From contig JABMSE010000039.1 of the NCBI GenBank assembly GCA_013204645.1, positions 1-48,496 of the forward strand: 48,496 bases of DNA, read 5' to 3'. Source of the DNA: Candidatus Saganbacteria bacterium (GTDB lineage Bacteria; Margulisbacteria; WOR-1; O2-12-FULL-45-9). Under the pieces are notes generated by a model. That model had not been told where the DNA came from. It searched no databases and was given only the letters and a program-made list of their open reading frames with translations. Shown here piece after piece: positions 1 through 48,496 of this stretch; within the stretch, counting starts at the first letter, position 1, and every line of letters begins with the position of its first letter. The position numbers and the translations under genes are program-made.

Positions 1-2
1 GT

Positions 3-1070
3 GAATTAGATACTATAATTGCTCAGGCTCGTTTAGCGGGGGTTGCTATGGCAACAATAACACTTAAACAAAGTCCTGAACTTATTCGCGCCACGCTTGA
101 GACCATGATCTCCTTTCCGGTAGAGGGAGAAGCTCTTGATGAAGCAATAACTCTAACTAGTATTATTGAAATGCTTAAGAGATTACCACAACTACAAGGT
201 AAAAGCTTTGTAGCAGGACCCTACCGCATTGAAATAGTGAATGTTGGCTCAGAAACTCTGCAGCCCTCTTTAAAAATTTATGGGGCAGTAACCGAGCAAA
301 GAACCGTAGTTGTTGAGCGAACTGAAGCATGGGGAGATGGTTTTGAACAGCAAGTTCCAGGCATGAGAGCCCGAATGCGCCGCAGCAATCAACCACTCAC
401 AGCTATAATTGGCGAAAATGGAATAGCCTTGGGTTTTGAACTAAGTCCTGGTGAAAGCCAACTCATAACAGAGTTTAATAATCCTATAAATTTAGGCCGC
501 CTTACACAACAGGCTCGTCGTGGAGAAGCCACAGCCGAAGAACAAGGCGACCTAAGTGCAAATGAACAGATATCAGCAGTAGAAATTAAATATACCTGTA
601 ATAATTTAAATCTGCGACCAATTTTAGTTACGCTTTATGAAGTAGCCGGGGGATATAAACGCATGGCTGCTCTAAGAGAGGCCTTGCGAACACATCGCGA
701 TCCGGCTCTCCTTACCGGCAAACGAATGCAAGTGGGCGATCATAATATAGTGATACAAGGAGCTCATCCCGCCACGATAGAACTCAGACTTGAAAATGTC
801 GAACCTAATAACTATAGAACTAGTGAAACAGCACAAGGATGGCACCTTATCTTTCATTTAGGTAATGAAGGCTTTAATATTTGGCCTGCTTCCGGACCAC
901 CGCCTAATCACAGAAGCTATGAGGATAAAGGACAAAATTTTGGGCCAGAAGTAAATTCAATAATCATGTCCTGGACTATGGAGAGTCAAACATTTGGCAT
1001 TGATCGCAATCACAATCTCAATTTTTCCCCAATTATTAACGCGGTAATTGAAATGCTAGGAAGGGTATAA
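3..1070 (+). CDS. KLIAF-leader array protein 1 (5'-truncated by window edge); two tandem copies of unrecognised module A
   Basis: The frame is open upstream of the ATG at 48 and reads ELDTIIAQARLAGVAM, the RxAG leader motif, so the true start lies before base 1. Two internal units begin GKSFVAGPYRIEI / GKRMQVGDHNIVI and end NLNLRPIL / NLNFSPII. Confidence 0.8.
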   Translation, partial: ELDTIIAQARLAGVAMATITLKQSPELIRATLETMISFPVEGEALDEAITLTSIIEMLKRLPQLQGKSFVAGPYRIEIVNVGSETLQPSLKIYGAVTEQRTVVVERTEAWGDGFEQQVPGMRARMRRSNQPLTAIIGENGIALGFELSPGESQLITEFNNPINLGRLTQQARRGEATAEEQGDLSANEQISAVEIKYTCNNLNLRPILVTLYEVAGGYKRMAALREALRTHRDPALLTGKRMQVGDHNIVIQGAHPATIELRLENVEPNNYRTSETAQGWHLIFHLGNEGFNIWPASGPPPNHRSYEDKGQNFGPEVNSIIMSWTMESQTFGIDRNHNLNFSPIINAVIEMLGRV

Positions 1071-1082
1071 ACAGGAGCACTA

Positions 1083-2099
1083 ATGTTTAAAGCAAAATTA
1101 ATAGCTTTTAATATGCAAATAACTGTGGAAGAGTCAGGGCTTCCTACAATGTACGAATTACTGCTAAAACTTCGGGAGGGGCAAACCCTATCTACAAATG
1201 AGCTAAGATTAGCTGGTCTTCCTTTAGTAAGGAGACAAATTGCTGAACTAATCCAAGGAGGACAATTAGAGGATCTCCTAAGCCAAATAACCCAAAACCT
1301 GCCTCTTATCCTCACCCCGGAACAGGTAGTAAATATGCATGAATGTGGCCGAATGCCAGCGATTGGATCGATGATATTAATCAAAGGTGGGGAATATTTA
1401 GCTGGTTTAGCTGATGTAGACGGGAGACCCAATGACATGGTCCCTCAACGCAGAGTAAAGATTAGTTCTTTTCTTCTTTCACCCTACCCGGTAACCCAAA
1501 GAGAATTTGCTGCTTTTGTAGAAGCTGGTGGATACCAAAACCAAGAATTTTGGAGTGAAGCTGGATGGCGGTTCCAAGAAGATAAACAGCTAACCGGACC
1601 ATCGCTTAGAACCGAATTTTTAGATCCGGATAACCCAGTTACCGGAGTATCCTGGTTCGAAGCCGAAGCTTATCTAAAGTGGGCAGGTCAAAGATTTCCA
1701 ACCGAGCATGAATGGGAATATGCGGCTCGGGCCGGCACATCCGTTAGACTACATATAGGCCAAGATAGAGATCGTGGACCAGTAAGAGTAAACGATGCCA
1801 ATTATCCTCCTAACAACAATGGTTTATTTCATCTGTTGGGCAATGTTCTGGAATGGGTTCGGGATGCGCACGATGATGCTTGGTCCTATTACTCTAGATT
1901 AAGATTTCTGGGCCGCGATAGCGGTCCCCCACTAAATCCCCCAGGACCAGAAGGCCATCAGCGAATCCTTCGCGGAGGGGATTGGAAAGAAACCCATCAC
2001 GAGACCCTGGTCGCAATGCCTTTTAGTTCTTTGGCCAGAACTCGAAATGTATTTGCCGGATTCCGCTCTGCAATGTATTGGAGAGAACCAAATGCTTAA
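1083..2099 (+). CDS. KLIAF-leader array protein 2; FGE-sulfatase (SUMF1/EgtB-type, C-type lectin fold) domain
   Basis: Leader MFKAKLIAFN...ELRLAG. FGE motifs: YPVTQREFAAFVEAGGY, PVTGVSWFEAEAY, PTEHEWEYAARAG, GLFHLLGNVLEWV, ILRGGDW, GFR. RBS AGGAG upstream. Confidence 0.9.
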   Translation: MFKAKLIAFNMQITVEESGLPTMYELLLKLREGQTLSTNELRLAGLPLVRRQIAELIQGGQLEDLLSQITQNLPLILTPEQVVNMHECGRMPAIGSMILIKGGEYLAGLADVDGRPNDMVPQRRVKISSFLLSPYPVTQREFAAFVEAGGYQNQEFWSEAGWRFQEDKQLTGPSLRTEFLDPDNPVTGVSWFEAEAYLKWAGQRFPTEHEWEYAARAGTSVRLHIGQDRDRGPVRVNDANYPPNNNGLFHLLGNVLEWVRDAHDDAWSYYSRLRFLGRDSGPPLNPPGPEGHQRILRGGDWKETHHETLVAMPFSSLARTRNVFAGFRSAMYWREPNA

Positions 2100-3357
2100 A
2101 GCAAAACTTATAGCTTTTAATATTAACGAAAGTATCCGACCAGACCTGCCGGGTCTGGAACAACTTTTAGAAACGGCCGCTAGTGGTCAAGCTATATCAG
2201 TTGAACAAATGAGGAGTGCTGGGATAGCGTTAACCAAGCGAGCACTAGAACCGCTGGCAGCTTCGCCAGAAACTGCAACCACTTTCTTAAGGGAATTAAT
2301 CTATAGCGTAATTGAGCCTGTCCTGGTTTTAGATAGCTCGAATGGAGGACATTTTGGATCAGTAACACAAATCGCTTTTAATCCTGTCGATTCTAATCTT
2401 CTGGCAACGGCTGGTACGGACGGCACAGTAAAGGTAGTCGATATCCAAAGTCAAAGCGTCGTACAATCCTATAATCGAGGATTAGAACCACGGGGTGACT
2501 CTGGTGCTATAAACCTTCGAGGGATCCAATCGGTTATCTGGAGCCCAGATGGGCGCTATCTTATAGTTGAGAACCAAGTTTCAGATTCTACTCCGACTCC
2601 TAACCGAACTATAATTGACACCCACACTCAAGAAATTTTGTTTGAAGGCCTAGATCTAATTGAAGACCTAGATGGACGGCCACCACCACAAGTAGTCCAA
2701 AGAAATGAGCAACATGGATTGACAGCAGAACTCTACAGTTATGGAGAACTCAAATTAGTTGAAACATCTAGTGATGACCTAATTTGGAGCATCAGACTTT
2801 TTTCACTACCAATTCCGGATTCAGCCGTTCTCCATAATATACACAGTCCGGACAGTCTACTTCTTCTTAGGATTACAAGAACCAACGAAAGGGGTAGTTC
2901 TCCTTATTGTTGTAATGCCCAACTAATCACTCGAGACGAAGCGGCTATACGCTCCGTTCCAGTTAAGGAGCCCTCGCTTGTTATGTGGAGCCCAGATTCT
3001 GGCCATGCAGTGGTCGCAGAAAAAGATGGAGAAACCTGGCTCCTTAGCATCGCCGATGAACCTTTCTGTTTAGCTGGAATTGAAGAAGGCACAACTTTCA
3101 CAACTGGTGCTTTTAGAAACGACTTTAGGTTTCTCGCTCTTTCTGGAGCAGATGAAACGATTGGAATATTTAATCTTATTGACCTAAGACTAGCTTTCAC
3201 CCTTGACCAAAATAACGGCGGCCACGCAGCCCGCGTTAATTCCGTTGCCTTTAGCCCAGACAAAAAACAGCTGGTTTCAGCTGACGAAACCGGAGTTATA
3301 AAAGTTTTTAATTTTGATAATATTTTAGATGCCATTATAGGAAAAAAAGATGCTTGA
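2092..3357 (+). CDS. KLIAF-leader array protein 3; WD40-like beta-propeller
   Basis: Start reassigned to ATG 2092 (MLKAKLIAFN), which overlaps the upstream stop by 8 bp. WD40 units GHFGSVTQIAFNP..LLATAGTDGTVKVVD and GHAARVNSVAFSPD..LVSADETGVIKVF. Confidence 0.88.
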   Translation: MLKAKLIAFNINESIRPDLPGLEQLLETAASGQAISVEQMRSAGIALTKRALEPLAASPETATTFLRELIYSVIEPVLVLDSSNGGHFGSVTQIAFNPVDSNLLATAGTDGTVKVVDIQSQSVVQSYNRGLEPRGDSGAINLRGIQSVIWSPDGRYLIVENQVSDSTPTPNRTIIDTHTQEILFEGLDLIEDLDGRPPPQVVQRNEQHGLTAELYSYGELKLVETSSDDLIWSIRLFSLPIPDSAVLHNIHSPDSLLLLRITRTNERGSSPYCCNAQLITRDEAAIRSVPVKEPSLVMWSPDSGHAVVAEKDGETWLLSIADEPFCLAGIEEGTTFTTGAFRNDFRFLALSGADETIGIFNLIDLRLAFTLDQNNGGHAARVNSVAFSPDKKQLVSADETGVIKVFNFDNILDAIIGKKDA

Positions 3358-5032
3358 AAATAAATTAATCGCCTTTAACCTCAACCAAGCCTCAGCAGAG
3401 GCACTGCCAACGCTAGCCCAGTTGGCAGAAAGTGGCAGTGCAACCGCACAAGAATTAAGGTTAGCTGGAGTGGCTATGGTGACGAAAACTTTAGAAACTG
3501 AAATCGAAGGCGGAAGATTGGAGGCTCTTTTTGAAAGACTTATGCCAAAAGAAGAACCCGCAGCACCCCCCACTCCACCCGGGTTAGATGCTTTCAAAGA
3601 AAAGCTCAGGATTTTTCCCATTGAATCATTTCTTGAATCTACTTCCCTCCCTCGAGCCGCTACCTTCTTAGCCGAAGCCGTGGCTTACTTTGAAATTGAA
3701 AAAGAAAATAGAGGGGACCTTCTGGCACTTCTTTCAATATCCTTATCTACACGTCCAGCACAAAGAGGCACCCCAGCAGCTCAGTGGACAAACCGGGCTC
3801 GTGCAGCACGAGGACTCGGAAAAATCGGAGAAGAACTTGCTTTGGAAAATTTAGGCCGAGCTCTGGAAGAAGAAAGGCACGAAAAAGCAAAAATAGCCAT
3901 GCAACTGGCTCAAATTGAAATCTTAAGTAGGCTCTATGAACAAGACGAAAATATTGATGCTTACAATAAAATCACGAATATCCAAACTGAATATCCCAAG
4001 GTTCAAGCAGTTATTGATATGTTTATAGTTAAACATACAGCCCCTACCCTTTCCAAGAATAGTTTACTAACGCAAGCGTTTGGAGGAACCCGCGAGAGCG
4101 CAATACTTTCCAAACTAAGGGAAATTGGAACCGTAGAGGATATTGATGTGATATTAGATATTTTTCCTGTGAATCCCGAGCGGCCAAAGCCAAATGACAT
4201 AATCAGGCGCCCAGGGAGGATTTCATCCTCTGCTCCAGTTTTAGTTATGGCCGCTGAAGCGGTCATGGAAATTTGGTATCGGGAATACGATGGTAATTTT
4301 CCCTATCGAGGATACCTCGAACACGTAGCGCCAAATACGTTACCCATACTTTACGCAGCGCAAGCAAGAATAAAAACAGACAAAGGCACAAAAGCGGATC
4401 TTCCAAAATTAAAAAAACACCTAAGAATTAAGCTTCCTCTTTTGCGAACAGCTGCGGCGAAAGCCATTGCGGCTATTCATGTAAGAGCAGGAAATGTAGG
4501 CGCGCTGCGACGCATGCTTTGGTCATGGCCTTTATCTAATAAATATGAACGCATAGCCGCAGCAGAAGCAATTGGTGAGGTTGGAAACAGAAGGGATGTT
4601 TGGAAATTAAAATTGATGGTTAGAAGCAGAGATGAAGAATTAGTTAGAGCAGCTGCGAGATCATTGGGTAAATTGGGTATGCCAAAAGATCTGCCGAGGG
4701 TGCCCGCCTTCGGCGGACATTTTTTTATTAGAGTTGTAACTCGACTATATTTAAACGACGAACTAACCAAAGAAACCCGCCAAACTCTTTGTGAAGCTGT
4801 TGCCAATATATTTGCTAGAGCCGAGCGAGAAGAGTCTCTTTATCAAATGGCTAGCACAGAGAACAATAGAAATCCACTTGCTGCAAAGGCAGCAACTTAT
4901 GGCCTAGTAAAATATTTTGCTGCCAAAGGCGAACTTGAAGAAAACCTAGATGAAATAATGGGTTTTGATTACGGCATCGCTGCCTTATTGGATCACTTTA
5001 GAGCTGAACAGGGAGACCCGAGTTATGCTTAA
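3350..5032 (+). CDS. KLIAF-leader array protein 4; HEAT/PBS-lyase-like helical repeats
   Basis: Leader MLENKLIAFN...ELRLAG. Repeated units RARAARGLGKIG, LRTAAAKAIAAI, ERIAAAEAIGEVG, VRAAARSLGKLG. Confidence 0.82.
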   Translation: MLENKLIAFNLNQASAEALPTLAQLAESGSATAQELRLAGVAMVTKTLETEIEGGRLEALFERLMPKEEPAAPPTPPGLDAFKEKLRIFPIESFLESTSLPRAATFLAEAVAYFEIEKENRGDLLALLSISLSTRPAQRGTPAAQWTNRARAARGLGKIGEELALENLGRALEEERHEKAKIAMQLAQIEILSRLYEQDENIDAYNKITNIQTEYPKVQAVIDMFIVKHTAPTLSKNSLLTQAFGGTRESAILSKLREIGTVEDIDVILDIFPVNPERPKPNDIIRRPGRISSSAPVLVMAAEAVMEIWYREYDGNFPYRGYLEHVAPNTLPILYAAQARIKTDKGTKADLPKLKKHLRIKLPLLRTAAAKAIAAIHVRAGNVGALRRMLWSWPLSNKYERIAAAEAIGEVGNRRDVWKLKLMVRSRDEELVRAAARSLGKLGMPKDLPRVPAFGGHFFIRVVTRLYLNDELTKETRQTLCEAVANIFARAEREESLYQMASTENNRNPLAAKAATYGLVKYFAAKGELEENLDEIMGFDYGIAALLDHFRAEQGDPSYA

Positions 5033-6287
5033 TTTAAAACTAATAGCATTTAATATGCAAGCCTTAAAAGACGGCGCGGTGCCAACAATAGAAGATCTAT
5101 TAACTCGTGCTAGAGACGGTCAATCAATTGAATTTGGCGAGGTGCGCCAGGCGGGCGTTGCGATAGCTGAACCAACCCTAAAAGCCATAATTACCGCAGG
5201 AGAACTAACAAAACTGCTACACTCTATTCTTTATTCATCAGTTACGCCAGTTTATGTACTCGATCAATCAAACGGCGGTCACAGTAATGAAGGGATCCCG
5301 TGTATAGCCTGGCAACCAGAAGGAAATCTCCTAGCCAGTGCAGGTTTAGATGGTTATCTTAAACTAACTGATGTTTCTGAAAGAAGGGTTGTGCAATCTC
5401 ATGATTTGAGAGCATGGAAGGGATCTGAATTGGAACATAGAGGATTAATATCCGTCAAATGGAGTCCCTGCGGAAAATTTTTGGTCACGGAAAATGAAAC
5501 TTATAACATCCCTCCAGAAATTGATCCAGGGAAAATAGTTGACACCCAAACCCAAACCGTCATTGCAGATGGATTTGAAACAAGCGTTGAAAGTGCTATT
5601 TCTACTACCGCGCGCTTCCCTGACACCTTCCTCAAAGTCACAACTTACTCTGATGGTCGAATAGAAGTGAAAACCACCGCCGGGCAAGCGCTTTTTACTT
5701 TGGGTGATGAAAATAGGTGGGGCGAGCGTGTTACAAGTCACAGATCAAGTCCCGACAAAAATTACGCCCTTTTCAGAACGCGGCCACGAAACGAGGACCC
5801 CTACGTAGCAGTAGTTGCCCTAACAGACAACCGTGGGGAACTTTGGAAATTTGACTCACCATACGACAACTGGATTAATAAATTACTTTGGTCCCCCACA
5901 AGCACCTGGGCAGCCATGATCACAGAAAGAAACACTATCAGCCTATGGAATGTTGAAGCAGGCATTGCCTCTAGGTTTGAAGGAGAAGAAATGGAAGGGG
6001 CCGACCCAGACAAAAAAATAAACACTGCTTCCTGGCACCGAGATGGAAAATACCTAGCTATTGCCATTGGCAACACGATAAAGCTTATTGATGTAGAACA
6101 GCCAAAAACAGTTTACACCCTACATCAGGATAATGGTGGCCATCGTGCTAGAGTGAAATCAATTGCTTTTAGTCCAGACGGAGAACTTTTAGCTTCCTCT
6201 GATAGAAACGGAAAAATAAATGTTTACGCATTTTCAGATATCCTTGAGGCCATAAAACTTGAAGCAGGAGATACAGGTAATGATTAA
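5025..6287 (+). CDS. KLIAF-leader array protein 5; WD40-like beta-propeller
   Basis: Start reassigned to ATG 5025 (MLNLKLIAFN), 8-bp overlap. Units IAWQPEGNLLASAGLDGYLKLTD and GHRARVKSIAFSPDGELLASSDRNGKINVY. Clear paralog of 2092..3357. Confidence 0.88.
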   Translation: MLNLKLIAFNMQALKDGAVPTIEDLLTRARDGQSIEFGEVRQAGVAIAEPTLKAIITAGELTKLLHSILYSSVTPVYVLDQSNGGHSNEGIPCIAWQPEGNLLASAGLDGYLKLTDVSERRVVQSHDLRAWKGSELEHRGLISVKWSPCGKFLVTENETYNIPPEIDPGKIVDTQTQTVIADGFETSVESAISTTARFPDTFLKVTTYSDGRIEVKTTAGQALFTLGDENRWGERVTSHRSSPDKNYALFRTRPRNEDPYVAVVALTDNRGELWKFDSPYDNWINKLLWSPTSTWAAMITERNTISLWNVEAGIASRFEGEEMEGADPDKKINTASWHRDGKYLAIAIGNTIKLIDVEQPKTVYTLHQDNGGHRARVKSIAFSPDGELLASSDRNGKINVYAFSDILEAIKLEAGDTGND

Positions 6288-7014
6288 TTTGAAACTAATA
6301 GCGTTTGATATGAACACCAATCTTGAAGAAGGTGCGCTGCCAAAAGCAAAGGATTTAATTGCCAAACTTGATGAAGGAGAAACCGTCTCGGCAGCTGATG
6401 TGCGGCGGGCTGGTATTGCTATCAGCAACCAGGTACTTGGTCGGCTTGACCGCCAAGCTATCAGAAGCCTCCTCGAAAGCATGTGTCCTAAAATAGATTT
6501 TGATGAACTAATTGAAACTAGCTTTGTTAAGGTAAGAGTAGTTAGTCTGCCCCAAGGTAGAGCAGGTAGCTTCCCTCTTGTTTTAGAAATCTTTAACACC
6601 GTTCGGGAAGACAGAACCATTGACTTTGATGGAGACGGCCACGACTCCATGGGTTTTCCAGATAGTTCACCGGGCACACTCCATCGCGAAAAAGTAACCA
6701 GCGCAGCTTCTCTTACAGTAAAAATTTACAAAGATAGAATCGAATTTTCCTGTAGCAAGATTCCAGGAGCTACCTTTAGCAGACCAGAGCCAGAGGATAG
6801 TATCACTTCTGACCTTGGACAAAGGAAAAGAATTCCCCAAGATGAGTGGACACAAGAAGATCAGGACTATATCGGCGCACCCCTAAACATTACATCCATA
6901 GATGTTTCCTATAAATGCGCTTCTTTGGCTCTAAAAACAATTTTGCAGAGAATAAGCAAATCCCACCCTGATCTGGGACAGATTATTAGAGAACTAGGAT
7001 GGTTAAATGATTAA
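6280..7014 (+). CDS. KLIAF-leader array protein 6; unrecognised C-terminal domain (possibly divergent module A)
   Basis: Start reassigned to ATG 6280 (MINLKLIAFD), AGGAG upstream, 8-bp overlap. The end, IDVSYKCASLALKTIL, resembles protein 1 VEIKYTCNNLNLRPIL. Confidence 0.8.
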   Translation: MINLKLIAFDMNTNLEEGALPKAKDLIAKLDEGETVSAADVRRAGIAISNQVLGRLDRQAIRSLLESMCPKIDFDELIETSFVKVRVVSLPQGRAGSFPLVLEIFNTVREDRTIDFDGDGHDSMGFPDSSPGTLHREKVTSAASLTVKIYKDRIEFSCSKIPGATFSRPEPEDSITSDLGQRKRIPQDEWTQEDQDYIGAPLNITSIDVSYKCASLALKTILQRISKSHPDLGQIIRELGWLND

Positions 7015-7705
7015 ACAAAAATTAATCGCCTTTAATATTAACGAAAGTGTAAGGGATAACCTTCCTACCTTGGAGTCTTTGGTAAGAAGAGCCAAGGAGC
7101 TTGGGGTTGAGGATCTCAGAATAGCTGGAATTCCTTTCACAAAAAGAGCGATTCAAGAACAAATTGACGCTGGAAAAACAAGAGAACTAATCAAAGCACA
7201 TGTTCCAACGCTTAATCCACTGCATTTAATTGAACGCCATTCCGAAAGTCGTCGTGCAATACTAAGTGCACTTCATGGCTTGCCAAATTTCCCTTATGGA
7301 ACTTATAGCATAGACTTTGGAGAAGGTTTTTGGTGTTTTGTAAGGGGAGTTACTGTTTCAAGAGCTCTCTTAAATGAAGGCGCTGCTACAAACAAAGAAG
7401 AAGTACAAGTTGACCTACAACTTGATTTTAAGTTTGATGGCATCGGGATAGCATTTTACACACAAAACACACGACGAGGATCTGGCAAAGCCCCAGGCGA
7501 CAGCCATTATGCTTTGGGCCCATTTACTTTTGCACCAACCTCTACCAGTGTTGGTTTAATGTGGAAGGCATCTGAAACCGGCACCGAGCTATCTGATCTA
7601 AAAGTCTACGAATATACACTTGCTGATTTTGATTTACAACAGGTTATGCGAGCAGTGGCTCAAAGAGTAAACGAAGCAATAACAAGGATAGTGGGAAATG
7701 CTTAA
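7007..7705 (+). CDS. KLIAF-leader array protein 7; module A-like domain
   Basis: MIKQKLIAFN...DLRIAG. The C-terminal FAPTSTSVGLMW...YTLADFDLQQVM matches the module A pattern. Confidence 0.82.
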   Translation: MIKQKLIAFNINESVRDNLPTLESLVRRAKELGVEDLRIAGIPFTKRAIQEQIDAGKTRELIKAHVPTLNPLHLIERHSESRRAILSALHGLPNFPYGTYSIDFGEGFWCFVRGVTVSRALLNEGAATNKEEVQVDLQLDFKFDGIGIAFYTQNTRRGSGKAPGDSHYALGPFTFAPTSTSVGLMWKASETGTELSDLKVYEYTLADFDLQQVMRAVAQRVNEAITRIVGNA

Positions 7706-8870
7706 AGCAAAACTTATAGCCTTTAACATAGAAGCCGCTGCAGCCGAGAAATTGACCTCGCCGGCTGATCTGCTTTTGCAAATGGATCAAGGAGAAGACC
7801 CTTCTTTTGAAAAGCTGCGTCAAGCAGGGGTAGCAATATCGCAGCAGGTATTGAGTCGCCCGGAAACAAAAGAGCTGACCCAAAAAGTGTTGGAATCCCT
7901 CTGTAACGGAAGAGTAGAAGAAATTAGAAAACTAGTAGATTATCTTATTTCAAAACTTGAACCCGCTCAAGGACAACAGCTATCAGCTCGGCTCACCTCC
8001 CCCATAGAAAACAACTTAGTTGAAAATCTTGCGCAAAATCAAATTAGCTCGCTAAATGATATTAAACAACTGCTTGATTACCTGGTCTCTCCTCAAAGGA
8101 ATCGTTCAGTTAACCAAGCTAGCCAAATGCTCCCTAGTCGCGCACAACGATCCACCAATCTATTTACGCTAAGAGACAGTGGCCGTGTAATATCCTACGA
8201 ATTGCGCCTTAGAGGAAGACGAGAACCCGGTAGCGCTGTTCTCAGCCCTTCCTTCATTGAGGTGTGTAGCGAATATTTGCTAATTGAGGATCCAACCCAG
8301 ATCGGAGCCAACCCAACAATACTATTTGATTATGAAGTTGAGGAAATAGAAACTAGATTGCCTTTTTGGCAACTTATAGAACGGATTAATGACAGAAATT
8401 ACGCTGACATTTCTAGATTCCTCAGACATTTTTTCACAAGCGGGCCACATACCGTTATTATTAATGATCCCTTAAGAAATAATTTTAGGCTGAGAATTGA
8501 CGAGGTTGCAGTTACCAAAATATACGAGGGGGATTCTGATGGAAGCCTAACTGGTTCTACTTCGACAGAAGCAGCTTCTTCCCAAAGCACTTGTTCTCTT
8601 GAGGCTCAGATCGACCAAGAAGGTATTATTCTAGTCTTTTCTTTTGATCCAACCACTACCCGAAATGTACGTTATAGCCAAGCTGAAGAAGTTCTTGCTC
8701 CCAATAATGAAAGTGTGTCAATGGAATGGACAGCAAGCGAGAAACTGCCCACCCCTCCGGACGAACCACAACGCTATGCTTATTATAAATACATATTAAC
8801 TGATTTCAATTTAGCCCAAATTATGCGTGACTTTGTTACCAACGTCGCGCAGAAGCTTGCGGAAGGATAA
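7698..8870 (+). CDS. KLIAF-leader array protein 8; module B + module A
   Basis: MLKAKLIAFN...KLRQAG. The middle ISSLNDIKQLLDYL..FTLRDSG resembles protein 12. The C-terminal SGPHTVIIND..APNNESVSMEW..YILTDFNLAQIM is module A. Confidence 0.82.
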   Translation: MLKAKLIAFNIEAAAAEKLTSPADLLLQMDQGEDPSFEKLRQAGVAISQQVLSRPETKELTQKVLESLCNGRVEEIRKLVDYLISKLEPAQGQQLSARLTSPIENNLVENLAQNQISSLNDIKQLLDYLVSPQRNRSVNQASQMLPSRAQRSTNLFTLRDSGRVISYELRLRGRREPGSAVLSPSFIEVCSEYLLIEDPTQIGANPTILFDYEVEEIETRLPFWQLIERINDRNYADISRFLRHFFTSGPHTVIINDPLRNNFRLRIDEVAVTKIYEGDSDGSLTGSTSTEAASSQSTCSLEAQIDQEGIILVFSFDPTTTRNVRYSQAEEVLAPNNESVSMEWTASEKLPTPPDEPQRYAYYKYILTDFNLAQIMRDFVTNVAQKLAEG

Positions 8871-8879
8871 AGGGAAAAC

Positions 8880-9620
8880 ATGTTTAATTTTAAATTAATA
8901 GCCTTTAATATTGACCAAAGCCAGCTAGAGAAGCTTCCCACCCTCGCCTCTTTGTTGGCAGATTACGATGCTGATAGAGATGTTTCTGTTGATGACCTAA
9001 GGTTAGCTGGAGTGCCGGTTGCAAAACCGTCTTTTGCACGAGATCCAGACATCATTTTCGAAGCTATTCGCTCAGTTCTGCAGAAACAAGAAAAAGCTGC
9101 CCAGCTTGCTGAAATAAAAATCAAAGTCGCGATAAGAGTAGCTAAGGCAAAACTACCTGCTCTTTATCTTCAAAAACCAATGGAACCAAGATTGCTTTGG
9201 GATTTTGTTCAACTATTAAACAATCCGCAAAATCTTGCTGGAAAAGAAATTTCAGCTGGTTCTCTCACCCTAAAAATAACCCAGGCAACAAAAGAAGCTT
9301 TCTCTTTTCATATCCAGGGAGCGGAAATAGTTTGTCAGGGGGGGCAATATAGTTGGCAAGTGTTTGGAACCATCACAGAAAATGGAATACGAGTTACAAC
9401 AAACCCCATAACAAGCGATCGAAACCTGGGTCTCCCTTTCCCTAAAACCCGAGATTTTGATCCCAACGAAAACGCTGCAACAATATCTTGGAGAGAAACT
9501 CCTTTTGCTAGCTCACAAAGAGAACGAACGATTGGCCCAATTAATCTTCGAGCAATTTGTGAAACCTTGATCGAGCGTTTTATTGAGGAAGGGGTAGAAA
9601 TAGGAGTCTTCAATGATTAA
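8880..9620 (+). CDS. KLIAF-leader array protein 9; module A
   Basis: MFNFKLIAFN...DLRLAG; LWDFV..GKEISAGSLTLKI..TITENGI..FDPNENAATISW..INLRAI. Confidence 0.82.
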   Translation: MFNFKLIAFNIDQSQLEKLPTLASLLADYDADRDVSVDDLRLAGVPVAKPSFARDPDIIFEAIRSVLQKQEKAAQLAEIKIKVAIRVAKAKLPALYLQKPMEPRLLWDFVQLLNNPQNLAGKEISAGSLTLKITQATKEAFSFHIQGAEIVCQGGQYSWQVFGTITENGIRVTTNPITSDRNLGLPFPKTRDFDPNENAATISWRETPFASSQRERTIGPINLRAICETLIERFIEEGVEIGVFND

Positions 9621-10254
9621 AGCAAAATTAATAGCATTTGATATGAATCAAACCAAGGCAGCAGAGTTGCCAACAGTGGAAACATTACTGACACACCTAG
9701 GCGATTTAACCCCTCAAGCAGTGCGCTTGGCTGGATTTCCCTTAACCATTCAAGCCATTGACCAAGCAATTGAAAGCGGTCAAATTGAAGCCTTCCTAAA
9801 AACCGATCTTGTAAGTGGTCGGAAACTTTGGTATACAATCCAACACCTTTCAGACCCATCGTCATTGAAAGATAAAACATTCAGAGTTGGACCATATACT
9901 GTAAGTATCACCAACCCCAATCCCTCACAGTTTACTTTTAAAATTGAAGGTATCCCAATTAGACGGGGCCTTCAAGTTACTGTCGTGGATGTTGGCTCCT
10001 CTCCTTCTGTTCTTGTCGATACCACCTACACCGTATCAGCTACCATCCGTGAAACGGGCGTAGAATTTCTTCTTCCCTCTCAATTAGAGGCAGAACATAT
10101 TTATGATCCAAACGAGGAAAATATAAGATGGGAGTGGGAAGAGGAAAACCCTTTCCGTGACTCAGAAAACCAGCCTAGTTGTGCAAAGCATAAATATATG
10201 CTTAGTGGCTTTAATCTGCGCATCATTATTGAGGAACTTATAAGGCAAATATAA
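9613..10254 (+). CDS. KLIAF-leader array protein 10; module A
   Basis: MIKAKLIAFD...VRLAGF; LWYTI..KTFRVGPYTVSI..IRETGV..YDPNEENIRWEW..GFNLRIIIEELI. Confidence 0.85.
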   Translation: MIKAKLIAFDMNQTKAAELPTVETLLTHLGDLTPQAVRLAGFPLTIQAIDQAIESGQIEAFLKTDLVSGRKLWYTIQHLSDPSSLKDKTFRVGPYTVSITNPNPSQFTFKIEGIPIRRGLQVTVVDVGSSPSVLVDTTYTVSATIRETGVEFLLPSQLEAEHIYDPNEENIRWEWEEENPFRDSENQPSCAKHKYMLSGFNLRIIIEELIRQI

Positions 10255-10255
10255 A

Positions 10256-10966
10256 ATGTTTTTAGCAAAACTTATAGCATTTGAGACAAATGAAGCTAAA
10301 GTAGCACAATTGCCAACCGTGGAAACATTGTTGGCAAATTTGGGTGATTTAACCACTGAAGCAGTACGCCTGGCAGGATTCCCTCTAACTCTTCAAGCTA
10401 TTGACCAAGCAATTAAAAGTGGTCAAATTGAAACTATCCTCAAAACTAATCACGTAAGTGCTCAAAAACTCTGGGAGGTAATTCATCAAATAACTGATAC
10501 GTCTCCCTCCTCACCATTTCGAGAGATGACTTTTAAAGTCGGCCCTTATAGCGTAAAAATCAAAGATCCGGATCCGTATAATTTTACTTTACACGTTGTG
10601 CCCCCTAGCCCTACCGTAACAGTTATCCAAGACAGCTCTCCCGCCGAGGCACTTTCAACCGTAGAACACTTTCCATGGAGATTATCAGTTAAGGTTTTTG
10701 AAACTGGCGTAAAACTTGATCTAGTGGGGAAACCATTTGACACCACAGAAATGGGTTTCACAGAAGAAGCGCTAAGAGGATTAGTAAATCCAAGAAGTAG
10801 CTCTATTAATCTTCGCTGGAGACTCTTTAGATCTCGACTAAAAGACCCGTTTACTGGAACAGAAAGAAAACATCCACTGGAGACCATACATCTCGTCGAA
10901 AACTTTAATCTGCGCGAAATCATTGGAGAGTTGATCCAGCAAATTGAGGAACAAGAAGATGCTTAA
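10256..10966 (+). CDS. KLIAF-leader array protein 11; module A; close paralog of protein 10
   Basis: MFLAKLIAFE...LPTVETLL.LGDLT..AVRLAGFPLT.QAIDQAI.SGQIE is nearly identical to protein 10. Confidence 0.85.
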   Translation: MFLAKLIAFETNEAKVAQLPTVETLLANLGDLTTEAVRLAGFPLTLQAIDQAIKSGQIETILKTNHVSAQKLWEVIHQITDTSPSSPFREMTFKVGPYSVKIKDPDPYNFTLHVVPPSPTVTVIQDSSPAEALSTVEHFPWRLSVKVFETGVKLDLVGKPFDTTEMGFTEEALRGLVNPRSSSINLRWRLFRSRLKDPFTGTERKHPLETIHLVENFNLREIIGELIQQIEEQEDA

Positions 10967-11570
10967 GTTAAAACTCATTGCCTTTAATATCCGAGAAAGC
11001 TATGTTGAAGGAGAAATCGCTAACGTTGAAGAACTTATTTTGCGAGCGCAAAGCCACGCTGAAGTAACCACAGAGGATGTAAGATTAGCCGGCGTTCCAG
11101 CTGTAAAACGCCATATTGATGAGGCCATAAGCCAAGGAACTATTGTTAAATTCCTTACTCCCTTTCTTCCGCCGAAAAAAGACCCCAAAGCAATTGAAAC
11201 TTTAATGAAAGAAGTAATTTCATCTTTCAGCGAGGGCCCAAAAAGACTACACCTCTCAAAATATGTGGGACGAGGAGCCTTTAGATTTGCGGCTTTTAGC
11301 CAATTAGGCATTGGCTCGCGACAAGATCTCAAGCAAATCGCAAATTTTTTAACCGATGGACGCCTGCTAGCCCTAGCGCGAGATCCGCAAACCGCTAGCT
11401 TTACTCTTCCTGTTTCCGGCTACTTTGTGCGCTTTGAGGCTGAATCAATTCACGTTCGTATATCAGGCGCTGATCTCATGAATGGCGCAGCTCCATTTAT
11501 AAAAATTGAAACTCTAAAGGTTGAAAATGGCGGGGAAACGGTTGATTTGTTTGTAGATCATCCAGAGTAG
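10959..11570 (+). CDS. KLIAF-leader array protein 12 (last); module B
   Basis: Start reassigned to ATG 10959 (MLKLKLIAFN), 8-bp overlap; DVRLAGVP; IGSRQDLKQIANFL..FTLPVSG. Confidence 0.82.
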   Translation: MLKLKLIAFNIRESYVEGEIANVEELILRAQSHAEVTTEDVRLAGVPAVKRHIDEAISQGTIVKFLTPFLPPKKDPKAIETLMKEVISSFSEGPKRLHLSKYVGRGAFRFAAFSQLGIGSRQDLKQIANFLTDGRLLALARDPQTASFTLPVSGYFVRFEAESIHVRISGADLMNGAAPFIKIETLKVENGGETVDLFVDHPE

Positions 11571-11588
11571 ATATTTTCGCAAAAGGCT

Positions 11589-11636
11589 AAAAAAGGGGAC
11601 ACACGCTTTACGAACAAAAGGGGTCCGTCCCCATTT
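11589..11636. terminator. Possible hairpin/terminator between the convergent array and coaE
   Basis: A-run followed by GGGGAC (11595-11600), with complementary GTCCCC (11627-11632) followed by ATTT. The loop is long, so this is atypical. Confidence 0.3.
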
Positions 11637-11688
11637 AAGTCTTTAGTGTGAGTTTGTAGTTGTGCCTGACACCATTTTGTGTCTGACA

Positions 11689-12273
11689 CTAATTCATAAT
11701 GGCTTTTCTTAAGCTCTTTGAGCTACCATCGTTCCTGATAACCCTATCCGCCATTGCTAGATATTCCTTTTGCGGCATTTGGGAACTAATCCGTTTTTGG
11801 GCAGAAGTTTTCGACGAGCCCTTTTTTAGTAGCCGTTTTAATCTCTTTTCTTTAGATGCCATAACCACCCAAACCTCATCCACATAATCTACCAAGCCAA
11901 TCTCACTAAGCACCGCTGCATTTATCACAATCAACTTACTACTTACTACTAACAACTTACAACTTTCTATAATCGCCTCCCTCAACCTCGGATGAACGAT
12001 GCCATTCAATTGCAAGAGCTTCTTTTCATCAGAAAAAACAATCTTAGCTAATTTCTGGCGATTGATTTTGCCTCCGCGCATCAAGATCTTGGAACCAAAG
12101 GCTTTTACGATCTCTCGCCACACCGGGGTTTGGGGGTTATATAATGTATGCGCAACTTGATCGGCATCAATCACAGCTGCCCCTTGTTTTTGCAATATCT
12201 TGGCTACGCTGTCCTTACCTGAAGCAATGGGACCGGTTAAGCCGATAATTTTGTATGGTTGGTCATTCATCAT
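11689..12273 (-). CDS. coaE: Dephospho-CoA kinase
   Basis: IIGLTGPIASGK P-loop, IDADQVAH, INRQKLAKIVF, LNGIVHP, SQMPQ..ADRVIRNDG. Confidence 0.95.
   Translation of the reverse strand: MMNDQPYKIIGLTGPIASGKDSVAKILQKQGAAVIDADQVAHTLYNPQTPVWREIVKAFGSKILMRGGKINRQKLAKIVFSDEKKLLQLNGIVHPRLREAIIESCKLLVVSSKLIVINAAVLSEIGLVDYVDEVWVVMASKEKRLKRLLKKGSSKTSAQKRISSQMPQKEYLAMADRVIRNDGSSKSLRKAIMN
11932..11966. repeat. Five imperfect 7-bp tandem repeats inside coaE
   Basis: caactta ctactta ctactaa caactta caacttt, encoding ESCKLLVVSSKL on the minus strand. Confidence 0.8.
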
Positions 12274-12285
12274 TGGTTGTTAGGA

Positions 12286-12294
12286 ATTATAGCA
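12286..12294 (-). promoter_or_regulatory. Extended -10 promoter for coaE
   Basis: The minus strand reads TGCTATAAT, 12 nt upstream of the coaE ATG. Confidence 0.6.
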
Positions 12295-12314
12295 TAAAAG
12301 ACAAACGCCTATTA

Positions 12315-12462
12315 GGAGGTTTAAATATGTTTTTGCAAACCGTCTCGGAGGCCGAGCGGGCACGGATCCCGCCGAAGGCGGGAGAGCGAGGCCGAGAGCG
12401 AGCGCCAAAATCCTCGCAGGGGATTTTGAGCGCGTGTTTGCAAAAATATTATTTAAACCTCC
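12315..12462. mobile_element. ~148-bp MITE/REP-like element with ~26-bp terminal inverted repeats
   Basis: GGAGGTTTAAATATGTTTTTGCAAAC (12315-12340) pairs with GTTTGCAAAAATATTATTTAAACCTCC (12436-12462). The GC-rich interior has hairpins TCCCGCC-GAA-GGCGGGA and CAAAATCC..GGATTTTG. Confidence 0.6.
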
Positions 12463-12477
12463 GTAAAATCCTCCCCC

Positions 12478-12506
12478 TTGACAAATCCCCCAGAGTAAAA
12501 TAGAAT
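12478..12506 (+). promoter_or_regulatory. Sigma70-type promoter, probably giving a leaderless mRNA
   Basis: TTGACA (12478-83), 17-nt spacer, TAGAAT (12501-06). The ATG at 12514 is 7 nt downstream and there is no Shine-Dalgarno. Confidence 0.7.
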
Positions 12507-12513
12507 TCAAATA

Positions 12514-14460
12514 ATGCGATTTGCAAAACATTTAATCGCAACTTGTATTTTGTGCTTTTGTGCTCTTGTGTTCTTATGTCCTTCCCTCACCTCGGCAGCT
12601 GACCTTGATTTTCCCTATGCTGGTGTCCAAATCAAACTTCCCCCACAAGAGGACCCCTTCCCAGGCATAGGCAATTACTACAGTACCCTTTCAAAAGGCA
12701 TGGAAACTGCTCTCTGGAACCCAGCTTCCCTAGCTAAGCTTTCTCTCTCGGAAGCGTCTATTTCAACCTTAGGGCCGCTTGAAAGGTACACTTATAACCG
12801 AAGCTTTGAAATAGCTGAAACAAGCGGTGATCTTATGCTTGATGGCGGAACAACTGCTGCCGGTGAATATGGTATATTTTATCGATCACCCGCTGCTATC
12901 GGAAGTGGAATCAACACCAAAGAAGTAGAAGTAATGACCCATTCAAATTTTGCCACTGAAGGCACCGGAGTTAATTTTAACTCGGCCTTAAGAGTCAATG
13001 AATGGATCACAATTGGCTTTGCTGCAACCAGCCCGCTTGCCGCTGATATGGCCGCATCAGGGGATTTTCCTTTAACTGTCCGGTCCGATATCGATTTTCG
13101 CGGGCAATCAACCCCGGACATGGAAATAACCAATGCTGGAAAACTAAAATACACCTATGATGTAGGTCCCACAATCGTAACCTATGAAAGCACGGGAACT
13201 GTTTGGACGGGTTTTCTTTCCCAGGAGGCTACTATTCCTTCCACCACCTACGGAGAATTTAGGAATAATGTAAACATTGAAAGCCCCTACATGGGAAGCA
13301 TTGCATCAAAAATCGGCAAATTATCCCTCGGGGTTAATATGATTCCTATTTCTGCCACCGCTAATATTGATAATGACTTACAAGTAGCGGTTAATTCTGA
13401 TGCTGATGATATTATTCTTTACTTCCCAAATTTTGACCCAACCAACGAACTAGAGATCGTAAACTGGGTGAATGATCCTAACCAATACGGCACCTCAGCA
13501 GGATATTCAGAGAAACAATTCAATGTCCATGAAGGCGAAATCTTAGGGACTGCCAGATATACCGGCTATTACACGGCCAGCACCACCCGCTTCGATATTG
13601 GCTCAATGTATGACATTACAGACTGGCTTACGGTGGGGGTGGTTTTTGAAAACTTCGGAGGAGCATCCCTTAATATGAAGGGAAACGGGATATCTACTTT
13701 CATAAATTATCGAGATGTCAATACCAGTGAGGTGGACCAACTACAAAACTTAATTGACCCGGGAGGCCTGACAGAAATTGACCTCTTGGCAGACGAATGG
13801 ATAACTACTGACGAGGTAAACAGCATTAAACTTTTGCTTGAACCAGAAAAGAATTATCCTCTCCCCAAAAGGATCCGCTACGGCATAGCGCTTAAAAAAC
13901 CTTGGTTGATTGCCATTGATTTTGAGCAAAACACCAACCCGATTTCTTTTGTAGCAACGATAAATAATGTGGAAGAAACAATTACGGTTAGCAATATCAA
14001 TTTCGTGCGAATTGGCGGGGAAACCCAAATCTTTAGGCTGCCCGCTTGGTTTCGCGGAGGCACCACCCTTATGCTTAAACCAGAAATTACTGGGTTGGAT
14101 GCTGACACCCAAAACACGGTAAACAACGCCTTCCGATACGGGGCTTTGCCAATAAAACTGGATTTGGGTCTGGATATGAATTTCTGGGGGACTCTGATTG
14201 GAAACTCCCTGGGAATAAATGCACAATCTATAATCAGCGTTTTACAGGTTGATGTCACCAACATGGACTTAACTAAAATGATTTACAGCAATTTCTACGT
14301 GGCGCGGGGCCCCTGGCAGATATCCTGGCTCATTTCGGCTGATCCCTTAGCTTCGGCCGCAGCTTATGGCTCAAGGACACCACCTCCGGGTCAGAAAAAG
14401 GAGATAGAATTAAGTGATCTCAAATATGTTCAAACTTTTGGGGTAACCTATAAATTCTAA
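12514..14460 (+). CDS. Predicted outer-membrane beta-barrel protein (PorV/FadL-like features)
   Basis: N-terminal signal peptide, ALWNPASLA motif, amphipathic beta segments (DWLTVGVVFEN, RIRYGIA) and C-terminal GVTYKF with an aromatic end typical of BAM substrates. Confidence 0.6.
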   Translation: MRFAKHLIATCILCFCALVFLCPSLTSAADLDFPYAGVQIKLPPQEDPFPGIGNYYSTLSKGMETALWNPASLAKLSLSEASISTLGPLERYTYNRSFEIAETSGDLMLDGGTTAAGEYGIFYRSPAAIGSGINTKEVEVMTHSNFATEGTGVNFNSALRVNEWITIGFAATSPLAADMAASGDFPLTVRSDIDFRGQSTPDMEITNAGKLKYTYDVGPTIVTYESTGTVWTGFLSQEATIPSTTYGEFRNNVNIESPYMGSIASKIGKLSLGVNMIPISATANIDNDLQVAVNSDADDIILYFPNFDPTNELEIVNWVNDPNQYGTSAGYSEKQFNVHEGEILGTARYTGYYTASTTRFDIGSMYDITDWLTVGVVFENFGGASLNMKGNGISTFINYRDVNTSEVDQLQNLIDPGGLTEIDLLADEWITTDEVNSIKLLLEPEKNYPLPKRIRYGIALKKPWLIAIDFEQNTNPISFVATINNVEETITVSNINFVRIGGETQIFRLPAWFRGGTTLMLKPEITGLDADTQNTVNNAFRYGALPIKLDLGLDMNFWGTLIGNSLGINAQSIISVLQVDVTNMDLTKMIYSNFYVARGPWQISWLISADPLASAAAYGSRTPPPGQKKEIELSDLKYVQTFGVTYKF

Positions 14461-14465
14461 ATACA

Positions 14466-15320
14466 ATGACAAATGACAAATTAAAAATGCTTCCTTCGGA
14501 CCGAGCACAAGGCCTTTCCCTTCGGGCTGAGGGAAAAGTCCTTTCTCAGGACGAAGCCTCAGGACGAGGTCGCACTGAAGATAAGGACAACGCTCAGCAC
14601 AAAGTGACAAATTATGGTTGGATCATTATAATAGGAATAGTCGCTACACTAGGGATAGGAACAAGAGCCGAAGCAATAACTGCTTTTGCTACCATGGAAA
14701 CCCCAGAAATTATGCGTATTAATATTAACGGCACTAGAATATTTTCCGGAGATCCCATAACGTCGCTCCCCCAAATTGCTGTAACTGCTGCCACTACCTC
14801 TACCATGGAAACAATGCGACTAAAATTAGGTACGATAAATACGAACATAACCTTTACGCAAAGTGGAAATACTTGTTTAGCAACCTACAACGTGACCAGC
14901 GCTATTGCCGCTGGCACCTATGGTCTCACCATTGAGGCTTTCACAACCTCTGGGAAGGCAGCCACATATGAAGTCTATCCGTTATATATTAGAACGAGTA
15001 ACGACCTAACTATCCAAGGCTATCCTCTAAATTATCCAAATCCTTTTGATCCAGGGTCACAAACAACCACCATTAGCTATACACTCTCAAAATCTTCCAA
15101 CGTAAAAATCAATATTTTTGATCTAGCTGGCAACTTGCTTGTAAGCAATGGTTATTCAACTAATCAACCAGGTGGAACGGCTGGATACAATGAGGTTACC
15201 TGGGACGGCAAAGCAAGTGGCGGCAGCTATGTGGGAAATGGCATTTATATCTATCTGATTATCGCTGACGGAAAAGTAGCCCAGAATGGCACGGGCAAGA
15301 TTGTGGTGTTCAAACAATAA
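14466..15320 (+). CDS. Exported protein with Ig-like domain and C-terminal T9SS-type-A/FlgD-Ig sorting-like domain
   Basis: Signal peptide ending AEA. C-terminal NYPNPFDP..TTISYTL..VKINIFDLAGNL..NEVTWDGK..VGNGIYIYLI..GKIVVFK. The start codon is uncertain because of the 5' repeat insertion. Confidence 0.8.
   Translation: MTNDKLKMLPSDRAQGLSLRAEGKVLSQDEASGRGRTEDKDNAQHKVTNYGWIIIIGIVATLGIGTRAEAITAFATMETPEIMRININGTRIFSGDPITSLPQIAVTAATTSTMETMRLKLGTINTNITFTQSGNTCLATYNVTSAIAAGTYGLTIEAFTTSGKAATYEVYPLYIRTSNDLTIQGYPLNYPNPFDPGSQTTTISYTLSKSSNVKINIFDLAGNLLVSNGYSTNQPGGTAGYNEVTWDGKASGGSYVGNGIYIYLIIADGKVAQNGTGKIVVFKQ
14490..14602. repeat. GC-rich nested REP-like palindromic insertion in the 5' end of the CTD gene
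   Basis: Hairpin TTTCCCT(14515-21)/AGGGAAA(14530-36); direct repeat CTCAGGACGA at 14545 and 14558; AGCACAA at 14504 and 14596; flanked by AAATGAC-type heptamers. Confidence 0.5.
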
Positions 15321-15325
15321 ATAAT

Positions 15326-17464
15326 ATGCAAGATACAAGATACAAGACACAAGATACAAATAAATTCAAAACATCAAATTTCAAACATGCTTTTGGGATT
15401 TGGTTATTGGTTATTATTTGGTTTTTGTGTCTTGGTTATTGGTCATTGGGGCACGCAGTAGACGGCATTTCCCTTAACCCGGCCCAAACCATATTTTCTG
15501 CGCGGCAGTTGGGAATGGGTGGAGTTGGTGTTGCTTTTTCAGGTGACGCTAACGGAGTATTTACCAATCCCGCCGGACTAGCAAATGCAAGTTTTCCTCA
15601 AATAAGTGCTTCTTCGCGCAAACTGCTCATGAACGAGACCCAGTATACTTTGCTTGATTGGGCCATGCCAACTAACTGGGGAACTTTTGGCATTGGATAT
15701 ACCAGTATGAATACCGGAGGATCCCTTCCCACTAAACTTGATCCCGCAACCGGGCGCATTGTGATTGACCCAACCCGCGAAGCCACCAGCTATGATAATA
15801 ATGTTATTGCCATATCCTACTCAAGAAAAGTACGCCCAAATCTATCGCTCGGTACTAACGTAAAATTCTTCAATCAATCTCTAAGCGGAGATGTCTCTAG
15901 CCGAGCCCAAGCTACGGGAATTGATTTGTGTGCTCTGTACCAAGCAAGAAAGTGGTTAACCCTAGGAGCTAACCTGCAAAACGTTGTTGAAGGAAATCTA
16001 GCCTGGAAAGGCAGCACCAGCGATAAAATTGGCGGATTCTATAAATTGGGAGCGAAAGTTAATCTTTTGGGTGCATCCAGCGAAGCTCTTAGAACAAACT
16101 CCCAACAACTTTACGTTGGAGTAGATTACGATATGCCTCACAGCACTCTCGCTTCAAGCAACTATCATATTGGTCTTGAATATCTTCCCATTGACAAGGT
16201 AGCAGTGCGCACCGGCTACAATCAGGCTGGCTTCACCCTGGGAGTGGGGATAATAAATGAGGGTTTTCGTTTTGATTATGCTTTTGTCTCTAACCCCGAA
16301 ATCCCAGGAGACAATCCTCATTATTTTTCTCTTTCCTACATTGGAGAAAGGGTCCTTGATGTTTCCTACACCCTCAAGGAAAAAGAATCGGGCATCATAT
16401 TTATTCAACCTGAAAACCGTACCATCACCAGCGAAGAAAGCATTGTCGTCAGCGCGGAAGCACGGGCTAAAATTATCCTGGATCAAAAAAAACGCTGGAT
16501 TGTTACCGCCATCTCCGAAACCCAAGAAGTTACTGAAATCATTGAGTATGAAAATCTTAAACCGGTTTATCTTAACGGCCAGGAAGTCTATCAAAGCGGA
16601 ATAATCGACGTTTCAGCCCCACTTACCCTAGGAAGGAATGTTTTACAATTAGTTGGTTATGCCACCGTTGAGGGACTAGTTAAAAATGTCTCCCCCGAAA
16701 CATTGATGATGTCCTCTGAAGTAGTTGTCCTGCGCTTTGATCCTTTTCCCGATACCCCGATGGATTACTGGGCAATTCGACCTATTGCACTGGGCATAAC
16801 CCTAGGGGTAATAAAAGGCTATCCGGATGACACCTTTAAGCCAGACAAAGGAATTACTCGAGCAGAATTGGTAACCCTGCTGGTCAGAACGATTGGAGTC
16901 CCGACTGATCAAGAGCTTGATTCCATGTCTTTCAAAGACGTCCCAGCCAATAACTGGGCAGCAAAATACATCGACTTTGCTGTAGAAGAAGGCCTGGTAA
17001 TGGGATATCCTAATAACACATTTAAGCCTAACAAAGTCGTAACCCGAGCCGAGGGCGTGACCATCATAGCCCGTTATGCCACCTTGGCCCTAAAAGAAGT
17101 AGATGAGGTTCCCTTCCCCGATCTGGTTGCCGACTACTGGGCAAATAAATATATTGTTGCAGCCCTTGAAGCTGGCATAATAAAGTATCTGGAAGGCAAG
17201 AATTTTGAGCCCAATGCTCCCCTTACTCGTGCCGAAGCCTGCGAAGTTCTTTATTGGACGCCACAAATCCAGCGCAGAGTAAATCAATTCTGGGAAACTG
17301 GCTTTGTCTCACCCTACCAGGAAGGAACTCCTGCAGATGTACCTCCAACAACCACTATCAGCACTCCTGAAGCGATAGCAACCCCTCCTAGCACCCAAGA
17401 GGCAGTTGAAACTCCAAGCACAACTCCTGAAGCTACGGAAACCCCAACCCCGGAAGCACACTAA
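15326..17464 (+). CDS. PorV/PorQ-like beta-barrel protein fused to three SLH domains and a Thr/Pro/Glu-rich tail
   Basis: SARQLGMGG..A.SGDANGVFTNPAGLA, and RFDYAF..HYFSLSY at the barrel end. SLH motifs FPDTP.DYWA..GVIKGYPDDTFKPDKGITRAE, GYPNNTFKPNKVVTRAE and FEPNAPLTRAE. Confidence 0.85.
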   Translation: MQDTRYKTQDTNKFKTSNFKHAFGIWLLVIIWFLCLGYWSLGHAVDGISLNPAQTIFSARQLGMGGVGVAFSGDANGVFTNPAGLANASFPQISASSRKLLMNETQYTLLDWAMPTNWGTFGIGYTSMNTGGSLPTKLDPATGRIVIDPTREATSYDNNVIAISYSRKVRPNLSLGTNVKFFNQSLSGDVSSRAQATGIDLCALYQARKWLTLGANLQNVVEGNLAWKGSTSDKIGGFYKLGAKVNLLGASSEALRTNSQQLYVGVDYDMPHSTLASSNYHIGLEYLPIDKVAVRTGYNQAGFTLGVGIINEGFRFDYAFVSNPEIPGDNPHYFSLSYIGERVLDVSYTLKEKESGIIFIQPENRTITSEESIVVSAEARAKIILDQKKRWIVTAISETQEVTEIIEYENLKPVYLNGQEVYQSGIIDVSAPLTLGRNVLQLVGYATVEGLVKNVSPETLMMSSEVVVLRFDPFPDTPMDYWAIRPIALGITLGVIKGYPDDTFKPDKGITRAELVTLLVRTIGVPTDQELDSMSFKDVPANNWAAKYIDFAVEEGLVMGYPNNTFKPNKVVTRAEGVTIIARYATLALKEVDEVPFPDLVADYWANKYIVAALEAGIIKYLEGKNFEPNAPLTRAEACEVLYWTPQIQRRVNQFWETGFVSPYQEGTPADVPPTTTISTPEAIATPPSTQEAVETPSTTPEATETPTPEAH
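15329..15449. repeat. Heptamer repeats with partial self-complementarity in the signal-peptide coding region
   Basis: CAAGATA/CAAGACA x4 (15329-15356), then TTGGTTA-type repeats and TTGTGTCTTG, which is complementary to CAAGACACAA. Confidence 0.7.
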
Positions 17465-19457
17465 ATCGTTCACCGTCACTTTTTATAACAATGGTTCCAT
17501 CTTGATCCGTGCGATAGACCTTCACTCCCTTTAATTTTTGGAGTGTTTCAGGATGGGGATGTCCAAACTGGTTGTTTTTACCACAAGAAATAACAGAAAC
17601 CTCAGGGTTTACGGCAGACAAAAATAAGGCGGTAGTTGAAGAATTGCTACCATGGTGGCCTACCTTGAGCACGGTAGAGGAAAGCAGCGAATCCGGAAAG
17701 GTACTCAAAATATTTTCTTCCCCCTCTTGTTCACAATCACCAGCAAAAAGCATTGAAAAATCATCATATTGCAGACGAAAAACAATGGATAAATTATTAA
17801 TCCCTGAATTTGCCTTAGCTATTCCCCCTCCCTTGGGATGAAGTATCAGTCCTTCTATGTTTTCGTCAAATTTGATTTTTTGACCGGCCTGCGCTAGATG
17901 ATATTTTATGCTGTTCTTTTTAATTAGACCAAGAAATCTTCTATAGGCCTGTGATTCATAAACTACACCCGTGTGGAGCACCTCATCAACCTTAAACTTT
18001 TCTAAGATCTCATTTAAGCCACCTACATGATCGCTGTGGGGATGAGTAAGAATTACAAGATCCAATTTATTTACCCCCTTCTTTAGCAAATAGGGGATAA
18101 CCATTCTTTTCCCCATCCATCGCGTTCCCCCATCAACTAAAATTTTTTTATTTGGGCACTCAATAAAAATTGAATCACCCTCCCCCACGTTCAAAACCGT
18201 AATGTTTAAACCATTAGCCTTAAAAGATAGCGCCAAATCCCACAGAATAACTGAAAGGATCCCAAAAACAAGAACCAATAACCTAAATTTGTTCATTTTA
18301 GGAAATTTTCCAGACTGCAAAACATAAACAAACCCAATTAACCCCAAATAATAAGCCACGAGAAGAGGAATCTTAGGCGCTCCCAAATAGATTTGAGCAA
18401 AAGGAAGGGCAGCCAATCTAGCCACAGTAAAATGGACAAGAATTAATAAAATAAGGTTTGAAGAATTAATCAGCGTTGCGGCTGGCAAAAATAGCAAAGA
18501 AAGGAGGCTCGACATAAATCCTAAAACTATAATGGCGCCGGCCAAAGGAAGCACCAAAATATTTGTAAAAACTCCAACTGCCGAAAAGCGGCTAAAATGA
18601 AAAATGGTTAATGGGGCACAAGCTAGTACCGGAGCAATTGCAATTGATAAAAGCGAAGCGATGGCCTTTGGCATAAAAGTCCTTAAACGGCTGTTAATTA
18701 TGGGACTAATATAAATCAGGGAAAAAGTGGCAGCAAAGGAAAGTTCGAACCCCGCATAAAAAAGACACCTCGGATTAAACAGCAAAATAATAAAAGCTGC
18801 CAAAGCTGCTGACACAAAAACGTCTTTTTCTTTTTCAAAGAGAAGGCCCAAAAGCATAATTTCGGCCATGATGGCAGCGCGGAGGATCGAGGGCCCAAGT
18901 CCCACCATGACAGCGTAGAAAAGATTAACAGCTGAAACGATTACTACTCCCAGCCAAAGCGGCAATCGCGCGCTTCGCACTACAAAAAGGCAAACCCCAA
19001 TTAAAATGGCCAGGTGCATGCCTGACGCAACTAAGAGATGGGAAACTCCAGCCCGGCGGTAGATTTCTTTTGTCTCAAAAGGAGTTTTAGCTGAGGCTGA
19101 ACCAAAGATAATACTATTTAAAAGGGTTCCGTAGGGTTTGGGAAGAGTTTTGTGACTGTTTTTCATCAGACGCTCTCGAATTCCCATAGTAATTTTTATG
19201 ACCGCATTGCTAGAGTTTACTTTGGTCTGCGCAACAAAAGGAGTGGGACTTCGAAAACTAATATTAATTAATCCCAGCAATAGAAAAAGAAAGACAATCA
19301 ATAATTTGCAGTCTACCTTTCTTAGAATACACCCCAGCGTAAATATTATAAGAAAGCCTGCCACAATAAATGGGAGCCAAAGAGGAAGATTAATAGCACC
19401 TCCAATAATTATTCCACCAATGTAGGAAAGTGTAATTATTACTATGGGCTTGGTCAA
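17433..19457 (-). CDS. comEC: DNA uptake channel ComEC/Rec2 (Competence + metallo-beta-lactamase domains)
   Basis: AGVSHLLVASGMH, PSILRAAIM, GFELSFAA, NVGEGDS, LTHPHSDHVGG, LKVGHHGS, FGHPH, RTDQDG. TTG start. Confidence 0.95.
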   Translation of the reverse strand: MTKPIVIITLSYIGGIIIGGAINLPLWLPFIVAGFLIIFTLGCILRKVDCKLLIVFLFLLLGLINISFRSPTPFVAQTKVNSSNAVIKITMGIRERLMKNSHKTLPKPYGTLLNSIIFGSASAKTPFETKEIYRRAGVSHLLVASGMHLAILIGVCLFVVRSARLPLWLGVVIVSAVNLFYAVMVGLGPSILRAAIMAEIMLLGLLFEKEKDVFVSAALAAFIILLFNPRCLFYAGFELSFAATFSLIYISPIINSRLRTFMPKAIASLLSIAIAPVLACAPLTIFHFSRFSAVGVFTNILVLPLAGAIIVLGFMSSLLSLLFLPAATLINSSNLILLILVHFTVARLAALPFAQIYLGAPKIPLLVAYYLGLIGFVYVLQSGKFPKMNKFRLLVLVFGILSVILWDLALSFKANGLNITVLNVGEGDSIFIECPNKKILVDGGTRWMGKRMVIPYLLKKGVNKLDLVILTHPHSDHVGGLNEILEKFKVDEVLHTGVVYESQAYRRFLGLIKKNSIKYHLAQAGQKIKFDENIEGLILHPKGGGIAKANSGINNLSIVFRLQYDDFSMLFAGDCEQEGEENILSTFPDSLLSSTVLKVGHHGSNSSTTALFLSAVNPEVSVISCGKNNQFGHPHPETLQKLKGVKVYRTDQDGTIVIKSDGERFSVLPGLGFP

Positions 19458-19459
19458 AG

Positions 19460-20032
19460 CTAAATCCTTATCCAGTCTTTTATTTTCCTAAATTTGCCGT
19501 CGCCCACCCCGTCTACTTTCATAATATCCTCAACTGCATAAAAGGGACCATTGTCTTGGCGATAGGCAATAATTCTTTTGGCTGTAACTGGGCCTATCCC
19601 TGAAATAGTACATAATTCTTTTTCTGTGGCAGAATTTATATTAATTTTTTTGCTGCCGATTTCGCGATCACCTAATAGCTCACTTGTCACAAACCCTTTC
19701 TTTTGCAATACTGGAACACAAATCTTCTGGCCATCATTAAGTTTTACTGCCAGATTAAGGGATGAAAGGTCAGCTAAGCCGCTGGTGCCTCCGGCAAGCT
19801 CTAATAAATCAACCAACCGATCCCCCGGCAGAAGCTTATAAACCCCCTCCCTATTAACCGCTCCCACCAAATGCACCAGGATTTCTTCCCTAGAAATAGG
19901 CTTTGGCTCTTCAATTATAATTTCTCCTTTATCAGAAAAATTGCGATAGGCCATAACCGCTAAGCCAGATAGAATAACTAGAACTAAGCCCAGAAGTATC
20001 AGTTGTTGTTGCCGCGTTAAATCAGACAGCAT
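19460..20032 (-). CDS. comEA: Competence DNA-binding protein ComEA (SLBB + HhH)
   Basis: N-terminal TM, VHLVGAVNREGVY, LNLA.KLNDG, ININSAT.KEL..ISGIGPVTAKRII.YR..GPF, VDGVG. Confidence 0.93.
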   Translation of the reverse strand: MLSDLTRQQQLILLGLVLVILSGLAVMAYRNFSDKGEIIIEEPKPISREEILVHLVGAVNREGVYKLLPGDRLVDLLELAGGTSGLADLSSLNLAVKLNDGQKICVPVLQKKGFVTSELLGDREIGSKKININSATEKELCTISGIGPVTAKRIIAYRQDNGPFYAVEDIMKVDGVGDGKFRKIKDWIRI

Positions 20033-20038
20033 ATAAGA

Positions 20039-20047
20039 AGAGTAGCA
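20039..20047 (-). promoter_or_regulatory. Extended -10 promoter for comEA-comEC (leaderless)
   Basis: Minus strand TGCTACTCT, 6 nt, then ATG; no SD. Confidence 0.5.
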
Positions 20048-20165
20048 AGGTTATTACCAGGAATGCGAATAATCCGAATAAAATCGAATCCCGCTAATTT
20101 TCGGTATAAAGATAGGAAAAAACGACATTGGACCTCGGACGTTGGACGGATGGGATTCCCTAGGG

Positions 20166-20187
20166 GGGTGTCGAGATCTTGACACCC
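20166..20187. terminator. Palindrome downstream of the lytic transglycosylase gene (possible terminator or binding site)
   Basis: GGGTGTCGAGATCTTGACACCC is a near-perfect palindrome 8 nt after the stop. There is no clear U-tract. Confidence 0.45.
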
Positions 20188-20195
20188 TGTGTTAG

Positions 20196-20807
20196 TTAAA
20201 GCTTATGATAGATCTTTAAAATATCGCTCACATAAGAGGCAGTGTGGGGTTTGTAGCCCTTATTGCGGGCTACGGCATTGGGGCCTTCTAGATAGCCAGC
20301 CACAGAAAAGGAAACCTGATCCGCATATTTTTCAAACCTGCCTAACAGGTATTTCATGTAGCGAACCGTACCTTTCACATTTTGATCGATATCAAAGGGT
20401 TCGGTAACGCCAGTACTTTTGCAGGTAGCCGGCATAAGCTGACCTAAGCCCAACGCCCCACTGCTCGATACAGCCTTGGGATTAAAGCGGGATTCTCTAG
20501 CAATTAAGGCAGTCACTAATTTGGGGTTAACCTGGTAGGCCTGCGAATGGCGCATAATGCTGTCGGTAATAGCTGCGGCTTCATCGGGATTTCGGTAGTT
20601 GGCAATATATTTTTGAATAGAAGGCCTTACATTTTGTCCTACTACAGCAAAATATTTGGGATTAACAGAAGATTGCTGGACAACTACGGCGGCGGGGATT
20701 TTGGATTCGGGAACCGAGGGGGGAGTATAACCTTTATTGCTCCCTAAACTGCCAAAAATAGTTGCAGCAAACAAAAGTACAATTATTGCGGTACTTACGC
20801 CATCCAT
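20196..20807 (-). CDS. Soluble lytic transglycosylase (SLT domain)
   Basis: LVTALIARESRFNPKAVSSSGALGLGQLMPAT and NVKGTVRYM; N-terminal anchor. Confidence 0.9.
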   Translation of the reverse strand: MDGVSTAIIVLLFAATIFGSLGSNKGYTPPSVPESKIPAAVVVQQSSVNPKYFAVVGQNVRPSIQKYIANYRNPDEAAAITDSIMRHSQAYQVNPKLVTALIARESRFNPKAVSSSGALGLGQLMPATCKSTGVTEPFDIDQNVKGTVRYMKYLLGRFEKYADQVSFSVAGYLEGPNAVARNKGYKPHTASYVSDILKIYHKL

Positions 20808-20813
20808 AAAATA

Positions 20814-22943
20814 TTATTTATCTTGAAACTTTTGTTTTTCTTGCGGGGTGACGGACCTGCGGGTTAGATTTACCCGGCCTTTTTCGTCAATTTCTTTGAC
20901 CTTGACAATGACTTCATCTCCAATTGCGAGTTCGTCCTCAACTTTGGCAAGACGCTTCTGGGAAATTTCTGAAATATGCACTAATCCATCTTTTCCCGGA
21001 ACAATCTCAACAAAAGCACCAAAGGGAAGAATGCGCACTACTTTTCCCTTATAAACTTCGCCTTCCTTTGGCTCAAAGGTCAATTCTTCAATCATCTTTT
21101 GTGCCTTCTTTGCGCCCTCAGTGTCAACCGCCGTAATCAGGATACGGCCATCATCTTCAATATCAATTTGAACACCAGTTTCCTCAACCATTCGCTTAAT
21201 ATTCTTTCCCCCTGGACCAATGACTGCCCCAATCTTTGATGGATCAATCTGAATGGTAAAAACCCGGGGTGCATAAGGGGAAAGCTCTTTTCGCGGAGAA
21301 GAAAGAGCTTCTTGCATTTTATCCAAAATTTTAATTCTAGCTAGTTTAGCTTCTTTTAATGTCTTTTCGATTAACTCTAGCGACAAACCATCGGTCTTAA
21401 CATCAACCTGGATAGCAGTAATCCCATCTTTGGTGCCAGCCACCTTAAAATCCATGTCCCCTAAGAAATCCTCCACCCCCTGGATATCCGTTAAAAGAAT
21501 TTCCCTCTTCCCGTCAGAAATCAAACCAATGGAAATCCCGGCTACGGGACTTTTAATTTTTACACCAGCATCCATCAGAGCCAAAGTACTAGCACAGGTA
21601 GACGCCATAGAGGTTGATCCATTAGAAGCCAGCACTTCCGATACCAAGCGGATCGCGTAAGGAAATTTATCCTCGTCTGGAACCACCGGCAAGAGTCCCC
21701 TCTCCGCCAATGCCCCATGCCCAATTTCGCGCCGGCCTGGTCCACGCATGGGCCGAACCTCGCCCACAGAATAGGCCGGAAAATTATAATGATGCATGTA
21801 ACGCTTGGTCTCTTCAGGGCTTAAGCCGTCCAGCTTTTGCTCCTCTCCTAAGGAACCCAACGTTGCCACCGTTAACACTTGAGTCTCTCCACGGGAAAAA
21901 ATAGCTGAGCCATGGACCCGCGGAAGAACACTAACCTCACAGCCGATTTGGCGAATATCGCCAAAACCTCTGCCATCCAGCCTGCGTTTATCCTCTAGGA
22001 TCATTTTGCGCACAACGTCTTTTTCAATTTGCTTAACAACTTCTTTAATGTCAGAAGGTGATTCCTCAATAATCTTCTTTAATTCTTCGTCGCTTCCACC
22101 TTTTATTGATTGAACAAGCTCCCCTACTATCTTTGCCAACTCATCCATTCTTTTGTCGTTTTCCGCGATATCCATAACCTTTTTAATTTTCTTTTCTGCA
22201 GTTTCCTTAACGTACTTTTCGATCTTTTCGGCTGGTTTATAAAGCTTGACTTCCATCTTCTTTTTGCCAGCAGCGGCAACCAGTTCTTTTTGAAGCTTGA
22301 CTACCTCTTTTATTTTCTTCTGGGCAAGTTTTAGGGCTTCTAAAACATCATTTTCGCCGATTTCAAGTGCCCCACATTCAATCATCAAAATCTTGTCATG
22401 GGTTCCTGCTACCACCAAATCCATCTGGGATTTCTGAATCTCTTCAATGCTTGGGTCAACAATAAACTTATCCTCTAACTTAACCACCCGAGCGGCACCA
22501 ATTGGCTCGGGAAACGGAATATCAGAGATTGAAAGGGCGGCTGAGGCCCCAATAATGGCTAAAATATCCGGTGGGTTTTCTGAATCTACCGAGAGGGGGG
22601 TAATCACAATCTGAACATCATTTCTGTACCCTTTTGGAAAAAGCGGACGGATCGGCCTATCAATGCGACGCGAAGTCAAAACTGCAGTTTCGGTTGGCTT
22701 TCCTTCACGTTTAAAAAAACCGCCGGGAATTCTGCCGACGGCATAGAGCTTTTCCTCAAAATCAACTAAGAGAGGGAAAAAATCAATTCCTTGGCGCGGG
22801 GTATCCTTGGTAACTGTGGTAGCCATAACCATGGTATCACCTAGGCGCACCACCACCGACCCATTGGCCTCTCTGGCCATCCTGCCCGTTTCAATCGAGA
22901 GAACCTTGCCTCCCCCCAAATCCATCTCTTTCTTTTTTATCAT
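20814..22943 (-). CDS. pnp: Polyribonucleotide nucleotidyltransferase (PNPase)
   Basis: [50 protein letters not shown] and S1 domains. Confidence 0.99.
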
Positions 22944-23206
22944 CTAAGTCCCAAACTTACCACCAGGTTCTTATATCGGCCGCTATCTTGACCCTTAAGA
23001 TAAGTAAGAAGTTTCTTGCGTTGACCAACCAACATAAGAAGCCCCCGACGGCTGTGGTTATCCTTTTTATTCGTTTTTAGATGGTCAACCAATTGATTGA
23101 TCCGTTTTGTAAGCAGAGCAACCTGCACTTCAGGAGAACCAGTGTCCCCTTTATGCTGCTCATACTTTTGCATTATCTCGTCTTTTAGCTCTTTCTTTAA
23201 TGCCAT
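22940..23206 (-). CDS. rpsO: 30S ribosomal protein S15
   Basis: [29 protein letters not shown]; canonical rpsO-pnp order. The second ATG (23206) is preferred from promoter spacing; 23209 is the alternative. Confidence 0.98.
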
Positions 23207-23213
23207 CATTTTA

Positions 23214-23222
23214 ATTGTAGCA
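23214..23222 (-). promoter_or_regulatory. Extended -10 promoter for rpsO-pnp (leaderless)
   Basis: Minus strand TGCTACAAT, 7 nt before ATG 23206; no SD. Confidence 0.6.
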
Positions 23223-23231
23223 TGGATTTGA

Positions 23232-23588
23232 TCAAAAGTCCAAGACGAAAGTAAGCCCCATCGCCAAAAGCGCAGCTATACCGTCAAAAAAAAGATCTTC
23301 CACGGCAAAGTAGCGGCCGGCAACAAAAAGTTGCTCCCATTCCTTTAAAAAAGAAATAAGCATGCACAAAAGAAAAGAACTCCACAAAACTTCAACATTC
23401 TTTTTGGAAAAAGAAAGGTAAAAGAGAAAGAAAAGCACAAAAAAAGCGATAAAATGGAGCACTAAAAAGATGGTGGCCAGATCCGGCAGAGGAAAATGTT
23501 TGCCCGGCTCCGGAATCATAGAAAGAGCAAAAATACCTATAATCCAGCAAACTAAAAGAGCGCGGATCCAAAAAAGCTTATTTTTCAT
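23232..23588 (-). CDS. VanZ-like membrane protein
   Basis: Four TM segments; [15 protein letters not shown]...EDL..D. Confidence 0.75.
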
Positions 23589-23597
23589 CGCCCTTCC

Positions 23598-26132
23598 CTA
23601 TTGATTTACGCTCTTATAAAGTAGATAGACGGTAATTAGGGCCGTGGTAGTTTGGGCAAAAGTCGTTGCCGCATTAGCCGTGGTAATCCAGAATTCGTTC
23701 CAGCTAAAGGGCTGCTCGTATCTAGCAATTTTGAGCGGTTTGGCCGGAACAATAATAGTATCACCGGCTTGAGCTTTGGTAAACCAAACACTTTTTTCAA
23801 CTCTGCCACTGGCCCGGAGCAACATTATCTGCCCGCTATTGGCAAAACTTGTGCCTCCGCCACAGATATCCACATAATCACCAACCGAATACTTTGGATC
23901 ATAGAAAATAGTTCCCGGAGAATAAACCTCTCCCATAACCGTAACATTATTAACATAATTAGGAACTATTATGCGATCACCATCTTGCAAAAGAATGTCT
24001 TCACGGTTACCGGGTTTAATTTTATTAAAATCAATTAACAACCTGCCAGGGATCTGAACATCCATCTTCTTATACTCAAAATCATAGGTTGCATTAATTT
24101 GTTTTATGTGATAGGCTGCTTCCTCTGAAGGCATGCCAATTGGCAGCTGGGCTAAATCTCGTTGCTTTCTTTCCTCAAGCTGGCTTTTAAGCCTTTGGGC
24201 ATCGATCTCTTGCTCTTCTTTTATTGATTCACGCACAAAAATTGCTCCACTTAAAAAGGCGTTACTGGTATACCCACCAGCTCTCCCAATTACCGAGGAA
24301 AGCCTCTCTCCCTGATAAATTGCATAGGCCCCTGGAAAAATAACATTTCCAACCATCGTTACAGTCTTGTCGACTCCATAATCAGGAGTCTGTCGCACAA
24401 ACAAATAATCATTGGCTTGCAAGAGATAATCTTGGCTTCGGTCGCCTTCCTTTAGGACCTTATCCAAATCAACCTCGTAAAAATAAGTCTTATTCGGCGG
24501 CTCAAACCTAACCAATTCCGCTTTTTTGAGATAAGCACTATCTTTTACTCCACCCGCCAAAAAAATCAAATCCGAGACATTCATATCTTCAGTCAAAAGA
24601 TAAGAGTTATCTCCATCCACCACATCCCCAGAAACATGAACCATAGGAATACCCTCGATTTCTTCCTTTGAATAAACGCGAATATTATCAAATTCTTTGA
24701 GTTCTGGATTATCCTTGGCAACCCCCATTTTCATCCTAGTCAAATTAACCGCAATAATCTCAGGCTGTATTTTGGGAGGGACGATGCGAACAATCTGCGC
24801 CCGCTCCATATAGGTTCCTGGAGCCAAGCCATCTGCCTTAACAAACAAATCCATAAGACTCATTTTAGGATCCAGCTCATAGCGGCCTGGACGGTTTACA
24901 TTTCCCGAAAGATAAACAACATTTCGAACTACTGGCTCAATTGAAAAAACTGCTATAAAATCTTCGTTTTTCAAATAGAGCGGCTTGGCATACTTGGTTT
25001 TTAAATAATCCGCATAATTGATATCCAGGGCTGTTTCTTCAATGTTAGCCTCTTTTCGCTCAATCTGGATTCGTTGAAGATAGGTTGTTGGCGTAACGCC
25101 GCCTGCCAAACTTATAAAATCACTTAATTCAGTTCTAGTAGACATTAGCTCGTAAATAGCTGGGTTTCTGACATTGCCGGAAATAGCTACTACATCCCCA
25201 ATTTGCGGCACCCTGATTACATCTCCACTTTGTAATAAAACATCATCATTCTTATTCCCAGTCAGGATAAAGTCATAGAGATCCACTGTTCGAATCACCT
25301 TACCATTCCTAACTAGCTTGATATTTCTCAAAGTTCCTTTGCGGGTTGGCCCTCCACCAATAAAAATCGCATCATATAAAGAGGTGTTGGCCAAAATCGT
25401 ATAAGCTCCAGGTTTTTTAAAATCCCCTAATAAATAGACTTTAATTGAGCCAACTTCCTTAACGGTTAGATCAATATTAAAATCTGCAACAAAGATGGTA
25501 GCCAACCTCTCATATAAAACATCCCGGGCTTCTGCCAAAATTAGCCCTGCTAAGGCCACCACCCCCACTTTAGGAAGAGTAACCGCTCCTCGCTCATCCA
25601 CACGCAGGGCAAAAGTATCATTAACATTTCCCCAGATAGTAACTAAGAGATCATCTCCAGGATGAATTCTGTAATCCGGACCAACTGGAACGCTAGGGAT
25701 TAAAGTGAACTGGCGCCCCACAGTTTTGCTGAAAATATCATAACCAAACTGACGAAGCGGTCTTTTTGTCCTATCGCTTATTTTTTCTTGGTAGCCTTCC
25801 TCAATCTGGGATAGCTCTTCCTCAATAAGCTCGCCTTCTTCAGCTGCTTTTAGTTCCTCTGGGTCAATTGGGCCAGTTAGGGTAGCTTCTTCTTTTATTG
25901 TTTGGGTAGCTTGATTTGGCGACTGACTACTTTGAGTTTCTAATCCGAGTAAACCCTTAATTTCATTTTTCTCTGCCGGGGTTAGATCTTTTATCTGTTG
26001 TTTTTGTTGAGGGGTGAGTCGCTTTATAGCCTCAGAAGCCGACGCAGCAAAAACCGGTAAAGGAGAAATTGTATTAATAAAACAAAAAACCAGAAACAAC
26101 GCAATTAATTTCATGGATCTTTTCACTTTCAT
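23598..26132 (-). CDS. Polysaccharide export protein with multiple SLBB domains (Wza/KpsD-like)
   Basis: LRQFGYDIF, PDYRIHPGD.L...IWG, repeated V...G.V..PG.Y....RAGG SLBB units; signal peptide; AGGAGG RBS. Confidence 0.9.
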   Translation of the reverse strand: MKVKRSMKLIALFLVFCFINTISPLPVFAASASEAIKRLTPQQKQQIKDLTPAEKNEIKGLLGLETQSSQSPNQATQTIKEEATLTGPIDPEELKAAEEGELIEEELSQIEEGYQEKISDRTKRPLRQFGYDIFSKTVGRQFTLIPSVPVGPDYRIHPGDDLLVTIWGNVNDTFALRVDERGAVTLPKVGVVALAGLILAEARDVLYERLATIFVADFNIDLTVKEVGSIKVYLLGDFKKPGAYTILANTSLYDAIFIGGGPTRKGTLRNIKLVRNGKVIRTVDLYDFILTGNKNDDVLLQSGDVIRVPQIGDVVAISGNVRNPAIYELMSTRTELSDFISLAGGVTPTTYLQRIQIERKEANIEETALDINYADYLKTKYAKPLYLKNEDFIAVFSIEPVVRNVVYLSGNVNRPGRYELDPKMSLMDLFVKADGLAPGTYMERAQIVRIVPPKIQPEIIAVNLTRMKMGVAKDNPELKEFDNIRVYSKEEIEGIPMVHVSGDVVDGDNSYLLTEDMNVSDLIFLAGGVKDSAYLKKAELVRFEPPNKTYFYEVDLDKVLKEGDRSQDYLLQANDYLFVRQTPDYGVDKTVTMVGNVIFPGAYAIYQGERLSSVIGRAGGYTSNAFLSGAIFVRESIKEEQEIDAQRLKSQLEERKQRDLAQLPIGMPSEEAAYHIKQINATYDFEYKKMDVQIPGRLLIDFNKIKPGNREDILLQDGDRIIVPNYVNNVTVMGEVYSPGTIFYDPKYSVGDYVDICGGGTSFANSGQIMLLRASGRVEKSVWFTKAQAGDTIIVPAKPLKIARYEQPFSWNEFWITTANAATTFAQTTTALITVYLLYKSVNQ

Positions 26133-26196
26133 TGCCTCCTAGTGGAAAATCTGCCAAGAACGGACATTTTAGCATCTTTTCTAACCCCTGTAAAGA

Positions 26197-26955
26197 CTAC
26201 TTGTATTCCCTCTTTCTCTGGTGCTCACGCAAGTTAGCCATATAATTCAAGACAAAACTAAGTAAAATACCTAGCAAAAGAGAGGCAGCTATAGCAGCTA
26301 CAATGTTTTTTCTCATCGAGGACAGAGGTTTGGCAGGACAAACTGCTTCATCAAGCTCCTGAAAAGTAATATCTAAGGAATGCTTAGTTAAAAAGCCTCC
26401 GAGCTTTTCAATATAGACATTGGCGGTTTTGGCCGCTAAAAGCGGATCATCGGCCGTAACCGTTACACTCACTACCTCCATCCCAACCCTCGAATCAACC
26501 TTAAGCATGGTCTGAAGTTTTAAAACCGCTTCATTTAAATCGGGCTTGTAGGAGCCCTCCCATTTCAGATTTTTTTCATCCCAATGCTTCGCAAAAAAGA
26601 ACCTTAGCAAATCTAGCTCTTCTACTACTTCCTGAGCCAAAGTTTTGCTTTTAATGATTTCAAGTAAAACCGAGCTTTTTTGTCTCCCGGAAAAAGTGTA
26701 AGAAAAATTGCTAAAGATCCCTAAGTTAAACAGGTCAGCATCTAAGCTTTGTTTCTGTGCTACGAGAATAGTGGCGGTTGCCGAGTAAGTGTGCTTTTTA
26801 TCTGAAACAAAGCGGGTAAGAAAAATAGCTCCTACGACTGCCACAATAACCAAGCTCAGGATTAGAAATTTATATTTGCTAATGATTCTTACGAGCTCTA
26901 AAAGATCTTTTCCGATATCTGTATCATCTTCAAAAAATGGGGTATTTCTTTTCAT
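26197..26955 (-). CDS. Wzz-like chain-length determinant
   Basis: DLLELVRII.KYK with N-terminal TM, YSATATILV, IIKSKTLA..VV..LDL, DP.LAAK.AN, C-terminal TM. Confidence 0.8.
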   Translation of the reverse strand: MKRNTPFFEDDTDIGKDLLELVRIISKYKFLILSLVIVAVVGAIFLTRFVSDKKHTYSATATILVAQKQSLDADLFNLGIFSNFSYTFSGRQKSSVLLEIIKSKTLAQEVVEELDLLRFFFAKHWDEKNLKWEGSYKPDLNEAVLKLQTMLKVDSRVGMEVVSVTVTADDPLLAAKTANVYIEKLGGFLTKHSLDITFQELDEAVCPAKPLSSMRKNIVAAIAASLLLGILLSFVLNYMANLREHQRKREYK

Positions 26956-26975
26956 AGATTGTATCTTCCTTCATT

Positions 26976-26984
26976 ATTATATCA
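26976..26984 (-). promoter_or_regulatory. Extended -10 promoter for wzz/export genes
   Basis: Minus strand TGATATAAT, 20 nt upstream of the ATG, followed by a GAAGGA RBS. Confidence 0.5.
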
Positions 26985-27009
26985 CAAAAGAAAGATGATC
27001 CACGTTGTT

Positions 27010-27615
27010 CTAAATATATCCTCTAAAAAAATAAAAAACTAAACTCATCCACTCCCGCACTACAACATCGATGCCTTCGTGCTGCTGCCACCAATCATTT
27101 TGACTATAAACACTAAAGGGATTAGAGGTAACTCCATGAACCATTATCTTGATGTTTTTCCCGTGATAAACCTTTTGAAAAACCATTTTTGTGCGTCGAG
27201 TATGGTAAGGGGATGTTACAACTATAATTTTTTTGAAACCATTCCTTTTAATCAAGGGAAGGCTAAAAGTAGCATTCCCCAAAGTCGAACTCCCCTCCCT
27301 CACCATTAAGACAGCATTGCCAGAAATCCCCAAGGATTGGGCTTCTTCTTTCATTAAATCCGCCAAATTGTGCTGTCCCAACAAGGGGCCACCACACATC
27401 ACAATACAGGGAGCAAGTCCTTCTTTGTATAACCTAGTTGCTTCAAAAACGCGATCCCCCACTCCCCCTCCCAAAACTAAAATAGCATCTGCTTTTTCCA
27501 AATGATCAGATACCGACAAAAAGCGTGCCATCTGGGTAAACCAAAAAGAATAGGTTAAAAAAAAGAACAAAATAAAGCCAACCAGGCATAGTAGAAAAAT
27601 TTTAAAGGGGCGCAT
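27010..27615 (-). CDS. YdcF/DUF218 (ElyC/SanA-like) protein
   Basis: ADAILVLGGG, R..EA..LY..G, ST..NA, IIVVTSPYHTRR, REW. Confidence 0.88.
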   Translation of the reverse strand: MRPFKIFLLCLVGFILFFFLTYSFWFTQMARFLSVSDHLEKADAILVLGGGVGDRVFEATRLYKEGLAPCIVMCGGPLLGQHNLADLMKEEAQSLGISGNAVLMVREGSSTLGNATFSLPLIKRNGFKKIIVVTSPYHTRRTKMVFQKVYHGKNIKIMVHGVTSNPFSVYSQNDWWQQHEGIDVVVREWMSLVFYFFRGYI

Positions 27616-27617
27616 TT

Positions 27618-28814
27618 TTAAACCTTACAAATAGTTTGGAAATACTTATGGGTGGCAATTTGTCTTTCGTATTTTTCAAGAAACGCTTTCCGGGCTCTAT
27701 CTCCCATTAATCGACACTCTCCCTCATTCTGATATAATTTTAATATCTTCTGAGCACAAGAATTAACATCTCCCGGACGAACTATTTCCCCACAGTTATT
27801 TTCAGCAACTATGCGACCTATCTCACAAGCAGAAGAACAAATAGCTAAGATTGGCTTTCCTACTGCCATAATGCCATAAACTTTACTCGGCAGGATAGTC
27901 CCCTGAAAACCAATCTTCATGGAAACCACTCCAATATCACAAGCATTCAAACTTAAATTTAGCTGCTCTCGCGCCTGAAAAGGTAACACAAAAAGATTTT
28001 TGAGTTTATGTCTATTGACAAAATCAACCACTTTATTTTTTTGCACTCCATCCCCAATGAAAAGGAAAGCAATTTCGGGCTTATCAGAGAGCCGTCTGGC
28101 AACTTCAAGCAGGGTATCTATTTCATGCACCATGCCTAAATTCCCTGAATACTGAACAATAAATTTTCCGACTAAATCATTCTCTTTCGCAAAGGAATTC
28201 TTTTCTTTGTCTAAGGGAAAAAGTTGCTTGCCATCCGCCCAATTATGGATTATTTCAATGCCGTTGTTCTTGCTAGCCGCCCCTCTCTCCAGTAATAAAT
28301 GGTACATGTTTTCCCCAATACAAATGATCTTATCCGCTTTCTGGTAGAGCTTTAATATAATTCTCTCTGCCAATCGGATCACAGAGGGAATTTTAATAAG
28401 GCCAAGTTTTACCGCCACATCCGGATAAAGATCTTGTATATTAAGGATTAATTTTGAGCCCTTAAACAAACTCAGCAATAAACCTAAAAGGGGCATAAAG
28501 GGAGGGCTTGAACCTACGAAAATATAATTGGGACGCCGCATAAACAGGGCGCGTATAAACACAAAAGGGAACAAACTCAAATAATTGAGATAGCGATAAA
28601 GAAGGTTTTTCTTATCAAACCTAAAAACTCCTACCCGCACAATCTTAATACCGTTATAAACTTCTTTGATAAGAAAGTTTCTGCGGTTGCGCCCGGTAAT
28701 TACCGTAACGTCTAGACCTTTCTTCACCAAATCCTCAGCCAGATCAGTCATAATCTGCGCCGTAGCATCTATATCCGGATAAAAACATTGATTAATAATC
28801 CAAATAGAAACCAT
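27618..28814 (-). CDS. Glycosyltransferase family 4 (WcaI/WbuB-like)
   Basis: NQCFYPD..ATAQ, SSPP, QDLYPD, IHNWAD, YSGNLG..H, PSKVYGIMAVGKP. Confidence 0.9.
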   Translation of the reverse strand: MVSIWIINQCFYPDIDATAQIMTDLAEDLVKKGLDVTVITGRNRRNFLIKEVYNGIKIVRVGVFRFDKKNLLYRYLNYLSLFPFVFIRALFMRRPNYIFVGSSPPFMPLLGLLLSLFKGSKLILNIQDLYPDVAVKLGLIKIPSVIRLAERIILKLYQKADKIICIGENMYHLLLERGAASKNNGIEIIHNWADGKQLFPLDKEKNSFAKENDLVGKFIVQYSGNLGMVHEIDTLLEVARRLSDKPEIAFLFIGDGVQKNKVVDFVNRHKLKNLFVLPFQAREQLNLSLNACDIGVVSMKIGFQGTILPSKVYGIMAVGKPILAICSSACEIGRIVAENNCGEIVRPGDVNSCAQKILKLYQNEGECRLMGDRARKAFLEKYERQIATHKYFQTICKV

Positions 28815-28836
28815 AATAAAATTAGCTCTCCTCCAC

Positions 28837-30603
28837 CTAGACCTTTTGCTTGGTTATGATAAAAGACCCTAGCACTAAGACATCCATCTTGGTACGCAAA
28901 AAACAATCAATGGCTTCCTCTAATTTACAAACAACTGGCTCATTCTCATTAAAGGAGGTGTTAAGCAAAACCGGAACTCCGGTTACCTCTTCGAATTTCT
29001 TAATTAACCTCCAGTATAGCGGATTTTCCTCGGGACTGACAGTCTGAAGTCTTCCCGTTCCATCAAGATGGGTGGTGGCTGGTATAATTTTTCTCTTGTC
29101 TTCCTTTATGGGATAAACTTTAAGCATAAACGGATCAGGATAATCTTTTTCAAAATACTCTCCGGTTTTCTCGAGCAAAATTGAAGGGGCAAAAGGACGA
29201 AAAGCTTCTCGCCGTTTAATCCGGGCATTCAAGACATCCTTCATTTCGGCTTTTCTCGGATCAACGAGGATCGAACGATTGCCAAGCGCGCGTGGTCCCC
29301 ACTCCATTCTTCCCTGAAACCACCCCACCACATTTCCAGAAACCAAGCATTCTACTGTTTTCTGAACTAATAGCTCTTCATCTTTTGCACGCTGGATGTG
29401 TAACGTTGCTAATTTAGCTTTATCCCTTTCTATAACCTCCGAAACTTCTTCATCGGTATAAGAATTTCCCCAATAGGATCCAGTCATTATAAATTTGCGG
29501 GGATTTCCTAGTATCTGATTATAAAGATAATAAGCAGCCCCAATCGCTCCCCCCGCATCCCCCGCCGCCGGTTGAATATAAACTTCTCTAAAAGAAGTAT
29601 AATCAAAAAGTTTGCCATTAGCCACACTGTTTAAGGCACATCCTCCAGCCACACAAAGATTTGGGCAACCGGTTCTTTCATATAAATAATTAAGGAGATG
29701 AAAAAAAGCTTTTTCATACATGGCCTGTAGAGAAGCCGCAATGTCTTTGTGTTTCTGGGTGAGCTCCTCTTTGTATCCGCGCGCCGGCCCTAATAAATCG
29801 ATTAACTTAGAAGAATAAAGCTGGCCAATTTGGGGCTTCTGGTTTTCCCAGCTCATTTGAGCTCCCTTTGACCCGTAATGCTGAAAGAACTTAAGATCTA
29901 GCGAAAAACGACCGTTCTCCTCAAGCCGAACTATTTTTTCCATATCCGATAAATATGTGGGTTTTCCCAAAGCCGCCAACCCCATCACCTTGAATTCATC
30001 ACCGTAATTTGTAAAACCCAAATATTGGGTGATGGCCGTATAAAAAGCTCCTAGGGAATGCGGATAATTTACCTCACTTAAAACTTTAATCTCATTTTGA
30101 TCCCCTTTCCCCAGCATGGTACTTACAAAGTCTCCGAAACCATCCACCGAGATCAAAGCGGCCTCTTTGAAAGGGGAAACAAAAAAAGAGCTGGCTAAAT
30201 GGGCGCGATGATGTTCAACAAAACAAAGCTTTGCCCGAATATCCTCTGGCTTAACTCCTAGCGCTTCACAAATAAGTAACTTAATATCTTTTATTTTAAT
30301 GAGATTTTTAGTGCGACTCTTTAAAAAAGTCAGGGAAGGCTTTCTCTTTAAGGCAAAAACGATCTTCTTAAATAGATTGGCCCTAGGATCCCGATTAATG
30401 GCAATATAATCTAAGTCCTTAAGGCTAATGCCCCCCGTTTCCAAACAAAAATTAATCGCCTGGGATGGGATTCCGGCCCAATGTTTAATCCGTCTGAAGC
30501 GCTCCTCTTCAACTGCCGCAATCAATTCCCCATTCTTTACCAAACAGGCAGAAGAATCTCCGTGATAAGCATTAATCCCTAATATATAGAGATCAGACCG
30601 CAT
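28837..30603 (-). CDS. Carbamoyltransferase (NodU/CmcH family)
   Basis: YHGDSSACL, EEERF.R.KH, EHHRAH.AS, KVMGLA, AGGCALNSVANG, GPRALGNRSIL, FRPFAPS, LNTSFN. Confidence 0.95.
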   Translation of the reverse strand: MRSDLYILGINAYHGDSSACLVKNGELIAAVEEERFRRIKHWAGIPSQAINFCLETGGISLKDLDYIAINRDPRANLFKKIVFALKRKPSLTFLKSRTKNLIKIKDIKLLICEALGVKPEDIRAKLCFVEHHRAHLASSFFVSPFKEAALISVDGFGDFVSTMLGKGDQNEIKVLSEVNYPHSLGAFYTAITQYLGFTNYGDEFKVMGLAALGKPTYLSDMEKIVRLEENGRFSLDLKFFQHYGSKGAQMSWENQKPQIGQLYSSKLIDLLGPARGYKEELTQKHKDIAASLQAMYEKAFFHLLNYLYERTGCPNLCVAGGCALNSVANGKLFDYTSFREVYIQPAAGDAGGAIGAAYYLYNQILGNPRKFIMTGSYWGNSYTDEEVSEVIERDKAKLATLHIQRAKDEELLVQKTVECLVSGNVVGWFQGRMEWGPRALGNRSILVDPRKAEMKDVLNARIKRREAFRPFAPSILLEKTGEYFEKDYPDPFMLKVYPIKEDKRKIIPATTHLDGTGRLQTVSPEENPLYWRLIKKFEEVTGVPVLLNTSFNENEPVVCKLEEAIDCFLRTKMDVLVLGSFIITKQKV

Positions 30604-30606
30604 TTT

Positions 30607-31440
30607 TTATTTGTTCCCCTGTGCAATATTCATTTGCATCTCATAATATTTTGCATCAATTAAAAAGAAATACCAAAACCCCTGCAAAAAATGGAAAATC
30701 AATCCTTCTTTGCCATCCAGAAAACCTAATTTTATAAAATATCTATATAAAAAATAAAACAAAGGCCTTATTAAAACGGGCATCTTGTTCCATCTTCTCC
30801 ATCTTAACATTCTTTTTTTATCAACGCTAGACTGGGAAGTTAAATTATAACCCCTATCTTTCATGAGCTGCAGGGCCTCCATCGTTGCAAATCTATTATG
30901 CTTGGCAATCCAAAAAGTTAGATCTTTTTCGCTGATATGCAAAATATCTTCTTTAAGCTTCAAAGTAGGCTCAGGGACAACTAAATGTTCATTAATTTCT
31001 CTTTCACAGCTGGCCTTTTTGTGCCTGACCAGTCTAAGTAGCCAATGTGGGTAATAACCACCATGCTTCATCCATCGGCCCATAAAATAAACTCTTCTTT
31101 TTATATAAAAACCATTAATCTGGGGTTTGACCGCAGGCAATCTCTTCTCTATTTCTATTTTCAATTTATCGGATAGGCGTTCATCAGCATCTAGAAATAA
31201 CACCCACTCATTTGAAAAAGGTAAATTGCGCAAGGCCCAGTTTCTTTGGTCAGAAAAATCCTTAAATTTATGCTGGTAAATCTTATCCGTATATTTCGTA
31301 GCTATTTCCAAGGTTTTGTCATTGCTAAAAGAATCAACAATGAAAATATCAGACGCCCAACCCTTGACATTTTTCAGCAAAAGCTCAAGATTAAGCTCCT
31401 CGTTATGAGTAAGAATTATTACAGAAACGGAAAGCGACAT
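30607..31440 (-). CDS. Glycosyltransferase family 2
   Basis: SVIILTHNEE, VDSFSNDKT, QRNWAL, LFLDADE, LGFLDGKEG. Confidence 0.92.
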   Translation of the reverse strand: MSLSVSVIILTHNEELNLELLLKNVKGWASDIFIVDSFSNDKTLEIATKYTDKIYQHKFKDFSDQRNWALRNLPFSNEWVLFLDADERLSDKLKIEIEKRLPAVKPQINGFYIKRRVYFMGRWMKHGGYYPHWLLRLVRHKKASCEREINEHLVVPEPTLKLKEDILHISEKDLTFWIAKHNRFATMEALQLMKDRGYNLTSQSSVDKKRMLRWRRWNKMPVLIRPLFYFLYRYFIKLGFLDGKEGLIFHFLQGFWYFFLIDAKYYEMQMNIAQGNK

Positions 31441-31461
31441 TGTATTACCTCTTCTTCTATC

Positions 31462-31470
31462 ATTTTATCA
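31462..31470 (-). promoter_or_regulatory. Possible internal extended -10 promoter
   Basis: Minus strand TGATAAAAT followed by a GAGG RBS and ATG 31440. Confidence 0.4.
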
Positions 31471-31492
31471 ATTTGAATTAAATCATACAACT

Positions 31493-33361
31493 TTAAGCGA
31501 GCCAATGTTCTAAAACTACGCAGCTCCAAACCCTAGACCAGTGGACGTCACGATTGTCAAAAGCATTAAGCAGCTTGGTTATTTGCAGCTTATCAAAAAA
31601 CGAGGAACCGTTCAACTTCTCCCTAACATAGTCTTTTAACTCGTTTCGTAACCATAGGTCAAAAGGCAAAGTAAACACCATTTTGCGGCGCTTAACAATG
31701 TCATCTGGTAAGCTATCACCCATAGCTTTTACTAATAACCTCTTTGGTAGATCCTTTTTTGCCTTCAGCTTTGCTGGCAGTTTTGCTAGAAGCTCGACCA
31801 ACAGATGGTCAACAAAAGGGACCCGTACTTCTAAAGAATGGGTCATGCTAAAAACATCAGTATCTCTTAGAAGCTGATTCGCCATATATGAAGTTGTCTC
31901 AAGAAAACCAACCTGATCAAGCTCATCGCGAATTTTTAAATAATTTTGCGGATAAATGCTTCCGAAAGCCTGCTTTTTTATCTCGTCAATAAAATGGGGG
32001 GCAACTATTTCTTGGATCTGCTCTTCGGTAAAAACACCCCGATATATGGAATAGATTTCCGCAAGGTTTGAGGCGTTAGAAATAATCGAATTAAGCTTAA
32101 CTGCCCGCGAATTGCGGCAATTATTAAGAAACGATCTTGCCGCTCTTTTGCCAAAAGGGATCAAGGCCAAACTATTCAATAATTTATTTAATTTGGGAAC
32201 GTCATTAAAAGAAGAATAACCAAAAAATATTTCATCGCCGCCAACACCGGACATTGACACTTTAAGTCCATGGCGCACCGCCGCCTGAGAGACAAAATAG
32301 GTGTTGATCCCATCAATGGTGGGTTGGTCCATTGAGGATAATATCGTCTCCATATGGCTTACCAGATCTTGGCCTTTTATCTCAACCTCGCAGTGATCAG
32401 TAGCATATTTTGAGGCCATGATCCTGGCATAGGCACTTTCATCATAAGGCGTATCCGGCACTACAATTGATACGGTTTTTATGGTCTTATGTTCAACCTG
32501 GCGCATTAAAGCAATAATGGAACTGGAATCGATACCCCCGCTCAAAAATGTACCTACCGGCACATCAGATACCAGATGGCATTTTATTGTGTCAACCAAA
32601 CAAGCCCTAACCAGCTCTACTGCGTCTTCCTCTGAAATATTCTTTAAAGATTCATCCAGAAAAGCGTGAGTAAGATCATAGTAATGCGTTTTTTTTACCT
32701 TATTTTGCCTAATCAACAAATAATGTCCCGACTCCAAAGAAGAGATATGTTTATTGATTGTTTTGGGGGCCGCGATAGACCCCTTTAGAAGAAAAGATCC
32801 AATTGCTTCCAGATCATTTTCTCTGGGCACCAACCCTGATGCCAAGATGGCTTTTATTTCTGAAGCAAAAACAAAATGATTATTGTTGTTAAAATAGTAC
32901 AATGGCTTAATGCCCAAACGATCTCGCGCTACAACAAGTTGAGGTCCGCAGGACGTATCTCGCAAATCATAGATGGCAAAAGCAAACATTCCGCGAAGTT
33001 TATGCAGTAATTTTTCAATCCCCCACTCCTCATAACCATGAATTATAACTTCGGTATCTGAATTGCTTTTAAACTGATGGCCTTCATCCATCAGCTCCTT
33101 TTGTAGTTGTTTATAATTATATATTTCCCCATTGTAGACAATCCATATTTTCCCGTTTTCGTTGCACATGGGTTGCTTGGCAGATCCTGAAAGGTCAATT
33201 ATGGAAAGTCGGCGATGGCCCAAGACGATACGGCTATCATGATATGACCCCTCATCATCGGGGCCCCGGTGAATTTGATTATCCATCATCTGCCCAACGG
33301 CCAAAATATCAGCAGATGTTACAACGCCATCAAATTTTAAGACACCAGCAATACCACACAT
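31493..33361 (-). CDS. asnB: Asparagine synthase-like amidotransferase (glutamine-hydrolysing)
   Basis: MCGIAG, HRGPD, HRRLSIIDLS, NGEIYN, RDRLGIKPLYY, FLSGGIDSS, SLEVRVPFVD. The cluster context suggests sugar amidation. Confidence 0.92.
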   Translation of the reverse strand: MCGIAGVLKFDGVVTSADILAVGQMMDNQIHRGPDDEGSYHDSRIVLGHRRLSIIDLSGSAKQPMCNENGKIWIVYNGEIYNYKQLQKELMDEGHQFKSNSDTEVIIHGYEEWGIEKLLHKLRGMFAFAIYDLRDTSCGPQLVVARDRLGIKPLYYFNNNNHFVFASEIKAILASGLVPRENDLEAIGSFLLKGSIAAPKTINKHISSLESGHYLLIRQNKVKKTHYYDLTHAFLDESLKNISEEDAVELVRACLVDTIKCHLVSDVPVGTFLSGGIDSSSIIALMRQVEHKTIKTVSIVVPDTPYDESAYARIMASKYATDHCEVEIKGQDLVSHMETILSSMDQPTIDGINTYFVSQAAVRHGLKVSMSGVGGDEIFFGYSSFNDVPKLNKLLNSLALIPFGKRAARSFLNNCRNSRAVKLNSIISNASNLAEIYSIYRGVFTEEQIQEIVAPHFIDEIKKQAFGSIYPQNYLKIRDELDQVGFLETTSYMANQLLRDTDVFSMTHSLEVRVPFVDHLLVELLAKLPAKLKAKKDLPKRLLVKAMGDSLPDDIVKRRKMVFTLPFDLWLRNELKDYVREKLNGSSFFDKLQITKLLNAFDNRDVHWSRVWSCVVLEHWLA

Positions 33362-33364
33362 AAG

Positions 33365-34534
33365 CTATACAACCTCAAATAAGTTTATAATCTTGCTTAC
33401 ATAATCTTGCCAAGATAAGAAGGGAACATTTTTAGGCGATTTTTTGCTTTCCTTGTTAAAAATCATATCCTCTATTTTTAAAGAGAGGGCTAAAGGATCA
33501 AAGGGAGCATAATAGGTGGCATTATCTCTACACATTTCTCGGTTAACCTTTGTGTCAGCTGCAATTATCGGAAGTCCCGCTATTTGCGCTTCTAAAAGTG
33601 GATAGCCAAAGGATTCACACCAGGAAGGGAAAACAAAAATATCCGCTATTCTATATAAATTCGTTATGGAATCAGAAGGGATTCGGCCCAGCACGATAAC
33701 CTCATCTTCTATTTTCAAAAATTCGATTAATCGCTCATATCCGATTACAACCTTTGGCCGATCAGCTTGTGCGATGGTTAAAAGAAGTTTGATCCTAATT
33801 CCTTTATCCTTCAATATTTTTATTGCCCTAAACAAAATCTCGAATCCCTTATGCGGAGCAGGATGAGACACATAAAGCAATTTTATCTCCCCAGCTGTCT
33901 TTTCTAACATTTTCACGACATCGCCTTTGAGTTCGTGGGTGTCATGCAAAAACTTATTTGAATCAATGGCATGTGGAATCACACAGAACTTATCCTTTGG
34001 AATTTGAGGATAAATTGCGGAAATCATTTCGCGCATACTATTGGTTGGAGTAACAACGATTTCTGAAGCCATCATCGCACGATAAGCCAGTCTTCTGCGC
34101 AGTAATGTTAGCGCTTTTTCTGCCATGTTAATTTTTTGCATATATGGCTTCGAGAAATAAAGGGCGTTCCTTTGAAATACAATTTGTTTGCACCTGGTTT
34201 TTATGGGACCGAAATTTAAAATGGAAAGAATAATATCTATTTTATGTTTTCTGACCAGACTAGGGACACAAATCTGATGCCAATAAAATGCATGGAAGAG
34301 AGATTTCCTAACAAAAGAAATAGGATAAACATGAACATTTGGAGCAGAAGAAATTAACTTTGCGACGTCAGAATCAACATAAATGAAATATTCCCTTTTT
34401 TTGTCGACTTCTCCGAGGGCAGAAACAAAACCCCTTAGATGGCGCAACCCTCCGCCCATTTTTGCCGCGACGGCATTGACTAAAATCTTCAAGGAACCAC
34501 CAGACGGTTTTATTAATAATACTTTTGTTTTCAT
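33365..34534 (-). CDS. Glycosyltransferase family 4
   Basis: ADIFVFPSWCESFGYPLLEA motif. The true start may be TTG at 34492 (MKILVNA). Confidence 0.88.
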   Translation of the reverse strand: MKTKVLLIKPSGGSLKILVNAVAAKMGGGLRHLRGFVSALGEVDKKREYFIYVDSDVAKLISSAPNVHVYPISFVRKSLFHAFYWHQICVPSLVRKHKIDIILSILNFGPIKTRCKQIVFQRNALYFSKPYMQKINMAEKALTLLRRRLAYRAMMASEIVVTPTNSMREMISAIYPQIPKDKFCVIPHAIDSNKFLHDTHELKGDVVKMLEKTAGEIKLLYVSHPAPHKGFEILFRAIKILKDKGIRIKLLLTIAQADRPKVVIGYERLIEFLKIEDEVIVLGRIPSDSITNLYRIADIFVFPSWCESFGYPLLEAQIAGLPIIAADTKVNREMCRDNATYYAPFDPLALSLKIEDMIFNKESKKSPKNVPFLSWQDYVSKIINLFEVV

Positions 34535-34603
34535 TCTTAAATTCCTTTAAGGCCTATACACCTTACTCGTTCTAGTTCCAGTTTTTTCAAAAACATTCCG
34601 GCT

Positions 34604-34864
34604 TTAGCAAATAGGGGGGGACTGCCAACCATTTGCGCCTAAAAACTCTAAGCGTTTTTGAAAAGAAAAGTAGCTGACCTTAACCCCATCAACATCTACT
34701 TCACAATTTTCAAAAACCTTCCCTTCCAAGTTGATATTGGTCGTATAAACCGTGATATCAATCCCCTTTTCTACCAAGGCTTTGTTTAATCCATGGATAA
34801 AAGAGGTGGGACCACCTTGCTGAAAGGCCGGCCAATAACTCGGTGCTATGCATAATATTTTCAT
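34604..34864 (-). pseudogene. Truncated GT4 glycosyltransferase (N-terminal 86 aa only)
   Basis: MKILCIAPSYWPAFQQGGP...LVEKGIDITVYTTN is a GT4 N-terminus. It stops just after a C7 tract, with no room for the remaining ~300 aa before the next gene. Confidence 0.7.
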
Positions 34865-34879
34865 ATACTTAAAGTACGC

Positions 34880-35599
34880 TTACTTTACCAGACGACCAAA
34901 AAGGTTAGCTCTGATGCCTGACAAGCCCTCAAATCTATTAACCACTCTTTCATAAATCATACCAAAGAAAAACAACAAACAATTAAACATAAAATACGAT
35001 GGTTCTTTTTCAACAGGTTGGATTTCAACTAAATTAAAGCCAACTTTATGTGCAATTGTTTTGATTTTTGATAAGCTATTGATTCGGTAAAAAGTTGGAT
35101 AGGTCATCTTATGCGGCCTGGCTGCCAATCCTCGCATACGATCCGCTAATAAAGCATGCAACCAATGCGGGGTGTTCCGGCTAAATAAGGTGACATAATG
35201 ATACATGTTAGGGGTCCTAAAAAAGAATGAACCGCCAGGACGTAAAACCCGGAAAACCTCTCTCAAGAGATATTCTGGATCTTTTAAATGCTCAAATACG
35301 TAATCTGCCCATGCCAGGTCAAAGTAATTATCCGGAAAAGGGAGATTCTTCCCATCAATTATATAGGCCTCATCCAGATCAGAATTTTTTAATACTTCCG
35401 GGTCCACATCAATTCCCACCACCTTCTCTACTTTTCCTCTGAGAGATTTCTCTTTTCTTTCTGATGTCGTCCCGGCACCAACATTGAGAACCTTAAAATC
35501 AAAGCTTAGGCAACTTCCTATCCAATTATAAAAAGCTAATGTTCCATCATAGCTCTTATCAGGATAATATTTGCGCTTCAATTTATTTGTTAAGGACAT
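34880..35599 (-). CDS. Class I SAM-dependent methyltransferase
   Basis: VLNVGAG, LPFPDNYFDL, FEHL.DP, RVLRPGG...TPN. Confidence 0.9.
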   Translation of the reverse strand: MSLTNKLKRKYYPDKSYDGTLAFYNWIGSCLSFDFKVLNVGAGTTSERKEKSLRGKVEKVVGIDVDPEVLKNSDLDEAYIIDGKNLPFPDNYFDLAWADYVFEHLKDPEYLLREVFRVLRPGGSFFFRTPNMYHYVTLFSRNTPHWLHALLADRMRGLAARPHKMTYPTFYRINSLSKIKTIAHKVGFNLVEIQPVEKEPSYFMFNCLLFFFGMIYERVVNRFEGLSGIRANLFGRLVK

Positions 35600-35627
35600 A
35601 TATATTTCGTTGCCCCGGTGAATTCAC

Positions 35628-36923
35628 TTAAGCCTTATGGATCTTTCTATTGATCTTGGCGCTGTTTTTGAAGGCATTTCTTGTGTCAACAATGAGCCTG
35701 GCATGTTTTGTGATAAAATCATAATCATAAATTGAATGATCTGTTGCCAACAATACTAGATCGGTACTTTGAAGGCTTTTCTTGTTTATTGCAATAGAAT
35801 TTTTGTGTTTTTTTGAGCCGGGCAATTTGTATTTTCTAATGTAAGGATCATTATAGGATACTTTTGCACCATTATGTTCTAAAAGCCCGATAAGCTTAAG
35901 GGAGGGGGATTCTCGCATATCATCAATATCCTTCTTATATGCCAGACCCAGGATCAAAACCTTGGATCCCTTTATAGGTTTCCCGACTTTATTTAGCGCG
36001 GAAATTACCTTTTCAACCACAAAATAAGGCATATTAGTATTAATCTCCCCCGCCAGCTCAATAAATTTAGTGGCAAAACCATATTGGCGTGCTTTCCAGG
36101 TAAGATAAAAAGGATCAATAGGAATACAGTGCCCCCCCAAACCCGGGCCCGGATAAAACGCCTGAAAACCAAAAGGCTTTGTCTTGGCTGCAGCAATCAC
36201 TTCCCAGATATCAATATCCATTTTATCAAAAAGGATCTTTAGCTCATTTACTAACGCAATATTAACAGCGCGATAGATATTTTCTAAAAGCTTAGCCGCT
36301 TCTGCTACTTTTGTAGATGAAACTGGAACAGTTTTAACTACAATAGAATCATAAAGCGCTTGGGCAACTTTAAGGCATTTTTTTGTGCAGCCGCCTACGA
36401 CTTTTGGCATAGTTGATGTTGAATGCTTCTTATTCCCCGGATCTTCTCGCTCCGGAGAAAAGGCAAGAAAAAAGTCAGCTCCCACTTTTAATCCGCTTTT
36501 TTCAAGCCTCGGTTTAATCTCTTCATCAGTTGTTCCCGGATAAGTTGTTGATTCAAGAACTATAAGCTGGCCGGCTTTCAGATGCCTGGCAATTGCTTCA
36601 GCTGCATTAATAACATACGAGAGATCCGGCTCCCTGCGCTTGCCAAGCGGGGTGGGAACACAAATAATTATACAATCCATTTTTTTCAGCTGCTCAAAAT
36701 CACTGGTAGGAACTACCCCGACCACAAGCCTATCCGGGATATATTTTATATAGCTCTTTTTCTTTTTAATACAAGCAACCTTTTTCCTGTCAACATCAAA
36801 TCCGGTAACGGAAAAGCCGGCCTTAGCAAATTCAATTGCCAGCGGAAGGCCAACATATCCCAACCCTATGATGCCGATATTAGCTTTTCTTTCTTTTATT
36901 TTATCCAGTATTTTGCGAAACAT
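35628..36923 (-). CDS. UDP-N-acetylhexosamine 6-dehydrogenase (WbpA/TviB/WecC family)
   Basis: GLGYVGLP, CVPTP, ESTTYPGTT, FSPEREDPGN, KLLENIYR.VNI, GPGLGGHCIPIDP, RESP. Confidence 0.93.
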   Translation of the reverse strand: MFRKILDKIKERKANIGIIGLGYVGLPLAIEFAKAGFSVTGFDVDRKKVACIKKKKSYIKYIPDRLVVGVVPTSDFEQLKKMDCIIICVPTPLGKRREPDLSYVINAAEAIARHLKAGQLIVLESTTYPGTTDEEIKPRLEKSGLKVGADFFLAFSPEREDPGNKKHSTSTMPKVVGGCTKKCLKVAQALYDSIVVKTVPVSSTKVAEAAKLLENIYRAVNIALVNELKILFDKMDIDIWEVIAAAKTKPFGFQAFYPGPGLGGHCIPIDPFYLTWKARQYGFATKFIELAGEINTNMPYFVVEKVISALNKVGKPIKGSKVLILGLAYKKDIDDMRESPSLKLIGLLEHNGAKVSYNDPYIRKYKLPGSKKHKNSIAINKKSLQSTDLVLLATDHSIYDYDFITKHARLIVDTRNAFKNSAKINRKIHKA

Positions 36924-36928
36924 GGTAT

Positions 36929-37876
36929 TTATTGTGTTTGTCCCAACGGTTTTTCCAGCTCAGAAACCAAAAATCCTCCCATTTTAAAATGATGGGTTAA
37001 AAATCTATTAACTTTATTGGGAATTATTCCCTGGACGGCTTGTTTAACCGAGCCAGCCGGCAGCAAGAGCAGATCCGCTTTTGGCCCATATACCGACACA
37101 TAGTTAACCTTCAAAAAAGTTCTACAGAAAGAGCCCCATTCATCCCTAGTATAATAGCGTGCAATTGCTCCGTCCGTATAAGACTGAACTGTTTTATGCA
37201 ACGATCCGGTTTTCAGTAACTTCCCGGAAAGAATTCCGCGAAGAATTCCGCACAAATAATAATTCCACCAACCCCGATAATAAACCATTATTACTGCTTT
37301 ACCCCCTGGTCTCAAGACGCGCCCTATTTCTTTTAAAATATGGCTCGTATTTGCCGAATGGTGGATAACCCCCCAGCTCCAAACAAAATCAAAACTATTA
37401 TCATCAAATTTTAAGCTTTCGGCATCCATTTTAGCAATATTAGCCTTAAGCCCAAAAACCCCCATGCGCTTGCTGGTGCTTTCAATTGCATGATCAGTAA
37501 GGTCTATCCCGGTAAAGGTTTTGGCATGGCTTGCTAAAAGTTGGGCATGGCTGCCATTGCCAACCCCTATCTCTAAAACATCTTTATCCTTAAGAGAAGA
37601 AAAATCAATAAACTCATCAAAGGGAATGCTCTTTTTGCCATCCAAAAAATCACTCGCTGCACAAAAAAACCGCTTATCGATTTCCTGATAATACTCTCGG
37701 GTAAATTTTTTAAATGGCAGATCTTTTTCCCAATCATAGGACATGGGATTGTTCTGCCACCAACCATAATTCAGGGATTGCCATTTTTGCTCTTCTTCTT
37801 TTGTTTTGGGCAATTGGGTGGGAACATTTAAATCCTCAACAATATTTCTATCAAATGGTTTGCTTCTACCAAACAT
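36929..37876 (-). CDS. Class I SAM-dependent methyltransferase
   Basis: VLEIGVGNG, GIDLT, DAESLKF.DNSFDFVWSWGVIHH, RVLRPGG. Confidence 0.9.
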   Translation of the reverse strand: MFGRSKPFDRNIVEDLNVPTQLPKTKEEEQKWQSLNYGWWQNNPMSYDWEKDLPFKKFTREYYQEIDKRFFCAASDFLDGKKSIPFDEFIDFSSLKDKDVLEIGVGNGSHAQLLASHAKTFTGIDLTDHAIESTSKRMGVFGLKANIAKMDAESLKFDDNSFDFVWSWGVIHHSANTSHILKEIGRVLRPGGKAVIMVYYRGWWNYYLCGILRGILSGKLLKTGSLHKTVQSYTDGAIARYYTRDEWGSFCRTFLKVNYVSVYGPKADLLLLPAGSVKQAVQGIIPNKVNRFLTHHFKMGGFLVSELEKPLGQTQ

Positions 37877-37919
37877 GAAAGCCTCCTTTAAACTCTTCGT
37901 TTAAAATTTCTCATTAGCC

Positions 37920-38954
37920 TCAGACCCATCTCAATTCTTTATTTATCTGTTTTTTCTCAATAAGATATTTTAGCTGCGATAGTCTGTTGCATTTGCGGCC
38001 GCGAAACATTTCTTCTGTAAAATTAATCTTATTGAAAAAATCAACCAGCTCGTGCCCTCCCCGATCCAGCCCCCACTGTGGCTTATAGTAGTCCTTTAAA
38101 ACAGTTAATATCTTTTTGAATCCGACCTTGTATGTCCTAGCATCTGAACCATGCTCTCCGGTAAAGACCAGGGAGCTCCCAGCCACCGTCTTCTGTGCAG
38201 CTTGGGCCAGGTTACGCACAGTGTAATTACCATCCTTTATTCCCACATTGAACGACTGGTTAGAGACCAGTCCTTTCGGGGCGGAAATGCCAGCTATAAA
38301 AGCGCTGCACACATCCTGAATATGCACAACCGGCCTCCAGGGAGAGCCATCGCTCTTGATCTCGATCTTACCGGTAGTGTAAGCACAGGCAACCAGATTG
38401 TTAAAAACAATATCACAGCGCAGCCGGGGACTGACACCAAATACAGTCGACGGCCTAAAACATACTACGGTAAAATTATCAGACCCTAAATCTTTAAGTC
38501 GGCATTCTGCTTCCCACTTTGTTCGGGCATAGGCTGTAAGAGGATTTTTATCACTTTTATCTTCGTCCAGCTCGTCATCAAGCTCAGAAATTCCGTACAT
38601 GCTTTGCGAAGAAGAATAAATAAAATGGCTAACTCCGCTCTCTTTGGCCAGTCTAGCTAATTTTATAGTAGCTTTACAATTTATTTGTTCGGTTAACGAT
38701 GGATCAAATTCACCTAAAGGATCATTGGAAAGCGCTGCCAGATGAATAATAGCATCAATTCCGGCCAGATCACTCTTTTCAATATCGCGAATATCTTTGA
38801 TCGTCTGGCGTGTAACATTTTTTGTTACTGCCGAAATATCGCATCCCCTATAAAACCCAGTATCAAAACCGACAACCCCATATCCTTTTTCAGCCAGTCT
38901 CTTAGTTAAAACCAGGCCTATATAGCCAAGATTCCCCGTCACTAAAACATTCAT
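37920..38954 (-). CDS. NAD-dependent epimerase/dehydratase (extended SDR)
   Basis: VTGNLGYIG, HLAALSNDP, SSSQSMYG, YARTK, SDGSPWRP. Confidence 0.92.
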   Translation of the reverse strand: MNVLVTGNLGYIGLVLTKRLAEKGYGVVGFDTGFYRGCDISAVTKNVTRQTIKDIRDIEKSDLAGIDAIIHLAALSNDPLGEFDPSLTEQINCKATIKLARLAKESGVSHFIYSSSQSMYGISELDDELDEDKSDKNPLTAYARTKWEAECRLKDLGSDNFTVVCFRPSTVFGVSPRLRCDIVFNNLVACAYTTGKIEIKSDGSPWRPVVHIQDVCSAFIAGISAPKGLVSNQSFNVGIKDGNYTVRNLAQAAQKTVAGSSLVFTGEHGSDARTYKVGFKKILTVLKDYYKPQWGLDRGGHELVDFFNKINFTEEMFRGRKCNRLSQLKYLIEKKQINKELRWV

Positions 38955-40150
38955 TCTATTTTTTCTCCCAAGATTTTTGTCACAGCATCCCGCAAATTTT
39001 GTTCTCCTGAAACATGCATATATTTGCAGCCTGCGGCTTTCGCAGCCTGTTCATCGCGCTCATCATCACCAACAAAATAAGTACGTGACAAATCCAGATA
39101 CAAGTCCCGTTGTGCCGCAAAGAACATCCCTGGCAGTGGCTTGCGACACTGGCAGCCATCATCCCAGTGATGGGGACAATGATAAATAGCATCAATCTTT
39201 CCTCCGGCAGATTCCATATCCTTTTTCATTTGTTCATGAAGAATATGCAGATCGCTTTCGCTCATCATGCCCCTGGTTATTCCTGCCTGGTTGGTCACAA
39301 TAATCACTCTGTAGCCAGCTTGGGTAAGCATTGCAATTGCCTCTTTGCTTCCGGGAAGCCATTTGAACTCATCCCAGGTCTTAACATACTGGGCTTTAGG
39401 GGCTTTTTTGTTAAGGACACCGTCCCGGTCAAGAATAATTGACGGTTTAAACCGCAAAAATTCTTTTGTCATTTCCAAACGATCAAACGACCCCACGCTG
39501 TAGTAGCGATGATCAGAAACATAGGCAGCTAATTGTTTTTCCTCTGCCAGACGCGGATAGACCATGGTTTCAAATAAAATATTTTCCTCGGGTAAAAGGT
39601 CCAGCACTGACTTATCAATGATCGCGTAACAAATATCCACTCCCTGCAAATCTTTAGCGGTACGAGTTTTATCGTACTTAATAATAAACCCATTATCATC
39701 TACGATCACATTATCTTTAGTATATTTGTCCTTATTAGAATAAACCGTGAGCTGGGCTTTTACTTTCTTTTTCTTGTAATGTTGCCACATATCCTCTAGA
39801 TTAAGCGGCCAGTAATTGTCACAATACATCAGCAGAAAACAAGGATCAATCTTTTTCGCGGCAAGTCTGATACGCGTGCCAGTATCATTTTCCTCGTCAG
39901 TAACAGAATATTCTATTTCTATACCAAATTTTTTGCCGTCGCCAAAATAATCCTTTACCACGTCAGGAAGATATCCAAGCAAAAGCAAAACCTTTTGAAT
40001 TCCCTGATCACGCAAACTCTCAATAAGATATTCCAAAAAGGGCTTCCCATGGAATTCGATCATGGGTTTTGGCCTAGTATCGGTAAGCGGCTTAAGGCGC
40101 GTGCCTCGACCACCAGCCAGAATGACAGCTTGCTTAAGATAGTTTTTCAT
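38951..40150 (-). CDS. Fused nucleotidyltransferase (HddC-like) / heptose-bisphosphate phosphatase (GmhB-like, HAD-IIIA)
   Basis: N-half LAGGRGTRL.PLT...PKPM; C-half LDRDGVLN, VTNQAG, YHCPH..C.CRKP.PGM, VGD..RD. Confidence 0.9.
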   Translation of the reverse strand: MKNYLKQAVILAGGRGTRLKPLTDTRPKPMIEFHGKPFLEYLIESLRDQGIQKVLLLLGYLPDVVKDYFGDGKKFGIEIEYSVTDEENDTGTRIRLAAKKIDPCFLLMYCDNYWPLNLEDMWQHYKKKKVKAQLTVYSNKDKYTKDNVIVDDNGFIIKYDKTRTAKDLQGVDICYAIIDKSVLDLLPEENILFETMVYPRLAEEKQLAAYVSDHRYYSVGSFDRLEMTKEFLRFKPSIILDRDGVLNKKAPKAQYVKTWDEFKWLPGSKEAIAMLTQAGYRVIIVTNQAGITRGMMSESDLHILHEQMKKDMESAGGKIDAIYHCPHHWDDGCQCRKPLPGMFFAAQRDLYLDLSRTYFVGDDERDEQAAKAAGCKYMHVSGEQNLRDAVTKILGEKIE

Positions 40151-40170
40151 ATTTTAAAACCTTATCCTGC

Positions 40171-41373
40171 CTAAATCAAATTTATCGGCAATACAATTTG
40201 TTTTGGGGCCAGTTGGTCCAGGCTGCGCAAAATCGATCGAGCAAAATTCAATCCGGTAACAACCACGGTAGAATTTTTGAAATCCTTAATTTTGGAAGGA
40301 TGTTTAATGCTAACTGGCAAATTCAAATAATAGAGTCCATCTTTTTCATTGTTTTCATCTGCTATGCACCTAAAAGAAGAGAAATCACTTTTTAAATGGT
40401 AACCTAAAATAGGAAGCAGGCTTCCGGCCCCATATCCATAAATTATTTCTCCATTTAAAGACTTAAGTAATTTGGTCGTGCTTTCCATCATCTTCTTAAA
40501 TACCCTATATTTATTTATTATTTCCTCAAGGGTTATCTTTTGTGGCATCGATTTCTCTTTTTTTTGATCGCTCTTCTTAAAAGCAACCATCATAGATCCC
40601 CAATAATAATCATTCATTTCAAAATTGATCAGTTCACAGTTTAACTCTCTTAACAAGTAAGTAAATGAGCGTAAGGAAAAATAATGGAGATGGTGATGGA
40701 AAATCAGATCGAATCTATAATTCTCTATCAATCTATCAAATCCTGGAAACTGAAATACAAATAATGTGTTGCTATCCACGCTGGCAAGTATTTTGCCCAA
40801 AAAAGCTTTGGGATCAACTATATGTTCTAAGACGTGGCTACTTAGTACAAGGGTGTTTCCCGCTTTTTTATATAAATTAGAATCAACATTCTCAAAAAAA
40901 TCGCCTATGATCTTAATTTTGTCCGAAGACAATTCCTGCTCCTTCCCCTTCAATATAGGATCAATCCCCAAAAGATGATCGGCCTTATCAGCTAATCGAT
41001 CTAACAAATAAAGATCATTACAACCTAGTTCAATAATGTTTTTATATCTATCGTTACCTGTTACTCTGTGAATAAAATCTAAGAACAAATCATTGCTCTT
41101 TGGGCTCATGCTTTTAGATGTCCTAAATGAATAATCGCTTCCATACAAAACTTCTGGATCAACCACATTAGATAATTGGGCATGTCCACATTCATCACAA
41201 ACATGAAAAGATTGGTCAATTAAGCCTAATCCTCCCTCTACTTTTTCCTTTACAAAAACATCCGTCAGCGGTAAAGATGGCAGTTCAATTATTGGATCGG
41301 CTAGCGTTTTTTCACACAGCGCACACTTGGTCTTAGTTTTATAGGAAACATTTCTAAATATATCTAGATTCAT
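40171..41373 (-). CDS. NDP-sugar C-methyltransferase family protein
   Basis: N-terminal CALC...C..CGHAQL zinc site, ELGCND, SHVLEHI, FD.IFH.HL.YFS, GYGA. Start set at ATG 41373, just after the upstream stop; the ORF track gives 41397. Confidence 0.82.
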   Translation of the reverse strand: MNLDIFRNVSYKTKTKCALCEKTLADPIIELPSLPLTDVFVKEKVEGGLGLIDQSFHVCDECGHAQLSNVVDPEVLYGSDYSFRTSKSMSPKSNDLFLDFIHRVTGNDRYKNIIELGCNDLYLLDRLADKADHLLGIDPILKGKEQELSSDKIKIIGDFFENVDSNLYKKAGNTLVLSSHVLEHIVDPKAFLGKILASVDSNTLFVFQFPGFDRLIENYRFDLIFHHHLHYFSLRSFTYLLRELNCELINFEMNDYYWGSMMVAFKKSDQKKEKSMPQKITLEEIINKYRVFKKMMESTTKLLKSLNGEIIYGYGAGSLLPILGYHLKSDFSSFRCIADENNEKDGLYYLNLPVSIKHPSKIKDFKNSTVVVTGLNFARSILRSLDQLAPKQIVLPINLI

Positions 41374-41375
41374 TA

Positions 41376-41825
41376 TTACCCGTGCTTTATACCCCAATCA
41401 TAAGGGATATCTTTACTAAAAGGGGGAAGATAAATCATTTCATCTTTGCGATGAGGTTCTGTAGCGCAATTTGCCAGGATGACCATTTTATCTCCGTAGG
41501 CTTTATATCCATTGACGATGCCAGGGGGAATCTGAACTAGACAATAATTATCTTCTCCAATAAACAGCTCCATTAATTCTCCCCTCGTTTTAGAACCTTC
41601 ACGCCTGTCATAAAGCACCAATTTTACTCGGCCAGAAAGCACCGCATTATTTAGAGTCATGGTTTTATGAATATGCCAAGCCTTAATTGTCCCAGGCCAG
41701 GCACAAGAAAAATAAATCTCTCCAAACTCAATAAAATGGGGATCAGTTCTTTTTAACATGTGCATAATTTTACCGCGCTCATCAGCAATCTGGCGCAAAG
41801 GAACAACCTTAACTCCATCAATCAT
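41376..41825 (-). CDS. RmlC-like cupin (NDP-4-keto-sugar 3,5-epimerase family)
   Basis: DERG, KAWHIH, VLYDRRE.S.T, QIPPGIVNGY. Confidence 0.85.
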   Translation of the reverse strand: MIDGVKVVPLRQIADERGKIMHMLKRTDPHFIEFGEIYFSCAWPGTIKAWHIHKTMTLNNAVLSGRVKLVLYDRREGSKTRGELMELFIGEDNYCLVQIPPGIVNGYKAYGDKMVILANCATEPHRKDEMIYLPPFSKDIPYDWGIKHG

Positions 41826-42691
41826 AATTTTATCTCCTCCCCAACATATTTTCTGACTGCCTCACGCCAATCAGGCATTGGCCTAGTTAAAACTTTATTT
41901 AATTTGCTATTATCAAGAATTTCACAATCAGGTACAGGTGATTTACGAGAAAAAGCACTTGAATCAACCTCTAAAACTTTAGTGGGCAAACCAGCTGCTT
42001 CTACAATACAGCGCACATAGTCAGCCCGGGACCCACTGCCAGTATTAGCCAAATTAAATACACCTCGCAGCCCCGAGCTCAACATTAGTTGCATAACAGC
42101 AGCTGCTGCATTACCCGTCCAAGTAGGAGAGCCAAATTTGTCGCTGGCACTTTGCATAACTGGCTTTTTTTGCGCTTCACGGACACGGGCCGCAACAAAG
42201 TTTTTTTTATGGTTAACGGTTGCCCCATACATCCAACCCGGGCGAACTATAATACTCTGATCATAAGCCTCCTGAGCAGCCAGCTCACCTTCATACTTAG
42301 TTCTGGCATAAACAGTTTTAAGAACCACCGGATCGGTCTCTCTATAGGCTTTTTTTTCGTCACCAAAAAGACCACAACTGCTTAAATGGACAAACCGGGC
42401 CTTAACCTTTTTGCAGGCAGCAGCCAAATTAGCCACAGCCTTAACATTAATCCGTTCAGCCATTTCAGGATCATCCTCGCAAGGATCAACTAAGGGCCCA
42501 ACAGTATTAATAACACCAAACGGCTTAAGGGAGCTAACACAATCACAAACTGCTAAATGATTAGTAATATCAAGTCGAGGCAAATCAAAAGGGACCGGTT
42601 CAAAAGACTCATTAGCAGAAATGATACGACACATATCATAAGCAAACATTCCTGCCCCACCCATAATTAAAACCTTCTTCTTAGCTGCCAT
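41822..42691 (-). CDS. RmlD-like NDP-4-keto-sugar reductase
   Basis: GGAGM, LDIT, VDPCE..P..A..IN, YARTK..GE, D.FGSPT. Confidence 0.85.
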   Translation of the reverse strand: MAAKKKVLIMGGAGMFAYDMCRIISANESFEPVPFDLPRLDITNHLAVCDCVSSLKPFGVINTVGPLVDPCEDDPEMAERINVKAVANLAAACKKVKARFVHLSSCGLFGDEKKAYRETDPVVLKTVYARTKYEGELAAQEAYDQSIIVRPGWMYGATVNHKKNFVAARVREAQKKPVMQSASDKFGSPTWTGNAAAAVMQLMLSSGLRGVFNLANTGSGSRADYVRCIVEAAGLPTKVLEVDSSAFSRKSPVPDCEILDNSKLNKVLTRPMPDWREAVRKYVGEEIKL

Positions 42692-43451
42692 CTCTGCTCT
42701 TTTTCTTGTTCGCTATGAAGCTATTTCGCCAAGAACCTTCTTTCTGATACTGGGTTAAAGTCCAATCCGGATTAAACTTAAGCCATTCACTACAGGCTCT
42801 TTGCTCTCCCAGGCTCGGATCTCCCTTGTAACAATACCAATCGTCAAAAATGATCACGGTTCCATCCACCAACAGAGGGGTTACAAACGCTAAAACCTGC
42901 TTTGCAGATTCATATAAATCACAATCTATGTGTACAATAGAAGCCTTTTTTATATTGTGCTTTTTTACTAGATTAGCGTTAAGAGTGTCTTTAAACCAAC
43001 CTGGTACAATTACTGTTCGATTTTGAAGTATACCCTGTCGTGCTATATTTTTTTTAAAATCTTCTTGTGAATGAGAAAATTTTCCTTCAACGAAATCATG
43101 CGAAAGACAATCTACTCCTGTAGGTTTCGGAAGACCTTGAAAAGAATCAAAAGCAAAGAACCTCATTTTTCTCCACGATTTACTTCTTTCAATACAATCT
43201 TGTTCTGTATTCCAAAAACTCGGCGTATACGCGTTATGAAAAGCTTCTTCGAGGGCTCTAAATGCAGAAATAAACGTACTACCACTAGCTGATCCAAATT
43301 CTAAGTAATCGCCCTCTATCATATTTGATGCAACAAAAGCTGCAGCTTTATAAATTATACTGTTTTGAGGCGGTGGTATAATAAATCTACCCATTTTCGA
43401 CCTTATAGGATCAATCATTCTTTTCAATGCCTTCTTTACTTTGGTCTTCAC
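42681..43451 (-). CDS. TylF/MycF/NovP-family O-methyltransferase
   Basis: GDYLEFG, FDSFQGLP, GWFKDTL, HIDCDLYES, IFDDW, GEQRA. Confidence 0.9.
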   Translation of the reverse strand: MKTKVKKALKRMIDPIRSKMGRFIIPPPQNSIIYKAAAFVASNMIEGDYLEFGSASGSTFISAFRALEEAFHNAYTPSFWNTEQDCIERSKSWRKMRFFAFDSFQGLPKPTGVDCLSHDFVEGKFSHSQEDFKKNIARQGILQNRTVIVPGWFKDTLNANLVKKHNIKKASIVHIDCDLYESAKQVLAFVTPLLVDGTVIIFDDWYCYKGDPSLGEQRACSEWLKFNPDWTLTQYQKEGSWRNSFIANKKKSRDGS

Positions 43452-43467
43452 ATTACATCCTCCTTAA

Positions 43468-44460
43468 TTAAAATACGCTCTGGTCATAATAAGTGATACG
43501 CGTGCCATTTGCATCAAAGGCAAAAGGCATCTCATAAAGATCAGAGAGACTTTGTCTCACCGCTTCTTGGTTTTGCGGTTCAACATAAAAAAGAAAAAAA
43601 CCTCCACCACCTGCGCCCAAAAGCTTACCCCCCACCGCTCCCGCTTTTCTTGCTTTTTCATAATATCCATCTATTTTCGAAGAAGAAATAACATGCGCTA
43701 TGCTCCGTTTCAACGTCCAAGCCTCATGGAGGAGCTTCCCGAATCTGTGCGGGTTCTTGCCCGATGAGATGACCTCACGCAGCGGTCCTACCAGATTTTT
43801 CATCTGCCTAAGCACATCCATTTTATCTGGCGTATTTTTCTTTTGGACACCCAATACTTCACTGGCATCTCGCTTTAGACCAGTATAAAAAAGCATTAAA
43901 TTTTTCTCCAATTGCGCTTTAACCTGTGGATTATAAAAAACAGCTTCGCCCGAAACTCTGCCATCGGTGTGAAATGTGAAAACATTGAAATCTCCGTATG
44001 AGGCAGCATAATGATCCTGAGCCCCCATAGTACGTCCCAAGATATCAACTTCAATTTTTGCAGCTAATGAAGCCAATGTTCCCTTGGTTACCATTTGGCC
44101 CAACAAGGCAAACAAAGCGTGTAAAAGACCCACGGCAAAACAGCTAGAAGACCCAAGGCCCGTACTAGCTGGCACATCAGAAAAAGTAGAAATTTCTATC
44201 GGAAAATCAATTTTAAGAAGTTTCAAGGCTTCGCGTACTATGGGATGCTGGATTTCTTCTACATCATTACACAATTCTACCTGGCTCCAATTGATACGGA
44301 ATTTATGTTCCACAATACCCATTTGTCTTTTAACTGCTACATAGAGATATTTATCTATGGTTGTACTAAGAACCTGCCCCTCTTCTACTGAATAAAACGA
44401 TCTTAAATCGGTTCCTCCGCCAACAAAACTAATACGAAAAGGTGTGCGAGATATAATCAT
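43468..44460 (-). CDS. hddA: D-glycero-D-manno-heptose 7-phosphate kinase-like GHMP kinase
   Basis: SRTPFRISFVGGGTD, DVPASTGLGSSS, G.QDHYAA.YG, GGKLLGAGGGGF. Confidence 0.85.
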   Translation of the reverse strand: MIISRTPFRISFVGGGTDLRSFYSVEEGQVLSTTIDKYLYVAVKRQMGIVEHKFRINWSQVELCNDVEEIQHPIVREALKLLKIDFPIEISTFSDVPASTGLGSSSCFAVGLLHALFALLGQMVTKGTLASLAAKIEVDILGRTMGAQDHYAASYGDFNVFTFHTDGRVSGEAVFYNPQVKAQLEKNLMLFYTGLKRDASEVLGVQKKNTPDKMDVLRQMKNLVGPLREVISSGKNPHRFGKLLHEAWTLKRSIAHVISSSKIDGYYEKARKAGAVGGKLLGAGGGGFFLFYVEPQNQEAVRQSLSDLYEMPFAFDANGTRITYYDQSVF

Positions 44461-45407
44461 ATTTTGACCCGCAATCTCAACAATTTATATCTAATGTTGT
44501 TCCCCCTACCCTTGGCAAGATCAAATGCTTTTAATGAAGGGAAAATCCAGGTGCATAAATATCCAACAAAACACCTAAAACTCCTCCAATGCAACAATAA
44601 ATATTCTCTTGCTTTTACAACATTGCCCTCATTCCACGCTTCAAGAGCAAAATCATACTGGCAATTCGCCTTTAAACAACTAATTTCTTTTTCATAAGCA
44701 TCTTCAATCCCTGGTAATTCTTGGCACAAGCGATCTAAAATAATCATTGCCTCCCGAGAAAAAAGAAACCTGCAGCTAGCGGTATCGCCGGATCCCACTC
44801 TTCGTTTGGCCAAAGGAAGATCTACATAATCAAATTCATGATGATATGCACACCGCAATAAAACCTCATAATCCTCACTGGCACAAAAATTCTCATTTTC
44901 ATAAAGATAGGGGGGGGATTCAAGAAACTTTTTGCGATATACCAGCGTAGCGCTGGTTGTGAAATTTCCACGCAACATTTCAGCAAAAACCCTTCCTCTT
45001 TTGGGATTAACTATTTTAAAAGAGCTAAATAGAGGCCCGCTGTCATTAAAATAAATTGCATCACAAAAAACCACACTGACTCTTGGGTTTGATTCAAAAA
45101 GCGGGATTTGTCGCTCAAGTTTTTCAGGCAACCACAGATCATCCACATCTAAAATGGCAACATAATCCCCCCGCGCTTCGGAAAAAGCTTTATTTCTGGC
45201 GACCGTAATAGGAACTGTCTGCTCGCTCTTAAAATATTTGACTTTTTCTCCGTAACTTTTCGCTATTTTAGCACTTTTGTCTGTACTGCAATTATCCCAA
45301 AAAATAATCTCCCAATCCTTATAGGTTTGAGCAAAAACACTATCCAGTGCCTCCCTTAAATACTTTTCCCCATTAAAACAGTTCATTACTACGCTAACTT
45401 TAGACAT
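44457..45407 (-). CDS. Glycosyltransferase family 2
   Basis: VSVVMNCFNGEKYL, DNCSTD, ARNKA, LDVDDLWLPEKLE.Q, EDY. Start set at MSKV (45407), downstream of GGAGG and of TGATATAAT at 45445-45437. Confidence 0.9.
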   Translation of the reverse strand: MSKVSVVMNCFNGEKYLREALDSVFAQTYKDWEIIFWDNCSTDKSAKIAKSYGEKVKYFKSEQTVPITVARNKAFSEARGDYVAILDVDDLWLPEKLERQIPLFESNPRVSVVFCDAIYFNDSGPLFSSFKIVNPKRGRVFAEMLRGNFTTSATLVYRKKFLESPPYLYENENFCASEDYEVLLRCAYHHEFDYVDLPLAKRRVGSGDTASCRFLFSREAMIILDRLCQELPGIEDAYEKEISCLKANCQYDFALEAWNEGNVVKAREYLLLHWRSFRCFVGYLCTWIFPSLKAFDLAKGRGNNIRYKLLRLRVKI

Positions 45408-45495
45408 AATTATTAGAACCCCTCCAATTTTCATATATTATATCATAAAAATTGGTACTGTTCTCCTCTTTAAAAAACCAAAAAGTCTCTAGCTT

Positions 45496-46785
45496 CTAAT
45501 CTGGAGCCGCACAAATCTGCGCTTCTTTCTTCCCTTTTATTATTTCGCTCTTCTCTCCTTCGCATCTGCAAATTTCATTGGCTTTTAAAAACAAAAGTGT
45601 CGCCAACATCAGCACGTTTACATTCAAAACCATTGCCGCATGAAAAAGACAAACAACAGCCGTTAAAACTACCAGCGAATATACTCGCAATTGAGTGTTT
45701 TGAAACCTGTGGAGCGAGAAAATTGACCACAGCATTCTCTTATACAACAGATACGCCGGGACTATCCCATAAACCAAGATAATATTCATCAAATCCACAT
45801 GGGACGGCACTCCAGAAGGAGGAGACCACCTCCATCGGCCGATGAGGAAGGACAAAACCTGTCTTGGATCAGATAAAGAAAAGCCAAAAAAGGCATTGTA
45901 ATAGCGCGGATCGGCCAAAAGGGTAAGCATCCGTCGATAGACCCATGACATAACCTTATAGTTAGCTATCAGGCCCACAACGGCAACAATCAGCAATATG
46001 GGAACAACAAATTTCCTCTGCACAAATAACTCGTAAAATAAAATGGAAACAACAAAGGCGACAATAGCTGTAGTTGAAAAAGTTTGCACCAACAAAAAAA
46101 CCGAGACAGCCGCTAAGAGAAAATAAAGGATTTTTCTGCGCTCCCTAAATAAAACATAAAAAAACGTAGCGGTCATGGCTAAAATGGTCGGCATTACTAA
46201 TATATGCGCCAGATAACCCCCTGTACGTATGCCAACGGAATAGCGATAATCCTGGAAATGCGCCAAGGCTTTTGAATTTAGCATCAACAAATAGGAACCA
46301 ATTTGTGCGGTATTTGGAGCAGTAAATGGCAAGCCGAAATTAGCCGGTAATATAACCATGTTTTCGATTAACATATAACAGGTGGAAAAAAAGAAGAAAG
46401 AAAAAACCACCTTAAAAAAATACCTATTATTAATTTGAGAATATTTACTAAACAAAATTGGGAAGAAAAACAACAATAAAGTGTATTGGAGCATAGCCGT
46501 ATCACGCCGAAAAAGCGCCACCACCAAACCAAAGCAACCAAACACTAAAAGTATTTTGCCCAGCTTGGAAGGAGCCCGAATTTTATTGACCAAAATATTC
46601 AACAATAGAAAAGAAAAGGTGAAAAAAGCATAAACCGATATAAAAAAGGCCGAAAGATATCCTCCGGCTAAAAGAGATAACAAGAAAGCAACTACTCCCT
46701 TAAAAGGATAGAAAACCACTAGACAAAAAGATAGATGCAAGACTAATTGGGCAAATTTACTTTCTTTTCTAGATTTTAAATTCAT
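45496..46785 (-). CDS. Polytopic membrane protein, probable Wzy polymerase / O-antigen ligase-like
   Basis: About 10 hydrophobic segments, a loop R.GG motif and a late H (SHVD..N....YG), within a polysaccharide cluster. Confidence 0.6.
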   Translation of the reverse strand: MNLKSRKESKFAQLVLHLSFCLVVFYPFKGVVAFLLSLLAGGYLSAFFISVYAFFTFSFLLLNILVNKIRAPSKLGKILLVFGCFGLVVALFRRDTAMLQYTLLLFFFPILFSKYSQINNRYFFKVVFSFFFFSTCYMLIENMVILPANFGLPFTAPNTAQIGSYLLMLNSKALAHFQDYRYSVGIRTGGYLAHILVMPTILAMTATFFYVLFRERRKILYFLLAAVSVFLLVQTFSTTAIVAFVVSILFYELFVQRKFVVPILLIVAVVGLIANYKVMSWVYRRMLTLLADPRYYNAFFGFSLSDPRQVLSFLIGRWRWSPPSGVPSHVDLMNIILVYGIVPAYLLYKRMLWSIFSLHRFQNTQLRVYSLVVLTAVVCLFHAAMVLNVNVLMLATLLFLKANEICRCEGEKSEIIKGKKEAQICAAPD

Positions 46786-47576
46786 AGATATAATTTAGAT
46801 AAAGGGTCAGTTCTCATGTATTCTTCAACCTCTTTTAAATCAGTTGAGGTATCCACGCTATAAGTGTGAAATTTGGTTTTTACCATCTTGACCTTATACC
46901 CGTGCTCCAACACCCTTAACATGTCGATTGATTCGGCAATCTCAAGAGGGGTAGCAGCTAAATCATTAAACTTTATCAAGAAATCTCGGCGAAAAGGAAT
47001 AACACATACTTGCTTGAACATGGGAGCATTATTGACCCCTTTTTTTAAAGATGGTATCGGTTCTCTAGAAAAATAAAGGGCAAATCCTTGGGCGTCTACC
47101 ACTACTTTGATTTCATTTCGGTCTTCTGCTTCCTCTTGGCTTTTCAAAGGGGACATCAAATTAGAAACCAATATTTCACAATCTTCCAATAATGGTTTTA
47201 CTGCCTCATCAATCATCTGGGGGGGAAGCATGGGTTCATCCCCCTGAATCATTACCACCAGATCCATTTTTCGCTGAAGCTCTGCCTCAACCTTCTGCAA
47301 GCATTCTGCAGCACGATCTGAAGCCCGCTCATGAGTGTTAGAAGTCATAATAACTTTGCCGCCAATTAAATGAATATAATCGGCAATTTCTCGATCACAG
47401 GTAGCGACATAGACATCATTTAGTTTTTTGCTCATTTTACTTCTAAAATACACATGCCCCACCATGGGAACTCCCAGGATTTTTGCTAAAGGTTTTCCTG
47501 GAAAACGCGTTGAAGCCATGCGGGCCGGGATAATACCAATTATATGGGGGGCCTTTTTAGAATTTTCCATTCTCAA
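46782..47576 (-). CDS. kdsB: CMP-Kdo synthetase (3-deoxy-manno-octulosonate cytidylyltransferase) family
   Basis: IPARMASTRFPGKPL, QGDEP, KVVVD....ALYFSREPIP, LE.AESIDMLR.LEHG, SVDT. Confidence 0.88.
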   Translation of the reverse strand: MRMENSKKAPHIIGIIPARMASTRFPGKPLAKILGVPMVGHVYFRSKMSKKLNDVYVATCDREIADYIHLIGGKVIMTSNTHERASDRAAECLQKVEAELQRKMDLVVMIQGDEPMLPPQMIDEAVKPLLEDCEILVSNLMSPLKSQEEAEDRNEIKVVVDAQGFALYFSREPIPSLKKGVNNAPMFKQVCVIPFRRDFLIKFNDLAATPLEIAESIDMLRVLEHGYKVKMVKTKFHTYSVDTSTDLKEVEEYMRTDPLSKLYL

Positions 47577-48496
47577 GTCTCCCCTATTTTAATAATGGCC
47601 TTGGCAACTTTCCCCTCTTTTTGCTTGGCCCAAGCCAGTGCATAATCTTTGAGAGGAAAAATATCTCTGGCCAAACCTTCAAATTCAAGCGTGGAATGAT
47701 TTTTTATCGCCGCCAAAAAGTCTTCCCTTGAACTACCAAGCGAACCAATTAATGTTTTGTCAAAGCTTACAACCGACTCAAAATTAAAATCTAAACTTGC
47801 ATAGGGTAATCCCAAAAGGAGAAGCTTGGCCCCAGCTTTAGTCTCAGAAAGTGCCTGCTTTAAAACCTCAACTTGCCCGGTTGCTTCAACAATGTAATCA
47901 AAATCTCCCAATCCTCTAATTTGAGTGTTTCCTTTAATGCGCTTATTTTTTATGTTCGCAACTCTTAATTCATTCTTATCAAAGACTACTACGCTATGCC
48001 CTCTCCCACACATGATCTGGGCACACAAATTACCAATCGTGCCATAGCCTAGGATTGCCACTTTTTTAAATGTTCCGTTATCTCCAGCAACTAGTTTTCC
48101 AATCCCTTTAAGAGACACAGCCAAGGGTTCAATCAAACAAGCCAGAGAAAGTTGTGTGTGCGCTGGGAGGCAATGAACAAAACGCTCTGGCATCGTCAGA
48201 TATTTAGAATAGGCCCCATCAAAATTTAGAACCCCCAATTCTTTTCTTTGTTGACACCTAAGGGGCATATCCCTTAAGCAATAATCACATTCCCCACATC
48301 CTAAAATACACTCCCCAACCACTTTATCCCCGATCTTTAACCTCTCCACCCTGCTTCCTTTGGCAGCTACCACACCGGAAAATTCATGGCCCGGGACAAT
48401 AGGATATTTTGCCCAGCCGGACTTATAATAATCCAACCCCCCCGCCGCCACTTCTAAATCAGTTGAACAAACTCCAACATAACACACTCTTATCAA
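47573..48496 (-). CDS. Zn-dependent alcohol dehydrogenase (MDR family), 5'-truncated by window edge
   Basis: GVCSTD, PGHEFSG, CGECDYC....C, IEPLAV, ILGYGTIG. Confidence 0.88.
   Translation of the reverse strand: MIRVCYVGVCSTDLEVAAGGLDYYKSGWAKYPIVPGHEFSGVVAAKGSRVERLKIGDKVVGECILGCGECDYCLRDMPLRCQQRKELGVLNFDGAYSKYLTMPERFVHCLPAHTQLSLACLIEPLAVSLKGIGKLVAGDNGTFKKVAILGYGTIGNLCAQIMCGRGHSVVVFDKNELRVANIKNKRIKGNTQIRGLGDFDYIVEATGQVEVLKQALSETKAGAKLLLLGLPYASLDFNFESVVSFDKTLIGSLGSSREDFLAAIKNHSTLEFEGLARDIFPLKDYALAWAKQKEGKVAKAIIKIGET

Follow-up and report, generated by a model that had tools for sequence, protein, structure and literature searches.

The leader family described here, together with a giant ATPase, suggests a type of programmable protein-handling system that is new to the literature: about 47 genes in one bacterial genome place different binding modules behind a common N-terminal leader, and a Clp-like motor travels with them. 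Our preferred explanation, which we hold tentatively, is that the leader may be a constant docking or recognition module that couples soluble binding proteins to a dedicated cytoplasmic unfoldase/peptidase machine.

ORF calling identified 12 co-oriented leader genes on the + strand between positions 3 and 11570 of the window (the whole 48,496-nucleotide stretch that was analysed), 11 of them complete and one cut at its 5′ end, which matches the sequence-only reading of at least 12 co-oriented genes with a common leader. The left end of the window is the left end of the contig, and the first ORF is cut there. In the list below the coordinates of the complete ORFs run from the start codon, assumed in each case to be the ATG four codons 5′ of the K of KLIAF, to the end of the stop codon.

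3..1070, + strand: gene 1, 5′ end cut by the contig end, back half of the leader kept (ARLAGVAM); cargo without a Pfam family, related to that of gene 6 (BLAST pair)
1083..2099, + strand: gene 2, leader (E 5.1e-27) and FGE-sulfatase domain (C-type-lectin fold; PF03781, E 3.8e-42)
2092..3357, + strand: gene 3, leader and WD40 beta-propeller (Pfam WD40, E 4e-16)
3350..5032, + strand: gene 4, leader and HEAT-like repeats (HEAT_2, E 4.3e-10); cargo in a class of 12
5025..6287, + strand: gene 5, leader and WD40 beta-propeller (Pfam WD40, E 8.3e-22)
6280..7014, + strand: gene 6, leader and a cargo akin to that of gene 1; no Pfam family at its cut-off
7007..7705, + strand: gene 7, leader and "class C" module (about 140 aa, of unknown fold); 0 Pfam families
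7698..8870, + strand: gene 8, leader, an insert of about 160–170 aa, then a class C module
8880..9620, + strand: gene 9, leader and class C module; 0 Pfam families
9613..10254, + strand: gene 10, leader and class C module; 0 Pfam families
10256..10966, + strand: gene 11, leader and class C module; 47% identity to gene 10
10959..11570, + strand: gene 12, end of the array, leader (E 8.6e-27) and a singleton cargo; no Pfam family at its cut-off

The ARLAGVAM stretch reported for the truncated first ORF is present, and gene 1 matches positions 34–69 of the leader profile (E 4.1e-4). Genes 2 and 3 overlap by 8 nt. The FGE domain of gene 2 has no cysteine in the stretch aligned after "RGG", and its closest solved relative is EgtB (E 8.7e-23). 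The insert in gene 8, the length of which was counted by eye on the alignment, has no counterpart in the shorter class C members. An ESM Atlas search with gene 10 returned no match.

The leader is about 65 residues long, has the form M-x3-KLIAF ... RxAG, and stands at the N terminus of each array gene. KLIAF occupies residues 5–9 in 11/11 complete ORFs, as first reported, and M1, K5, L6, I7, A8, F9, L26, R42, A44, and G45 are invariant in the alignment of these 11 leaders. The proposed invariance of KLIAF and RxAG thus holds for these 11 leaders but not across the genome, where only M1, K5, I7, R42, and G45 remain invariant, L6 and F9 are conserved at 90% or more, and residue 8 is A or S (judged by eye). 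Synonymous variation, also noted before, is extensive: within KLIAF, Leu is encoded by TTA, CTT, CTA, or CTC, Ile by ATA, ATC, or ATT, and Ala by GCT, GCC, GCA, or GCG, and the Arg of RxAG is encoded by AGA, AGG, CGC, CGG, or CGT. Compared pairwise, the KLIAF codons have an identity of 0.95 at positions 1 and 2 and of 0.64 at position 3, and the peptide is the target of selection. Because the upstream stop codon sits in codons 2–3 of the next gene at 8 of the 10 internal junctions, leader residue 3 (K/N/E) is partly set by the DNA. A profile built from the 11 leaders recovered its own members at E values of 1e-22 to 5e-27 and found 34 further places in the genome at E ≤ 0.01, and the likeness of the leaders is therefore beyond chance.

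AlphaFold2 modeled the leader (pLDDT 82.7) as a five-helix bundle preceded by an extended segment, residues 1–10, which contains the KLIAF peptide; RxAG forms a turn inside the bundle, between helices 38–43 and 50–59. We found no family match to the leader in Pfam, NCBIfam, or PADLOC, no fold match among PDB folds or in a viral fold library, and no description of it in the literature, in keeping with the initial impression that it belongs to no named family. We conclude that the leader is a protein domain not classified so far, which consists of an extended M-x3-K-L-I-A/S-F peptide followed by a five-helix bundle with an R-x-A-G turn.

Among bacterial proteins with a constant N terminus and a variable C terminus, one-component regulators are the commonest, and the leader could accordingly be a helical DNA-binding domain attached to variable C-terminal sensors. 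We consider this highly improbable. Single helix-turn-helix-like Pfam matches were obtained for one leader of 42 with HTH_39 (E 0.12) and for one of 42 with AbiEi_4 (E 0.22), but no helix-turn-helix or other Pfam family recurs across the 42, and the lack of a fold match also counts against this reading. The mean net charge of the leader is −1.4, with only 6 of 42 leaders net positive, and a 1.78 Mb genome with 43 regulators set out in tandem, operon-like arrays would be unprecedented.

The host is a small freshwater bacterium of class Saganbacteria whose 1.78 Mb genome is 94% complete. The profile search located 45–47 leader places in it, including 43 full leader genes that sum to 15,894 aa, or 2.68% of the genome DNA. 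In all members the leader match begins on the inferred start codon or close to it, and in a public library the best-matching stretch begins at residue 1–11 in 81 of 90 leader matches. The paralogues share at most 84% nucleotide identity and are old, and most copies lie far from the core locus described below, amid housekeeping genes.

The 44 cargos of this genome (those of the 43 full genes and of the cut gene 1) comprise 12 HEAT-like, 11 FGE-like, 9 class C, and 3 WD40 cargos, two pairs, and 5 singletons, and representatives of the named classes were confirmed by Pfam. Among 47 foreign members, Pfam identified FGE-sulfatase in 9, WD40 in 4, and LRR_6 in 3. The initial assignment of an FGE domain, two WD40 propellers, and HEAT-like repeats to cargos of the window is confirmed by Pfam, but the unrecognised cargos are partly related: five window genes (starting at 7007, 7698, 8880, 9613, and 10256) have the class C module in common, and the first ORF and the gene at 6280 share another. 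No toxin or enzyme family was found in 20 members from this genome or, for the 47 foreign members, among the 25 families listed of 58. The cargos are binding modules, which upholds the proposal of a ligand-binding repertoire and leaves the suggested effectors without support.

The same proposal had the cognate machinery probably encoded outside the window, and a candidate is present on contig C91. The locus contains four genes, in the order P1 (about 250 aa), giant ATPase (1,841–2,015 aa), P3 (about 110 aa), and an unclassified HExxH protein (about 470 aa); this order is identical in the host genome (G000), G040, and G141, and is also the order in G144, whose contig holds only the end of the ATPase gene, P3, and the HExxH gene. 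The N-terminal part of the ATPase is a double AAA+ unfoldase of the ClpC/ClpB type (residues 91–595 match ClpC, E 2.3e-68), in which the alignment places the Clp-like D1 region directly after a short N-terminal peptide; an extension of about 1,400 aa of unknown function follows. The ATPase has two Walker A motifs, and 3 of 3 giant ATPases retain the D2 pore-loop aromatic and a DEFEK stretch that we interpret as Walker B; judged from these motifs and the ClpC match, the motor looks active. All 10 HExxH-protein sequences compared, with identities as low as 22%, share H234, E235, H238, E270, and D274. The confident model of the HExxH protein (pLDDT 87.8, pTM 0.85) matched no known zincin fold (best Foldseek E 0.13, TM < 0.2), and the suggestion that it may be a metallopeptidase is a conjecture from its HExxH motif.

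The leader and the unique C-terminal extension of the ATPase occur in the same 4 of 146 genomes of the phylum, which span three taxonomic families, although two of the four come from one family and such kin are not independent; 15 other genomes searched from the host's own family had neither. A leader gene lies directly 3′ of the HExxH gene, often overlapping it, in 5 of the 6 loci with a visible downstream gene: G000, G040, G144 (where 11 consecutive leader genes follow), and L088 and L089, two loci from metagenomes. The exception is G141, where the 15 leader copies are scattered and none borders the core. HExxH orthologues at 50–60% identity were confined to the four leader genomes. A further 67 genomes of the phylum, all without the leader, have more distant homologues, so the peptidase-like protein has no need of the leader. 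On the terms first set for it, the initial proposal is not refuted: the leader has no characterised Pfam match, its C termini vary, and a candidate machinery is linked to it.

The translational coupling of the HExxH gene to leader genes, the invariant motif with its downstream E and D, and the position of RxAG as the most conserved internal motif of the leader would fit a cleavable pro-domain that holds the cargo inactive or marks its maturation, cut by the HExxH protein, for example near RxAG, with help from the ATPase. This seems improbable, as RxAG is modeled in a turn within a folded bundle rather than in a linker, binding-module cargos have no obvious need of activation, HExxH homologues are common in leader-free genomes, and the fold of the HExxH protein has no match among known peptidases.

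An export tag was the initial proposal, and in view of the core locus it can be put more specifically: the giant Hsp100-type ATPase would unfold leader proteins for secretion, injection, or packaging, and the HExxH protein would remove the leader. In Plasmodium, an Hsp100 of the HSP101 type drives the export of proteins with a short, protease-trimmed N-terminal motif, and solved HSP101 chains are among the relatives of the giant ATPase. Effectors secreted by host-associated bacteria likewise include proteins with LRR, WD40, and HEAT modules. The constant N terminus with variable cargo, the linkage of an unfolding ATPase and a possible peptidase, and a single, weakly hydrophobic stretch found in two of the three P1 orthologues are also compatible with export. 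However, the ATPase, P3, and the HExxH protein contain no consistent transmembrane segment or channel candidate. The absence of a hydrophobic signal peptide, already noted, was borne out: the maximum of a 15-residue Kyte-Doolittle window over the first 45 residues averages 0.71, and the transmembrane-like stretches seen in 3 of 43 members all lie within the cargo. The structure prediction gives a folded, helical leader rather than a disordered signal, and no scanned cargo is a toxin or enzyme. Searches of the 94%-complete host genome for a contractile sheath, T6SS VipB, encapsulin, and BMC shell gave 0 matches each. FlhA, of the flagellar-type export gate, was found in 40 of 41 relatives, and the leader in 2 of the same 41; the gate is near-universal among the relatives and does not track the leader family. 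The proposed secretion, injection, or compartment role thus found no backing, and we regard an export tag as quite unlikely and a secretion tag as less likely than a docking domain. From the missing transmembrane segments and signal peptide we infer that the core machine and the leader proteins are cytoplasmic.

If the leader is a docking module, it would physically dock proteins with HEAT-like, FGE-like, WD40, LRR, and 140-aa modules on the core machine, and these would act as interchangeable receptors that carry bound targets to the unfoldase/peptidase. Alternatively, the leader proteins themselves would be clients of the machine, engaged through the exposed KLIAF peptide. The G040 ATPase carries an exact KLISFN motif just before its D1 ring. 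It is the only one of the 4 ATPases with a clear match, since the others begin with "ML(K/R)", which is too short to count and in one case may be imposed by stop-codon overlap. When we used hhalign to look for a full leader domain in the core proteins, none was found; the best alignment covered 11 columns at the ATPase N terminus (E 0.018, probability 2.6%; positive control, E 2.5e-26).

Several known systems resemble parts of this arrangement. The N-terminal signals of T3SS/flagellar, contractile-injection, polymorphic-toxin, and encapsulin/BMC cargo systems also combine a constant terminal tag with variable cargo. In contrast to these, the leader tag is a folded domain, and the machinery of T3SS/flagellar export, contractile injection, and encapsulin/BMC compartments is either not found here or universal and uncorrelated with the leader; the leader family shows no toxin cargo or immunity-gene pattern of the polymorphic-toxin kind. 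FtsH-type AAA+ zinc proteases combine an AAA+ unfoldase with HExxH, and the core locus likewise joins the two, but as separate genes, with a two-ring Clp-type ATPase, no transmembrane anchor found, and an HExxH protein of unmatched fold.

The effector-associated domains (EADs, EAD1–10), as presented by Kaur, Burroughs, Iyer, and Aravind (2020; PMC7159879), are small, non-enzymatic, mostly all-alpha domains of NTP-dependent conflict systems; their fusion partners vary, the genes are often adjacent, and a genome has up to 22 copies, and the effectors of these systems include FGE-type lectin domains and repeat proteins. The leader is also small, non-enzymatic, all-alpha (in the model), and terminal, and the two systems share lectin-fold FGE-type and repeat domains as partners. 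They differ in that the leader has 43–47 copies, about twice the record of 22 given there, and a Clp/Hsp100-type ATPase as its core in place of the VMAP (vWA-MoxR), iSTAND, Ubl, or GAP1 components named there (PMC7159879). A comparable homotypic adaptor of an immune or conflict system, in which leader copies bind one another and bring sensor or neutralising modules of the WD40, HEAT, LRR, and lectin-like types together at an invader-responsive NTPase core, would fit the patchy distribution over three families and the linked NTPase. It is nevertheless unlikely: no core component carries a whole leader domain, the fusion that defines such systems; the leader has no recurring Pfam family; the partners seen are binding modules only, with an enzymatic or toxic effector domain on no scanned member; PADLOC gave no match at E < 0.001 for 9 of 10 proteins scanned, the exception being a HEAT-repeat match (E 1.6e-5); a search for a reverse transcriptase that could diversify the lectin domains found none; and the paralogues are old.

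The docking reading has counterparts in the adaptors of Clp/Hsp100 unfoldases (MecA and McsB for ClpC, SspB for ClpX, and ClpS for ClpA), which dock on the AAA+ motor with one part and hold the client with another, and the leader-linked ATPase is most similar to ClpC. Known adaptors number one or a few per genome, whereas the leader, unrelated to them in sequence, has up to 47 paralogues with repeat-type binding modules; the usual Clp N-domain binds adaptors, whereas the giant ATPase, as aligned, has no room for one before D1, and it also carries its long extension. In the many paralogous F-box substrate receptors of eukaryotic SCF ubiquitin ligases, a short helical docking domain at the N terminus is followed by WD40, LRR, or other binding modules, and the targets go to a single degradative complex. 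These receptors have no sequence or fold relation to the leader, and no ubiquitin system is present here; purely by analogy, the leader proteins would likewise form a paralogous family whose variable binding modules feed one machine, possibly for degradation.

The first 11.6 kb of the window hold 12 co-oriented genes on the + strand (3–11570), of which gene 1 is cut by the contig end. The sequence-only reading had proposed that their products share a KLIAF...RxAG leader, and we confirmed this for all 11 complete ORFs and, for the RxAG half that it retains, for the cut gene 1. With the start placed at the ATG four codons before the lysine, M-x-x-x-K-L-I-A-F opens 11 of the 11 complete proteins, and an alignment of their leaders (the N-terminal domain of about 65 aa; the part C-terminal to it is termed the cargo) is invariant at M1, K5, L6, I7, A8, F9, L26, R42, A44, and G45. 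A profile of the 11 leaders recovers the same 11 at E values of 1e-22 to 5e-27, and their likeness is therefore far beyond chance. The Leu, Ile, Ala, and Arg codons of the leader vary synonymously, and codon identity within KLIAF is 0.95 at positions 1 and 2 versus 0.64 at position 3, which indicates that selection acts on the peptide and bears out the earlier view that this is not a DNA repeat.

Adjacent array genes overlap by exactly 8 nt at 8 of the 10 internal junctions (ATGNTTAA or ATGCTTGA), which indicates that their translation is coupled.

8-nt gene overlaps in the window
2092–2099, + strand, overlap of adjacent array genes
3350–3357, + strand, overlap of adjacent array genes
5025–5032, + strand, overlap of adjacent array genes
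6280–6287, + strand, overlap of adjacent array genes
7007–7014, + strand, overlap of adjacent array genes
7698–7705, + strand, overlap of adjacent array genes
9613–9620, + strand, overlap of adjacent array genes
10959–10966, + strand, overlap of adjacent array genes

At these eight junctions the upstream stop codon falls within codons 2–3 of the next gene, so that leader residue 3 is fixed as K, N, or E by the DNA. Contigs from two DNA runs of a single freshwater study cover the array in tiles, and no joints are listed; because these runs may be the source sample, they are not independent. One of the contigs from run X2 matches the window as far as base 1114, which lies within gene 2's leader, and then continues with about 255 letters of unlike sequence, the start of which resembles the matching leader segment of a foreign protein, P0009; this may be a variant or recombinant paralogue in the population. 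The sequence 3′ of the array (11689–26955) is ordinary chromosome.

Genes in window 11689–26955
dephospho-CoA kinase
648-aa protein without a family, with a hydrophobic segment at the N terminus
FlgD_ig-domain protein
three-SLH-domain protein
ComEC
ComEA
SLT transglycosylase
PNPase
Wza/Wzz-type polysaccharide export proteins

The leader was held to be no named family, and every library that we searched agreed. No Pfam or NCBIfam family covers it in scans of whole proteins (E ≤ 1), no Pfam family is matched by more than one of 42 leaders scanned alone (E ≤ 10), and PADLOC does not match it. A Nif11-like/RiPP leader was considered and dropped, as no such family appeared in these Pfam/NCBIfam scans, and so was membership of a defence system, as PADLOC yielded only weak HEAT-repeat matches. 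An AlphaFold2 model of the leader (72 aa, from a 42-row paralogue alignment) is a confident small domain (pLDDT 82.7) in which residues 1–10 are extended and are followed by helices at 11–18, 23–31, 38–43, 50–59, and 62–71; RxAG forms the turn between helices 3 and 4. Compared with PDB folds (best E 7.3) and a viral fold library (best E 2.8), the model has no match. The leader is predicted to be a small all-alpha domain of five helices, and it matches no enzyme family. Seven stretches of a foreign protein, P0048, which is very long (2,171 aa) and repetitive, match the central ‘xAGVPxxxxxI’ of the leader profile (E 1.9e-8), and the helix-turn-helix unit around RxAG may be a tandem repeat in such proteins.

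The maximal 15-residue hydropathy in the first 45 residues has a mean of 0.71, and the sequence after F9 is charged or polar; a search of the leader for the N-terminal hydrophobic core of a Sec, Tat, or lipoprotein signal found none, as the sequence-only reading had stated. The mean net charge is −1.4, and 6 of the 42 leaders are net positive. The missing core and the slightly acidic character argue against a Sec-type signal and against a DNA-binding domain, and we regard the latter as very improbable.

The window's genome, G000 (1.78 Mb in 160 contigs, 94% complete), contains 45 matches to the leader profile with the first alignment and 47 with a fuller one. An iterated HMM search over all open frames gave 43 full leader genes, which total 15,894 aa or 2.68% of the genome; four further matches are not full genes, namely the cut first ORF, two contig-end stubs, and a 25-codon stub. 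Many of these genes lie in co-oriented arrays, and the others are singletons amid housekeeping genes.

Co-oriented leader arrays in G000
contig C27 (the window), 12 genes
contig C24, 8 genes
contig C47, 5 genes
contig C152, 5 genes
contig C91, 2 genes

Contig C24 ends 30 codons into a leader (locus L031, 9609–9700), and window positions 1–110 take up a leader at roughly the residue at which the one on C24 breaks off. The window array may therefore continue the eight-gene array of C24, a join suggested by the reading frame only; the array contigs, including this pair, share no exact end overlap. Identical stretches of 22–28 nt link the left ends of two G000 contigs, C148 and C92, to many other contig ends, which suggests a short dispersed repeat at which the assembly breaks. 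A secretin gene (PF00263, E 5.1e-42; C47, locus L032, 314–1567) lies 1.8 kb upstream of the C47 array, with two opposite-strand ORFs between them (housekeeping, by eye); as no secretin is near the other arrays, we read this as coincidence.

All-against-all BLAST of 44 cargos (the 43 and that of the cut gene 1) gave 11 groups: 12 HEAT-like, 11 FGE-like, nine class C (a module of about 140 aa), and three WD40 cargos, two pairs, and five singletons. These class sizes rest on the BLAST clustering, the Pfam scan having covered 20 of the 43 own members; Pfam confirmed examples from the named classes, among them the FGE-sulfatase, the two WD40, and the HEAT cargos that had been named in the window from sequence. 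The remaining window cargos had been called unrecognized and unrelated. They do match no family, but five window genes have class C in common and a further two have another module in common, so these cargos are in part related to each other. The stretch after RGG in the FGE-type cargo of a window protein contains no cysteine, as judged from the sequence and alignments; true FGEs carry a catalytic cysteine pair after this motif.

The layout of polymorphic toxins was not found: the cargo families found (FGE-sulfatase, WD40, HEAT, and LRR, among 20 of the 43 own members and, for foreign ones, 25 of 58 families) fit the proposal of variable ligand-binding modules, and array genes that abut with 8-nt overlaps leave no room for immunity genes. 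Paralogues are at most 84% identical in nucleotide sequence (blastn of all members against the genome). Diversification of the lectin-fold cargos by a DGR was rejected, as the reverse transcriptase PF00078 has no match in G000 and the same blastn comparison turned up diverged paralogues only, with no short A-biased repeat pair. With paralogues this old and no reverse transcriptase, neither recent amplification nor a DGR explains the family. A tree of the 43 leaders, which is weak at only 75 columns, requires nine changes of cargo class, compared with a mean of 18.4 for shuffled labels (0 of 200 shuffles were as low) and a minimum of three; one clade (SH-aLRT 91) of window-type leaders bears FGE, WD40, HEAT, and class C cargos. 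The tree tracks cargo class yet has six extra changes, which indicates that whole-gene duplication was dominant and that some cargo exchange occurred.

Among 1.84 billion representative proteins, the leader profile has 90 matches at E ≤ 0.001: 33 are G000's own proteins, two are near-identical to these, and 55 are foreign. The best matched stretch starts at residue 1–11 in 81 of the 90. We scanned 47 foreign members, leaving out eight without a clean N-terminal match, and found FGE-sulfatase in nine, WD40 in four, and LRR_6 in three; besides the FGE-type domain, no enzyme or toxin family occurred among 25 of 58 families. Some leader proteins are labeled at NCBI as ‘SUMF1/EgtB/PvdO family nonheme iron enzyme’ or ‘hypothetical protein’ of a Candidatus Saganbacteria MAG, which corresponds to G144, a genome of the same class as G000. 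Within the phylum, which we take to be Margulisbacteria, 4 of 146 species genomes, all of one class, carry the leader; it is absent from 15 other genomes of G000's own family and from 15 of the sister family.

Leader matches per genome
G000, 47
G144, at least 40
G141, 15
G040, 3

Two leader genes on G000 contig C91 stand downstream of four genes that we term the core locus.

Core genes on G000 contig C91, in order
P1, 268 aa
giant ATPase, 2,015 aa
P3, 112 aa
HExxH protein, 473 aa

G040 and G141 have the four genes in this order too, and the part of the locus present on a G144 contig (the end of the ATPase, P3, and HExxH) agrees with it. Leader genes lie directly 3′ of the HExxH gene, often overlapping it, in G000, G040, and G144 (11 in a row); in G141 they do not directly follow it. 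A metagenome scan with the HExxH orthologues yielded five loci, two of which were the G141 and G040 loci again. In the new loci L088 and L089 leader genes come directly after HExxH, and L092 ends before the downstream gene, so that leader genes follow HExxH in five of the six loci in which a downstream gene is visible. A C-terminal stretch of 1,016 aa that is unique to the ATPase occurs in 4 of the 146 genomes of the phylum, the same four that have the leader, a co-occurrence that is based on four genomes in three families and on three metagenome loci. These results support the earlier suggestion that the cognate machinery is encoded outside the window. We conclude that there is a new domain family, carried on binding-module cargos, and that it is inherited together with a Clp-type ATPase locus and often lies beside it.

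The third leader gene after the core on C91 is the 25-codon stub, which ends in a stop codon (locus L034, 10475–10549), with about 240 nt lacking a long open frame between it and the contig end. In G144 (contig C33, locus L084, 1513–2905) two tandem P1 paralogues stand upstream of the giant ATPase. The HExxH family is wider, with members in 71 of the 146 genomes; orthologues at 50–60% identity occur only in the four leader genomes, and the next best, in G024 and G009 of the same class, are at 28–29%. These divergent HExxH genes (L071, 391–2955; L072, 1405–3838) are preceded by a protein of about 100 aa and the end of a large protein, and small ORFs resembling toxin-antitoxin genes are inserted between the genes of the locus. 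As no leader family was detected in either genome, these loci may be a related system without leaders. In other classes (L073–L076) distant HExxH homologues of 550–590 aa, often two in tandem, adjoin a gene that by eye looks like mreB, and the short stretches of these loci that we examined show no giant ATPase. An mreB-like gene, again judged by eye, also borders the complete core locus of G040 (L066, 4002–5045). A link between the HExxH family and cell-shape genes is possible.

Residues 91–595 of the ATPase match ClpC (E 2.3e-68), and Pfam assigns AAA_2 (E 2e-37) and ClpB_D2-small. It contains the features of Clp/Hsp100 unfoldases, namely two AAA+ modules, two Walker A motifs, a D2 pore-loop aromatic residue, and a D2-small domain; the aromatic residue and a DEFEK stretch, which we read as Walker B, are kept in three of three orthologues. 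The ClpC match and the conservation of these motifs suggest that the giant ATPase is probably an active threading motor. In the alignment its Clp-like D1 region directly follows a short N-terminal peptide, which presumably leaves no room for the usual Clp N-domain. No family was found for its extension of about 1,400 aa, for P1, or for P3. The HExxH protein has no Pfam family, no sequence match in the PDB, and no usable ESM Atlas hit (nor has the class C module in the Atlas), and its confident model (pLDDT 87.8, pTM 0.85) has no PDB fold neighbor (best E 0.13). All 10 family sequences compared, down to 22% identity, keep H234, E235, H238, E270, and D274, and from the motif a zinc peptidase is at most a reasonable guess. 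A cleavable pro-domain as the role of the leader is less likely than the docking role discussed below, and we consider it quite improbable. Three runs of a complex prediction for the HExxH protein and the leader, made without controls, scored 0.81, 0.01, and 0.01 and count neither for nor against any of the readings.

Among the roles that the sequence-only reading offered for the leader, that of an export or packaging domain for effectors is not supported by our results. A contractile sheath or T6SS VipB (PF04984 and PF05943) and an encapsulin or BMC shell (PF04454 and PF00936) have no match in G000, which is 94% complete and in which the positive controls for sheath and T6SS matched, and no membrane component is visible in the core: the ATPase, P3, and the HExxH protein have no consistent TM segment, and P1 has one weakly hydrophobic stretch in two of three orthologues. 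FlhA (PF00771) is present in G000 and in 40 of 41 relatives, of which two carry the leader; its distribution thus does not track the leader family, though use of this gate by leader proteins would be compatible with it. A secretion tag is accordingly weaker than docking as an explanation, and we consider it rather unlikely.

Our preferred reading, to which we would give a little less than an even chance, is that the leader docks the cargo proteins on a cytoplasmic Clp-type machine. The leader proteins would then be either receptors that deliver bound targets or clients that are engaged through the exposed KLIAF peptide. The N terminus of the G040 ATPase, and of that ATPase only, contains an exact KLISFN within a peptide of about 10 aa immediately ahead of the D1 ring; in the remaining three ATPases the start, ML(K/R), is too short to count, and the start of the G000 ATPase overlaps the P1 stop codon as at the array junctions. 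We treat KLISFN as a lead, not a result. A more specific version of docking, by analogy with F-box proteins, is unlikely as a whole: dozens of interchangeable receptors would each dock through the leader on a single cytoplasmic Hsp100 unfoldase with an unclassified HExxH peptidase and so set its targets, for example proteins of phages or other invaders, which they would capture with WD40, LRR, HEAT, lectin-fold, or class C modules and which would then be pulled apart and destroyed. If this is true, the patchy distribution over several families and the lineage expansions (47 and at least 40 copies) would reflect an arms race.

A full-text search for the leader peptide gave, in the titles and opening abstract lines of the matches listed, no account of the family, and a literature search found no publication combining ClpC adaptors, paralogous families, WD40, and MAGs. 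The main text of the Saganbacteria genome paper (PMC6349859) does not mention WD40, sulfatase, paralog, Clp, HEAT, or secretion; gene tables may stand in its supplements. The leader, the HExxH protein, the ATPase extension, P1, P3, and the class C module, none of which has a family or fold assignment in the libraries searched, together make up a conserved, co-inherited gene system that occupies nearly 3% of a small genome. The public label that names a nonheme iron enzyme overlooks the defining domain of these proteins. Saganbacteria are an uncultured sibling lineage of Cyanobacteria, and the docking reading offers a concrete, testable function for a large share of their ‘hypothetical’ genes. 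Should the leader prove to dock binding proteins on a Clp-type motor, no larger adaptor repertoire would be known for a bacterial AAA+ machine, and modular receptors would offer a way to unfold or degrade chosen proteins, which to our knowledge has until now been seen as a strategy of eukaryotes.

Known systems used for comparison include Clp adaptors such as MecA, as well as F-box proteins, PTEX/PEXEL, and FtsH. We class the system, undescribed in the libraries and papers searched and with parts that are all unclassified, as an adaptor-type domain that would couple variable modules to an NTPase core. One alternative is that the leader is a homotypic adaptor in a conflict system, like the effector-associated domains (EADs) of NTP-dependent conflict systems; we consider this unlikely. 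EADs are described as having a copy on a core component, and the leader system is set apart from them in that none was found: in a profile-profile comparison (hhalign) with the ATPase, P1, P3, and the HExxH protein, the leader aligned over 11 columns at best (E 0.018, probability 2.6%; control E 2.5e-26). Many features are nevertheless common to the two, as far as the description in PMC7159879 goes: EADs, like the leader with its 43 full copies, 11 cargo groups, and genes next to the core in five of six loci, are small, mostly all-alpha, non-enzymatic domains that occur as several paralogues per genome at the ends of proteins with variable other domains, some of them beside the core.
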